Assembly: GCA_048772705.1 (NCBI GenBank)
Contig: JBLWGC010000230.1
Coordinates: 992,001-1,056,000, forward strand
Reading direction: 5' to 3'
Origin: Leidyana gryllorum EB-2025a
Taxonomy: Eukaryota; Protista; Apicomplexa
DNA: 64,000 nucleotides
Shown: positions 1 to 64,000 of the stretch, piece by piece
Layout: each line of letters opens with the position of its first letter
How positions within the stretch are numbered: position 1 is the first letter of the stretch
Translations under genes and position numbers: made by a program
The notes under the pieces: generated by a model
The model's input: only the letters and a program-made list of their open reading frames with translations
Told to the model about the DNA's origin: nothing
Databases searched by the model: none

Positions 1-764
1 GCGCCAAGAGCAAAGCCGCCGCCGGCAAGTTGAAAGCCGGCGAAGAGGTCGAGGTCGATGAGTCCAGCTCATCGGTCGCGAAGCCCAAAAGTAGAGCTGG
101 CGCAAAGGCGAAGGGGAAAGCGAAGGCGAAAGCGAAGGGGAAAGCGAAGGCGAAAGCGACAGCCAAAAGCAGAGTGAAAGGGGCAGCCACCGCCAAGTCG
201 CCTGACGATGATGGAGAAAATCCGGGGTCAGGCAAAGTCATCGAGACGATCAGTGAAGAGGCTGCCGATATAGTGGTCACTGAGTTGGAGGAATTGATGA
301 GACGGTTTCGGGAGAAAGAAGCCTCTGGTTCGGCGGAACAGTTGGCACATGATGCGAGTCCGAGGCCCTTGGAGGACTTGGATTTTGACTATATTGAAGA
401 CCCGAATGAGCCGATTCTGGAAGAAGAGGCACCGGACCTGCTGGGGCAAGTTGTGGGTGGTATATCATTGGGTCCACGTACACAACTGGAATTGGGGGCT
501 CAGTTGAAACGAAAAGACGACGAGGACACATTCGAGCCGCAAATCTGGTGGAACGCCTCGAATGCTATTAATGTGGGAGCAGTCGATCTTCTACAGAAAA
601 TGCCCAATGTTGGCTCGCTGGCATTGGATCGGACAGTGAGAAGATACAGAAGCCTCCGAGACATTCTCTTGGCTTCCGAAGAGGATTTGGGGACAAAAAT
701 AGGCAGGTATGTTGGCAGTTGTATAGCGGGACTCTTGGCTGACCGCACTCTTCTGTCGCAGTGA
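1..764 (+). CDS. ERCC4: C-terminal part of a probable XPF/RAD1 (ERCC4) repair endonuclease; 5' end outside the window
   Basis: C-terminal AVDLLQKMPNVG...YRSLRDILLASEEDLGTKIG resembles the tandem HhH domain of XPF/Rad1. It is preceded by Lys/Ala-rich and acidic low-complexity sequence. The nuclease domain is not visible. Confidence 0.6.
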   Translation, partial: AKSKAAAGKLKAGEEVEVDESSSSVAKPKSRAGAKAKGKAKAKAKGKAKAKATAKSRVKGAATAKSPDDDGENPGSGKVIETISEEAADIVVTELEELMRRFREKEASGSAEQLAHDASPRPLEDLDFDYIEDPNEPILEEEAPDLLGQVVGGISLGPRTQLELGAQLKRKDDEDTFEPQIWWNASNAINVGAVDLLQKMPNVGSLALDRTVRRYRSLRDILLASEEDLGTKIGRYVGSCIAGLLADRTLLSQ

Positions 765-1012
765 AGAAGCGCGTGGTATATTTTCAGCACTCGACAGATG
801 CCATCAGTGGTCATACGATACATTGGACTCCAACAACAGCGTAAGCTGCTGGATGCAAGCAGATGTCGTCAGGATCCGAACTCTTTGTGCAGGGAGCACG
901 CGTTCTGAAATCGTGATCCATCGGCGGCAGAGGGAACGGACGGATGAGGAGACGGTGGGGAAGACATGAAATAATAAAGGCGGTTTCCTGATGGAAGTAT
1001 TGCACTCCACAC

Positions 1013-1780
1013 TTATATCACATTGTGTCCATTTGCCAGTGGCAACAGCTTCGCAACCTGAAACCAAAGTCTCACCCAAACGCGGCCTCCCACTCACCAT
1101 ATTCGATATGCGATTCAGCGACTTGGCGCCATCGGCCTCCTCAACACAGCAGCAGCCTGCACCTACGTACGGGAACTTCACCCGTACCCCCAGTACGACT
1201 AAATCCTGTGAGTCGTCAGGTGAATACCAACGGGTATCATTAGGCAACCTGAATCAGCCAGCAACCAGTCGTCAGCTAACCACAAGCTTCCCGAATACCA
1301 ACTCACTGGCGGTGGAACAAATTGAATAACTCTTGAGCCGTCCGCGAGACACAAGCACCGTGAACCTTCTTCTCCCGTTCAAAGCTCTCAGCAGCCTCCG
1401 CCTCCCGATTCACAGCAGCCTGCTTTGATGGAGGACACAGAGGTAAATTTGGAAGCTCCGCCTTTGCGGAACCAGGCTCTGCGGCCCCCATTTGATCTAT
1501 CAAATCCGCTCCGACAAAGTAGTAATTAGACTTGCCCGGAACCGTTCCATTTTCCCCTGCAAAGTAAACCCAATCATAATGCTGCAATTCTAACCAGCTT
1601 ACGTAAAATGGCCAGGCCCGTGGGGCCATTTACTGCTTCCTTTGCCTCGTATGTACAAAGCGTACCGGTCAGCGAAGTGCCAGAAGTCAAATGGGCCGTA
1701 ACGCGTCCTGCATTCTCAATCAAATATCGGTAACCAAAGGGAAACCTACCACCAATGGGAGGAGGGGCGTTGGTCGCCAT
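1013..1780 (-). CDS. LSM12: LSM12-like protein (Lsm fold plus anticodon-binding AD domain), multi-exon
   Basis: N-terminal VTAHLTSGTSLTGTLCTYE is Lsm-like. VSRTAQELFNLF...RW...DLVVLGVRVKFPY matches the AD domain pattern. Short GT-AG introns join the ORF pieces. Confidence 0.7.
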
Positions 1781-1803
1781 TTCGAAACGCAGAAAAAGCT
1801 TTA

Positions 1804-2834
1804 TCAAAAAGGTTTAAGTTGACTATACCACATGATTGGTTCAGTTGTGTGAACCTCAACTTTCTCCCCTACAACCTCATTACTTGTCCCCACCAGCCCA
1901 TTCATGGCGGATGGCCAGTCGCACAGGTTCCATCTCAACCCGGTGGTTCTGACATTGCGAACCGGAACTGCTCAGGCGAAAATGTATCGTACAACAGGGC
2001 ACTTTAACAAAGTACTCACCAAAGGGAAGCAAACTGCACACGCGTGTGGCGCTCTCAGTCGGAGGTATAACAGTGGTCTTTCCCGAGGGAATTAAAACGC
2101 AGGCTGACTGGTCACCAATCAGTATAGTATGATAGTCAGCATTCGTGACAGGTGGTGATGAGTTCCTTGTTGGGAGGTACGGTTCGGGCGTGGTCTGGAG
2201 ATGTGGTGTGTGATGGTTCAGAATGACCTGATGGGGCATTACCGGATTCAGATCTCTCAGCCGCATCAAGGTGGCAAACGTAGCAATAGTTTGATCGAAT
2301 CGCCCTCCGAATACTCCATCGACAACTAGAATGTCGTTAGCTTTGATTACACCTTCACGTTCAATGTATAGAATGGCCTTTTCGAAGTCTGGATGACTAT
2401 CGTCGACGATTTTGACGACTTTAAAACCCAGATCGATCAGCTGGTCGACAGGCGGCGGGTGAGAGGAAGAGGAAGAGGAAGCAGGGTCCACATTCTCATT
2501 GGTAGTGGCCTAGGCTGCACGTATTACGGACGGAACGGTGCCTTACGAATAGAGAGTCGCAATCTCCAACAATATGGAGAGGTTTCTTCACCCCTGACTT
2601 TTGATAGAAGACGTCGGAACACGTTGGAATATCGAATTCGCGCAGACGGTCCAACAGCCGAATAGCTCCCCCGTCTGCGCAGGTGATAGAGTGCGCTGCT
2701 CGTAACAAACGCAAAAGGGTGGTGCTTGGCACCAGCTCCCAATTAAGCAACATCAAATGGATACGTGGCCCATTGTCTGGAGGTTTGCCAGATAACAGAA
2801 TGTTGTCGAGAATGGACAAATCCACTAGTGTCAT
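1804..2834 (-). CDS. TPK1: Thiamine pyrophosphokinase, multi-exon
   Basis: Motifs CADGGA, IVGDCDS, DFEKA, GVFGGRFDQ, CSLLP, TTGLRWNL and TSNEV. Confidence 0.92.
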
Positions 2835-2865
2835 CTGTGTTAGTTGAATAAAAATTCCTGAGGAA

Positions 2866-3417
2866 ATGCCTGAGGGAACAATCTTGACTCAGCGGACAAA
2901 GTTCATCGGAACGAACCCATTAGAGCTGTTGGCTGGCGAATTGACAACAGGAGAGCCTGCTGCTGGTGCAGGCTGGGCCGTCTTGGAAGAAGGTGATGTA
3001 CCGGGTACCGTAAATAAGAAGCGCACGCGGAAGACTATGCCCGCGCGCGCCTTCAATATAGCGCCCCCGCGTACGTCCCCTGTACCTCGTTTGAATTTCA
3101 ACGCACTAAATCCTCCGTCTGTGTCGCGGCAACGTGTTGTTGAGGAAGCAGAGGAGAATAGCACTGAGACTTATGACGAGAGTGTCGGTGCTGCTGCAGG
3201 GCCCCAGCGGCCAGCGCGTATGGTGGCGGCAACCACTTCTCTGCCTAGTGTTGTACCTCCTCCTTCATCGGTTGCGTCGCCTCAACGTGTTTTGACGGCA
3301 TTCTTTGCTGCGATCTCAAAAGTCTTCGTTTCAGCTGGAAGTATTCTGGTGGCTATTTGGCTAATAGATGCGCTTGAATGCCATCGTCGGATTGCACTGC
3401 AAAAATACCTGTGGTGA
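2866..3417 (+). CDS. Hypothetical protein with a C-terminal hydrophobic segment
   Basis: 183-aa ATG-initiated ORF filling the gap between TPK and the hydrolase. VFVSAGSILVAIWLI lies near the C-terminus. Confidence 0.55.
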   Translation: MPEGTILTQRTKFIGTNPLELLAGELTTGEPAAGAGWAVLEEGDVPGTVNKKRTRKTMPARAFNIAPPRTSPVPRLNFNALNPPSVSRQRVVEEAEENSTETYDESVGAAAGPQRPARMVAATTSLPSVVPPPSSVASPQRVLTAFFAAISKVFVSAGSILVAIWLIDALECHRRIALQKYLW

Positions 3418-3476
3418 TGCTCTTGATATCTACTTATCCACAATCTATTCGCTTGTCTGTATGCCTGTATACCCAT

Positions 3477-5737
3477 CTATCGGTCATCCCTCAATGTACG
3501 GAATAGCCAACCCATGAAACCTGGGTGATGTTGTAGAGTGCAATGTTGTGCATTTGGAGCTTTGGAGAACTGAGCAGCCTTCCATTTAGAGCAGTAAAGA
3601 ACGACCAACTCACTGTGATCAATGGGGCGTTAACGCGTGTCAATTTACATCGCTCTTTCTCGTTCACCGCTGCTTGAAACAGACTGTGCCCTTGCGCCAT
3701 TGTCACCACGGCGTCCTTTGTGCCATGTAATATGTGGATACGCAGCCCGCCTGAAATCTCCGGCTCTTCCTCACATCTCCTCACAATACTTCGTAACGCC
3801 TCCTCGTTATTCCAATTCACTTCAGGCTTAATTAACCACTTTATCAGCACTCGAGGCCCTGCCAACCATCGTGGTGTCCTCGCCGATAGATGAAGAAACT
3901 GCTCCGCCATACGAGTGGCCGAAATAAATGGAGCTAGTAAGATGCACGTGTCCAGACGCGCTGGCACGTGCGGAACCATCGCACTCGTCGAATGCTGGTT
4001 CAACGAATCGCGATTAACTGGCTTGAATTGGAGCAGTTCTGACAGCGATCGGTGAGTTATCGTCTCAGGAGCGGTCCAAATGTCGGTTCTCAACAGCGTC
4101 TGCAGAATCTCAATAGTGTGCAGCGCTACCGCACATCCTAAACTGTAACCAAGGAAACATAATCGAATTTCTAAACCAGAAGACTCCTCTGGGGGCGCTC
4201 GCTCCCAGATCTTCCTCACTGCCTCCAAAGTACTCTGCAAATACTGTCACGGATGCATTCAAGATCACTCACCTTCACAGTGTGCTCCAGAAGGGTTTCT
4301 TTCGATGGTTCACCTCCAGAATTCCCGTACCCGGGATATTCAACCATCAGGAATGACACATACTCCCTGTCTTCGCTTCCTGTCGACCCTTCTCCGTAAT
4401 AATCTGTGTGTGTCGCCAAGAGCGAACGCCGAGCACACGTTTTGCAGAAGGCTTTAATGCTAACGATACAGGCAATAAACGTTGACCTGGGCCTCAAAGA
4501 CAAATGACTTACGCTCTGCCATGGGGCATCTGGATGAAGCAGGAATCGCAGCCTTCGAAAAACCGGTTTCGGAGGTGGACATCCACGTCCCAAGCGTCAA
4601 TGGCGTACAGTTCATCGAGGAAGCACTGCCCAGAGGTTGGTGTATTCCGTCTCAAGTCCACTGCAACCCGAAGGAGTCGCCAAATGGTATCCAGACTGTC
4701 GAACGCGACACAGTCCTTGCCATTCAGAAGGATCCAAAGATTCACTCTTGTGGTCGCGGTACTGCGGCGGTGTGTGGCACTTCCTCGGGTCGTTCCAGCT
4801 GTACATGACGGCGACGAAACTTGAGTTGTAGGGCCACTTCCTATCTCGATATCTTCGACCGTCCGCCTGGATCAACAGATAGCATTATGTGATCAGTCGA
4901 CAAGAATATAAGCGTGGCTTACAGAAAGTTGGGGAACTGCTGGCCTGCGGGCGAAGTTGTTATCGCTCGTATTCGGTCGCGGTAGTACGGACAATCGATG
5001 GCGACAGGGGGCGATAAGTACGACACAGCCTTGGTATAGGCCAGAGGAATGTAGAGCCTCTCAAAAGGCCTACCCCCCAACGCGTAGCGCTCAAAGTGTG
5101 CCAGTGCAACGCCAAGGGGATACATGGATTCCACAGTGTGGCTTTGAGGTGAATAGCATAGGAGACGCTGCCAATCCAGCTTGGAGTCGACTAGTCCATC
5201 ACCACGATCAAGATTATTGAGTGATCTGAGGGGAGTTCTGAATTGTCCGGCTACTGAGCTTGTTCCGGGATAATGGTACCAAAAAGCCCATTCCTACTTG
5301 GTATTGAGTGGAGTGACATATGTTCACCTTACAAGATGTGAATAGGTTGAAGGGTCTTCCAAGTCTATCTCACCCTGCTCGTCCGCCGCCATACCTCTCA
5401 GAATTAGGTCATTGATCGCTTCGCGCCCTGCCTTGTGAGTGAGGGGCAAGCCGGTGACGTCAGGAGCGGTATGGTGGGGGATCCCCGAACCCACAGTAAC
5501 ATTGTCTTCCTCGCCGGAAGGTGTTTGAAGGGTCGGTGACTCCGTGAGGAGGGGTTGGCGAGTGCCAACTTCGTCGGCAATCAAGTCGCTTTCTAAACTG
5601 GCTTGGAAAGTGCAGGCCTCTGAGCTGGTGGAACTGGCACTCAGAGGACGAGGAGAGTCAGTCTGGAGAGGGAATAGCTTGAAATCGGGAAGAGACGGGG
5701 AAAGGAGAGGTTCGGAGGCGGAACGAGCCCGGGGCAT
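3477..5737 (-). CDS. Alpha/beta-hydrolase (ABHD13/17-like), multi-exon; 5' extent uncertain
   Basis: MPHGRA, VEYPGYGNSGGEPS, nucleophile elbow GYSLG, ILLAPF, ILHGTKDAVV and a candidate catalytic His in the last exon. The upstream exons (about 4900-5737) could be a separate gene. Confidence 0.75.
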
Positions 5738-5855
5738 GGTGGCTACTTTGGAGAGGCGGGTGCAAGAGGGTGCACCGCTCGGGACCGCGCCATAACGGTC
5801 GGCTGTATGGCGGAAAACCAAGACAGACGCCGGGACGGAGTGGGGCATTTGCCTG

Positions 5856-8800
5856 ATGCCCGCGAAGAATCTTAAATTCCAAGAGTTTGCGTGTCTGGTA
5901 GATGTCTCCTTCTGGCAATGGGTGATCAACCGGAAGCTCAATGTCTGGAAGCTACATTGTCCCCCTTTGCGTCTCAAGGCGGGAGTTGAACCGAGTCCAA
6001 CCCCAACAGCCAAGCCGATATTGCGTCTCGATGCCCACAGTCCTCAGCCGCTGCATTCGACATCGCCATCTTCCCGACGGTCAACGTCAGTGGCTGCTGC
6101 GAGCGCACAGTCGAGGGAAACGGCCAACTTGGCACAGCTGGCGGGCGACGCAGGAGGACGGAGACGTTTCTTCCAAGTTGAGGGAATGTTCTATCACGTG
6201 AACACTCCTGAAGAATTCTTATGTTTTCCGTTCACCGAGTTGGTCGCTCAAACAATTTCCAAGACACTCCACTTTTGCGAGAATGCGAGTGGAGAGGTTG
6301 TGGAGACAGTGGCGAGAGGGACTTTGGCTGAATCTTCACCACCCTCAGACGAATCCCCCTTGCCACCCACTCTGACCTCCGCACCATCCGCCGCTACTGG
6401 GTCTGATGACGAAGATACATTCGACTGGGAGCATATCTGCAGCTCTATACTCAATGGCTTCCTGCTGGTGGCCTATATGGATCTAAAACGGTACAGCATG
6501 ACGTATGTGGTATCGTGTCCGACTCTCGGATTCCGATCGACCTGTTGTGAGGTGGCCTTGGCCAATCCCGCCCCGGCGAGCCCCCTCCCCATAACTCCCG
6601 AGCCCGTGCGGGAAGAGCCAGCGACATCTGCTGACTTTCCAAAGCTCCCTGGCAGCGAGCCCGCAATGTCAATGAGCGCTCCGGGGGGCGAGTCGACCTT
6701 GGCTCAGAGTAGTGAGGGGCCGCCAGTGGCTCCTCGGCACGACAAGTACGTTTGTCTTGACCCTCCGAGCGCAGCCGACAAGTCATTCTCGCTTGGCGAG
6801 TTGGTCCATATAGGCCGGCATTTGGTGGATGCGTGTTGTTGTCACAACTCGGCAGACAACCGTAGATCAACGGCTCATGTGTGCCTTGTCATACGCCTTA
6901 AGACAACTGGTGGTCTCGGTTTCCTGAGTCTCTCAAAGATCACTCAAGCTTTCAGTCTGTTCCTCCGCGCTGACCAAGGCACCCAAGCCTATATTGCTTT
7001 GTTAGATTATGCAAAGTCTGGTAGTAGTGTTTCGTGGCCGACTCGCAATCTCCTCTTCACGCTTTGTTCAATCGCTCAGCTCTTCTCCACCGAGCTACAG
7101 GTACGTCACTTCCACCCATCCCGAACTCTTTGGAGTCTCCAATTTTCAATCACAGATATTGGCCTTCCGTGACTTCCAATACCTCTTGTCGGGCGAAGGC
7201 GTGTCTCATGTCTCGGGCGTCAGCAGGTCGCGAACCTTCAGAGTCCGTACGCCCCCCGCCGAGGCTTTCCGCGAACGACTACTGCTCGCCGGCTGGCTGC
7301 TCCACAAAAGCAGCGCCTCGACTTTTGCGGGCCGCTCTTCCGTGGAGCTCGCTCACCTGCCCATCCCGCCGACGGCATTGTTCACTCTCAACCTGCAGTC
7401 CTTCCTCGACAACCGCGTGGTACAACAAGATGCCACTGAGCTGAACGTCAAACTCATAAAGTGGCGGATTCTACCGACCTTCAAACCCGACCTCTTACAC
7501 AAATTGCGATTCCTAATCATTGGGATGGGCACCCTGGGATGTCATGTGGCTCGAGATCTCGTTGGATGGGGCGTGACAAAGATGACATTACTCGACAGTG
7601 GAGTGGTGGCCCCCTCCAACCCGGCGCGTCAAAGTTTGTTCTTGGCTCGGGATGTGGAGACACCGGAAACCACACACCTCCCGATGAAGAAGAAGAAGGC
7701 GGCAATTGCAAAGAAACGTCTACTCGAGATACGTGGGGACCTTCAGATTGAGTCTGTTGATCTCGAAATCCCGATGCCATCTCAAGAACGCTTTCTAATG
7801 TCAGTCGCGGACTACCTCGGACCGGACCACGGCTGTGGGTCGACCAAAGATGAAACCTCCGAGCCGCTACCCACTACGGAATCCTATACCACCTGGATGC
7901 ATGACAAGCTGAAAAGCCTCATTTCCTCACACGACGTCGTCCTTCTGTTGACTGACAGTCGGGAGTCGAGATGGCTGCCGGCGCTAATTGTTCAGCACCT
8001 CTCATACACGGCTTGGAAGAAGTCCGCAAATAGCGAGGGCAAGAAACCCACAGTCATGGATAGGTTGAAGAGCCCCTTCAACCCTCCCCTGTGTATGACA
8101 GTGGCTCTGGGGTTCGACACATTCGTTGTCATTCGCCATGGGACCTTTGTAGACAGCATTATCCCCTCTCAGGTGGCTGAGAAATTGGGACACAGTCTGC
8201 TACCAAAGACTACCACGGGAGGGTCGTTCTTCAAGCCAGCCGACATCTTTCGGTCCAGACTGAGCTGTTATTTCTGCAACGATCTGACGGCACCATCATC
8301 TTTGGGTAGTCAAAATCGGACATTGGACCAACAGTGTACGGTTACACGCGCAGGTGTGGCAGGGTTTGCGGCCTCAGTGGCAGTTGAGATTCTGGCCAGT
8401 TTGTCCCAAGCTCCGTTCGGGTTCGGAGTCATTCCCAGTGATCGAAAGACAGAGTTACTGAAACGTCTGAACTGCAATAAAGCTCAGTGGGATGAGGAAA
8501 GTGTTGCTGCCGTACGTCAGAGTTTGCTGGACGAACACCACGTCAGCTGTTTGGGAGACAGCCCACACGTCACCAGGGGCTCAGTGGCCGGGTTCAGTTT
8601 GGTGTCCGACTGGCATCCCAGCTTCGACACCTGTGTATGCTGTGGCGTGGCAGTGCAGGAAGCGTACGATATATCGGGATCGCGCTTCGTCGAGGAGGTC
8701 ATTCGGGACAGCTCGATACTCGAACAGGTGTCGGGCCTCAACAGACTGCGAAATGATAACATCACACCAGTGCTGGCCAAATCGGCCGATGAAGATCTGT

Positions 8801-9096
8801 GGTTAGTGGCAGCTGAGAGCGAAGAGGAAGAGGGGAACGGGGATGACCTGCGTGAAAGCGAAACCGTTGTGGTCAATCCCCCATACAGTCGTCCACCCAA
8901 CACCAACAACTACACTAACAACAATGACCAACACCAACAACAAGAAACTGATGACCCTCCCAATGACGATGATGATGACCCTGAGACCTACACACCCGCT
9001 GACACTCTCAGACAGCACAAAAGAAAAACACCGCCCGCCAGCAGCGGAAGTCTGCTAGTGAGCGAAGGCGGCGGCGATCAACGGTTGCCACTCTGA
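5856..9096 (+). CDS. ATG7: Ubiquitin-like modifier-activating enzyme ATG7; intron 7101-7155
   Basis: N-terminal VDVSFW...KLNVWKL, LNVKLIKWRILP, GMGTLGC, SNPARQSLF, LLTDSRESRW, LSCYFCND and catalytic RTLDQQCTVTR. The 55-nt GT-AG intron keeps the frame. Confidence 0.96.
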
Positions 9097-9174
9097 CCGA
9101 GGAGACTAGAAACTTATCAGTCGGTTTGTTTGTGTGCAAAATTCCCTTATAGAGAGAACCATTTAGCTATTGAT

Positions 9175-10913
9175 CTAGTTGGGGGAACCAGTGAAATAGA
9201 TGTTGAGGAAACGTTGAGTGGATAGGGGAAGTTTGGACTTGTTGGACTCAATGTCGTCGCCCTTCCACTTGTTGGCCATGATGGTGCGGATGTCCTTAGC
9301 CAACACCTTGCCCAACTCGACACCCCACTGGTCGAAGGAGTTAACACCCCACAGGAAACCTTCGACAGCAGTCCGGTGCTCATAGATAGCGAGCAATTGC
9401 CCAACTCTGTAGGGAGTCAGCTCATCATTGAACAGCAAACAAGACGAGGGACGGTTGCCTGGGAATGTCTTGTGGGGGATCAGTTCCTCCGGGCAGCCCT
9501 CGGCCTTCAGCTGCTCAACGGTCTTGCCTAAAGCAAGCGCGTCAGGCTGTGCGAAGAAGTTGGACATCAGCTCGTCGTGGTTAGAGACAGGCTCGCCCTT
9601 CAGGTCAACGGCGGTCTGGGACTTGGTGCAAGCAATGAATTCGCAAGGCACCACACGACCTTGGTGAATTAATTGGTAGAAACTGTGCTGACCATTGGTA
9701 CCCGGTTCGCCAAAGTAAACCTCGCCAGACATTGAACTGCACGGCAGCGATGTACCGTCAATGGCAACGCGCTTGCCGTTCGATTCCATCGTGAGTTGCT
9801 GAATGTGTGCCGGGAAACGTAGCAAAGATTGGCAGTACGGGAGGACTGCCACGCCATTGTGACCCAAGAAAGTGGCATTCCACACCGACAACAAAGCCAT
9901 CATGACCGGAATGTTCTTGCAGTGCATTGGCTCGGTCTGGAAATGGTGGTCGATGGCACGAGCACCATCCAAGAATTGACGAACAATGTCGAAACCGAAT
10001 TGAAGGGCCAAGGGCAACACACCGACAGCAGAGCACACAGAGAAGCGGCCACCGACCCAATCCCAGAAACCGAATACATTCTCAGACGAGATACCAAAAG
10101 CTTCAGTAGCTGACAGGTTGGTGGACACCGCACACACGTGTTTGGCTGCGAATAGACAAATGTTACGTTGCAGTACGATAGTACATTATTCTTACCGATC
10201 GCTGAGGCGTCGTTCTTGTAGTGCTCCAAGAGGGCATTCTTGACTGTGCGGGCGTTCAACATGGTTTCGGCCGTAGTGAAAGTCTTGGAAATAACAACAA
10301 CGAGCGTCTCTTCCAAGTCCAAGCCTTGGAGAGCACGAGTCACATCGACCGGGTCAACGTTGGCCAGGAATCGGAGAGTTCTGTCCTTGGAGGAATCGGT
10401 AGCGGGTTTGTAGGTGCGGATAGCCTCGTAGACAAATTCGACACCCAAGTAGCTGCCACCGATACCAATGCAGACAACATTCTTGAGAGTCTTTCCGGTA
10501 TGACCCTTGAAGGCGCCGCTGCGAACATCGTCGGAGAACTTCTTGATGCGTTGGAGGACATCCTGAACATCTTTGACAACATCTTTACCATCAATAGCAA
10601 ATTTGTCGCCTGGCTGAGACCGTAAAGCAGGATGGAGAACCGCGCGCTTCTCGGTGGAGTTGATTTTCTCTCCATCGAAGAGAGCCTTGATTTTCTTGGG
10701 GATTTCGAGGGTCTCGTACTGGGCGGTCAGACATTTCCAGGCATCGCGGTCTATCACTTGGCGAGTGCCATCAAAGTAGATGTTGTCGTGGGTAGTGTTG
10801 AGGAGGCGAGTGCGACCCTCATCAGCCAAGAGTTCCTTGAGTTGATGTTGTTTGCAGCGCTCAGCATGCTCTTTCAGCTGCTTGAACTCGTCAGTTTCCC
10901 AGAAGTGCACCAT
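9175..10913 (-). CDS. GPI: Glucose-6-phosphate isomerase; intron 10146-10195
   Basis: [49 protein letters not shown] and [10 protein letters not shown]. Confidence 0.98.
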
Positions 10914-10966
10914 GTTGAAGGCAAGAATCGAAAACTCACTGGTGTTTTTGGAAACTTGTGGCCAAA

Positions 10967-11747
10967 ATGTCTGAGTCTGTCTCCCTCAAGCCCACCTTTC
11001 AGTGTCGTCTCCGGGGTTTGGGAGAGTGTCCGATACCATTGGATCAGCCCTGGACCCTCCAGGACTTCCAAATAGGTATCGTGTGGCTCGAGGAGGAGAA
11101 GATCAGGCTATTGGCGATCAAGAATCGCGACTGGCTCGCCAAAACGGACAATTTAGTACAATGGACTAAGGATCTGGCTGCGGTGAGCGATCGGCCGCAC
11201 GCTGCGCACTCATCAAAGGTTCCCGCAGTACTGTCAGAAACTTGATATCCCGACCCGCTTCAAGGCTCCGGCAATCGATTTTGCTGAAATTCAATTGGTC
11301 TTCGGTCGTCTGCTTGCCCGAGCCCTCGAGGAAGTCTACCTGGACGAGAAGAAAGGTGAGAATGCCGCTCGAAGCGCTCTGGCTGACTTTGGCATTGCAG
11401 TGATAGCATCGGATACTAAGATGGCGGACGACAAGCAGCACGCAAATGTGGAAACCGACAAAGTTGCTCCTCCCGAGTTGTGCAAGTTTGTGCAGGATAT
11501 CATTGGGTGCAACGTCTTACCCCCGCCGACTGTTGAGGAGGCATTGGATGTTTTGGAGTCCCGATTGGTGCCCAACAGTAACACAGGAGGCGACGTTACG
11601 CGATATAACGAGGAAAAAGTCATTCGATTGGTGGCCACTCAAAAGCTGGCTGGTTTGCAGTACCAAATGGACAAGCTGATTAGCAATCTCCAACTGGTCA
11701 CGGCGGACCCCAAGACTGACCACAAGCTCGGCCGTGTTGGGATGTAA
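10967..11747 (+). CDS. RTRAF: RTRAF/CGI-99/C14orf166-like protein (RTCB tRNA-ligase complex subunit family); intron about 11183-11229
   Basis: N-terminal IVWLEEEKIRL and C-terminal LQLVTADPKTDHKLGRVG are characteristic of the CGI-99 family. Confidence 0.8.
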
Positions 11748-11813
11748 AATTGGAAGCACACACGCGTTCTATCTGCCGGAAGCACAAACACAGAGTGGAG
11801 GAGCACACAGTTT

Positions 11814-14800
11814 CTATATGGATTTGACCTTTATACTGCACAGACGTTTGCTCGTTGGTCGTCCATGAGGGCAATTCCAAGGGTGTTCCAAGGTGCCGAG
11901 GTTACTGACTATTCTTCTCATCTTGTCTAATTGGAGAGCTGTGCCGAACATGACAGCTGAGCGGCACGCTCTGTGAGATAATTATAGAATTACGGGAGTT
12001 AAGAGGGGCTTACTTCATTGCCAGAATATTCCATAGTCGCGGTGGCCGTGGAAGCGTCCCTTGACGTCCAAAGCCCCACACCCCACCTGTGTTCTTGAGA
12101 GCACACGTCTCCAGACTTTCTGGGTTCTCTTCAGCCAAGATCTCCACGAGCTGTTCAAGATCGCGTTGAGTGAAGGCTACACCTTGAGTTACAGCAGTAC
12201 TAAGTAGCAGCAAGTTGTCTGCTGTGTCCCGGACAATGAAGCCATTGTGCCGCAGTATACTTTCAGCGTATGCGAGAGCTATACTCTTCTGTCGTGGGGT
12301 CAGAGACAACTTGATTGGGGCCATTAGTGGTTGCGTGGCAACCACCAACTGTTTGTTCAATGTTTCAAATCTGAGCCAAAAGATTGACATTGAATCGATG
12401 ACACCTCCCCTCACCTATGCTTTTCATCGGCTGCGTGTTGATCCACCAGGTATAGATCGATCAAGCCGTCTTGGCCTGGGGCTGCAGTAACAATAAAGCT
12501 GCTGTCAAAGCCGCCGACCACTCTCATCGACCGAAATATATCTCTCCCACCACCCGGTTCCTCGCTCTTCACACGCGCTTCGCCGTCCTCGGGTCCCATG
12601 CCGCCCTTGTCCAGTCGGCTTTTGAACTCCGCTAACAATGCTTCCGGATCACATTCGATGTATGTCTCCTCTTCACACTTCATTTTGGGGAGTGGCTGAC
12701 TGTACGAAGCGACCGACAATCCTACTGCAGAATTCTTGGGAGCCGTGGGCGTTTCTTCTTTCATCGGCAAAGTGGGCTGAGACGAGGAGACTGCGAAACT
12801 CCCCGGCCCGAATGTTGTGACTTTAGTGTTCCCTTCGATCATCTCCGATTCGGCGGAGATCGTACCCTCTGAGACTTCGAGGGGGGCGGGCAACTCGACG
12901 TTGTGAGGTTTCTCCGGTGCCATTTGGCAACTCGACGGACTCGTCTCTGTGACGTTGGGCTCTGACGTCGTGGCTCTCGTTCTACCGTGGAGCGCACTGT
13001 CGGTGTCCGGCTCTTCCGTTTCTGCTGCCTTCGTTGAGTCTATATCGCTCTCCGCGTCTTCTGCGTCTCCATCAGTGTCCATAGGGCCGTCTTCACCTCC
13101 CAATGGTCTCTCGGCCGTTTCCAATGGTCCTTCAGCCTCAACTCGAACCCCAACATCACTTTGGACATCGGTGTTTGAGGGGATCTCGGGCTCGGAGTCG
13201 TCAGCTTTAGGCGCGACCTCAGTTTGCAACCGGGCGGGGGGCATCTCGCCTGCTGATTGTTGAGGCCGTCTGGGAGCGTTGAAAGGCATCGGGGCTGTGA
13301 CGATGGGTGGTGAGGCGGTGTGCAAGCGGTAAGCGGTGCCCATTGCCCCGGCGAGTGTATTTTGTATCATGGGAGGCGGTGGGGGTGGTGATGGATGGAA
13401 CGTTTGAACTTTGTAGCGCTTCTTAGTGGGCTCCACAACGTCATTTGGCTGTTCGGATTGCGGCGGCAATGATGCAGGCTGACCGTTTGCCGCTTCAGGG
13501 GAGGTGGCTTCTTGTGTGACAGTGGGTTGAGAGTGCGAGACGCTCCCGCCTGCAGTTTGCAGATTGGGAGTTGCTAAGCTCTCCTGCGAACTCATTAGCC
13601 AATTTGAGGGACGTTTGCGAGTGGTATTGGTCCGGAGGTCGCCCACACCGGCGACTTCGGGCAAGAGTCTCTCGAGCTCAGCTCGGAGAGAACGCTCGAT
13701 CTCCATTTCATGTGGCAGAATAATCGTTCGTTTGTCGACCGACATATTGAAGTCGAGCACAGCGGTTGAGTCAGTGTACTGGAGATCGATATAACAACAC
13801 GCACAATGATGACTGGTGTGCCGTTTGAATAGTGTGTCAATCATCCTACACAATTGTGTGTGCGTGTGTGGCAGAGTGATTACACTTTACACTCACTTGA
13901 GGAGGGTGGGGGGGAAGTTGACCGGTTTACGGTTGACAGAGAAGAGACACACTTTGCCTTTGAGTGCTGTTCGTCCGCCGCGGCCACCCTGGGTGGATGT
14001 TTGCGACAAAGCGGCCATTTGTTGACTGGCGGAGTACCCCAATCTTGAAGACTTGTAGGTGGTGAGAGGGCGTTGCGGATTGGCAATGAAGCCCGAGATT
14101 GTCCAATTACAGTTTTCCACATTCAGACTGACCAATGATTCCTCGACTTGCGGCAAATTCCATAATTGGCCGAGCGCCTGACGAGGATCAGCAGTGTCCC
14201 CGGTGGTTTCGAAGACCACCTTGATAGAGTCAGCGACGTCTGCTGCTTTGGCGTGTCGAACAGTGAAGCGTATATCGGAGCTGCGTACAAAAGCAATCTC
14301 CTGCAGATAGGATACGGCCTCCGTGAAGGCTCTGGGGGCCTGTTTGCTCAAGTTGTTCGAGCGAATGTCTGCCCGTGAGAGGGGTTTGCAGACTTGGACT
14401 GTAGTCCCACAGTCTCGAGAGTCGACCAGCTGCAGTTTCTCAACATCGCCGATACTTTCGCCTCCCGCACTCAGCCGATACCGACTGCCCTCTTTAGTTT
14501 GAGTGGTTATAGCGACCTCTTCCGAGAGATAAGAAATGGCTGACAGAGCCTCTCCCTTTTAGACCAGTGACTGGGGAGTGTGGAAAGAGTCGAATGGCTT
14601 ACCCGAAAGCCCGTGGTCGACAGGGCGCCCGTAGTTAAATCTGTATGTGAAGTCAACTTGGTGGTTGTGTGCGGGACAAAAGCCCCTTTTAGCACCTCCG
14701 ACGACATGCCATGGCCATTGTCTTTGACGGTTACCGAGTCTCGGCCGTAATCGATGAAGAGTACGTCTGGGCTTCATGGGAAAAGTCGAGCACAGATGTC

Positions 14801-14930
14801 CCAGTTTACCTATGGAACCCGCCCCCGCATCAACCGCATTCTCCACGAGCTCCTTTATGACGCTGGGGAGGTCGAGGATAGCTTGTTCAGACTCGATGCG
14901 ACGGCAGTCCGATGCCGATAAGAACGGCAT
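11814..14930 (-). CDS. PMS1: MutL-family mismatch repair endonuclease PMS1/PMS2, multi-exon
   Basis: SVIKELVENAVDAGA (GHKL ATPase), endonuclease motif DQHAADEK, CRSAVMFG and PWNCPHGRPT. Confidence 0.93.
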
Positions 14931-14978
14931 TGGAAAAGGGGGGGAGTTTTCTGGCTCTGACCCAGCCAATTAGTTCTC

Positions 14979-15431
14979 ATGCGCTTGTTGGACTTGCTGG
15001 GAGCACTGCTAATTGGTCAAGTAGTGGCGCTGGATCTGCACCGGGCCGAGAGACTGCTTAGTCGCCATGTTTGGAGACTCCGTTTGCGCAAGGCGGTCCT
15101 AACTCTGTCGATGGACCCCGACGAGCTCAAAACTCTGCAAGCTGATGCATTGGGGAAAGCCACTCAGCCCCTGAGTGCCTTGTATGACGAGTTTGCCAGT
15201 CTAGACTTCCAACTGCGCGGCCTTCGCATGACGACTAGTTTAGATTTCAATGTGGCAGATCCGTTGAACAACTTTGTACAGTCCTGCCGGCGGGCTGTTG
15301 AGACCAACGAAGGTCTCAGTCAAAAGCTGGCTGCATCTCTCTGTGTGGTCAGTTTGCAGGAACTCTGCGCTTTCGAGCGCGTGTCCAGTGAGCCAGTCTG
15401 CACTGAGCTGCAGACGGTCACAACGCTGTAG
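14979..15431 (+). CDS. Hypothetical protein
   Basis: 150-aa ATG ORF with helical character, divergent from PMS1. No family recognised. Confidence 0.45.
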   Translation: MRLLDLLGALLIGQVVALDLHRAERLLSRHVWRLRLRKAVLTLSMDPDELKTLQADALGKATQPLSALYDEFASLDFQLRGLRMTTSLDFNVADPLNNFVQSCRRAVETNEGLSQKLAASLCVVSLQELCAFERVSSEPVCTELQTVTTL

Positions 15432-15559
15432 TGCTGAGCTAGATATCGCAGACATTTGTTGCATTTGCGTGTACGGCGCGCGCATTGAGACACGAACAGG
15501 GATCTACTTTGTTCGCACGAACTGTGTGGAAGTTTAAAGCTTGTATATAATATTTCGCG

Positions 15560-17509
15560 ATGGGTAGTCTCATGCTTTACTCTTTGGTAGCGCTGCTTGG
15601 CGTGGCGGCGGGACAACGACAGCCTCGGTACGAGGGTCTACCAGGATCGGACTACATTCCCCGTAAAAGCGTGCAATGGCCTCGACCTAAATCCGGATAT
15701 GTCCCGAGGGCGGGAACGAATCATCTGTGTTTGGATGACATACCGGTTCCCACGCTCAGTTTGTCCAATGACATTCCGGCTGATGGACGAACCATTTTCG
15801 AGATGTCCTTCTCGGAACTCCTGTACGTGCTCGGGAAGTCTAACTCGCGTCAATCAGACTGCCTGAAACCGACGGCTGATCAACCAGCTTCTACCACGAA
15901 GAAATTGATTAGCAAAGTAGAGGTGGTGGTGAAAGGTGCGGCGGAGGGCCGCAGTGATTTGGGTGCTGAGGTCGATGAGTCCTACACGTTGAAGGTAGCT
16001 GAAAGTGGAATTGTCATTGAGGCTCCGACCGTCTTTGGTGCCCGTCACGCGATTACGACGTTGATTAACATGTTGGAGGTGCGCAATTTTTCGCCTCCAG
16101 CTGCGAATCATTATGCTGATCGTATCCCGTCCGGGAACGATTGGCATTGGATCTTACCCTACAACGAATTTACCATCACTGACGAGCCACGTTTGTCGCA
16201 TCGCGGTGTTATGATTGACACAGCCCGACATTATCAAGAATGGGATGATCTGTACAAAGTGGTGGACGGTTTGAGTCGTTCCAAGATGAATGTGCTCCAC
16301 TGGCACGCCACTGACGATCAGTCCTTCCCCTTGGTGTTGGAGAAGTCTCGGGATATAATTCACGGCCCCACCTGCAGCAAGGGCGATCTGGACGGGATGT
16401 GCCATGGAGCCTACAACCCTTACATGACCTATCACCAGGAGGACGTGGTGGAGTTTATCGACTATGCGCGCAAGAGAGGTGTACGAGTTATGATCGAGAT
16501 TGACCAGCCGTCTCATGCTCGATCATGGGCCAATCTGAAACCGGAGCTTCGAGATTGTGATACCATAGATCATCAAGTTGAAGGATACTGTGTCCAACCG
16601 ATCTGTGGCCCGCTCAATCTCGCAGGAAAGTACGACGAGGTGCGTAAATTGGCCGATGCCATTCTGGAAGACTGGATGGAACTGACACCCAACGAGATCA
16701 TCCACATTGGTATGGACGAAATTGGTGCCGACTGCTGGACTGCGGAGACCCGAGACGAGCTCTCAGCCAAATGGTTGGCTGATTCCGTCGCGTCTATCCA
16801 GAAGATCAACCAGAAGGCCGACGTTATGGTGTGGCAGGACGGTCTGGTCTTCCCGACTGGTGTTGAAGTACCCGAGATTGCCTCGAAGGTTATGACTCAA
16901 GTTTGGAACAAGGCTGAGGACGCCAAGACGTATCTCGAAGAAGGCCGTGACATTGTGTGGTCGAGCTACGAGGGTATGTATCTCGACTGCGGGCGCGGTA
17001 ACACTGCTATACCGACATTCAACTCGTGGTGTGGTCTGTACAAGACCTGGTGGGATGTATACAAACAAACCCCAGATCTCACCATTGACTACGACAGAAA
17101 CAAGACTGGCGTTGGCAGAGTGCGCGGCGGCGAGACCCCTCTGTGGGCGGAACAGACCGATACCTCCAACCTCCATACCCTCTTGTGGCCCCGTGTATCC
17201 GCGTGGGGTGGTGCCTCGTGGGAGGCGAGAACCGAAGCCCCCAAGGATCCGGGCAGCGTCGAGGAAGCCGAACCCGTCCTGTTCGCCCAACACCAATTGG
17301 CTGCTTTCAGCAACATGATGGCCCAAGACGCAGGTATCCGTCACACCCCAATGTTTGTGCAGTGGTGCATATTCGAAGACGAGGAAATGTGTGATCGGTT
17401 TACTCATTCATTCTATACTCCAAGTGCCCCTGGAGACAACAGTGGGGCTCCGGCAAAGATCGCCCAGCTGGCCGTGGGCGGTATGCTGATTGCAGCATTT
17501 AACGTTTGA
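15560..17509 (+). CDS. Secreted, probably GPI-anchored GH20 beta-N-acetylhexosaminidase; intronless
   Basis: Signal peptide, DESYTL, HRGVMIDTARHY, KMNVLHWHATDDQSFP, catalytic HIGMDE, YLDCG...SWC..YKTW, GGETPLWAE and LWPR. Hydrophobic C-terminus. Confidence 0.95.
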   Translation: MGSLMLYSLVALLGVAAGQRQPRYEGLPGSDYIPRKSVQWPRPKSGYVPRAGTNHLCLDDIPVPTLSLSNDIPADGRTIFEMSFSELLYVLGKSNSRQSDCLKPTADQPASTTKKLISKVEVVVKGAAEGRSDLGAEVDESYTLKVAESGIVIEAPTVFGARHAITTLINMLEVRNFSPPAANHYADRIPSGNDWHWILPYNEFTITDEPRLSHRGVMIDTARHYQEWDDLYKVVDGLSRSKMNVLHWHATDDQSFPLVLEKSRDIIHGPTCSKGDLDGMCHGAYNPYMTYHQEDVVEFIDYARKRGVRVMIEIDQPSHARSWANLKPELRDCDTIDHQVEGYCVQPICGPLNLAGKYDEVRKLADAILEDWMELTPNEIIHIGMDEIGADCWTAETRDELSAKWLADSVASIQKINQKADVMVWQDGLVFPTGVEVPEIASKVMTQVWNKAEDAKTYLEEGRDIVWSSYEGMYLDCGRGNTAIPTFNSWCGLYKTWWDVYKQTPDLTIDYDRNKTGVGRVRGGETPLWAEQTDTSNLHTLLWPRVSAWGGASWEARTEAPKDPGSVEEAEPVLFAQHQLAAFSNMMAQDAGIRHTPMFVQWCIFEDEEMCDRFTHSFYTPSAPGDNSGAPAKIAQLAVGGMLIAAFNV

Positions 17510-17925
17510 TGGCGCTTTGGCATGTGACTGTCAAACGAGAGGGAACCCCACTTTGCAAGTGACAACAAGTTGTGCGACAGGCAGACATTTGCCGAAGAGA
17601 CGTTGAACTTTTTGTCTCGGCCGATACTCAATGACTGTACTGCGCATATCAAAGCGAATCTGTGTTTGAACCGAAAGATCTTCCAATTTTTCCCCCAAAA
17701 AATCCGAGTGAGGCAGGCACACGCACTCCCCCTACACATTTGTGACGACACGTTGACAATTTTCCAGTGAGAGACAGGAAGTCTCCATAACATAAAAAGT
17801 ATCCGACCACTCAATCTCTCTCTCGCTCGCTCTCTGTCTGTGTCTGTGTCACTGTCACTGGGTGATTGGCACAGCCCCCTTATTGGAAGGTACTGACGCG
17901 ACATATATACATATCGGACAATCAA

Positions 17926-18473
17926 AGTGAGTGGCCAAGAAAAGTTTGCCGACATTGCTGGTGTGTGCAGTGGACGATAGACGTCTGGCAGCATGGATCG
18001 GGGGAGGCGTGGCCATTATCGTTGTCCTCGCTCTACTTTGTATGGGTCTCTGCTGTTGTATGCGGTGCTGTTGGTGCCGCAAGAAGGATAGTGGCAAGAT
18101 GGAGTTGGAGAAGGAAAAGGAGAAACGGCGCACAGCCGAGGCCGAGGCTGAAAAGGCTCGTCAACAAAGACTCAACGGAGCCCAGCAGGTTGTCGTTGTC
18201 AAAGAACCCGCACCTCGTCCCTCGCAACAGGGCCCAGCTTCTGTCACTGTGCAGGTGGTATCTCCACCTATGAGCCCGGCTATGCCGCCGGCTCCACCCC
18301 CATCGGCCCCACCGATGTATGCCACGCATCAACAACCACCCTATGGATATCCAACGCCACCACCCCCGCCAGGGCATCATGGCTACGGACATCCGCCGCC
18401 GCCCCCACCCCCGCCACACTACGGGTATCCTCCCCCACCACCCCCGCCACCCCAACAGGGCTATTACCACTGA
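17926..18473 (+). CDS. Small membrane protein: TM helix, Cys cluster, short coiled coil and Pro/Tyr-rich tail; ATG probably split by intron 17927-17970
   Basis: WIGGGVAIIVVLALLCMGLCCCMRCCWC followed by PPPPP/YGYP low complexity. A GTGAGT...GCAG intron lies at 17927-17970. Confidence 0.7.
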
Positions 18474-18951
18474 ACCACGCGACAAAGTTTTACAAGGTAG
18501 GCCGCACAAGACCGGCCGTTCTTTCAAACCTGACCACATATATCAAAGTGGTCCACACCGACCACACACACACACACGTAACACTGACCCTCTTTTTTGA
18601 TTGATTGACTGACTGACCGACTGACCAACCCACCCACCGGGACCATTCATCATCATATGGGGTGTCTGGAGGTAGTTACTCTGTGTAGCCTCCGAATTTG
18701 TTGTATATATAGACACACACAAAGTCAGCTGTCCCAGAGCTTTTTCGTTTGGTCTCAGGAGAGAACCACCAGAGGATCTGTCTGTGAAAGAGGCGATGAA
18801 GTTCAGATCTGCTGTCGCTTTCGACGGCCGAGCGAGGAGGAGTGTGACCCCGTTGTGTTGTGTGTGTAAGGTTTGTTGTTGTGACCAATTTTGGGTGAGA
18901 CCCACAAATCCCAGTTCAACACCACAATTTGTTTTCACGATCTGACTTTGT

Positions 18952-21900
18952 ATGACAAAGGTTTGCTACATACCTTTCGACACCTCCGCGTCCACAGGTG
19001 GGACGGGTATCGTAAGCGTAGCACTGCCGGCACTTACTGCCGGTTTGGGCAAGTGGTCGCCGACGGCTGAGTCTAGTGAGGGGTTGCAGCAGTCTAGAGG
19101 TGGGTTAGTGCTCCACTCAAACACTCAATATAACCGCAATTCTCTCACAGGTAAAAAACGAAGAGGGATTGCAGCGCCATCCGTGCTCGAATTGTCCCAA
19201 TCGAAGGAGATTCTGCAACAACATCAAGAGTTTCAAGTTGGGTTACAAACAGCCTTTCCCTATGTAGAGTCGTGGACATCATTGACTCGCGGCACCACAA
19301 TTGTGCAACATGGCCGAGGACACATCGGCCCTGAGAAATCCCCCATCACCATTGAGCTGCATAACTATGGAGGACCCCATTCTCGCCAACAGCTGGCAGA
19401 AGCTGAGTCGCTGATCAAGAAAAGTCTCATACTCCACTGCAACTTCCAAAAACGCAAATGGCCCAACTCCATCACAGTGATCCATCCACACCCTGGCCGA
19501 GCCGCAGTGCTCATGACTCTCCAGGAAGGATCTCACACCTCATGTTTTTGGTACAGTGTCAACCCCAGAATGGCGGTCACAGACCGGAAGATCGTCAAAA
19601 GCAGGAGGATATCTATGGCCAAAGAAGTCAGCAACGGGGCACACAACCCGGGATTCGCTCAATTAGAATTGTATCGTAAAGGTAAGATCGTCCCATTGAT
19701 TCGGCTCAGATTTCTCTCTCAGCTCCAATCATTGACACAGCGGTCCTTCACGTCTTCAAAACCACCGCCCAATTCGCAACCCTCAAGACCTCCATGGATC
19801 TACAGCGAGGGTGGATCCGCCCATGGGACAATCCAGACTGGGAACCTGTGGGGGTCTTCAACAGCGCCGTCTGGGCTCCTGAAATGTGCACACTGCCGCC
19901 TCTCCACTGCTCCGATCGCAACGTTCAGCCACCGCAATTATCATCCGTGCCCCAAGAAACGGTAAACGAGCACTGTAACCCCGACTCGACATCTCCCAAG
20001 ACTGCATCACAAACGTCTCCCCAAACAGGCCCAGCAACGTCACGGCAGACTGAAGCACACACGTCTCCCCAGTCGGGATCAGCAACGTCCCTGCAGACTG
20101 CATCCTCCAATAAGGATATCTCGCTGATGACCAATCATCTTCATTTGTATCCCTCCAACACCACTTTCTGGTCAGAATTCCGTTTGGAAGTGCCAGACCG
20201 AAGATCCCAAGCGTCGCCGAGCGAGTCATCGGGAGTACAACCGTCACCAGTCGTTAGCCCCATTACCGAAAAGGCTGAGTATTCTTTCGTCCGACGGTCA
20301 CCAACAGGCACCCCGAGTGGTCAGACCTCACCACCCCGACGGTCACCCGCAAGCACTCCGGCGACGTCGGGTGGTCAGGCGGTACGGCGGTCGCCATCAA
20401 TCACTCCGGCGACGTCGGGTGGTCAGGCGGTACGGCGGTCGCCATCAATCACTCCGGCGACGTCGGGTGGTCAGGCGGTACGGCGGTCGCCATCAATCAC
20501 TCCGGCGACGTCGGGTGGTCAGACCTCACCACCCCGACGGTCACCCGCAAGCACTCCGGCGACGTCGAGTGGTCAGACTTCACCACCCCGACGGTCACCC
20601 GCAAGCACCCCGGTGACGCAGGGTGGTCAGGCGGTACGGCGGTCGCCATCAGTCACCCCGGTACGGCGATCACCCACAAGCACCCCGATGTCAGCTGTTG
20701 CGGAGGTCCCATCGGTACCCTCGTCAGAAGCCAACACCCTGGACGAAATCCCTATGAGCAACATAACACCAGCACAGAGAGCGATCCGAGAAATTGAACG
20801 AAGCGTTGGATTTGACGCCGATACCGTCGAGGTCCGATGGATGAAAGATCTGAAAATGTCGACTGACATGTCTGGCACGCCAATTCGGGGGATCAATCCT
20901 AAAGTTGCGTCTTGGCTGAGGATTGAGCACGTGAGAGGTCCCCAAGAAGGAGAGGTAGACAAGAATGTGTTCAAGTTCACTTCACCAAAACCGGGGTTCC
21001 CTCCGACAATTGTTCCTGCTGTCCCTATTCAGAAGGGCAGAGCTGTCATGATTCAGATTGGGGAGACCTTCTTCTGTGTGAACTTGCCCAAGAAGAGTGA
21101 GCCCACCAAGTATCTGAGCGAGTTGTGCGAAGCCAGAAAATCGCACATCCTTCGAGCTTTGTGCGTCAAGGAGGGGCCAAAACTCTTCCTCGTGACTAAA
21201 GAGAGTGTTGCAACTGTTATACCGGAAGTCGCGGCCGATGGCACCGTGAAGGCGGTACCGCAATCTGTACAGGATGGCCCTATGTACCAGCAGTTCTTGG
21301 AGAAGATTCCTAGTCTGAGGAGGATCCTTGGGGAGATTTTTGATGTCGAGAGCTGTCGCGACGCAGAGGAATCGAAACGCTTTCGTGAAAGAATCCGGGC
21401 AGACTTGAAACACTCGAAAGTCCCGAGCGGTGACCCCATTGAGTACCCGAATAATGGTCAACCGGGGCTGCAGCGACAAACCCGAGCTACGCAGTCAGCT
21501 CGAATGCCCTCCCGTGAGGTTCGGCCTCCCCAAACCTTCCGAAGCCGTCTTGAGATCGCTGTCGGGGAGAAGGGTGGGTTGGCCCAGAGGGCGGCCTCGT
21601 ATAGGTACCCTGCATCAGCCGCAAATGGCAGAGACCATTCTTTGGCGCCCAAGTACACACCTCCAGTCGATGCTGTGCATGACAGTGGGCCATCACTACC
21701 CCCACGGCGTACTGCCTCGTCTCGAGGAAAAGTACCGCCCTCCCGAAATGCGATCTTCGCGCCAGTCGAACATCCGCTATCAAGAGCGCCTTCTCAGCCT
21801 CGCGACCGATATGTTGTAATGAATGGATTCCCCCCTCATCTCCATGAGGATGCGGCTCTCAGCAGATCACAATCACAACGCCCGCCTCCCCGGACACGCG

Positions 21901-22466
21901 ACGGATATGTCGTGATGACTGGATCTGACCCCCATATCTATGAGGAGCCGGCTCTGGGAAGGTCACACTCACAACGCCCGCCCCCAATGATCGATGGATA
22001 TGTGGTGCCCAGAAGTCCGCCCCGTATCGATGAGGAGCCGGCTCTGAGAAGATCCCATTCGCAACGGCCAGCCCCCATACCCCATGGGTATGTCGTGAAG
22101 CCTGGAAGCCCCCCCCGCATCCCTGAAGAGCCAGCCGTGAGAAGGTCGCAGTCACAACGCCCAGCGCATCAAAATTTGGAAAATCCTCAGACTCCGCCGC
22201 GAACGGTCGACGGAAGACCCGGTGGGGACCATCTCTCTATCACAGGCGACCGTGCTCACATAGACGGGCGCTGGGCAAATCCGATACCAAATCCGTTTGC
22301 ACAGCAGTGGTCGCTGGTAGAATTGCGATCCCAGCGAGCAGGAAGGCCCGTGAGCGCCGGGTATCAAGCGAAAACCGCAAGTGAATTGTCAAGAAACGAT
22401 GTGGTGGCAAAATGGCTGTCGATGGGTGACGCACTCGGCGAAGAAAACAATTCTGGATGGCAGTAA
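18952..22466 (+). CDS. Large repeat-rich hypothetical protein (about 1100 aa); intron 19682-19722
   Basis: A 41-nt GTAAGA...CTCAG intron joins the 18952 ORF in frame to the 19794 ORF frame. It carries two internal repeat arrays. Confidence 0.7.
20292..20690 (+). repeat. Coding tandem repeats of 48/57 bp (RRSPSITPATSGGQAV and RRSPASTPATSGGQTSPP-type units)
   Basis: About 8 RRSP-containing units are directly visible, several identical at DNA level. Confidence 0.9.
21800..22165 (+). repeat. Coding repeats of about 30 aa (EEPALxRSHSQRPxP...GYVV)
   Basis: Four degenerate copies are visible in the translation and in the DNA (gaggagccggctctg...caacgccc). Confidence 0.85.
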
Positions 22467-22761
22467 TCTTCAACAATGTGAACGCCGAATTTGCCATCAT
22501 GCAATGACTAATAACTTTGACGATATGTATCTCTATCTTCGTGCTGCTTATTGTAAAACTGAGGGGAACGCACTTATACTTATGTGACAGTGTTCGATCG
22601 TTCGAACACACACACGACAGATCATTTCAATTGAATTATTGGGGCATTCGCACGATGTGCGCTACACAAGCTAGTAGGAACACACTCCTCCGAGCACACG
22701 TGGTACGGTCTTTGGGCACTCTATAGTCTACAGCACCGTGTGTGATTGGATAAGTATCGAG

Positions 22762-23374
22762 ATGCGTGTTTTCATAGCATGTCTCCTCCCATGGACAATT
22801 CTCGGTTTGGATTTTGGTGTCAAGACAAATTTGCGTGGTGGTGTTCCAACGGGAGATGAGACTTTTCTGCGCATTGCAGACGCTGAAAGCGTCAAACCCG
22901 ACCTCTCACAGGTACTCGAGTTGAAACTTGTTTCTTTCTCAAATGACACTCTAGGGGGTCGAGCTCAGCATGAGCGCTGAGGGCAGTTCCGTTCAACGCC
23001 GTCTGTTACGAGCAGTACAGGGTGGCAGGGTGGCGATATCCTTCCCCGACGCTCCCGAAGTGCAAGTACGGGCGCACGAGAACTTATGGATGGCAGGGAC
23101 GGATGTCGAGTACATTGAAGATGAAGGTTCTCATTATTGGGAGGACTCATCCGAGCGAGTCTTCCGATTGGTTCGCGATATCTGGTCTTGGAGACCAACA
23201 GAAGTTGAGCGGTCGACTTCTTTTACGACGTTCACCTTCCCCACACATCCCGATTACACCCCCATGGACAAAATATGGTGGTGTGTCAAAATGTCCCTGC
23301 CTGTGTCATTCTTGTTATTTTCGGTTTTGCATCCTGTGATGAAATCCGTATATGAACTAACTCACACTTACTAA
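22762..23374 (+). CDS. Small secreted/membrane hypothetical protein, copy 1; intron about 22912-22954
   Basis: Signal-like MRVFIACLLPWTILG. A GT-AG intron joins in frame to MSAEGSSV...ELTHTY. Hydrophobic stretch near the C-terminus. Confidence 0.6.
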
Positions 23375-24396
23375 GAATTGTACACCGTTATACCAGCCAG
23401 CTAGTCAGCCATCGCACAGACACTCTGTAGGAGTTAGTGAATTGTTGTAGGAGCGGTATGTGCGCCTAGAGTGACTTCAATCGCACCGCGAATAAGCTTC
23501 TGGAAGATACTTTTTATGCAAAACCACCATATTATACAATGTCTGAAGTGGGATTGGTTGATGGCGACGCTTTCCGAGAGGGGGGTTTATCTGGGAAGGT
23601 CACACTCACAACGCCCGCCCCCAATGATCGATGGATATGTGGTGCCCAGAAGTCCGCCCCGTATCGATGAGGAGCCGGCTCTGAGAAGATCCCATTCGCA
23701 ACGGCCAGCCCCCATACCCCATGGGTATGTCGTGAAGCCTGGAAGCCCCCCCGCATCCCTGAAGAGCCAGCCGTGAGAAGATCCCAGTCACAACGCCCAG
23801 CGCATCAAAATTTGGAAAATCCTCAGACTCCGCCGCGAACGGTCGACGGAAGACCCGGTGGGGACCATCTCTCTATCACAGGCGACCGTGCTCACATAGA
23901 AGGGCGCTGGGCAAATCCGATACCAAATCCGTTTGCACAGCAGTGGTCGCTGGTAGAATTGCGATCCCAGCGAGTAGGAAGGCCCGTGAGCGCCGGGTAT
24001 CAAGCGAAAACCGCAAGTGAATTGTCAAGAAACGATGTGGTGGCAAAATGGCTGTCGATGGGTGACGCACTCGGCGAAGAAAACAATTCTGGATGGCAGT
24101 AACCTTCAACAATGTGAACGCCGAATTTGCCATCATGCAATGACTAATAACTTTGACGATATGTATCTCTATCTTCGTGCTGCTCATTGTAAACTGAGGG
24201 GAACGCACTTATACTTATGTGACAGTGTTCGATCGTTCGAACACACACACGACAGATCATTTAAATCGAATTATTGGGGCATTCGCACGATGTGCGCTAC
24301 ACAAGCTAGTAGGAACACACTCCTCCGAGCACACGTGGTACGGTCTTTGGGCACTCTATAGTCTACAGCACCGTGTGTGATTGGATAAGTATCGAG

Positions 24397-25009
24397 ATGC
24401 GTGTTTTCATAGCATGTCTCCTCCCATGGACAATTCTCGGTTTGGATTTTGGTGTCAAGACAAATTTGCGTGGTGGTGTTCCAACGGGAGATGAGACTTT
24501 TCTGCGCATTGCAGACGCTGAAAGCGTCAAACCCGACCTCTCACAGGTACTCGAGTTGAAACGTGTTTCTTTCTCAAATGACACTCTAGGGGGTCGAGCT
24601 CAGCATGAGCGCTGAGGGCAGTTCCGTTCAACGCCGTCTGTTACGAGCAGTACAGGGTGGCAGGGTGGCGATATCCTTCCCCGACGCTCCCGAAGTGCAA
24701 GTACGGGCGCACGAGAACTTATGGATGGCAGGGACGGATGTCGAGTACATTGAAGATGAAGGTTCTCATTATTGGGAGGACTCATCCGAGCGAGTCTTCC
24801 GATTGGTTCGCGATATCTGGTCTTGGAGACCAACAGAAGTTGAGCGGTCGACTTCTTTTACGACGTTCACCTTCCCCACACATCCCGATTACACCCCCAT
24901 GGACAAAATATGGTGGTGTGTCAAAATGTCCCTGCCTGTGTCATTCTTGTTATTTTCGGTTTTGCATCCTGTGATGAAATCCGTATATGAACTAACTCAC
25001 ACTTACTAA
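24397..25009 (+). CDS. Small secreted/membrane hypothetical protein, copy 2 (exons appear identical to copy 1)
   Basis: Duplicate of 22762-23374. Confidence 0.6.
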
Positions 25010-25173
25010 GAATTGTACACCGTTATACCAGCCAGCTAGTCAGCCATCGCACAGACACTCTGTAGGAGTTAGTGAATTGTTGTAGGAGCGGTATGTGCGC
25101 CTAGAGTGACTTCAATCGCACCGCGAATAAGCTTCTGGAAGATACTTTTTAGGCAAAACCACCATATTATACA

Positions 25174-26611
25174 ATGTCTGAAGTGGGATTGGTTGATGGC
25201 GACGCTTTCCGAGAGGAGGGTTTATCCGGCCTTCTAGGTCCAGACCTCACCAAGCCCATGGTATTTGCGGGCGCCACCATTGGGTACCAAGGACCAAAGG
25301 CGCCTGATGTGAGGATACTCGCTCTGATCATCGATCACAAACATTGTAGGGGCTTTGGGGAAAGACCGACAACTCTGGCCTCACAATGGGCTATGTTCTC
25401 AGGAGCCGCAAAGTGAGTTTGTTGACACTATTGAATGGATGGATCGATCGATCGATCGTTCGTTCGATTATTGAGTGCCATCTTGCGTTGGAGCCTGCCC
25501 CTCCATACTTCTCATTCTGGCGCACACAAATCAACATTTCAGGAAATTGATTGCCGATTAGTGGATTTCACGCTAAGTGTCACTGAGCACGCTGTCTGTC
25601 TCTTAAATCAGGCTGACATTGTCAATCCTCGCGCTGACACCTTGGCGCTATATAATGCTGTATTCCAATACTACGCTCACTTGGCCAAAGTGCGTAGGCA
25701 ACTGAAGTTGTCGCCCAAACGTTTGTGGTTCCTTTTTCCCAACTTTGCTGGAGAGCGATGTGATGCAGGTGTGTCACCAAGGACTAGTCCATTCAGACAT
25801 CAATCATTCCATCTGCAGCCACCCTTCTAGACCGCGGTTTGCCCATATTTGTCAACCGTTTGTGGAAAGAAGCTCTTGGACCAAACCAAAAGTGCCCTTT
25901 CACGGAAGTTTTTGACTATGAGGTGCTCTTTAATTTCGCAGACTCGGTCGAACCCGACAGCCGGACTCAGATCCGTCAATTATGCCAAGAGTAATATTCC
26001 CCGCATCACCCCTCCCACTCCCAGCATCCCCCCTCCCGACACCCCACTCTCACTGCGATCACTCCTCGTGCAGATGGAATGAACGTGTAGAGGAGCGAAC
26101 GCCCCTCAAAAGCTCCAGAGTAGTCCCTGAGGACTGCACTCGAGCGGAATTTATCCGCTTCGCAACAAATCTTTGGAACGACATCATTGCTGCGGGGACC
26201 AGCTCCCCATACATGTTGGCTTACCGGCTGAGGGAACTTGAAGATCTTAGAAATGTTCCCAAGGCGCAGCCCGCTACCAGCCGCTCGAGTAGAAGACAGT
26301 TCTCTGACGCTGGTGAAGGTTCTCCGAAGGCGACTGACGTACGCTGCGCTTTCACAAGCACCCGTGCGTCTCACAGCAGAGGGTTCGCGTGACAATCGGA
26401 GGGAATGTGGATCTCGGTTCCTCAAGTATATGTTCCAGCCAATGGCACTCCCTCGATCAATAAATGCTCTCAACATCTTATATATAATACAGAAGACCAG
26501 GAAGCTTCTATTCCTAAACTATTTACTCCAGCACTCATAATGGCGTATCTATCCCGCACGCAATCGCGAACAGTTCGACCTTACGACGACGACGACGGCA
26601 GTTCTCAATAG
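25174..26611 (+). CDS. Multi-exon hypothetical protein; 3' end uncertain
   Basis: ATG in acaATG context and a chain of short ORFs separated by GT...AG segments. A truncated 5' copy lies at about 23539-23591. Confidence 0.4.
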
Positions 26612-27220
26612 ACATTCGCCGCATACGTATTCACACAGCCGCTCTAGATGGAACGGCCGACGTCCCCAAAATTGCTCACTGTTATCTTTGAATGAACTGG
26701 AATCGTTCCTCGTCGATTGCAATTATGCTTCTTCAGCAACATACTCCGAACCGTCACTGAAGCAAGACCATTTGACGGCACAGCGGCTGGAAGGGCCCAG
26801 ACCAACCGTTTCTGTGAATTGGTGATCACTAAGTCTACGTGTGGTGTGTGCTGGTCAGGTGTGGGAGACGGGGTGTGAAAACAACTTAGAATGACCGATT
26901 CATGTTCCGGGGTGGAATAGATCTCAGCTTCTGCGGTACGTCTTCAATTCTCGGGCCTGCTTTGATGCTCTGGCCTAATTGTGTTTTCACGCTGTCTTGG
27001 TAGTCGCTAAGGTGTATTTGGCCTCGCTGGACATGTACCACAGCAAAGGTGTTGATGGGTAGATAATTGACTTTGGTATTCTAGTTTTCAGATAGCGGTG
27101 AACAGTTCAAGAGTTGTGGTCGCACAATGACAGATCATCTGGAAAAAAATCTGTTTGCAACTTGAAGACGCAGCAACGCCCAATTGGCTCCTTGGAACTT
27201 AGCCTCCAACGTCCACGACT

Positions 27221-27856
27221 TCAACGGCGGCCCGGTCTGCCAGGTTGAGGATGGCCATAACCAGGCTGCTGAGGGTGGCCAAAGCCGGGCTGCTGAGGGT
27301 GGCCAAAGCCGGGCTGCTGAGGGTGGCCAAAGCCGGGCTGCTGAGGGTGGCCAAAGCCGGGCTGCTGAGGGTGGCCAAAGCCAGGTTGTTGGGGATGGCC
27401 GAAACCAGGTTGTTGGGGGTGGCCGAAGCCGGGGCCGGGTTGCTGGTGACCGAAGCCAGGAGCGGGAGGGGCGACGGCAGCGGGGCCGCTGCTGCCGCTG
27501 TTGTTGCGCATGATAGTAAGTTGGAGGGAAGGACGAGTGTCGCAGTTCTTCTCCGGGTTTAATTGAATAGCACCGCAGAATCTAGGTTGACGTCCAATGT
27601 AATCGTTGAGGTTGACGAAAGCTTTGGCGAAGCAATTGTCTTTGCTCATCATATCGATGGCCAAGGACACGTTGCCATCCCAGGAGAAGGAAGCTTGCTC
27701 TTCCCAGCTGCAAGTGGAACCTGGCTTCTCCACGCGCTTGCTCTCCCAGACGCTGGTGCCAACATAGAGCTTTACCGAGGGGCTGCAGCTCTTCAACAGG
27801 CCCAATTTTTCGGGAAGGTTGCTGGCGGAGTGGACGATGATGGTAAGAACTGACAT
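27221..27856 (-). CDS. C2-domain protein with C-terminal GFGHPQQP repeats
   Basis: LTIIVHSASNL...SPSVKLYVG...WEEQASF...AKAFVNL is a C2 pattern, followed by a Pro/Gln/Gly repeat tail. Confidence 0.8.
   Translation of the reverse strand: MSVLTIIVHSASNLPEKLGLLKSCSPSVKLYVGTSVWESKRVEKPGSTCSWEEQASFSWDGNVSLAIDMMSKDNCFAKAFVNLNDYIGRQPRFCGAIQLNPEKNCDTRPSLQLTIMRNNSGSSGPAAVAPPAPGFGHQQPGPGFGHPQQPGFGHPQQPGFGHPQQPGFGHPQQPGFGHPQQPGFGHPQQPGFGHPQQPGYGHPQPGRPGRR
27240..27460 (-). repeat. 24-bp coding tandem repeat (PGFGHPQQ), about 8-9 copies
   Basis: ggctgctgagggtggccaaagccg is repeated on the + strand. Confidence 0.95.
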
Positions 27857-27978
27857 GTTGGTTGAGAAGGAGAAAAGTAAATTGCTGTGTTGTCAGATTG
27901 AGTTAGTTGTCGAGGGAGATCTGTGTGCGCTGTTTCCCCATTTGGGACGTCTGTCTCTTTTTGGGGTCTGTCTTGGCG

Positions 27979-28017
27979 TGTGAGTGAGTGGAGTGAGTGG
28001 AGTGAGTGGAGTGAGTG
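27979..28017 (+). repeat. (GAGTGAGTG)n short repeat in the divergent intergenic region
   Basis: gtgagtgagtggagtgagtggagtgagtggagtgagtg lies between the C2 gene and the adhesin gene. Confidence 0.8.
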
Positions 28018-28091
28018 ACACAGTCCGTTAGGAGTGTGTATACCTTTCCATTAGGCAGTGTAAAAGCGACATATTTTGCTCCTTTAGTGCG

Positions 28092-29894
28092 ATGTCCTCC
28101 TTATTATTGAGTTACCTTATTTTCCTCTCTGGTCTGGTCTCTGGACGGACTGACGAGTGTACCTATGCGATCGAGTTAGTTCAAGTTCAAGATGGCTCGA
28201 CGTCCTTTGACGGACACATACAACTGATGGCTAGTTTCATGACAGAGCTGTCCATGCAGCTGACAGAAAGGTACGGCGAAGTGAAGATAGGTTTATCGAG
28301 TTTCGTGGACAAACCAATCCCCTACACTGGCATTGGTCCGTACGGAGCGTATCCAGAATATACATGGGACTATTGCTATCGTCGGCATACGCCACTCACC
28401 ACCGACGTACAATCAGTGATTGAAGGGCTGAGCCACTTACAACACAATTTGGGAAGTGGGAACGATTATCCTGAGAACCCTTTCGAGGGCTTAATGTATG
28501 CAGCCGCCGATCCCGAGATGGGTTGGTCCGCTCCCGATGTGACGCACTCCCCCCAGGGACGTCCCTTAGTCCGTATCGCTATGCTCATCACCGACGATAT
28601 TCCACACGGCCCCCCAGACGCCTATGCCTCCACACAACTGGGCTGGAATTGGAAACGTACGTACCCGTGGGGACCGGATGCTGACAGCTCCGGCGGTTTC
28701 GGAGCCCACGACTTTATTTATACTAATCAAATCTGGACAGCCGACGGTCATGACTACCTCTATTGGGACATGGCTGATCTATTTGGCCGCTTCGACAATT
28801 ACCCTGACACATTCACAGAGGACGAGGAGAGACGACTTGATGAGTTGATAGGTATCTTCGGGCCTTATCCGTGGCCCGAGATCCCCCCGACCCATCCTGG
28901 TGATCTGTCTATGCCATGTGAACAGGTTGACTATCCCACTGATTTTCAAGCGGGAACTTTTATTCAAACATATAATATATTGCCTGTCTTCCTTGTCGCC
29001 GATCCTGAGGCTGTGGCCACCCCCATGGCTCGCGCTTGCGCAGAATTAGGAATGCCTGGCGGCAAGGAATGTCTGGTTGAGTATTACACGCGCAACGTTA
29101 CTGCTATGGGCCTCCCAGCAGTCGTCGATGCGATCAACGGGACCAACACGATGCAAAAGATCCTTGACACTGTTGAAACGCTAGTTGAACTTTTATGTCT
29201 CGATATCCCCACAACATCCACCGACCCCGCGACGACTTCAACGGAGCCCGCGATCCTCACCTCGGACCCCGCGACGACTTCAACGGAGCCCGCGATCCTT
29301 ACCTCGGACCCCGCGACGACTTCTTTGGATTTTCCCACAGAGCCCGCGACGACTCTTTCTGAGCCCGCGGCTACTTTCACTGCGACGAGCAGTGAAGCCG
29401 AGTGTACTGTCTTCGGTACAACGTCTGAGGGAGGTCCCTATGACTCCCCAAGTGAAAATCTTAGCACCAACTACGAGGTTACGACAGAAGAGTCCTTCTC
29501 CACAGAGGAGCTCGAAATAACATTGTCTCTGACTGAAATCGCGTCGAGCGTTCCCGTGATAGTGCCCCCGGGCCCTGGCCCTGACCCCCAACCCACACCA
29601 GAACCCACTACCAGTACGGAAGCCAGCAGTGTTACGGCCAGCACTCAGAGGCCCGTTCAACCAGTCCGAACGACCACCGCTGGCAGCGATGGTCCGAGCG
29701 TTGGGGTGATAGCTGGAGCTGCCGGTGGGGCCGCAGCGGGGGCTTTACTGCTGGCAGCTGGCATATGGAAGTACGGTGGAAGCCTGTTTGGGAGCAATCC
29801 TGAGATGGCTGTTGGACCCGAAGAGGTAGAGTCGCCGGATGCGCCAGTAGAGAGAGAGATTATGGAGGACGTGACGCAGGAAATGTTCCAATAG
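28092..29894 (+). CDS. Type-I membrane protein with an integrin-beta-like vWA domain, Thr-rich stalk, TM helix and acidic tail (TRAP-like architecture); intronless
   Basis: Signal peptide, MIDAS DGSTS, IGLSSFVDKP, YRRHTPLT, SGNDYPENPFEGL, MGW, MLITDDIPH, DYPT and NILPVFLV. TM VIAGAAGGAAAGALLLAAGIW. Tail ends EDVTQEMFQ. Confidence 0.85.
   Translation: MSSLLLSYLIFLSGLVSGRTDECTYAIELVQVQDGSTSFDGHIQLMASFMTELSMQLTERYGEVKIGLSSFVDKPIPYTGIGPYGAYPEYTWDYCYRRHTPLTTDVQSVIEGLSHLQHNLGSGNDYPENPFEGLMYAAADPEMGWSAPDVTHSPQGRPLVRIAMLITDDIPHGPPDAYASTQLGWNWKRTYPWGPDADSSGGFGAHDFIYTNQIWTADGHDYLYWDMADLFGRFDNYPDTFTEDEERRLDELIGIFGPYPWPEIPPTHPGDLSMPCEQVDYPTDFQAGTFIQTYNILPVFLVADPEAVATPMARACAELGMPGGKECLVEYYTRNVTAMGLPAVVDAINGTNTMQKILDTVETLVELLCLDIPTTSTDPATTSTEPAILTSDPATTSTEPAILTSDPATTSLDFPTEPATTLSEPAATFTATSSEAECTVFGTTSEGGPYDSPSENLSTNYEVTTEESFSTEELEITLSLTEIASSVPVIVPPGPGPDPQPTPEPTTSTEASSVTASTQRPVQPVRTTTAGSDGPSVGVIAGAAGGAAAGALLLAAGIWKYGGSLFGSNPEMAVGPEEVESPDAPVEREIMEDVTQEMFQ
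29223..29375 (+). repeat. 42-bp coding repeat (DPATTSTEPAILTS) in the mucin-like stalk
   Basis: Two near-perfect copies plus degenerate copies of gaccccgcgacgacttc. Confidence 0.85.
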
Positions 29895-30024
29895 TCAGCT
29901 ATGAGTGATTGAGAGAACTGAGAGAACACCTGGTGCGAACCTCATAGCGCGTAGAGACACAACGCTTGCACTTGACAACAAGGCCCAAAAAAATTCCAAG
30001 GCGGTTTGGGCTCGAAGAGCAGTA

Positions 30025-30888
30025 ATGGGTCGAGTTATCAGAGGTATGTGGAGCACTATTGCTGTGGAATAAGCGTTATTTCAGGCCAGAGAAAGGGTGC
30101 CGGGTCGATTTTCACGGCCCACACCTCCAAGAGGCACGGTGCCGCGAAGCTCCGCAACTTGGACTACCCTGAGAGAAAGGGGTACATCCGTGGACTTGTG
30201 AGGGAAATCGTCCATGACTCTGGTCGTGGCGCTCCCCTCGCTAAGGTTCAGTTCCGCAACCCCCTCAAGTACGGCAAGCAGGACGAGCTCTTCGTCGCTG
30301 TTGAGGGCATGCACACCGGTCAATTCGTCTACTGTGGCAACAAAGGTAGGCACTCCCTCGGGTCCCGTCGCATATAGACACCTGACCTTCGCAGCCGCTT
30401 TGACCCCTGGCAATGTTCTGCCCATCGGCAAGATGCCCGAAGGTGCCGTCGCTTCCTGCGTCGAGCGTCGCGCTGGTGACCGCGGTCAGTTGGCTCGTGC
30501 CTCTGGCACTTACGCCATCATCGTCGGACACTCCGATGATATGTCCAAGACCCGCGTCCGTCTTCCTTCCGGCGCCAAGAAGACCCTCCTGTCTTCCTGC
30601 CGTGGTATGGTTGGCCTCGTCGCTGGTGGTGGCCGCATAGACAAGCCCATGCTCAAAGCCGGTACCGCGTACCACAAATACAAGGCCAAGAGAAAGTGCT
30701 GGCCTCGTGTCCGTGGTGTGGCCATGAACCCGGTTGACCATCCCCACGGTGGTGGTAACCATCAGCACATTGGTCACCCCTCGACTGTCTCCCGCCACGC
30801 TCCCCCAGGCCAGAAGGTCGGTCTCATCGCCGCCCGCCGTACTGGTCTGTTGCGCGGTTCCAGACAGGTCGTCCAGAAGGAGGATTAA
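30025..30888 (+). CDS. RPL8: 60S ribosomal protein L8 (uL2), two introns
   Basis: MGRVIR|[22 protein letters not shown] and [25 protein letters not shown]. Confidence 0.98.
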
Positions 30889-31325
30889 ATACGTGGTGCT
30901 TGCCTGCCTTGAATTTCTTCATGTGCAAAACAACATTCCGCCCTGGAACTCTTCAACTCAGCCCAGTAAAACCGTCTGTGCCTGTCAACTCCCACTTTGG
31001 CCCCGAGTCTGCCACCATTGCCGACTTTGCCGGACCCAACTTTGGAGCCAACTTTGCCCTTTGTCAGACCCTCCCGGGCCAAGCTGGCATGCGCAGAAAC
31101 TCGCTGTACCGACTCGATTCAATTCCCACTGCACTGACTGGACTCGGACACCGTTAGCTGATAGCCCCAACGCCGCTGTAAAGTGCGGAAACACGTTTGC
31201 ATCTCGCTAACGTTTCAAACACGGGGGGTACAGAGGCACCAAAGTCGCTAGGAGGGTGCAGAAACGGGAATTGGGCATTGAGTAGTGTGGTTCCTTTTCT
31301 TAAATGCGGCTCTCCTTTTCCCTTC

Positions 31326-32738
31326 ATGCCCGAAACTATCACTGGATGGCTGGAGCCCAGTGGGTGGGACTGCCTGGGTGCCCTCGTGTTCGCTATTGTG
31401 GGGGCAGCCTTGGGTAGTTGGACTGTACTGGGTCATCTTCGCCATTATGAACGACCCTCCCTCCAACGAAACATTGTCCGAATATTAGTCATCACCCCGT
31501 TGTACGCTGGTGAGTACATCAACACCGAGGCGCGTCTCTTCTCATACTTTTCATCGATGAACATCAGTCTTCTCCTTTCTGTCTCTTGTTTTCTCTCAGC
31601 ACTGGGTTCTGTTCGATGGTGTTCGCGACATATGGGAAGCTGTTGTTATATACTGTTTCTTGGCACTGATAATCGAATATGGAGGCGGCGAAGCCAACTG
31701 CGCGGAAGTTATGCAGTCTGATCCCGGTACGCCACACGCAAGATTGACCCAACTTTCCCTCGGCCCCGCGCCTGATCTCCACTCAACTGCGGTCTATGCC
31801 CACCAAAGTGTGTTCCTTGGATGGTTCACACCAGTTCAACGCAGTGTTACGTTCTGTGAAATCTGACTGATCATGCCTCTGACTACTGCAGGTACACTGA
31901 AGCATGTGTTCCCGATCAATATATGTGCCAAATGGCGCTGGACAAGAATACCGCCTGTCATCCATCTGACTCCAACATTTGTCAAATGGTGCCGACGAGC
32001 AACGGTGCAATTTGTGGTTGTCAAACCAGTGATGGCCTTCTTGGCAATATGGATGTATGTGGCTCGATACTGGCTGTGGCCAACATGGACAGTGTTTGAG
32101 TTTATCGTATACAATGTTTCTTATTCGGTCGCTCTATACGCCCTCGTGCTCTTCTATCTGGCTACTCGCACGAATCCAATGGTACAAGCCGTGCGACCAT
32201 TACCCAAGTTTTTGGCTGTCAAGATCATTGTATTTGCCACATACTGGCAGAGTCTCATAATACTTGCATTGAGTCCCCGCATGCCTCAAGAGACGGTCCG
32301 CGTAAGTTGTAAACCAGCAACATACAGCCTCACTCTCTGTCCGTGTAGCGATGGAACAGCTTCGTGCTTTGTATTGAGACCCCCATCGCCGCGGTACTGC
32401 AACTATACGCCTTTCCGGCCAAAGAGTTCTCTCCCGATGCCCCGAACTGGCGGACACTGGTGTTCAGAGGACGTGAAGTCTTCTCAGCGAAGGCAGCAAA
32501 AGAAGCGGACTTGGAAAGTGGACCTCCCAGTGCACAGATACCCTCGTCAGAGAAGTCCTCATCCCCTCCTCCCACTCGTAGAGGCGGAGGACGCGAAATG
32601 CTGGGGAGTGTCAAAGACGTGTTGGGCGTCACGGATGTGATGGAGGATGCATTGCATTCATTCAAGGCACGGTATGCTAAGCATGCTCAATTGAATATGA
32701 CGAGTGATGATGAAAAGGACCCAGACCAGAATATCTAA
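31326..32738 (+). CDS. TMEM184: TMEM184/organic solute transporter alpha family membrane protein, multi-exon
   Basis: HLRHYERPSLQRNIVRILVITPLYA, RDIWEAVVIYCF, QFVVVKP, LPKFLAVKIIVFATYWQ and LCIE. Confidence 0.9.
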
Positions 32739-32786
32739 TGCACCCTTCCGTTTTTCAATCACGTCCTATCGAGCTCCACCCCCCTT

Positions 32787-34010
32787 TCACGCGGTTAATC
32801 TCCACTCCCCTTCAGGCGTCTCCCTGAATATTGGGGCGGAGTCCCCTTCAGCGCGTGGGTTAGCTCCCAGAAGAGCTCCATCTAATGACCAAGACAGGCG
32901 ATCAGCTCCTTCAGCTGCCAGAGGCAACAACTGAGCTTGTCTCCATACCTTGGATGATAGGTCCTAATTATTTTGATCGACAATTCGCAGCCCCAAGTAG
33001 AGGTACAAGAAGAACTCACCATCATCCACAGAATTATTGTCCCGTCAGCGCCAAGTGACGCAATCAAATCCCTGGAGGTGTCGCTATTGGGCTGCCAACT
33101 AGCCGAAAGCACAGCCGTATGATGACCAGTCAGCGAGGCCTCGCATAGCCAGCCTCCCGTGGTAGGCTCTGGCGACCACACGCAGACCTTCGAACAAACA
33201 AACAATTGAACACACACCTCGATCGCTACTTACACGTCCATCTAGACCTGCGGTCACCAGTTTTCGAGTTGGGGACAAGTTGTAGTTGGCATCCAATTGG
33301 GAAGTCGGTGCCTGCGCAGGATCAGAATAAGACCAATCCGTGGCGGTGGCTCCTCCCAGATGTGCCAGGGTACTCTTACGACCCCAGCTGTGATCGGCCA
33401 GCAAAGAGTGGACGATCAAGTGCCCGTCTTGCGAAGCACTTGCCAGATGTAGACCCACGGGCGCGTTGGGGGCCAAAGCAGTCACTTGATAGGCGCTGGG
33501 GGGCGCGTTGGCGGAGACAGAGAACTTTAAAGCATGAATAGCGCCCTTGTGGGTTCGGTCCCTATGGGGCGAGCGTCAGAAGTTGGGCTGATGTATAGAC
33601 AAACTTACGCGTAGACCTCCTGCCAGGTCCCGCTGTATGGCACCTCTTTCCAGACGCGGATCCAGCCGTCGAGGCCTCCAGTTGCGCAGATTCGGCCAAA
33701 AGTGAGTGGTCCAAAGTCAAACTGTCGACCGAAGGAGAATGAATGAGTGGAGCTGCTCGGGAGGTGTGTGGACTCACACACAATATGGGACCATCGTGAG
33801 CTTTGAAGGCCGCTTGTGGGACGCCTTCGGGGGCGGCGGTATCATATATTTGGCACATTCCATCCTGTTGTCGGGTGATAGTAGAGTGGTGTGGGGGTTA
33901 AGTTTGTTTACCTGAGATACAGTGGCGAGCCTCCGACCACATGGATCGAAGGAGGCAGCCGTAAGGGGCTTGGCGTGCTGTGTTGGGAGGGGTTGGACGT
34001 TCAGGAACAT
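32787..34010 (-). CDS. SEC13: SEC13-like WD40 protein, multi-exon
   Basis: [60 protein letters not shown] and C-terminal [10 protein letters not shown]. Confidence 0.75.
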
Positions 34011-34029
34011 CGGTTCTCAAAATTTGGAG

Positions 34030-35144
34030 ATGGATAGGTATCAGAAGCTCGAGAAAATCGGAGAAGGGACATATGGAGTGGTGTACAAGGCTCAAGATGC
34101 CAAGGGAGATTTGTATGCCTTGAAGAAAATCCGTCTGGAAACGGAGGACGGAGGGATCCCCTCAACTGCAATCAGAGAAATTGCTCTGTTAAAGGAGCTA
34201 CAGCATCCCAATATAGTAAAGTAGGTATTGTGGGCGGGCGCAGTGTACACAAAAGGGTCAGGTTATATGATGTCCTTCACACTGAACGGCGACTAACTCT
34301 GGTCTTTGAGTATCTGGATCAAGACTTGAAGAAGTTGCTTGATGTCTGCGATGGTGGTCTGGATCCTCAGACCACCAAGTCATTTCTATATCAATTATTA
34401 AGAGGAGTGGCTCACTGTCATGATCACCGTATACTTCACCGTGACCTCAAGCCTCAGAATTTACTAATCAATAGGGTCAGTAGCAACACATAGGAAGGAG
34501 AACAGAACCGACACAAGTAGTTCTACAGGAAGGAGCGCTGAAACTCGCCGACTTCGGGCTCGCCCGTGCTTTCGGGATACCAGTGAGGGCTTTCACTCAT
34601 GAGGTTGTAACATTATGGTACCGCCCCCCCGACGTGCTGATGGGCTCGAAAAACTACTCTACCTCATTGGATATATGGAGCGTAGGATGCATCTTCGCCG
34701 GTACGCACTCTTTCTATCTCTCGGAATATTTATTCCCCCTTAGAAATGGCCAACGGCCGGCCTTTGTTCCCTGGCGCATCTGACTCTGACCAACTCATGA
34801 AGATCTTTCAGATACTGGGTACACCTGATATAGGCAGCTGGCCGGAGGTGCAAAAGCTTCCACAATGGAAGGTAGGTCACCTGCTGCTCTGCTGTTCGCA
34901 CGCTCGCTCACCCGACGCACACACACGCTCTTTCTGCTCGTCCTCAGCCTGACTTCCCCCGGATGCAACCCCAAACTTGGCACAATGTGGTCCCACGACT
35001 GGACCCGTTGGGCGTTGATCTACTCTTCGTAAGTGAACTGCAGGAAGACCCCGGACCATTTTTGTGTAGCAAATGCTGGTGTATGATCCGTCCAAGAGAA
35101 TCAGTGCTCGCGATGCGATGCGTCATGCTTACTTTTCGTCGTAA
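34030..35144 (+). CDS. CDC2: Cyclin-dependent kinase (CDC2/CRK2/PK5 type), five short introns
   Basis: [39 protein letters not shown] and DIWSVGCIF. Confidence 0.97.
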
Positions 35145-35168
35145 ACTTCTTCATTCCCCAATAAAGCC

Positions 35169-38100
35169 ATGGTAAAACTAAGCGATCTGGATGACAGCCA
35201 GTTAGCAGCACGTGGTCTCAAGAGGGTCCGAGTACACGTTGAAGTCCAGCTCAAGCTCAAGGCCGACGGGGATGAAGACGCACTCGAGGAAGCCGAGAAG
35301 AGGGCTCGCCACTTCGCCTCCAAGCTCGATATGCAGCGACTCGCCAGCCTCGCCCGCAAGCACAGCTTTGTTACCACACCTCTCAATGTCGTCATGTCCA
35401 AACCCCAGGGCCACCAGGCGAGACGTGGCAGCGACTCCATTAGCTCACTCTATGAGATTCGAGAATTCAAGAGCCCCACTGCCAGTATTGTACACGAAGC
35501 TCAATCACCTGTCAAAGCTGCATTCGAAGTCAAGTTTCCGCGCGTCGTGCGCACACTGCGATCGATCGGAAAGTTTACACGCCGTGTATCGGGTGTAGGC
35601 AACTTCCAGCTCAATGGGAGACGCGCAGATAGCCTCCTGGGGAGTGCAGGAGCACATTCCTCGGTGACATGCGGAAGTTTTGCCCCGCCAGATGTACTGA
35701 CCGGAGAACTGTACAGACTCGGCGACATGTATTGGTTGCCTCATACAGAACACGTTATCGCTCCAGGACTGTGCGTCAATGCTGGGTGAGTAGTATTGAT
35801 CGATAGCGATCAATCTTTCTTGACCGCCCACGCAGGAACGACGGGCACCGTAACGCTCCCGAATTCGCTTATCAATGGCCACCACAGACAGCAAGTGTCA
35901 CCAGGTGGAATTCGATCACCAGAGTCAGCCACACTAACCATTGGAAATACAAAGCCAAACAAGCGCCCTGGTTCCTCCAACGTACCGAACAGTTCCTACG
36001 ATGCGAAGTCTTACCCAACATTGCGCAAAGCACTCTTGAAGACTGCAAAGAAGGGGACTGTCTCGAGGCCATGGCCGGGATCAACACCGCCACCGTACTC
36101 CACAAAATCCGTGTTGAGGCAGTCAAGCCAGAATTCCTTCCTGTTGGAACGTGTCTCCGGCTACACGGCAAAATAGTGCTGGCCATACATCCCGAACGAT
36201 GCGGAGTACTCGACGAAGCTGCCATCGAAGAAGGGGTACAATTCGAACGTCAAGTTTGGCTCAATCTCAATGCCATATGCGCCGGAGGGGTCAGTTGGCA
36301 GCTCCCCGCCTCCACCAATCAGGTAATCCTCAGTTGTCGCCTTCGATCGCTCTCATCCGCTCGTAGCCCCTCTTAGTCGCACTGCAATCGATTTCTGAGA
36401 CTGGGAAGGCGCAGTCTATTGTGATTATGGGCCGAAGGGGGACCATCGAGACGGTAACGGCTCAGGAGCTCAGCAACCAGCTCACTTTCCTGAGCCGTCA
36501 TCTCGATTGGTACTACAGAGGTCCCAGTTGTCACGTAGCAGCGAGACCTTTCCGATTGATCTATAACGGTCGGAAAGGCGCATTGAGAAAGATTAGTCGA
36601 AGGGCCTCTCCGGAGGCCACTCTGAATGAGATGAATCGGCCCGTGGATCCCGCCACTCGGACGAGCTCCGGACTGAAGCGACGCTTCTCACTGAGGCCTA
36701 ATCGAGACTCCAGTGAGACTCAGATTCTACCGCGAGTCTTCGACCGCAAAACGAGCAGTCTAATGGCTCCGCTATTTGGAAACACCTCAGACATCCGCAA
36801 CATGAGTCTCCTATCTGCCAAACGGCGGTACGGTTCCGAAGGGTTTGTGGGGGCAGAGAAGACTGCTTGGCGCAGAGTTTCGACAGAGACTTTGCGGAAC
36901 GCAACGTCGAGGAGCCCCACGTTTGCTCAAGGCACACGCGCTGGGAGCAAACGAGTCGGTCGGCCCGTGCGTAAGTGCATTCATTGTTCATTCAGTCTCT
37001 CCACATTTCATCTGCCAATCTGATAGCGGTCTTCACCAACAGTCCATCGATGGGCCGGAGAGTGTCAAACAGAGTGAACGGCACCCATTGGATGGTGCGG
37101 GAAATAGACGACGCGGTACCGTCGAAGCTGATGGATCGGATTCTTGCGGCCGAGATGATCTGCAGATCCTTCACCTGCTGTCCGACCAGCACGACCCCGT
37201 GGAAGTCGTTGGCTTTGCGGGGCATCAAGATCTGTTTCGCTCGGCCATTGGCAGCACGGGCAGGGCGGATTTTGGACGTTCTGTTGGACACCTCACCCAT
37301 TTGTGCGTTTGTGGACACTCGACTGCGTCACCAACAGGCGATCAATTCGTTGGTGATGGACTTTGGACGCAAAGCTCGAAATCGTGTCCTGTTAAACAAC
37401 TCTTTCGAGAGTGATTCCGATATGATGTCGAGCGTAGGGACACCGAGCTCCGCTTCTGACGAGGATTTATGGCAGGGGGATACGCCCTGGCCCTTTCATA
37501 TCTTCTTCCAGCTTCTGGGTGAGCTGCCCTCCCATTATAAGATCCCCTCTCCCATCTTTGCACACAGAGGGATACGAGACTTCGCTTCCGGAGTCGCTCT
37601 CGAAGAGTTTGAAGCTTCCGTCGTCGGATCCCGCGAAATATGCCCTCTTCCAGCCAATGACCGATGCGTTGAATCGATTCTCCGCCCGTATGAATGACGT
37701 GGATGAGAAGCTGCCGTTCGTCGACTCGACCCCACTCGGCTTTCTACTGGGCGGAGTGGAACTGAATTTGCCCCCGGACGCCCAATTGTTGAGACTCGAT
37801 GAACAAATGAAACGAGCCGAGCAACTCCGGCTGCGAATGATCGATGAGGAGAATGAAGCGTTGAGGAATCACCAACAGCGGCCACCCGCGGGTGTCGTCT
37901 ATCCTGGAGGCGATAGTGTCCCTCCTCCGGCCCCGGGAGCGAAGCGTGTCACTATTTGGGAAGGCGAGCCACCGCCAGGAATGGGCGAGGTGCCTGACGT
38001 GATGAGCACTGCCGAGCATTTAGCGCCCAGATATTATCAGGAGCAATTCTACAAGAGTCTATTGGGTAAGTGACATTCGAGACTGCGTTTTGATAAGGAG

Positions 38101-41100
38101 AGCACGCGTTCGGGTGAACGCTTCAATCACTGCGGGGAGACGCGTTTTCCGGATGGGCTTTGAATCGATTCGAATTGAGTTCCCATTTCCATTCCATTGC
38201 ACTCCACACTGTCCATGAACGGTGACCCAATGGATGTCGTACGAAATCGCTTTGATACACTCGTGTGCTGATTGCAGTGGATCACGCTATGAATGCGTCT
38301 ACGACATTTGGGCATCTGCGAGATACGTTCGGTTTCAACGTTGCCGAGTTGGAGGCGACCGTTGGGGTGCTGGCGGCCATATTGCATATGTCTAACCTCA
38401 GCTTCACGGTGTTTCCACCGATCGAGACGTATATCGTGGCGTCGTCTGCTCAAGCTGCGGAAGAGAGTAATCAGGCTAATGAGATGACAGGTCTGAAGGC
38501 GGCCCTGTCTCTTCGTCACAATCGTTCAGGCCGTCAAATAGCGAGATTGACCAATGAGGATTTGTTACGTTTGGCTGCAGACGAGGGACACGCTTTGTTC
38601 TTGCGAGCAAGTGGAGATCCAACACCAGGCCCCAATGAGTTGGCTGACATACGACATCGGTTGACCAAAACTACAGCGTGTCCAATTCGACCGACAGCTG
38701 TCAGTCACGCGATTTATGCTGCGAATTTACTCCAAGTCCCGGTGGCTATGTTTGTGGCTTTGTTTTCGCGAGCTCTGGCGCAACAGCACAATAGTGGTGA
38801 CAATCAAGTGGATTCTTTGTTCGAAGTCTCCAACCACGCGCACCTTTATGAGGAAGAATCCATGTTGTCGAAAGGGATACAGAGCGTTGAAGTAATGCAG
38901 ATTGCCAAAGGAGGTGAAAACGAGGACCCCAGACCAGATCAGGCGATGGTCCTTCCAGCCTGGACCTCCATCCATTCATGGATGCCATTAGATCAGTGCC
39001 GAAGTGTGAGGAAAGAAGTGGCTGCTGCATTGTATCGGCGTCTCTTCGATTGGATTGTGCACCGAATGAATCTCTGTTTGGTCACAGAGCCCGCACTGAC
39101 AATGATGAACGGAGACATCAACCCTCTCAAACAGATTGAGCTCGACTTTAACAACGCGCTCTTCCTGATCGATGGTCCCCCCTTCCTGGAACCACCCAAA
39201 GTGTGCGACAATATGGAGTTCCTTCTCACCACTCTCGTTGAGGAGAAGTTACACCAACTGTATTTGGTTCAAACTTTCCGGGAGTACGCTTTGAACATCC
39301 AGTTGGAAACCGGAACCACTCTTCCACAAGAGTGCACCCTGGATCCACTTGATCACCCAACGGCTTTGGAGCTGCTCACGTCACCTGACATGAGCGCCCT
39401 TTGCCGTCAGCTTGCTGCAAGAGCTCTCGAGAACGAAGAATCGACTAAAACGTGGCTGGTAGAAAGATCGCCCACCTCTCCGTCAGAATTACCCTCAGCC
39501 GGAGGCTCAAGCGGAGAAGATGAGAACATTGGTGATCTGATACTGAGAAATGTCAGATCCCAAAGTATTCTCGCTTCAAAGTGAGTTTAACAAACAGGGC
39601 TCTCTTACCAATCACACCTCACTCAGTCGTTTCGGAGGGTCCGGCTTTGCAGTGAAACACTTCTTTGGGACCACCGAATATCTCGCGTCCGATTGGGTTG
39701 ATCGGTTCAACCGGCATATCACACGAATGTTGGATAATTGGGCTGCCCACACCCGCTCACCAGTGTTGCGGGAACTGCTTCAGAGTCCTGTCGCTAGTGA
39801 GTTCGAATCTTTGACCCTCAGCACATCTCACCACTTAGACCGAGTGGAACCGATGACCAGTCAGGTCGAAGAGTCTATCACTAAACGTAAGGCTCCACAT
39901 CTTGCGACGATCTGCGACAATCTCACCTCTTTGGGTCCCAACAGTGCCTCTGGCCAGAGCTTTCACGGACTCCACTCGTTTGCTACAATCATTAGATAGC
40001 ACTGAAGCGCGCTTCATTCTGTAAGTGGCGAGGAGGCGGCTGAGATTCACACCACCGGTCAGAAATATATCCGTGCCCTTCAATGACAAAGTACCCGACT
40101 CCATTAAGGTATTCCAGCAAACAGAGCGGTTTGAATTAGCCAAGGTCGCGAGACTCATGACCAGTGTCCCTCTGTGCACCATACCCTTGACTACCTTCCT
40201 TCGTCGCTACGCCCTCCTCGAAAGGTATATCAGTAAACGACAGAGCCCAATTGTCCCTCCTCCCTTCCGACCCGTAAGTGTGTGTCGCTGCCCCCCGCAG
40301 ATCAAAGCTCGCGCACAGTTCGGAGACACAGCTGTTGATGAAGAGGAGGCCAACTTGTGCAATGCCACTGCCGCTGTAAAAATCGAAACAGCTCTTCGCT
40401 GGGTACGTGTGCGTGGGTCAGAGTCTGTCGCTCATATAGAGCTCTGCAGATGAACCTCTTCCGCACCTCTGGAGTTGTGACCTATCATGACGCCGACATC
40501 AAAGTTGGTCAAGGAGAGCTGAAGCTGCCGGGAAGGGTGATGGCGGCGATCGAAGTTCTCTGGTGAGATGGGGAGGAGACCGTGCTGCAATCTGTGTGCA
40601 GGACTAAAGTGGTGTCTCAGCGCATCACGAGACTTCAAGCTGGAATTCGGGGCCATAAAATCAAAGTGCGATATCGGATCGGCCGCGAGGCCCGCTTGAT
40701 GTACCTGAAATTGGAAGCGGCCTACCAGAAGGCGGCTGCTGACGGATGGAATTATCTCAAGCCTCCGGCTCTGGAGGATGTGGTCACTGGAGAGGAACTG
40801 CAGGAGAGGTAAGGGGAGTATTTCTCAATAGTTCCGCATCTCTCGCCAGAGTCCAAGCGTTCATCGACGCGGCAGAGTCCTGCGAATGGTTTTTGGAGCA
40901 CTTCTTCTCCAACAAACGCTTACATGAACTACATGCAACAATTGACGTTCTCAAGGAACACGCCTCTTTACTATGGTATGCAATCGCGACGGTCTCTCCA
41001 CTAAATTCACCTCAGCGAGTGCGAGAGAATGCTTCGACGCGGAGAGACTCAGGGCCAAGCGATTGACTCCCTCCTCGCTGCTATCGCCCGCGAGGGACTG

Positions 41101-42423
41101 CAAAGCGATACGGTTGCCATGGTGAGTCATTTGCGAGGGAAGGATGGCTGCGGATGGATCTATGGGCCATTTCCTCTCTCTCATCAGTTGACACTCCGGT
41201 CCACTAAACTCAAGGCTGAGGAAGTGTGGAGGCGAAAGATCATTCGGGCCCTCAAACATAAGTAAGCTGCAGCAAAAAGCAGACAGCGGGGGACATCGAT
41301 CGTTCTCAGTAACTTTGGGGCCGCCGCAGCGGTACTGGAACAGATCAGGTTACATCGAGTGAGTCTGCACACTGTGAACTCAGTCGATTGACAGCCCAAT
41401 CGTAGTCTGCCGGAGATATTATCTCTCCGCATTTGAGCCATTTGGTGTCGGAGTTTCAGAAGCGATCTGACGGGTCCCGAATACCGCGACCGGAGGCTAC
41501 CAATGGACGTGGCACAGACGGAGGGACTTCTCGACGGAGCCCGAAGGGTGCCCACATGAGGGTGCAAACCAAGACTTCCGTACTGCCGTCACGGGTACGT
41601 TGTCCTCGCTACGTAAACCCTCTTAAATCCATCTGTGCTCAGCCGATGCTGTGGACTACAGCACAGAAACCGCCACCGATATGCGAGACACAGTTGGACC
41701 AATACGTGAAGGGTATTTTATCGCCTGCTGGAAAGTTTGAGGCCCAGCGAGGTGAGTGGGGGGAGGTGGTTTTGGAGTAATATTGGCTTTAGAATCGTTG
41801 GGGGGTTCGAGTTTCAGCCCGAACCGTAAGCTGCAACGTCAATGACCTCATGAGAGTGTACTTCGTCGATCATGGTGGCGGTCGCCGCCTTTGCATTGTT
41901 AAAAGCTTCATCGACATACGCTCTGATATACGTTGTCCGTTGAGGGCATCACAATATCGGACCACTCACTTAAGCTCTGCGCTTGTGATGCCTTTGTGCG
42001 CTGCAGTGGGTTGGATGATCTCTAATCGAGATCTGCCAGGATCCGCTCGCTCTACTGTTCTGATGCAGTCTTTCTCGCTAACCCACTTGTCCTTGGCCAC
42101 TGTTACATTGGAAGAGAAGAATAACATTATATTGCTCTCTTTGCGTGCCAGACTCACGATGAAGGACGAGGACGTAAGGATATAAGTCCAAACGCATATG
42201 TGCCTTGTCTCCAGTGTACTTGGCATAGCTCTCCATAGCCGGGGAGATGAGCACAAAGGCGGGTTTGGGACGGGCGATCCGCCGGCCTACAACTGCGCCG
42301 AACCCCGATGCAACTGACGAGACGTTGTCACAGAAGCCACTGCTACACAAAAAAGAGTCTCACCGATCATATTGGGCTGGCCGCTGTCGTATGCAGCGGT
42401 GGCAATTCGAGTGGCTCGAGTGA
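35169..42423 (+). CDS. Large, highly divergent unconventional myosin (degenerate motor, IQ motif), many exons; 3' end uncertain
   Basis: Ordered myosin landmarks: INTATVLHKIR, IVLAIHP, QSIVIMG, FHIFFQLL, VLAAILHMSNLSF, AAALYRRLFDWIVHRMN, EEKLHQLY, FAVKHFFGTTEY, FLRRYALL and IQ-like ITRLQAGIRGHKIK. Confidence 0.85.
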
Positions 42424-42633
42424 GGACTATCGACATGACACCTTTGAAGAGCATAATCTCAGTCACAACACCTCCCACAATCTGTGATATAACAATTCAT
42501 TTTCTCGATGCGCTATATCACTCACCAAAATACCCAGGATCGCCAGTGCACCTCCCAGTGGTAGGAACAGAAACCCGAGACTGCAGTGAAGATTTTTGAC
42601 GGACTCCTCGTGCGCCATCACGCACACGCAAAC

Positions 42634-43130
42634 TTACATTATTCCAGTGATGATTAAAGCTGCGAATAGAGCCAATGCTGCAATACTGATATTCAGGGTC
42701 TTGCGAGAACGCAGATCAGGGGCTACAACATTTTGAGGACCATAGATTTCCTCCAGTAGCCGCTGGATCTCTGGCTTCCCCTTGGCGCGAAGCCTGAGTC
42801 TATATTTTCTGCAAATCATTCCGTAAAAGCCCTTACCCATGCAGATACAGGATTTGTGGTGCCATACGGCTTGTCCATACACAAGCTGCAAATTGTGTGT
42901 CGGCTGTGTTTTGTCACATGCCTTTCCTCCGCAACTATAGCGCTCACACTGTACTATGTACATCGACATTGGTAATCATCACTCACCAATGTCGCTTGTG
43001 CCCGGATCCCACCACTCCAGAGGAGAGTGGCGAGAATGTGCGTTGGGCACCGACATGGAGTGACCCGGCAACAATTGACGACAACTGTTTGCGGTGGACG
43101 GGGGAGCCACCGTATGAGGAGGCGACATTC
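42634..43130 (-). CDS. Small hypothetical protein, possibly spliced, with a C-terminal hydrophobic segment
   Basis: 111-aa ORF with several Cys and terminal ISIAALALFAALIITGIM. A GTGAGT...CATAG intron candidate lies at about 42955-42987. Confidence 0.3.
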
Positions 43131-43409
43131 AGTCCGTGTGTTCCCCCCGACTAACTATCACATTTTGCTGTCAATCGCAGGGAAAGCCCTAGACATGTAG
43201 TGTTAGAAAACTGTGTGCACGAGACACCCATTCGGGTTGTGGTGTGACCGTCCGATCGTAATAATCAGCACGATCTGAGCGATTGACTCTATTTCCCAAA
43301 CTGAAGGGTCTGGAAATGGCCGCCGTATACTACATATTCTCCATTACTCCACTGAATGCAGTAGTATACGTGTGCCGTTCGCTTGGAAACGTGCATGGCG
43401 CCAATATAG

Positions 43410-44898
43410 ATGAAGTTGCTAGGCAATGTGGGGGCAACATTGCTGGCCCAATCGTCACTCCGATCGGCCTACGGCGATGAAAATCTGCTAGCCGCTGGTG
43501 AGTTGCCGATGCCGGAGCTATGCTATCCACCGAATGGGGACCCCATGAATGTGGAATTGGAGTTTTTGATCGATGTGAGGGGAGCGATGAAGCCGCATAT
43601 GCCGCTGTGGCGAGCAGCCTTGCCAGAATTGTATCGAAAGCTACGTGGTACTATTGGAAACACATTCATGAGACGCATTATTGGGATCACTGACCGGCCT
43701 CAAGACGGACCAGACGATCTTGGAAAGTCGCTTATAGTCTTTGAGAGGCATAACATATCCAGGCACAGTGACTTGCTGGCTGCCTTGAAGGATCTTGACG
43801 ATTTGGTACAAGAAGAGCCCGACGCAGATTTCGAGCGGGATCCTTCTGACACCACGGGTTGGCCAGGAGCCTCGAAATACGATTCAAAGACTGGAACTGC
43901 CATACTCGACTTCATCTATGATCGATATGCGAACCAAATTTATGATGGAGACATTCCGGGCCCTCAGTTCATGATAGTCACTACTCCAGCGGTGCCACGA
44001 GTCAAAGGACATACAGGGAAATGGTTTGACGACGCTCCTGTTCTCTGGGACCAAATCACATACACGAATTCCTCTTATCTGGAGGTTGCTGAGGCCAAGA
44101 CCCGCCTCAAAACCCTGAATCAGAACCTTTATCACATCACCATGGTAGCTCCCACCGAGGAGGGAACTATTGCTGGCCGAGTTGTTGACACTTTTATGGA
44201 CGATCTTGCGCTCACCCCTCGCTGTTTCACTAACAATCTTAACGTGGGAGGCCTGGCAACTCTGGACACTTACCTGGAGTCAACGACTCGTTGGGCTATC
44301 TGTGCTTGGGTGGGTGCGCAGTACGGTACGGTAGCGACCACACCAGCTCCTTCGTCTACAACTGAGATCACGACGGAGGCCACAACAACGACGGGAATCA
44401 TTCCTCCCATAACAACGTGGCCTCTTACGAGTTTCAGCACAGAGTCGGTAAGTAAAGGTGACGTGTAGAGTGGGATGTGCTGGGTGGAGGACGTTTGCGT
44501 TTGTGTGGCTGTGTGTAAGGATTGATTGTACACTCATTGTTGGGTGGATCTGAGGGTGACAATATTTTCAGACGGACGAGGGTTCTGGCGGGGAGAGTTC
44601 CACCGAGGACGGAGACGGCGACGGGGAAGGAGGTGGTCCCCCCGGGGTCATCCACAGCCGCCAAGCTCGGCCAATTTTATGGATTTTGATTATAGTCTTC
44701 GGGGTGGTGGCGATTATAGCTCTGATATACCTCCTTTACAAATGGTGGAATCGTCCTGCACCTCTGGTGATCGATATGGACGAACCTGTGCAGGAAGATG
44801 AGATCCGAGGAGCGCGCAGGGCGACTATTGTCAACGTTGATGAGGCCGAGGAGGAGCAAAGTGCGGAGATCACGCCGCCAGAGGGTTCTCCCAGATGA
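43410..44898 (+). CDS. Type-I membrane protein with a degenerate integrin-beta-like vWA domain (paralog 2); intron 44448-44571
   Basis: Signal-like N-terminus, LEFLIDVRGAM, GITDRP, FMIVTTPAVPR, SSYLE and a Thr-rich stalk. A phase-0 GTAAGT...TTCAG intron joins to TM ILWILIIVFGVVAIIALIYLLY and an acidic tail. Confidence 0.75.
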
Positions 44899-44940
44899 GT
44901 GCATGTGATTCCAGACAATTGTGCCAAGAGGGACGATGCC

Positions 44941-46266
44941 ATGAGGTATATATCAGCACTTTTGCTGGTTTTAGCCAGACAGACGCAGGCGAGCGTAGAA
45001 TTGTGCCAGACACCCGAGAACTACGGATTGGAAGTGGTTTTGAGCATCGATGTGCAGGGAACGTTTCGAGCTCACTGGCAGCACTTCCAAGTCGGGTACA
45101 CCTCAGCACTATATGACATACACAGAGCATTGCCGGAGGCTAACATTACAGGGATTCAAGCTTTTACTGACAGGCCGGACTATTTGCCCGCGATTGATGA
45201 TCCAACTACCATCTTCAAGTTTCGCCAGGCCCCCACCAGTAACCTTGACGACACTGCTGAGGGTATCCAACTCGCTTCAGAGGTCTTGAAGGAGAAGAGT
45301 TGGGGAGACATGTCTGGAGGCATGTCTCTGGCTCCAGAGTTTCTTCCCGTAGCCAACAAGTATGAGTACGCAGGTTCTGAAGGCAGCGCTGGCTTGGATG
45401 TGATCTATCACATGGCTCGGGATTATCCCTGGTCGCCGGTGGCCGGTCCCAAGATCCACATTCTGGTCACCACAGCAATACCCCGGGAGTTTGGACACAG
45501 TGATACCCTCTGGGACACTCAGAATCCACTTTGGAACAACATAATGAGTGTGAGATCTTCCTATGTGGACATTGGAGGTGCGAGTATCCGGCTGGCCGCG
45601 TCTAAGGACCACAATGTGTACACCTATGTTCTCTCGGGCATGACAGAAGGAGGGGCAAATGCTGTCCCTTTATGGACAGATTACTTGAGTCAACTGGGAT
45701 TGACTCCGTACTCGGAGGTCTTTTATCTGTATCCTCATCAGTCGAGTCTTATAACAGCTGCGATACTGAGGGCAGTGAGCCACAGTAGCTGCCATTGGGT
45801 GGCGCATCAACGGGACCCGCCCGAGACCACCGAGCATCTGTCCGACGACGACTCGACCGAAATCAGCACCGTTGAGCCCCCCACAACAGCTCCCATTGAG
45901 GGCACCACATTTTCGACTTTGGATGCTTTGGAGTCGATCTCTTCGAGCCCCTCCAGTCTCACTAAGCCCACAATGCATTTTTCGAGCACACCAACTTCCA
46001 GTTCCACTGCCACTCTCACGTCGCCGGCCGTGGATGTGGACGATGCGGGGCCCTCTCCTCCCGGGAGACAGTCAAAGCCCAATATGCCATTGGTGATTAT
46101 TGGTGCTACGATCGGTGGGGTTGCAGTGCTGTTGTCGGCAGGAATACTTTTGTTTGGGGCGGCTACCTCGACGGTGGTGGTGTCAGATGATGTAGGCGAC
46201 AGGGATAGAGACGAAAGTTTGGTGAGACTGCATCGCGAAGGTGACGATCAGAGGGCGAGACTCTGA
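44941..46266 (+). CDS. Type-I membrane protein with a degenerate integrin-beta-like vWA domain (paralog 3); intronless
   Basis: Signal MRYISALLLVLA, LEVVLSIDVQGTF, AFTDRP, HILVTTAIPR, SSYVD, Ser/Thr stalk, TM VIIGATIGGVAVLLSAGILLF and an acidic tail. Confidence 0.75.
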   Translation: MRYISALLLVLARQTQASVELCQTPENYGLEVVLSIDVQGTFRAHWQHFQVGYTSALYDIHRALPEANITGIQAFTDRPDYLPAIDDPTTIFKFRQAPTSNLDDTAEGIQLASEVLKEKSWGDMSGGMSLAPEFLPVANKYEYAGSEGSAGLDVIYHMARDYPWSPVAGPKIHILVTTAIPREFGHSDTLWDTQNPLWNNIMSVRSSYVDIGGASIRLAASKDHNVYTYVLSGMTEGGANAVPLWTDYLSQLGLTPYSEVFYLYPHQSSLITAAILRAVSHSSCHWVAHQRDPPETTEHLSDDDSTEISTVEPPTTAPIEGTTFSTLDALESISSSPSSLTKPTMHFSSTPTSSSTATLTSPAVDVDDAGPSPPGRQSKPNMPLVIIGATIGGVAVLLSAGILLFGAATSTVVVSDDVGDRDRDESLVRLHREGDDQRARL

Positions 46267-46333
46267 TGTTTGATTGTACATCGAAGATCGATTCCGGGAA
46301 GGATCTTTTGTTTGCTTCATGGATAAACACTTT

Positions 46334-49300
46334 TCAAGTGGACATGACTGATTCAACATAAGCTTTAGCGGCTTGTCGACAGTTAGCCAAAGAATCTTCG
46401 TCTCCGTATGTTTTCTCGAAGGATTGCCACCGAGAGAAGATCGGACGCATCTTGGTGGGCTTGAGAGCGACTTTGATGGCTTCCATGAAAAGCTGACGTG
46501 CGGCACTGTGGTTGAGGAGAGTGTGGATTGGTCACATTTGGTTTTGACGACTTACCTCCTCTCAGTCTTAGAGTTGTTGCGCCGAAGTGCCGATATCTGG
46601 GCGTCGAACAAAACGTTCCAAATATCCGTCCGCTTCGGTTTCTCAGCCAACACCTTCAAGAAGATGGTACGCCCTCTGTGTAAGAGACAGTGTAGGAAGA
46701 GAGCATTTTTTCTGTGTGCTTACCTCTCAGGGCTCCCGTAACGGAACTCGAAGCGGCCAACTGTCGTCTGCAGTTCAATGTGGGCGGACTTCTCTGTCCT
46801 ATGCAGGGCTTTGCGAAGTGTCTCGTCGATCCGAGATCGGGTCAGTGATGAGATCTTGACATTGGTGTGCTCCTTGTTAGCAGCCAAAGGTGCTGCCAAT
46901 TCTGCGCTTCGGGAATCGCGCATGTAAAGGGATGCCAGATACCGCGCCCAAACAGTGGGGTCGGTAGCCAACTTTTTGAGCATTCGGTCTGCGAGGGTGT
47001 CCAGGGGGGCCCACTCGCCCCGTTTCTCATATTCGTCAAGCATATGGAAGTATATAGTTTTGGCATCATTGTACTGAAGGGCCTCCTCGAGTACCTCTTT
47101 GATCATATCTCCAAAGTTGAGCTCCAGATTCAGCCAGGCTATCCATATCTTCAACTTCTCACCACTCTCGACATTCTCAATTCCTCTCTTCGCCACTTCA
47201 CGAGCCTTCGTGATGTCTTGGAGTTTCACGTGGTACGCCATATAACCGATCCAACATCCAGCAGTGTCTCCCGAGATCAGCGCGAGACGCTCGAAATCGT
47301 CCACTGTCTTCGGATCGGCCTCCCAGGCACCCGTAGCATTGCGTCGTTCAATCTCACGCGTCAATTTCTCATTCTCCAAATCCAATTCGGCGGACTGCCC
47401 GCTCATAGCCTTGAGAGAGGCTTTGCTGCCGGACATCATGCGAGACATCGTGGCATACTCTTTGACACGCTTCATTACATCGTCCTCGTCAAGAGTGGCA
47501 GAGGTCTCCATACTGCCCATCCAGTCCCGAGAGCTCATTGTAGATAACTTGTGCAAAATCCGAGCTTCGGCGATGTCACCATCAGAGAGGTCCTCGTCAT
47601 CTTCTTCTCTCTGTAACTCCTCCATGTCCTCGTCCTCGCAAGTGCGAGGAGTCCCCAAATCGTCAGCACTGACAGTACTCTCCTCATCACTGTCCATTGA
47701 TGACGTCTGCAACTCGCCCATCGTCTGCGATGGGTAACGCAGAAAAGCAGGACTGGAGTCTCGAGTTGATGAGCTCTCGCCGTTCTCCACATTCTCGTCA
47801 TTATCTGTCTCATCTGCAACCTCTGCTACATCTGCTTCCTCCTGCTGCTCCTCCTCCGCCATACCAGCGTCTCCGGCCCCTTCAGCCTTCTCGACGGCAC
47901 GCGAAATGTCCAGATCGGTAAAGTAACTCTTCTTCATACCAACTGTGATCCGCCGACGCTGCTCATCCTTCTTCAAAACCTTCACCACGACATGGTCGCC
48001 TGGTTCCAGCTTTGAGTCCAGGGTAACACCCACATCCACAATTTCTGTAGTTGGACACAACGCATCCAACTTCTCAGAGTTATGAAACGTGATAAAGACG
48101 CCAAAACTTTCCATTCGTTTGATACGAGCCACCACAACATCTCCCTCATTCAGATTCTCAAATGTTACAACCCCCTCACGGCCAACAATATCAGACAGAA
48201 TGTCTGTCTTCATTGACCCTTCGGCTTGATTCTTCGCCAACGAGACACTGGCGACCCGAACATTCGTCACAATCTTTCCAACAGGGAACGCTTCACTCAA
48301 AACAGCCTCGTCCCACATTGTCTTCCCAGCAGCGAGCAGCTTTTGCACCTTACGTCCGGCCAATTCCCGTACCTTCACGCGCACATAACAGCGACTAGAC
48401 AGGTATACGTAAACACCTTTGGGACTACTTGAACGAATCACACCGGCATAAGCCTTGCCCACAACCAAATCCTTCACTGATTGCGGGAGGGAAGCGCAAT
48501 CTGCAGATCGGAAACTTCCCTCAATCAAATTGAGATCTCCCTTTCCATCCTGCATACAGCACTCCAGGGACCGAGGCATAACTTCGGTTGGCGCGATCCC
48601 AATTAACCTCACAGTCACAACATCACCAACAGACACTGTGTCCAGGGGATCGACTTTCGTCGAGACTTTATCCTCAATTTCCATCGCATGAACCCACGCG
48701 CGCAAACGACCGCAGAGCACCACGCTGACTGCGTTGCGTCTGCTGTCCTTGGCTTGGATACGTCCTTCGACCTCGGCTCCGATCCCTCCCATTTTCTCTA
48801 AAGCCTTCTGGGCCACAGACTCCATAGAATCATTGACAAGGTCCACACTAAACGGCAGAGGCGCGTTAATCTTCTGTCGCTCCAGCAAAGACGACCCGTT
48901 GGAAGTCTTGTTGTCACCCCTATCGGCAGGCTTCTCACTCACTTTGTCCAAGTCAATGGATGCAGTGACATTAAGCTTCCCATTACGAGTCTGGGTTTGC
49001 GAAACCCGAACCTTGATGCTCGCGCCGATCTTGTAACGCTTCATGGCTAAGATTCTGGCCTTGGCGCTCTCAGAGATAGCGCTCGGATCGAAGAACTCCC
49101 GGCCCTCCAGAGTACAGCAGATGTCAGTGAAGGGCACCACTGCGCTAAAGTCTCCGTATCCGCGTATAACCAGTCCAAATGGCATCACACTGCTGACATA
49201 GCCCTCCAAAATATCATTCAACTCAATAGTAGTTGGATCTAAGTGCTTCGCAAGGCGAGCATCATCGATGTTCAGCAAAGTCTTCTTGGCGGTCAAAGAT

Positions 49301-51057
49301 ATGACTTGGCGACCCACCTCGACCGTCAGAACTCTGAACTTGTGAACGGAACCTTCTTTGTAAGAGGTGGGGATTTCGTCAGTTGCCACGTCGCTCAGTT
49401 GTTCCTTTCGCACACGTGCGCGAAGGTAGGGCGACAGCTCAATCATCAGATGCGATTCATGTTTTTTGACCACGGTTCCTTTGACGAGGCTGCCGACGGT
49501 GGCATCCGCTAATCCAACAAAAGCTTCTTCCAGTAGCTTTTGGGTCATGCCGGCGCTGACCACTGCGTCTATGAGATTGACATGAAGTACGCGGAAGTCT
49601 TGGCGCTGTCCGAGGCTCATCTTGATCATTTTCGCTTCGACACCCTCGTCGGCAACCTTATCCTTGGCGCAGTGTACTAAGAATGCGTCGTTGAATGGCA
49701 TTTTCCATTCCTGGAGCTGGGGATCGGTCGCACCAGTGTCACTGACAGATTTAGCATCCTGGGCAGCAACAGCTCGGATGCCGATTCCAGTTTCAATTTC
49801 GGCAATCCGTGCGGCCTCAATTTTCGAGCCGCTGCGGAGTGACATTAGGGGTGCGGTAACGAACTCGTTGCGCAAATGCACGATATGTGCCAGCGCAGAA
49901 ACGACCAGCGTGGCACTGGCTGCGGTGCCAGTGTTTCCAGGGATGATGGCGATCACTCTGCCTAAGAATCGGTCGTTGGTACCGAAGCGGGGGCACAGTA
50001 TCGGCCAAGTATGCAGGCGTTTCTGGACGTTTTTTGCTGATACGCCTTCTGTTCTTCCAGTGGTGGCGGGCTTGTAGGGCCATACGAGAGTGGGATCTTC
50101 GGTGGTGTCAATGTCAGTGGTAAGACGGCTGAATGGGTGGTGTACATGGAGGCGGGGTATGATGGCCGTCATGGTGTTTCCGAGTCTAACGTCAAGAGAT
50201 GCGATGCCTTGCGGAAAGCACTTGGTGATAGCATGTTTCTTCTTGGCGGGCAATACAGTGGATGAGGAGTTATTGGCAGCATTAGAGGGGGGGGCTGTGA
50301 CTGCCGTGACAGCACATTCACAGAGCTGGCCAGCGAGGAAGCTGCCCTTGTCCATATCGGCATTGACTGAGATATAGCGCAATCTGGCATCGTCCCCGTA
50401 TCTCGCCACGATTAACTTGCTTTCCTTTTTGACGGCTTCGACTGTGACGAATTGAAAGCTTCCAACTGTGACGTTGGCGAGCTGTTTATCATCGGTGACT
50501 TTGGCGAAGACTTGGCAAGGATTTTTATCGTTGATATCCAGAGATCCGTGGAATCCGTGCTCTTCTACCGAGGTGACCCGGACCAGAAGGAGTTGGTTCT
50601 TGACGGGAGGCCACTCGACTCCTTTGTTGAGGAGCGCCGGGCGCATAGAGAGAGGAAGGAAGCCTTTTGGGCCATTGGGTATGTCTTGACGCTCACTGGA
50701 GAGTACTTGGCAGAGTACATATTGTCCCTTGACGTAAACTTGAGAAAGGGGAGCGGAACAGTCTGCCGCGAGGGCATCAGCAAGAAAAACAAATCCTCTC
50801 TGGCCGCAAGGCAAGTCGACCAGTAATCGGTCGGAGCAGACCAGTGAGATCACTCCCAGTACTTTAGTCTGGGGAGGATAACGAAATGTAGAGTGAGTTG
50901 TTGAGACAGGTCTCGATGATTCATTGTTTCGTGTTTGAGATTCTTCTTCTTGAGAGCGGTGCTGTTTTTTCCTCTTGACCGACGGATTCTCGGCAGAACT
51001 TGAGGGTCGTCGTTTACCGGGGCTATGCTCTCCACGAGGAAAAAGGGGGACCGGCAT
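46334..51057 (-). CDS. RRP5: rRNA biogenesis protein RRP5 (S1 repeats plus C-terminal HAT repeats)
   Basis: LFPRG N-terminus, multiple S1 repeats, DDFERL, WIGYMAYH, EKLKIWIAWLNLE, FEFRYGSPER and KPKRTDIWNV in the 3' exon. Confidence 0.93.
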
Positions 51058-51579
51058 CCTCCTTTGAATCGGTTTTTTGTCTTTTGCGGCACTTCATTCC
51101 AGCTTGGTGCTCGCTATGCATACTGATAAGGTGCCCATTTCTTTCCCGCTTCGGCTTTCTGTGACCTGACCAGCAGCAACGGGTGTCTGTCTAACAATCT
51201 CCACAGACCGCACGACTCACTGGCAATGAGGTGAATGTTATATCATCGAGAGGGGCCCGCGCTTCAGCCGACCCAATGAGTCTCGACGATGAAGCACTGT
51301 CATGGGACCAAACCTCAAATCTAAGAAGAGAGCAAACTAATTTGATGACAGTAAAGAAGCGACCGCACTCACTTCAAATGCCGCGTTCGTGCGTTGTCAA
51401 ATATATACTCGAACGGGTTAACGAACCTGTACTCGCGAATATCTCGGCCATACTCCTCCAATGTGCGAACGTGCTTCAAAGGTCTGGAGGCCAGCGGTTT
51501 TGCTTTCCCACTGTAAACCACGAAAAAGGGAATCTGCGATCAATCCAGTCAGACAAACAGCATCAGAAACAACACACTC

Positions 51580-54086
51580 TCATACCACGTCAGAGTCGCA
51601 ATCATTGCTGGGTTGGAAACTCGATATGAAGCCGGTAATTTTCAGTGGTACCCTCGTGGGGGTCTCCACTCTCCCCACCCCGCGAACCTTTGTGGTTGGC
51701 AGGTGCTCCTTCCATTGTTCGTACAGCGATCCTTGCGCAGACACATTACTATGAGGGGTAGGCTTCTTGTTCACTTGCATATGACAAAGCAAGTGACCTT
51801 CAATCAGCCCTTTGCTCTCCAACTGATGGATATTGAAGCACAGACGGGGAAGCAGGCAGGGGGGAAACAGGGAGGGAGAGAGAAGAGAGACGGGAGAGAG
51901 GGGAGATAGACACAGACACACTGAGACACCGACAAACGCACACGCGAACACACACGCACAGAATGGGGGGGTCAATGAGTAGCTTCGGTGGGTTACTTGA
52001 AGACTCACAGGAATTTTAAAGGCGATCATCTTACGTCCGAGAGGCATTCTCAGGAGTAATTGTAGAGTTCGTCGGAAGCGGGCTGTTCCTCGCATCAAGA
52101 TCGCACCCTCATTTCGTGGATCGAAAAGTTCAACTCTGCCGCAGAACGAAGAAGTTGGATGATTCTTGTTCTTCCCTTTTCTCACTCACTTCAGGACTGT
52201 GTCATTAGGCGCGGGCTTTATAACGTCCCCACAGACTTCTACGGAAATCTGGAAGGACAGCAGAGTTTTCAGGGGTATATTGCCCGGCACAAGGCGTGTG
52301 CCGATGGCACTATGGCCCTCGTACTCTCCCAATTTGGCAGCGACATAAGCCATTTGCGGACACAGGTCGACATTGGTAACAATAACGTGATCCAACACGA
52401 GCAGTGCTTCGTATACGTCAATTCGGTTTGCCATCACCCCGTGATCGAATGCACTAATAATCTCCTCAACGGCACTGTCGATCAGTTGCATGGTGCTTTG
52501 TTGTAACGCAGATGCGTTTGGATATTGATGATAGTGAGGCTGAGGAGTGAGGTGTGATGGCAGATACTCTGGATAGTCGTCTTCATCGTCAATCTGGTGG
52601 CTAATGCTACACAGGGATTCCGAAGACGAGCTGTGATTGCTCTTTTCAGACAAACCCGTCAAGTGAACTCGAGACCACCCACTCGACACATCGGTCGTGG
52701 TGGCTTGGTGCTTGACCTCGACTGTCGCCTCGCGTTGACCGACAGGCATCTCGTCAACCAGCTTTTCATCGGGCGATACGGTGTCGCTGAAGGTCAACTT
52801 TAGTTGTGCCTCACCAGCTGCCAGGGAACACCCCGGCTTCTCATCCGTTGGATAGAGTGCCATCGAATTGCACATAGTAAAGGGCAGAGAGACAAGCGGA
52901 GACGTCCGCACGAACATTAGCACCGCTGCCAGCTCCAACGTTCCAACTCGGATCAGTCTGCATTCATCATCTGTGGACTTTGCTTCGTACAATTCGGCCC
53001 TGCGAGAAGCAGTGAGCGATGATGGAATTGCCCCAAACCAAATTAATCTCTTACGTCAGCGTCACAGCATCGCCCGATGTGGGTACGCCATGTAGGGGCA
53101 ACACGCACACCCGATCCATAATGTCGGGGCCGATCCTAATTCGGGTCCGCAAAGTGTTGAGGGACACGTCCAGGACTCGACGGCAACCTCTCTGCAGACT
53201 CTGAGTGTGGGAAAGGGGGCGACTCTTGTGCGGATTTACTCACATGGGGTCTCCGCAAATCAGAACTGATGTCCAACACTTCGATCTTCAGATACTTTAT
53301 GAACCGCAAGCCAGGGACGCTCGCAAGTGGCTGTGGCTCGCTCGCTTCTAATTTGGCCCAAAGGTTAGATTCAGATTGAGGGGACGAGTCTGGTGATTGT
53401 ACAAATTGCTTGGAGGGGGCCGGATAGAACATTGTATCCGCGGTGTTGGTGGTGGGCATAGGACGCGCTAAGGTTGTATCCTGGAGTCCTGAGGATCCGT
53501 CAGATTCGTCGGGGACTCGTAACAGAATGTCCGCGCCGATGTGGTCATTCCAGTTGCCAAGAGACGCTCCAGTGAGGGAGTGATCGGGAGGGGAAAGACT
53601 GGCAGGTTGGCTCGGGGGAGGGGGAACGTAACCTTGATACTCCCATGGAGAGGGAGGATAGATCGGGTAGGTGGGGATCGGGAAGGGGGCGTAGACTTGA
53701 TATTGCATTGGTGGCAATATCGGGACAGGAGGAGGGCCGCCGTATTGAGGTGGTGGTGGATAGGGCATGTCCCCATACCCTCGATGAGTATGCGCGGATG
53801 GAGGTGTGTGCGACTCGAAAGAGGGACGCCATCCGTCTGGCGACTCAAACGAATGTCGCCACAGTTCCAACGTCGGCTCGGTAGGCCGTCTATGGCTATG
53901 GGAGTTGGGGCTGTTTTGTTGGGCGGGGGAGGAGGAGTTGTCTACAACTGCTGGAGCGGGGCGACTCTTTATGCCAAAGGTGGTGTCAGACGCATGCCTC
54001 GAGGTTCCTTCGGACGACGATTCATCGTACACTTCCTCAATGGCAGACCGCTTAAGCGCATTACTGCTATCCTCCGAAGCATTCAT
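51580..54086 (-). CDS. Multi-exon hypothetical protein with a Pro/Tyr-rich N-terminal region (may be more than one gene)
   Basis: Long minus-strand ORFs 53136-54089, 52186-52992 and 51580-52185 separated by GT-AG segments. No family recognised. Confidence 0.45.
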
Positions 54087-54139
54087 CACATCGATCCCCC
54101 CATAAGATTTTTACAGTGCGGATCAGAGTCCAAGTCTAT

Positions 54140-55831
54140 CTATTTATCCTTTCGGGTCTCTAAGCTAGCTGTAGTTGCTTCATCTTCATTCTCGTCCTCG
54201 TGCTGAGACTCGTCCTCGTCCTCCGAATCCTCTCCGTCCTCCGATGACGACTCCTCCTTGGCCTCCTCGTTGTACTCGACAACTTTCCCGAGCTCTCGTC
54301 GGAATATGGCTGGCAGATACAGGGCCAACAAGATGGCGGGGACCTGCACACAGGCCGGGTCAATCAATAGTGAATCCGCGTCTCTTACCAGATATAAGAG
54401 GGCTGGCTGCGCCTTCTGCCACACCAGCATTACAACTCCAGTCAGCATGAGGGACAGCGCGTAGCTGAGTACGCTCGTATGGAAGTAGAACTTTGGGAAG
54501 GTCTGCCGAGGGGGAGATTGAGGAGTGTTAGTGGGACAGATGACCACTCACCCGGAACATCGGCGGCACTGTTTTGTCGATCTGACTGGGGTTCGTCTTC
54601 TCAGCGTAGAGCCAGTAGTCGAAACGCAAAGTCAACGCCACAAAACCGCCGGGCAAGACAATGTCGCCAAGGCCCAACAGCGAAGGGCGGCCGCCAGTGG
54701 GGAAGAGAATCTTGATTGGGGCATCAAAGTTCTGATCGCCATTGTGATCTATTTGATCGAAATCTCTCCGAAAGCATCTCACCTTTGCCACGCTGACCAT
54801 AACGTCAGTCCCGAACACCCAAAAGATGTCGTAGAAAAACAGCCCAATCAAGAGACCTGCTGCCAACTTGAAGTTACCGAACGACAGGTACCGGATAGCC
54901 TGCAGAGAGAGAGAGAGAGAGAAATGGGGGGATGGATGAGAGGGAGACTACTCATCGTTGGAGTCTCTCTCACCTGAATGCTAAAGGAGATGGCAAAAAG
55001 ATTGTGCAGCGCCCAAGCGCCTGTCGCCAGCCACCCGAAACAAACGAATATCGCTCCCGCATACGCCATCAAGTATCTCGGGGAGAAGTCCAAGTGGATT
55101 TCTTTTCCTGCGAGGAAGTGGAGCCCCCAGGGCACCTGGACGTTCACCTCCCGGCCTTGAGTGCACATATCCGGGTTCATGAGTTTCTGACGAAGGCAGT
55201 GCAAAGATGGATAGCGTCGCGGTCTGTGGGGCACAGGGCGAGGAAGAGAGCGGATCGATCGATCGATAGGTAGGTAGGTAGACAGGATAGATCTCTCACT
55301 GTCTCTCTTCCGACCGCATATAATTAGTGTGTGGATCACTTACGATGATCCCTGCAATGCTCTCCGAAACACACCAGACTCCAGTAGCGCATATGAAGAC
55401 ACTGAGGGTGAGATTGACCCAGTACTGTGGCAAGACTTTGAAGGCGACATATCTAATTCGAGGGAATACATAATAACCCACAACTAAGTCTCTCTCTGGT
55501 GGCACACTTACAAACCGAAGATGCTCGCCGAGGCGATCACTGGGAACCATGCGGCCTCTCTGGCTGACATGACTTCGGCTTCTGCCTTTGCATTCATTTC
55601 CTATTGTTACGACGGATTGGCACAAGTCTATGGCGGAAGGCGGTGCGCGCGTACCTGACTCACGACTCGGCCGTCCAGCGACAGGTGAGCACCGTACCAG
55701 ATAATGGGGAGGGTGTATACGAGCATTTGAAGGAGTATCGGAATGACAATCACTTTTGATAGTGCCATGAAGCAGGCAGATCCGATGAGGACCCCTTTAG
55801 TGATCCTCGTACGCTCGATCTGAGCCCCCAT
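54140..55831 (-). CDS. SPP: Signal peptide peptidase (A22B aspartyl protease), multi-exon
   Basis: GLFFYDIFWVFGT (YD), LGLGDIVLPG (GxGD) and QPALLY (PAL). Acidic C-terminus ending RKDK. Confidence 0.95.
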
Positions 55832-56055
55832 GGCTCTCCATTCCTTGCCAAAGTTCTGGAAGGTCGCTTGTAGATTGGTCAATGGAGGGGGCATAAAGCT
55901 CTGCCTCCTAGTCACGGTTGACACCATGCTGCTGAGGCGAGGTAGGGCTACCGTATAGAGTTCAACGGAAGTCCTACCATTCGTGTTTTGTCCCTGCAAC
56001 TTAGCGAAAATAAATTTCTAGCGCTCTTCCAAGGCGTTTTGGGACCACGACGCAA

Positions 56056-56582
56056 ATGAACCGGGTCAATTCCCTCATCTCTCGTGCCAACAGACGGGCC
56101 ATCTATGAGTACCTCATGAAGGGTAAGTATTTCGACGCTCACACCGCCAGCCGTATATCGTCTTAACCTCAGAGGGGACGCTCTGCGTCAAGAAGGACCC
56201 CAAAGCCCCCAAACACTCTGACATCGATGTGCCCAACCTTCATGTCCTCATGACTATGAGATCCCTCAAGTCCAAGAACTACGTGACTGAGACTTATAAC
56301 TGGCGCTACTTCTACTACGTCCTCAACAACGAGGGCATCGAGTTCCTCAGAGAGCAGCTCCAGGTCCCTGCCACTGTCTTCCCAGACACCTGCACACAGC
56401 GTGCCAGAGCTCCTCGTCCCGAGGGCCGTTTCCCCCGCCGTGAGGAGGGTGGCGACTGGGTAAGTCTTCCACACCCCCACTCAACAAATTCAAATCCACA
56501 TTTCTCTCAGCGTGACCGCCGTATGGGAGGTGGCCGTATGGGTGCTCCCCGTGGTGGTGAGGGCATAGCTCAAGCTGCTTAG
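56056..56582 (+). CDS. RPS10: 40S ribosomal protein S10 (eS10), two introns
   Basis: RRAIYEYLMK|EG, VPNLHV, SLKSKNYVTETYNWRYFYYVLNNEGIEFLRE. Confidence 0.97.
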
Positions 56583-56901
56583 AGAATTTACTTTTGATGT
56601 TGCTGTTGTGATGATGGAAACAACAAAGCGTAAAGAGAGGAGGAAAGCCCTGGTCCCATTACTCTGTCTGTCTGTCTGTCTGCTCATTGTCCCCACCTAC
56701 AGTGACTTGCTGAGCTGCCCGCTAAGCGAGCGCTTCGCTGGCTCTGTCACTTGCTGCCGGCTGGCAGCTGCCAGCTGTCTCTCTGTCTATGTAGTACGTT
56801 CATCACACTCAAAAGAGGACCCAAGATGGCACTGGACTTAATCGAACTCGGCTGGGAGCGGGCGCACTTCCACTCAACCGGCTGTACTTTTTTTGTGGTA
56901 T

Positions 56902-57399
56902 ATGGGGATTGACTTTCGCTGTCAGCAATGCGGGCTCTGCCTGTTCGACGAGGAAGCCGCTGTTGACGGACACGAGGTCAGCGATAAGAGGGCTAAAGAA
57001 GGTTTCCGTCGCGGACGCGAGGTACGTCAGCTTCATGGCCAGTCGCCTCGTGAGTAATCCAAATCGGCAACAACAGGTGGTTAAGGGGAACTGCACCTCT
57101 ATATATTTGGACGAGACCAAGTGTCCACTGGTGATCTTGAAAGGAGCTCTACAGGCGGGGACGTTGCATTGCAGCAAGGTGAGTGCCACCGCACAGAAGA
57201 CAATGTGGTTTTTTGGTGTCAGTGCAACTGGAAGATTGGCCGATACTCCTGGCACGGGCTCTCGTGCTCCTGTGGAGCCTGGATTACACCCGCATTCCAG
57301 ATACACAGGTCAAAAATAGACATAATAGACCGGGATATCATACTGCCAGTCGTCGAATTGATCCAACCAAACTCTGTTGATCCCTTAAAAAACCACTGA
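56902..57399 (+). CDS. YVH1: Stand-alone Yvh1/DUSP12-type zinc-binding domain protein, two introns
   Basis: MGIDFRCQQCGLCLF...H...CTSIYL...GTLHCSK|CNWKIGRYSWHGLSCSCGAWITPAFQIHRSKID. Confidence 0.8.
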
Positions 57400-57400
57400 A

Positions 57401-58378
57401 ATGCTTCCACCACCCGTTGTGGAAGCTCTAACGAAAACCTGTGAGACTGCCGAGGCCATAGTCAAAGAGTACAGCTTGAAAGACTCTATCTCCAATGCTG
57501 ATGCGTCAACACTATTGCGTGACACAGCGGACATCCTAAGAGCCAATCCTGATGTCCCCACCTTGTGGGCACTCAGACGACGAGCCTTGGTATGTGATGA
57601 AGGTACCGGTCTACTGGAGGTAAGCACTACAGAGACACACACTCCACCACTGTGGGGTACGACGACTCGGTAGCAGTTGACGGCCACCGACGTACTGGAC
57701 CGAGAACGGTCCTTTGTGTTGGAATGCACAGGCTCCAAACCCCTCAAGGCCTATACTCTGTGGCACCATCTTGTGTGGATCCTGTGCGCACATCTGCATT
57801 TCGTCTTCGCTTCTGTGCGTCCTGAACTAGTGCAGAGGAGCGAATTGTGGGTCCCGGATAGCTGGACCTCACGAACCGGATCCCAGATCATCAGGAGCAT
57901 AGTAGGACGCCCTTTAGAGCCAGACAAACACGCTCAGTGTATGCAAGAGGCTGTGAGATGTGTTCAAGAATATGAGAAGCTGTGCGCCCAGCAATTACAA
58001 AGGGAGTCACGCAACTTCCACGTGTGGGCTTTCCTATTACTAGTGCACAAACTGATGGCGGCTTTGCTGTATCCCAATGACGCTGTCAAAGAAACCGCCC
58101 ATTTCAAGGAACTGCAAAGAGAAGCTTCCACTGCTGAATTGGAACGGTGCGACTTTAACAATCCATCCGCAATCCACGTACGAATGAATGTCATCACTCT
58201 TACGGACGAGGAACTGTGTGCTGAACTCGCATGGCTCAAACACGTGAGACGCGGAACTTGAGTCGGCGCACAGTGCACACTTTCCTCACAGACAATTTAC
58301 GAGGATCCGGGACGTGAAGATGTCTGGCGCTATGTTGAACACCTTAGACGACTTTCTTTGGACGATAAACCATTCATA
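57401..58378 (+). CDS. Protein prenyltransferase alpha-subunit repeat protein (RABGGTA/PTAR1-like)
   Basis: PFTA repeats: NPDVPTLWALRR, KAYTLWHH, RNFHVW, NPSAIHVR and IYEDPGREDVWRY. Confidence 0.8.
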
Positions 58379-59099
58379 AAGTGAGTTTGCACATTAACTC
58401 ATCCAGTGACACACACGCTGCACACGATCACAGAACCGTAGTAGTTGAAGGAGATTTGGGCGAGAGGCTGTGTCTAAAGTGTGTGAAACCCATTCGATTG
58501 TCGAATTCATCCCGAGTGGGAAAGCACACCTTAGAGTGGACTCCCACGGAGGAGTCCAACAATGAGAGTCCTGAGTAAGCCCGATGAAGAGAAAGAGATG
58601 TGCTGTGCCAATTATTGCGCAGATTGCCTCTCGAATTTGAGAAATTCAAGCGACAATATTCCCGAACATGGACTGGACCGCTGCCCGAACCGTCAGAAGG
58701 CAAACCTATACAGTGCAATATTGTGTTTCAGGTGTGTGATCGATCTGTATATGATGTGATGATTTGATTACAGGTTCTTGGAGAGGATGCAGAGCGAACA
58801 TTGAGTCTGGTAACTTCGCTTCGGGCTGAGAACATTCTCGAGCGACCCAGCGACGAGGTAGTAGCTTTATGGCGGAGTTTTGACGATTTTCTCCGTCACG
58901 CGTGGCAGGGCGAGAGTGATATGCCGGGAGAGTCACTGATATTGCGGTGAGTGAGTGAAAAGGAGGACACTTGTTTGAGTGGTGTGCACAGTTGGAGACT
59001 TCACAAAGCTTTTGTGCATCACGCGGTCAGTCTGGATGAGATCGACGAACAAGAAGAACTACGCGTGGCTTTGATGTCTCTGAAAAACATGACCCCAAG

Positions 59100-59924
59100 C
59101 CGGCTGGCAAACATTCTAGAAACCGTTGGAGAATGATCTATCCCATGTCAGTAGTTCTCATTTGCTGGAAGATTTTTTGCCAGCTGACTTGGTGAAAGTG
59201 AGTTTGACAAGCTGATCGAAATGGATGGCTACTCCGCCAGCGAAGGCGTGCGTCATGGGTCGTTCGGATGTGTAGGCGACGAAGCAATTCTCCATATCGG
59301 GGTTGGAGTCCCCGACATGAACCACTTCGCGATGGGCTCCCTCTTTCTTCCAGTCATTGAGCGAACACTACAAACACACAGCGGATATTTCAGGCGGCGG
59401 TACCGTGATGTCTTTGCTCACCTCGAACATGTGCGGTTGACACTTGGGTCGACATTCTATCAAGATTTTATCCACGCAGATGACAGTGTGAGGGTCTGCG
59501 GACTCTTCTGAGAAGAAGAGTCTCCAGTTCTTGTTGGCTGTGTGACTCTGGTCTTCAGGCAGTCTCTCCCCGGAGTCCTATCGAACCGAAGATATATTTT
59601 GGTTCAAATTCGTCGCCGACCACTTACCATCTTTGTCTCGTGCTGTTGCACTACGGGTCGTAGATGTCCTCCTTGGTTGGCAGCCCCCCGGCCGGCCCCG
59701 ACACTCATTGCGTCGCCATTAGTCACGAGCATGGGTTGGAAACCGCCGAGATTGTTGCAATATGGGCAGCAGGGGTCCTTCCAGTCGGGGCTGAGAGGCT
59801 GAGTCACGGGGGCGTATCGTTGTCTGTTGGGGCGGTCCATACATGAGAAGTCTGGCCGTCTGGAGGACCGCGTATCCATGCAGGAGAAGTCTGGCCGTAC
59901 GTTGGGTCTGCACGGACAATTCAT
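59100..59924 (-). CDS. Hypothetical multi-exon protein; 3' extent uncertain
   Basis: ATG ORF 59604-59924 with duplicated RPDFSCMD and a CCPYC motif. A GTAAGT donor near 59627 leads to further exons. Confidence 0.3.
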
Positions 59925-60378
59925 TGGACAACACAGATCAGCTTTCTCGTCCCACCATCCCCCGCGTGGCGGGGCGGCAGGGCGGTATCGTGGTGCCCTG
60001 GCGGGTCGAGAAGGGACTGGATGATCGCTGCAACACTCTCGTTTGTTCTACGGGGATATGAAATTGCACCGGGCTCCTCTATAACAATAAGCTAAACCTA
60101 CCCACTGCTGAAAGTCCCAGTCTACCTCCCGGCCGTTGCAATCATGATCCGGCATCATGAGCTGGGTGGTCATTCAATGTAGTGCGAGGAGTGTGCGAGA
60201 GTACGGTTTCCTACCTTGTACCTATTTGCCATCCAACTTGGCAAAAGGACATCAGAGTCCTCTGGTGGGGTCACCTGGACCCATCCCTGTGGTCTACGAT
60301 TCGCCATTATGGACTTGTTAAATGTGTGATGAGTCATGCATCCTTAGTTTCGGTAGTCAAAAAACGCGCTTCCAAACC

Positions 60379-61215
60379 ATGAGTGCGCCCTCGGCCAACC
60401 CGACCTGCCAGAAATGCCACCAAAAGGGCCAGTAAGCTATCTCACATCTACTCGTTCACACCCGACACTCCAGTTGGACGTATCAATGTAAAAATCCGCC
60501 TGTCTATCTCACCAGGCCGAGCAGAACCGAGACTCTCAAGTAAGCCGGGCTGACCAACCGTTTGTTACACATTCAGGAACCCTAAACTACGCTTGGCGTA
60601 TCTTCCTGAAACGGAGGATGTCCCCGAGATCCCCAGGTGAGCCCGCAACCCAACTCCCTGCCCAACTTCACTACCTCCCCCCTCCCCGTCTGATAACACT
60701 TTCTACACACACACACACACAGGATTACGGACAATGATCCAATGAGGGATCCTGTCTTGCGCGAACGGCGCCGTGTCGAGTCGGAGCGGAAACGGAAAGA
60801 AGCGGAGAAGCGCGTAGCCAAAAGCTCATCCACCCGACGAAGACGAGAGGACAGTCCAACAGCAGGACGACGGGACGGTGGACGCCCACCAACAACACGG
60901 CGCGACTCTCGACGGACAAAACGCGCTCCGTCGCCTGATTCTAGCAGTGGGAAGTCGGATAGTGATTCCTATTCTTCAAGCAGCGAGGAAAGTGGTGACC
61001 GGGTCCCAGCCAAGAGAAGAAGGAGGACGACAGCAGCCCGCGGTAGTAGAAGGGGTGATGCGTCAGGATCATCCTCTTCTTCCTCCTCCTCTTCTTCTTC
61101 ATCTTCTTCTGGGTCCTCTGCATCAGACTCGCTGACGAGTGAATCAGAATCCTCCAGTACTTCCTCCAGTAGTAGTTGCCACCACGCACACAAGAGGCGT
61201 CGTCGCCATGACTGA
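60379..61215 (+). CDS. Zinc-knuckle protein (ZCCHC10/SREK1IP1-like) with an Arg/Ser-rich tail, multi-exon
   Basis: CQKCHQKGH|WTYQC...YLTRPSRT...LK|NPKL, followed by poly-Ser and basic low complexity. Confidence 0.8.
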
Positions 61216-61281
61216 TCGTGCCGCAGGTGGTGGTTGAGGAGGGCTTAAAAAGCGCTGACAAAAAACAAACATATAGGAACA

Positions 61282-62943
61282 ATGGTTGGCTATCTGGGCT
61301 CCTTGGGCTTGCAGATCATCAAGTCTCGTATCTCTTCTCGTGACTCTCGAGTTGTAGTATGTGAAGCACCGCCTCCACTCTCATTCCACGCACATAATGA
61401 CTGTCGTCCACGAGAGACTCCTCCGATCGCGACCCCTCGCCGACTTCCCACCAAACTGTCGCCCCCTCCGCTCGACCGTTTGGCCAAGAAGGAAGATGCA
61501 AAGAAGAGCACTCAGTGGACGAGAGCGACCCCGCGGCCCTCGGCGTGGCCCTTCGACTGCGTTCTCCACCAGATCAACTCCAACTCGCCCATTGAAGACA
61601 GAGGCGTAGTCTCCGTATTAGATATCAAACGTCACTTCGAAGACGAGGAGAATCCAAAGGACGCTCGATGGCTGATGGCAGCCGTCATCGATGGCCACAG
61701 CGGCTGGCAAACTGGTGAGACTCTCACAATTGACCTCACAACCCGCTTCCAGCCGAATACGTGTCGAGAACGCTGGGAAACCGAGTCCAGAAAGCCGTTA
61801 ATGAATCGAGGGGGGCTCTGACCGCTACCAACTTGAGTGAAATATTCTGTCGTTGCTTTGAGCGCTTGGATGATGAGATACGCGTGCGTATAGAGCCCGC
61901 CTTCAACCTCGGCCATTGCCATGTCGCAAAGGCAGGGGCCACCACCTGTGCCACCTTTGTCACCCCGTCTAAGATAATTGCTGCCAATGTCGGCGACAGT
62001 CGCGCCTATCTATGTCGTGGAGGCAAGATGCTTTCCCTAACCAATCAACACAAGTGAGTTGTTTGTTGTGAGATGGGAAACGTGATTGGTGATGGCAGTG
62101 CCGGTGACGCTGTGGAGGCGAGTAAACTCAAAGATGCACATCCCAATGAGGAAGATTTGATCTATGTGTCCAAGGTGGGTGTGGGTGTGGTCAATTCAGG
62201 GTGACCGTCGCTCTCACATTATCTTTTATATGCAGCCCAAGCCCAAGGAAGATAAAGATGCCGAGAAGAAAGACGGGAAAAAGGGTGAATCGACGACGAC
62301 GACGACGGACGCTGAGTCTGGAAAGGACGCAGCCACCAAGACGATGGCACCGGACTTCTTCACTCAAATGCGGAATGTTTTAACCTGGCGTCGAGCTGCT
62401 TCCGAGACGGAGAAGGAGCACACTGGCGGGGCGTGCTACACAAAGGGCAGATTGCAGTTGACGCGAGCCTTTGGAGACTTCTATCTGAAAGATGCAAAGT
62501 TTGCCGTCGATTGGGATAGCGGTCGGCTGCTGGTGAATATCCCTCACAGCTTCCCTTACCTCTCTCGGCTTCCGGAAGTCTCGGTCATGTCTCGTGATCC
62601 CCAACGGGACGAGTTTATATTGGTGGCGAGCGACGGCGTCTGGGACGAGTTGGATGCCGACGAAGTCGGACAGATTGTGCGAAATGAGATGCGCAAAGGC
62701 ACTGACCTTTCGAAAATTGCCAAAGCGTAAGTGGAACCATCAATGTTGAAAAGAAATCGCCCTGAGCGCAGTGTCCAGGCAGAGGTTTTGAATCGCTCGT
62801 CCAAACGGAATGGGGTGACTGTTGAAGCAATGCAGGCGTTGGCTCCCAAGCAACGTCGGGATATGTACGATGATATGACGATCGCCATAGTGAATCTCAA
62901 GACAGAGTACGACGCCGCTGGAGATCCCGTCAAGTCGATTTAG
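61282..62943 (+). CDS. PP2C/PPM family phosphatase (pyruvate dehydrogenase phosphatase-like), multi-exon
   Basis: NSPIEDR, VIDGHSG, ANVGDSRA, GRLQLTRAFGD, LVASDGVWD and YDDMT. Confidence 0.92.
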
Positions 62944-62997
62944 ACTATCGAACAACAGATTCGTGATTTTCTTTCATTCACTCTCTCTCTCTCTCAT

Positions 62998-64000
62998 CTA
63001 TTCGTCTCCTCCCCAACCGCCTTGGCGGTTCGCGTGTTTCCGATGAGAGATTGAGACTCCCAGATCCAACCCTAACATAGCCAGAGAAAAAGTGACAGAG
63101 AGCAAAGACTCCCCATTATATAGATAGAATGCGGTTGGTGGTGGTGCTGACCGGGTTAGCAGCGTTGTTCTCAGCGTCGATAGTCGCGGGACAGCCTTCG
63201 AGAAGGGAATGGGTGGACGCAGTGCTTCACGAAGGTGCTGGGACTCATATACATGGCTTCCCCAGTTATGACGAAACACACTATATATTGGAATCGTTTG
63301 CTCAATGGAATCCTTTATTCACTCGAAGGATACTCACTGGTATTTCGGTCAAATGTCGACCACTCTGGGCTTATTGGCTCTCTGGCACGGGCCTCTGGCA
63401 TCCTCCGACGGAAGTGCGGAATTATCTTGATGCCCTCTCCAAGGATCTCATGGTCTCTATTCTGGAAGAAGAGGCCGAGCTCATCGACAGCTGCACTTCT
63501 CAGAATGCGACTGAACATTTCCTGACGGTTCTTGACAGACACCGCACTTCCAAAGCCAAGTCGCACTTGGCCGCGATAGACTGGCCGAATTATGGCAGAT
63601 CACTTTTTACCTCTCTTCACCACGCTCGAGAGCCCACCTCTCTCACAACTCCGTTCTACGCTTATCTGCGTACTCTGCAGGCGCTCAACACGCAGTTGAC
63701 GACCAACGGATCGCCCTCAAATCCCGCTCGTAGAGAGAATCGAATAGTCGCAGCTCTCATAGCTCAACGAGAAGTACTCTGGATTCCCTTCGTTAATCCC
63801 GATGGATACATCGACATAGCTGATGGCGCTGACTCCAATATACGTAAAAATCGACGGATAACCTGCGACAAGAAACGATTCACTCAGAGTCTGCCCCACA
63901 ACCCCAGCTTGCTTCAGAGATTTCTTCCACCTCAACGCACCCCAAACATTAACCTTCAAGATAACCAACTTCCTGACTATCATGAGGGGGTTGACATCAA
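62998..64000 (-). CDS. Probable 3' part of a multi-exon hypothetical gene
   Basis: Several minus-strand ORF pieces with splice-like sites. No family recognised. Confidence 0.3.

What the first reader, a model, noticed from the sequence alone, without database searches (positions are those of the whole stretch)
28092..29894. Integrin-beta-type vWA adhesin built on a TRAP/MIC2-like scaffold
Seen: signal peptide; a vWA domain with intact DxSxS (DGSTS); motifs in the order of the integrin beta I-like domain (SSFVDKP, SGNDYPENPFEGL, MGW, LITD..H, DYP, NILPVF); a Thr/Pro stalk; a Gly/Ala-rich TM (IAGAAGG); and a short acidic tail with a penultimate aromatic (EMFQ). Established: integrin beta carries GSFVDK, N.D.PEGGFD, IGWR, TD..FH, DYPS and NI.PIFAV. 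TRAP/MIC2 carry alpha-I-type vWA plus TSP1, a rhomboid-cleaved IAGG TM and an acidic tail with a subterminal Trp linking to the glideosome. Inference: a TSP1-free, beta-I-type adhesin with Phe replacing Trp could be an alternative gliding or attachment adhesin.
Basis: partly seen in the sequence, partly recalled or inferred. Interest (0 to 1): 0.85.

Follow-up and report, generated by a model that had tools for sequence, protein, structure and literature searches.

The report
Gregarine integrin-beta-type surface adhesin family
This gene from a gregarine (an invertebrate-gut parasite related to the malaria parasite) encodes a surface protein that joins the gripping domain of integrin beta to the kind of membrane anchor and tail used by malaria gliding adhesins, and it belongs to a large, apparently undescribed family that may be the missing adhesins of gregarines.

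Summary
Confirmed. The single 600-codon frame encodes a signal peptide, a stand-alone integrin beta-I domain (Pfam PF00362 above cut-off; model pLDDT 96.5; Z 22-25 to beta-I against 13.5 to TRAP), a Thr/Ser/Pro stalk, a Gly/Ala membrane helix and an acidic tail. MIDAS is intact; the ADMIDAS aspartates and the SyMBS Asn are lost; about 75 extra residues fill the loop that binds the alpha subunit in integrins. New here: the genome holds about 50 such domains and no alpha-I-type vWA or integrin-alpha hit; close relatives occur in six eugregarine genera; 44 of 50 membrane-bound members end in a penultimate aromatic (38 Phe, one Trp-Asn as in TRAP); a cysteine pair sits where TRAP/MIC2 have their force-linked clamp. 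The domain scores closer to bacterial beta-I-like proteins than to human integrins. It is neither an integrin nor, by definition, a TRAP. An adhesin role is likely; a link to the gliding motor is inferred, untested (about 45%). No paper describing the family was found in the library searched. The scan's first readers noted paralogs elsewhere in this genome.

The parts
28092..29894 (+). Whole gene, 600 aa type I membrane protein, one open frame
   Evidence: relatives of the same layout and 489-663 aa
28092..28145 (+). Signal peptide, residues 1-18 (predicted from hydrophobicity)
   Evidence: sequence; hydrophobic N-termini in relatives
28146..29207 (+). Stand-alone integrin beta-I-like vWA domain, residues 19-372
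   Evidence: Pfam PF00362; AlphaFold pLDDT 96.5; Z 24.6, rmsd 2.4 over 229 residues to beta-6 I domain
28158..28160 (+). Cys23, just before strand beta1; likely partner of Cys369
   Evidence: invariant in 19 close relatives; 29/34 own and 18/20 named gregarine domains, 1/23 bacterial; bond inferred, not measured
28191..28217 (+). MIDAS DxSxS (D34, S36, S38), followed by G41/H42 in place of the ADMIDAS Asp pair
   Evidence: alignment to beta-6 and beta-7; site counts
28296..28316 (+). SSFVDKP with SyMBS Asp73
   Evidence: D in 19/19 close relatives
28458..28475 (+). G123-x-D125-x-P127-E128: SyMBS loop (Asn replaced by Gly) and MIDAS Glu128
28590..28607 (+). TDDIPH with MIDAS Asp168
28608..28928 (+). 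107-residue segment between TDxxxH and DYP (32 in integrin beta-7, 25-32 in bacterial domains): clade-specific insertion with a helical hairpin, at the loop that binds the alpha subunit in integrins
   Evidence: lengths; helices and pLDDT 96-98; position of the alpha-binding loop is from my own knowledge of integrin structure
29196..29198 (+). Cys369 in the last turn of the C-terminal (alpha7) helix
   Evidence: helix 335-352 of the model = residues 353-370; conservation
29208..29690 (+). Thr/Ser/Pro-rich mucin-like stalk, residues 373-533, with short 42-nt repeats
29700..29768 (+). Gly/Ala-rich membrane helix, about residues 537-559
   Evidence: hydropathy; family alignment A3
29769..29891 (+). 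Acidic cytoplasmic tail; conserved end [ED]RE..EEV.xDMF-x with Arg588 at -13 and Phe599 at -2; no NPxY, no Trp

Best explanation
A single-chain, metal-dependent surface adhesin of a eugregarine that works like TRAP/MIC2 but grips with a beta-I-type domain. Shown: layout, fold, intact MIDAS, conserved tail and cysteines. Inferred: (1) it is secreted to the surface and held out on an O-glycosylated stalk; (2) Mg2+ at the MIDAS binds an acidic side chain of a host or substrate ligand with no alpha subunit, the inserted subdomain covering or replacing the alpha-binding face; (3) the Cys23-Cys369 bond ties the N-terminal segment to the alpha7 helix so that tension along the stalk favours the open, high-affinity state; (4) the acidic tail with Arg at -13 and an aromatic at -2 binds a conserved cytoplasmic partner of the actomyosin system, which moves the adhesin rearward; (5) a rhomboid protease sheds it in the Gly/Ala helix. 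Adhesin role (1-2) about 0.85; full motor-linked model about 0.45.
For: Beta-I fold Z 22-24.6 against TRAP 13.2-13.5; full MIDAS in 18/19 close relatives. Penultimate aromatic in 44/50 membrane-bound members against 7/114 other homologs; P0082 from Lankesteria ends Asp-Ala-Trp-Asn, the TRAP-type ending; the MIC2 stop-codon primer in PMC2169348 translates to a D-M-W-M-E end, close to the D-M-F-x end here. PMC7351488 calls an N-segment-to-alpha7 disulfide unique to apicomplexan I domains and ties it to force-driven opening; the matching cysteines are in 29-31/34 own and 18-19/20 named gregarine domains but 2/23 bacterial ones. The genome gave no PF00092 match, TSP1 at two loci only, and the helix-plus-tail profile hits 19 places, 10 in frame with a beta-I domain and 3 just downstream of one, none at the TSP1 loci. 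Rhomboid genes are present. Relatives come from species whose trophozoites were sequenced. PMC9250747 found no canonical adhesins in gregarines and searched only TSP1 proteins.
Against: No localisation, ligand, cleavage or tail-partner data. The tail lacks the Trp that defines TRAP and whose loss impairs gliding. PMC9250747 did not find GAC in the transcriptomes of Protomagalhaensia sp. Gyna and Gregarina sp. Pseudo, both of which have close relatives with the DMF tail (P0006, P0012). GAC was not checked in this genome. Roughly half of the paralogs read have no membrane helix, so the domain is also used in secreted roles. The Gly/Ala helix start is generic. Tail conservation is inflated by kinship. 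No reads were listed for this gene.
Confidence: 0.45

Rival explanations
1. A static adhesin for attachment to gut epithelium (epimerite or mucron), for pairing of gamonts in syzygy or for gamete recognition. The tail is a sorting or recycling signal read by trafficking adaptors, not a motor link.
For: Acidic clusters with an aromatic residue are common sorting signals (own knowledge); ordered spacing Arg(-13), Val(-7), Phe(-2) looks like a defined binding motif, whereas TRAP tails share little sequence; GAC missing from two transcriptomes that have the tail; many tandem, divergent paralogs.
Against: One member ends in the TRAP-type Trp-Asn; clamp cysteines as in force-bearing TRAP/MIC2; no other TRAP-type candidate with this tail was found in the genome.
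Confidence: 0.3
2. A shed surface-coat or mucus-trail component: the membrane form is a precursor that is cleaved, and beta-I domains cross-link the mucin coat or act as decoys; no force is passed through the tail.
For: Many paralogs are secreted beta-I plus Thr-rich proteins with a conserved C-terminal strand motif; the same helix and tail sit on a mucin frame of 5,477 codons; MIDAS-dead paralogs exist.
Against: Does not explain strong conservation of the last 14 tail residues across genera or the intact MIDAS in 18/19 close relatives.
Confidence: 0.17
3. The beta subunit of a true alpha/beta integrin heterodimer signalling through talin.
For: Beta-I fold and MIDAS.
Against: No PSI, hybrid, I-EGF or beta-tail domains; no NPxY; no FG-GAP match; alpha-binding loop expanded; talin I/LWEQ search blank but uninformative.
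Confidence: 0.03
4. Host or bacterial contamination in the assembly.
For: Beta-I domains are known from animals and bacteria; the domain scores well against bacterial ones.
Against: Lies on a contig of over 1.5 Mb among eukaryotic housekeeping genes at uniform GC; about 50 paralogs on some 20 contigs; nearest named relatives are all eugregarines.
Confidence: 0.01

Closest known systems
TRAP/MIC2 family (Plasmodium TRAP, CTRP, TLP; Toxoplasma MIC2)
   Same: Single chain: signal peptide, MIDAS-bearing vWA domain, low-complexity stalk, Gly/Ala helix, short acidic tail with subterminal aromatic; cysteine pair at the N-segment and the alpha7 end.
   Different: vWA domain is beta-I-type (Z 24.6) not alpha-I-like (TRAP Z 13.5); no TSP1; Phe instead of Trp; about 50 paralogs; function untested.
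Integrin beta subunits (animals, other Obazoa, Amoebozoa)
   Same: Beta-I fold with both characteristic insertions, MIDAS D-S-S-E-D, most of SyMBS.
   Different: No PSI, hybrid, I-EGF, beta-tail or NPxY; ADMIDAS Asp pair and SyMBS Asn lost; alpha-binding loop expanded by about 75 residues; no alpha subunit found.
Bacterial stand-alone integrin-beta-like domains (Trichodesmium type; on RTX or PEP-CTERM proteins)
   Same: Free-standing beta-I domain; Gly at the SyMBS Asn position (21/23); best non-gregarine scores (48-106 bits against 30-52 for human chains).
   Different: Bacterial domains keep the ADMIDAS pair (23/23), lack the cysteines and the insertion, and have no eukaryotic helix and tail.
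Dictyostelium SibA and amoebozoan type II integrin-beta-like proteins
   Same: Protist single-chain adhesion receptors with an integrin-beta-like vWA domain.
   Different: They use Ig-like stalks and NPxY/talin tails; the window protein has no vWA_SIBA-E hit and no NPxY.
Pactolus
   Same: Beta-I-derived domain acting without an alpha subunit (Z 21.9).
   Different: Rodent beta-2 derivative that lost MIDAS function (own knowledge); here MIDAS is intact.

Membership tests
TRAP family | Signal peptide, single C-terminal membrane helix, short tail | tested here: met
   (hydropathy only)
TRAP family | One or more vWA and/or TSP1 adhesive domains | tested here: met
   a vWA-fold domain is present; no TSP1
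TRAP family | I domain of the alpha-I-like apicomplexan type (PMC7351488) | tested here: not met
   Z 22-24.6 to beta-I, 13.2-13.5 to TRAP; PF00362 hit, no PF00092
TRAP family | Acidic tail (18-30% Asp/Glu) | tested here: met
   10 of 38 residues, 26%; range from PMC2169348
TRAP family | Subterminal tryptophan (decisive per PMC9019593) | tested here: not met
   Phe599; Phe in 38/50, Trp in 1/50 relatives
TRAP family | Disulfide between N-terminal segment and last turn of alpha7 | tested here: inconclusive
   Cys23 and Cys369 are placed and conserved accordingly; distance not measurable
TRAP family | Rhomboid cleavage in the membrane helix | not testable with these tools
   Gly/Ala motif present but generic; rhomboid genes present
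TRAP family | Micronemal secretion, rearward translocation, tail link to the motor | not testable with these tools
   needs cells and biochemistry; GAC in this genome not checked
Integrin beta subunit | Beta-I domain with MIDAS | tested here: met
   D34, S36, S38, E128, D168
Integrin beta subunit | ADMIDAS Asp pair and SyMBS Asn | tested here: not met
   G41/H42 and G123; ADMIDAS is also variable in amoebozoan integrins
Integrin beta subunit | PSI, hybrid, cysteine-rich I-EGF stalk, beta-tail | tested here: not met
   no Pfam hits; only one Cys in the stalk
Integrin beta subunit | NPxY/F tail motifs | tested here: not met
   none
Integrin beta subunit | Alpha subunit partner (FG-GAP propeller) in the genome | tested here: not met
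   no PF01839 match; a divergent or intron-split gene could be missed
Dictyostelium Sib proteins | vWA_SIBA-E domain, Ig-like stalk, NPxY tail | tested here: not met

The most novel reading that the evidence does not exclude
Eugregarines replaced the alpha-I/TSP1 TRAP adhesins with an expanded family of monomeric beta-I adhesins, the domain probably taken from bacteria, wired to the apicomplexan gliding motor through an acidic Phe-ending tail and fitted with the same force-sensing disulfide clamp as TRAP/MIC2; this would supply the missing gregarine gliding adhesin and a natural beta-I domain that binds ligand without an alpha subunit.
Probability: 0.35. Interest if true: 0.9.

Novelty: new variant of a known kind. 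Interest (0 to 1): 0.72.

Why it matters
Gregarine trophozoites are the fastest apicomplexan gliders, yet the one genome-level survey found no canonical adhesins and looked only at TSP1 proteins (PMC9250747). This family gives concrete candidates with testable residues (D34/E128, Cys23/Cys369, Arg588, Phe599). All apicomplexan I domains studied so far are alpha-I-like (PMC7351488), and surveys of integrin beta outside animals do not mention alveolates (10.1101/2020.04.29.069435), so about 50 beta-I domains in a gregarine are unexpected. A soluble, self-standing beta-I domain with intact MIDAS would also help integrin structural biology, and gregarines matter in insect rearing.

Tried and rejected
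Folding the insertion alone without an alignment gave pLDDT 43; not searched further, so its fold class is unknown. A genome scan with the deep alignment failed for lack of a conserved stretch; repeated with one bacterial domain. A search for animal integrin beta sequences returned only two unnamed eukaryotic ones, so the tree lacks animals and cannot name a donor. The tree (quick method, 82 rows, insertion columns removed, near-duplicates and most unnamed rows left out) puts gregarine plus springtail rows on one side of a branch with support 88 only. ESM Atlas by features gave generic vWA clusters. No sequencing run was listed. Talin search was uninformative. Two papers that may cover gregarine surface proteins (Templeton and Pain 2016; the Ascogregarina survey) are not held. 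Ten paper searches found no description of the family. Rejected: true integrin, contamination, IAGAAGG as proof of rhomboid cleavage.

Full report
Observation. Window 28092-29894 (+) is one open frame of 600 codons. The protein reads: hydrophobic leader 1-18, globular domain 19-372, stalk 373-533 (37% Thr+Ser, 14% Pro), Gly/Ala helix about 537-559, and a tail with 10 acidic and 1 basic residue in 563-600. The leader was judged by hydropathy only.

Organism. The window lies on contig C230 of a 15.5 Mb, 237-contig eukaryotic genome, among housekeeping genes at uniform GC of about 53%. The nearest named relatives of the protein are from Protomagalhaensia, Blabericola and Gregarina (38-44% identity), with more distant ones from Polyplicarium, Lankesteria and Porospora. 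I therefore infer a eugregarine apicomplexan; this was not tested with marker genes.

The domain is beta-I, not alpha-I. Pfam gives Integrin_beta above cut-off and no VWA hit. PDB sequence hits are all integrin beta chains, reaching E 1e-31 with a family profile. The AlphaFold model has pLDDT 96.5. The top 50 Foldseek matches are integrin beta chains. VIA-align gives Z 22.4-24.6 (rmsd 2.1-2.6, about 230 residues) for beta-I domains, 21.9 for Pactolus, then a drop to 16 and below; TRAP scores 13.5 and 13.2. PMC7351488 states that apicomplexan I domains resemble alpha-I much more than beta-I, so this is a different domain type from TRAP and MIC2.

Metal sites. From alignments to beta-6 and beta-7, MIDAS is D34, S36, S38, E128, D168, complete in 18 of 19 close relatives and 26 of 34 own-genome domains. 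SyMBS keeps D73, D125, P127, E128, but the Asn is Gly123 (19/19 close relatives, 30/34 own, 21/23 bacterial, Asn in 3/4 eukaryotic integrin-like rows). The ADMIDAS Asp pair is Gly41/His42. Motif definitions follow 10.1101/2020.04.29.069435. Between TDxxxH and DYP there are 107 residues, against 32 in beta-7 and 25-32 in bacterial domains; the extra part is confidently modelled with a helical hairpin. In integrins this loop binds the alpha-subunit propeller (own knowledge); no FG-GAP match was found in the genome. I infer a monomeric domain whose alpha-binding face has been rebuilt.

A family, not a single gene. The genome holds about 50 such domains on some 20 contigs, many in tandem, and gave no PF00092 match (search can miss divergent or intron-split genes). 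TSP1 repeats occur at two loci and rhomboid matches at three. Of the paralogs read, roughly half are secreted, the others carry a Gly/Ala helix. A profile of helix plus tail hits 19 places: 10 in frame with a beta-I domain, 3 just downstream of one, 6 unassigned (one a 5,477-codon mucin), none at the TSP1 loci.

Tail. Among 50 membrane-bound members, 44 have an aromatic at position -2 (Phe 38, Tyr 5, Trp 1) and 34 of those 44 have Arg at -13; among 114 other homologs only 7 have an aromatic there. These rows are related, so the counts are not independent, and I chose the set by the presence of the helix. The TRAP family is defined by an acidic tail plus subterminal Trp (PMC2169348, PMC9019593). 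The window protein meets the first and fails the second. Two facts suggest the Phe is the same functional position: a Lankesteria member keeps the family motif and ends Trp-Asn, and the MIC2 stop-codon primer in PMC2169348 translates to D-M-W-M-E, near the family's D-M-F-x. The tail profile matched no Pfam family or solved structure beyond generic helices; the same search shows the IxGxxxG helix start also in integrin alpha-X and sodium-channel beta-2, so it is no proof of rhomboid cleavage.

Clamp cysteines. Cys23 lies just before strand beta1 and Cys369 in the last turn of the C-terminal helix. PMC7351488 describes a disulfide of this placement as unique to apicomplexan I domains and as part of force-driven opening. 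The two cysteines are in 29-31 of 34 own and 18-19 of 20 named gregarine domains but 2 of 23 bacterial ones.

Origin. A profile of the close gregarine clade scores bacterial stand-alone domains at 48-106 bits and human beta chains at 30-52 (the bacterial set was selected by similarity and about half were called bacterial from domain content only). The Gly at the SyMBS position is shared with bacteria. The tree separates gregarine plus springtail rows from bacterial and integrin-like rows at support 88, consistent with one origin and expansion, but animals are not sampled and the donor is unresolved. Bacterial beta-I-like domains are known (PMC3192720).

Mechanism. Most likely a MIDAS-dependent single-chain adhesin (about 0.85). 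The best single model is a TRAP analogue: ligand bound at the MIDAS, tension passed through stalk and clamp, tail pulled by the actomyosin system, release by a rhomboid (0.45). Against it: no Trp, no direct data, and GAC was not found in two transcriptomes that have this tail. Rivals are static attachment or pairing with the tail as a sorting signal (0.30), a shed coat or mucus component (0.17), a true integrin (0.03) and contamination (0.01). Relatives come from species whose trophozoites were sequenced, which suggests expression in the gliding stage, but three of four contigs are 8-14 kb and may include DNA; no run was listed for this gene.

Novelty. Ten paper searches found no description of the family; PMC9250747 never mentions integrin and inventoried only TSP1 proteins. 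Two subscription papers could not be read, and database entries may already carry an 'integrin beta' label. First readers of this scan noted paralogs in other windows of the same genome; these are unchecked notes and not independent support. Verdict: a new variant of the single-chain I-domain adhesin kind, member of neither the TRAP nor the integrin family; interest 0.72.

Noticed in passing
window 43410-44468 and 44899-46266 (+): Two tandem, strongly diverged beta-I-like paralogs without the DxSxS motif; the second has a Thr/Ser stalk and a membrane helix. Profile match is weak (E 1e-5; hhalign probability 85). Lead came from note s1-598525.
   Followed up: partly
L074, L075 (Orchesella dallaii, GCA_964186735.1; P0009, P0011, P0051): A springtail encodes secreted proteins of 4-13 tandem beta-I-like domains on 5.9 and 15.9 Mb scaffolds, apparently with introns and among insect-type genes; they fall among gregarine rows with weak support and share the Cys95 column. 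Possible gene transfer between gregarines and a host lineage; untested.
   Followed up: partly
L034-L036 (G000:C194, about 55,450 to beyond 72,500, minus strand): A Thr/Ser mucin frame of 5,477 codons ends in the same membrane helix and acidic Phe-ending tail; the repeats continue upstream and the N-terminus was not reached.
   Followed up: partly
L007, L014-L017, L019-L023, L026-L029, L062, L069-L073: About half of the paralogs are secreted beta-I + Thr-rich + Cys/Pro-rich proteins with a shared short C-terminal strand motif, in tandem arrays of up to five; possible assembly or coat signal.
   Followed up: no
L037 (G000:C51:221,800-227,200): The closest paralog is followed by two tandem genes that have lost the N-terminal half of the beta-I motifs but keep the insertion, helix and Phe-ending tail.
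   Followed up: no
window 21953-23400 and 23590-25030: Near-identical tandem duplication with about 1,636 nt spacing, doubling a 134-aa ORF without Pfam match.
   Followed up: partly
window 27221-27856 (-): C2-domain protein with an 8-residue Gly/His/Pro/Gln repeat tail, head to head with the adhesin gene, start codons about 235 nt apart.
   Followed up: no
window 38265-39584 (+): Weak myosin-head match (E 0.001, below cut-off) in a region that another note calls a degenerate myosin.
   Followed up: no
P0082 (Lankesteria metandrocarpae): Short beta-I adhesin whose tail keeps the family's DRE motif but ends in Trp-Asn like Plasmodium TRAP.
   Followed up: yes

Follow-up and report, generated by a model that had tools for sequence, protein, structure and literature searches.

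A conserved myosin-fold protein of gregarines with rebuilt nucleotide-binding motifs, predicted to lack ATPase activity

Dead myosins are already known, namely myosin-18, Limulus myosin-3 and MyoL. MyoL of Toxoplasma gondii (TGME49_291020) has been described as a myosin-like tether of the preconoidal rings with divergent ATP and actin sites. It comprises an N-terminal extension, a neck with four IQ motifs and a tail of RCC1 type; its function needs the neck and the RCC1 tail, which suffice, and the head is dispensable (bioRxiv 10.64898/2026.01.06.697858). MyoL perhaps still moves actin (PMC12819142). By BLAST, it is absent from G. niphandrodes and Porospora, in which PCR4, PCR5 and FRM1 are present (supplementary table of PMC12819142). 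In the HMM survey of Koreny et al., 6 of the 11 datasets from gregarines contain putative homologues of MyoL, with two in G. niphandrodes (PMC7951837, Table S3). Drosophila myosin-18 does not bind ATP despite changes milder than those reported below, and the role of the salt bridge between the switch I Arg and the switch II Glu has been described (PMC3122231). Myosin-18 heads bind actin without ATP (PMC3122231; PMC7900500). The gregarine cytoskeleton and gliding match the standard glideosome model only in part (PMC9250747).

The window (the whole stretch of 64,000 nucleotides analysed) has a compact sequence with a GC content of 48–59% and short GT-AG introns. The pseudo-myosin gene (Table 1) was assembled by hand from a three-frame translation and splice candidates. 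Its start is the ATG at 35169, located 24 bases 3' of the stop of a CDK-like gene upstream, and its 17 GT-AG introns (18 with the alternative end) are 39–66 nt long, apart from a single one of 212 nt. Read-through of 14 of the 17 introns would shift the frame or introduce an in-frame stop. The start agrees with the preliminary description, which had extended the gene to 42423. This end was rejected, since positions 41814–42762 belong to a spliced minus-strand gene and the Blabericola orthologue stops near the last window exon match. The end therefore lies at 41780 or 41845, and the final ~600 bases of the earlier range belong to the convergent gene, which is likely alpha/beta-hydrolase-like with membrane helices, judging by its motif order.

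A HMMER scan with exon 6 over 1.84 billion representatives returned five matches: P0001 from Gregarina sp. Poly1 (E 1e-76), P0002 and P0003 from Blabericola migrator, P0004, which was rejected as a false match driven by repeats, and a fragment of an ordinary myosin. The only addition from a profile search was P0006, another fragment from B. migrator. True relatives were found in these searches only in the two gregarines, with 38–41% identity to the window model, which makes a gregarine the likely source of the window. A word-based exon 6 search among longer proteins found nothing, and none of the 54 pattern matches of a metagenome scan with P0001 was a relative. The EukProt records P0001, P0006, P0002 and P0003 are collinear with the window gene and carry the same dead motifs, but are fragmentary and unannotated, unlike the full-length window model. 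Judged by their names, they appear to be transcript assemblies. The matches of P0006 and P0001 break off precisely where introns 2 and 6 of the window gene lie, as would be expected if intron positions are shared and introns are retained in the records. Literature searches, largely outside subscription journals, yielded no description of the gregarine protein.

Table 1. Features of the pseudo-myosin locus (positions are those of the window; identities are to the orthologue named)
Feature	Position	Strand	Remarks
Pseudo-myosin gene	35169..41780	+	18 exons, 1877 aa; hand-built model, no internal stops
Alternative gene end	41845	+	Requires extra intron 41752-41792; 1885 aa
N-terminal extension, aa 1-180	35169..35708	+	35% identical to P0001
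Invariant basic 14-mer FPRVVRTLRSIGKF, then conserved RRxS	35535..35591	+	Longest three-way invariant run in the protein
N-terminal subdomain of head	35709..36322	+	Weak match to canonical heads by hhalign (aa 180-430); MAFFT
Degenerate P-loop GRRGTIET (canonical GESGAGKT)	36430..36453	+	Lys to Glu in 3/3 species
Insertion of ~170 aa at loop 1, conserved RRxS at 36679-36690	36523..37082	+	Low pLDDT in orthologue model
Degenerate switch I TPWKSL (canonical NxNSSR)	37194..37211	+	Profile block and MAFFT
PWPFHIFFQLLEG (canonical NYHIFYQLL region)	37485..37572	+	Invariant in 3 species, spans intron 4
Degenerate switch II DGPPFL (canonical DIxGFE)	39171..39188	+	Gly and Glu lost in 3/3 species; MAFFT register
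Relay helix	39204..39287	+	Ungapped profile fits best here in all three species (window, P0001, P0003; Z 5.0-5.4)
Neck: one IQ-like motif, weaker second light-chain-like site, conserved WNY	40624..40761	+	
Conserved helical tail, aa 1636-1792	40762..41474	+	54% identical to P0003 (85/157)
Convergent gene, 3' part, outside the myosin	41814..42762	-	Frame open through 5 GT-AG introns, 44-58 nt

The gene is an intact spliced open reading frame. At least one collinear orthologue crosses 15 of the 17 splice junctions gap-free (junctions 9 and 17 are without such support), which argues for a conserved pseudo-myosin rather than a decaying gene. That the locus is a pseudogene in decay or an artefact of mis-splicing, as could be suspected of a gene model built by hand from DNA alone, is highly improbable in view of ~1,880 codons free of stops over 17 consensus introns, collinear orthologues in two species, and an invariant run of 14 residues, for which the expectation under independence is ~1e-5. 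Judged from these gregarine sequences, the conserved pseudo-myosin is real, and it has so far been seen only in gregarines.

Myosin ancestry was assessed with a canonical head HMM built from 56 dereplicated sequences out of 120 fetched canonical myosins, which are of class I, V and XI types only. The spliced model scored 44.9 bits against this HMM, compared with 1.8 bits for the best shuffle (24 of 100 shuffles were reported at all), and the landmarks aligned in myosin order, as stated in the preliminary description, with the P-loop Lys opposite a Glu. Profile-profile comparison with canonical heads by hhalign gave a probability of 98% (E 6e-14), with the N-terminal part misaligned. All PDB sequence matches among those listed (the best 60 of 85) are myosins. 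Against Pfam Myosin_head (PF00063, gathering cut-off 33.3 bits), single exons of the window gene reached 17.6–17.7 bits and the orthologue fragments, scored separately, 13.9–15.5 bits; since these scores are under the cut-off, myosin inventories would probably miss the gregarine protein. With exon 6 as a query, the ESM Atlas gave myosin head at 0.94, with a recognition value under the threshold. Core identity to the canonical references is ~20%, compared with a mean of 51% among the references themselves. An AlphaFold model of P0001 residues 190–1354 (pLDDT 51, with core segments at 70–95; pTM 0.55) matched myosin structures at Z ~20, and 13 of the 13 fold matches with Z of at least 8 were myosin chains (one of them inferred from its entry), a partly circular result, given that canonical myosins made up 31 of the 37 rows of the input alignment, and one that may disfavour MyoL. 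The window protein demonstrably descends from the myosin superfamily.

All three nucleotide motifs are altered. At the P-loop, the window protein reads GRRGTIET, Gregarina sp. Poly1 GQRGYDEV and Blabericola GERGYDEG; the loss of Lys reported earlier for QSIVIMGRRGTIET at 36412–36453 is thus borne out and extends to all three species. The switch I readings are TPWKSL, QGWVSC and EGWVSC, respectively: the second Asn is replaced by Trp and the Arg is lost in all three, and the second Ser is retained. This placement follows from the agreement between a 60-residue ungapped canonical block, whose best fit in the window protein is at aa 603 (Z 5.1), with the corresponding position favoured in both orthologues (Z 4.5 and 5.6), and the MAFFT register. 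The preliminary description had sought NxNSSRFG after LDTSPICAF (37284–37310), an element that corresponds to LLEKSRVV and lies 3' of switch I. A switch I in that position was rejected, since the block in three species and MAFFT place it before, although a local hhalign run, contrary to both, favoured it; the motif is absent in either register. Switch II reads DGPPFL, DGPEFR and DGLEYG, with the Asp retained, so that DGPPFLE at 39171 had been recognized correctly as standing in place of DIxGFE. A 12-residue switch II profile alone located this motif in none of the three species, and an ungapped P-loop profile located the P-loop in the window only and not in the orthologues; placement of the two is based on the HMM, hhalign, MAFFT and the adjoining relay helix.

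Of the 120 reference myosins, 117 have the canonical P-loop pattern, 119 that of switch I and 120 that of switch II; none of the three gregarine sequences has any of them. Inspection by eye of the three forward frames of the region revealed no canonical motif and no splice form restoring GESGAGKT or SSRFG, and the orthologues are collinear across the motif exons. Both salt-bridge partners, the switch I Arg and the switch II Glu, are gone. The substitutions are themselves conserved: the gregarines share the rebuilt motifs GxRGxxE, WxS and DG, and identity between the window and the orthologues is 50–53% in the switch I segment and 50–60% over the switch I and HIFFQ segments. P0001 retains 36 of the 117 columns conserved at 90% or more in canonical heads, and this low retention, combined with the level of identity among the gregarine proteins, indicates selection on the changed ATP site rather than decay. 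With three catalytic motifs destroyed in three species, the pseudo-motor proposed in the preliminary description is well supported, and the protein is very probably ATPase-dead, as far as can be predicted from its sequence.

The conservation of the substituted residues, and the presence of the second Ser of switch I and the Asp of switch II, would also be expected if the rebuilt site still bound or slowly hydrolysed nucleotide, with the conserved Arg, Glu, Trp, Ser and Asp in new roles, and the protein acted as a sensor or a slow motor. Such an activity is very unlikely, since the site has lost the phosphate-binding Lys, the second Gly of the P-loop and both partners of the salt bridge, and milder changes abolish ATP binding in myosin-18 (PMC3122231).

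The N-terminal extension and large insertions noted earlier are both present in the spliced model. The basic run FPRVVRTLRSIGKF has 1-5-8-14 spacing, which is a calmodulin-type motif spacing; 61% of 500 shuffles hold such a pattern. A search with this motif of PDB sequences gave no matches, and of nine basic kinase-type sites, two are shared with both orthologues. As a lead, FPRVVRTLRSIGKF and the following RRxS may be considered a candidate helix for binding calmodulin or a membrane, together with a kinase site. The head extends from about aa 280 to 1580; loop 1 and the upper 50-kDa region hold large insertions, and its N-terminal subdomain is possibly preceded by a region that we take to resemble an SH3 domain. 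The IQ motif placed earlier at about 40621 is an IQ-like motif at 40624–40665, scoring 14.3 bits against Pfam IQ (cut-off 20.3 bits); the second neck site, ending in the conserved WNY, weakly matches class II necks. Beyond the neck, a tail of ~240 aa, helical in a low-confidence model, ends against the convergent gene. No RCC1 repeats were detected by Pfam in P0003 or in the scanned tail exon, no PDZ domain by Pfam in exons 1–2 or P0001, and the low-confidence tail model showed no long coiled-coil rod. Fold searches of the tail with the P0003 single-sequence model, which is poor (pLDDT 36.5), gave generic helical matches only and no specific fold, and the ESM Atlas tail query gave only weak leads.

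The upper-50K, relay and lower-50K elements are kept and conserved, and by analogy with the ATP-independent actin binding of myosin-18 heads, the main function of the head could be a nucleotide-independent grip on F-actin as a tether or cross-linker. This is unlikely, given that, in the hhalign alignment, sequence is inserted or rewritten in the cardiomyopathy-loop region and in the helix-loop-helix, which we take to be the actin-facing surface, and that the low-confidence tail model has no long coiled-coil rod. The actin binding suggested in the preliminary description is putative: in the closest precedent, MyoL, the actin site is divergent and the head is dispensable (bioRxiv 10.64898/2026.01.06.697858).

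The probable explanation is that of an intact, conserved gregarine myosin-fold protein that is predicted not to hydrolyse ATP, likely serves as a static cytoskeletal scaffold and probably arose separately from MyoL. Counting against it are the small number of relatives (two, both fragmentary), the partly circular fold model, the Pfam scores under the cut-off, the MyoL candidates counted in gregarines and the frequency of the calmodulin-type spacing in shuffles. The Glu at the position of the phosphate-binding Lys, together with the switch I Trp, would keep the nucleotide out by repulsion or occlusion, which would abolish the power stroke. The head could then act as a rigid platform with insertions as docking sites for partners, a light chain of the calmodulin family on the IQ neck, and the helical tail as an anchor. 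Through the invariant basic helix in the N-terminal extension and the RRxS site, docking may come under calcium or kinase control. Candidate locations are the cortex, the epicytic folds and the apical complex. A more far-reaching version, which is rather unlikely, is that gregarines own an independently inactivated myosin, representing a second apicomplexan pseudo-myosin lineage missed by standard annotation, that would act as a calcium- and kinase-switched strut of the cortex (epicytic folds), organising the active motors and helping to explain gliding where GAP45 is mostly missing.

All three nucleotide motifs of this protein are rebuilt, and the rebuilt versions are common to three species. 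If its origin is separate from that of MyoL, Apicomplexa made a structural part from a motor twice; if it is MyoL, a gregarine gap in the preconoidal-ring inventory is filled. Either way, the protein is a concrete candidate for studies of the gregarine cytoskeleton and gliding.

Comparison with the canonical myosin motor domain (Pfam PF00063) reveals a common fold and landmark order, but the catalytic motifs of the canonical domain are missing from the gregarine protein, whose fragments score under the Pfam cut-off. MYO18A/B, Drosophila myosin-18 and Limulus myosin-3 have ATPase-dead heads used as tethers or scaffolds, similar to the role suggested here (PMC3122231; PMC7900500). The class XVIII precedent cited in the preliminary description holds as an analogy but not as membership: myosin-18 keeps the P-loop Lys (GRSGAGKS; PMC3122231), replaced by Glu in the gregarine protein, and comprises PDZ isoforms and a long coiled coil, neither of which was found in the domain scans and tail model described above. 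In rebuilding all three nucleotide motifs, the gregarine protein also goes further than myosin-18, and MyoL, which the preliminary description did not name, is a nearer precedent.

Among the structures matched by the AlphaFold model is entry 9YA0, whose myosin-like chain we take to be MyoL. With this model, which is biased to canonical myosins, 9YA0 ranks 12th of the 13 myosin fold matches (Z 9.3, rmsd 5.7, 351 aligned residues, 13% identity), below 11 active myosins with Z of 12.8–19.6; the match spans 465 residues, and the gregarine head 973. No MyoL chain is present among the sequence matches listed, including those to PDB (the best 60 of 85). A gregarine orthologue of MyoL that has diverged past BLAST detection and had its RCC1 tail replaced, tethering the preconoidal rings, is a doubtful alternative. 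An apparent membership of the same phylum, the long N-terminal extension, the dead head and the IQ neck agree with it, and the reported BLAST absence from species with PCR4, PCR5 and FRM1 (PMC12819142) leaves room for a diverged copy. However, by the HMM survey, gregarines have other candidates for MyoL (PMC7951837, Table S3), and the gregarine protein has one IQ-like motif and a weak second site where MyoL has four IQ motifs. Its head carries ~500 residues more than that of MyoL, its tail is helical with no RCC1 repeats found, whereas MyoL needs its neck and RCC1 propeller tail, and 9YA0 is matched more poorly than active myosins by the biased model; for these last three reasons, a separate origin is more likely than orthology. 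Toxoplasma MyoL, which has in common with the gregarine protein an N-terminal extension, a non-functional head with a divergent ATP site and an IQ neck, is the closest precedent for the gregarine pseudo-myosin.

The start codon of the pseudo-myosin gene lies only 24 bases downstream of the stop codon of a CDK-like kinase gene, and the 3' UTR of the latter is therefore likely to overlap the myosin promoter or 5' UTR. At the opposite end, the stop codon of a convergent spliced gene is located 34 bases from that of the myosin, or the two genes overlap by about 30 bases. The predicted product of the convergent gene is probably an alpha/beta-hydrolase-like protein into which membrane helices are inserted and whose nucleophile elbow is atypical. 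The myosin tail contains another basic 14-mer whose spacing is 1-5-8-14; it is found also in the gregarine Blabericola migrator and is possibly an additional calmodulin site.

Features of the window
Feature	Position	Strand	Basis
ATG7	5796-9096	+	Pfam
Phosphoglucose isomerase	9903-10985	-	Pfam
GH20 hexosaminidase	15551-17509	+	Pfam
Type I membrane protein, single ORF	28092-29894	+	Pfam, sequence features
OST-alpha transporter	31867-32640	+	Pfam
CDK-like kinase gene	~33950-35144	+	identified by eye
Second basic 14-mer, pseudo-myosin tail	41227-41312 (aa 1742-1755), spans intron 15	+	motif comparison
Spliced gene convergent with myosin	41814 to beyond 42762	-	splice model
Long ORF, signal-peptide-like start, Thr-rich end	43410-44468	+	sequence features
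Long ORF	44899-46266	+	ORF
RRP5	46720-51093	-	Pfam

The five genes listed on the basis of Pfam alone are, by that criterion, ordinary neighbours. The Pfam scan found no family exceeding the cut-off in the two tabulated long ORFs, and none in those at 12411-13886 (-), 19686-22466 (+), 52186-53055 (-) and 53136-54110 (-).

The type I membrane protein has a signal peptide and an integrin-beta VWA domain (Pfam, E 1e-6, exceeding the cut-off), together with a stalk rich in Thr and Pro, a single membrane helix and a tail that is short and acidic. It resembles the TRAP/MIC2-type adhesins, but lacks a C-terminal Trp.
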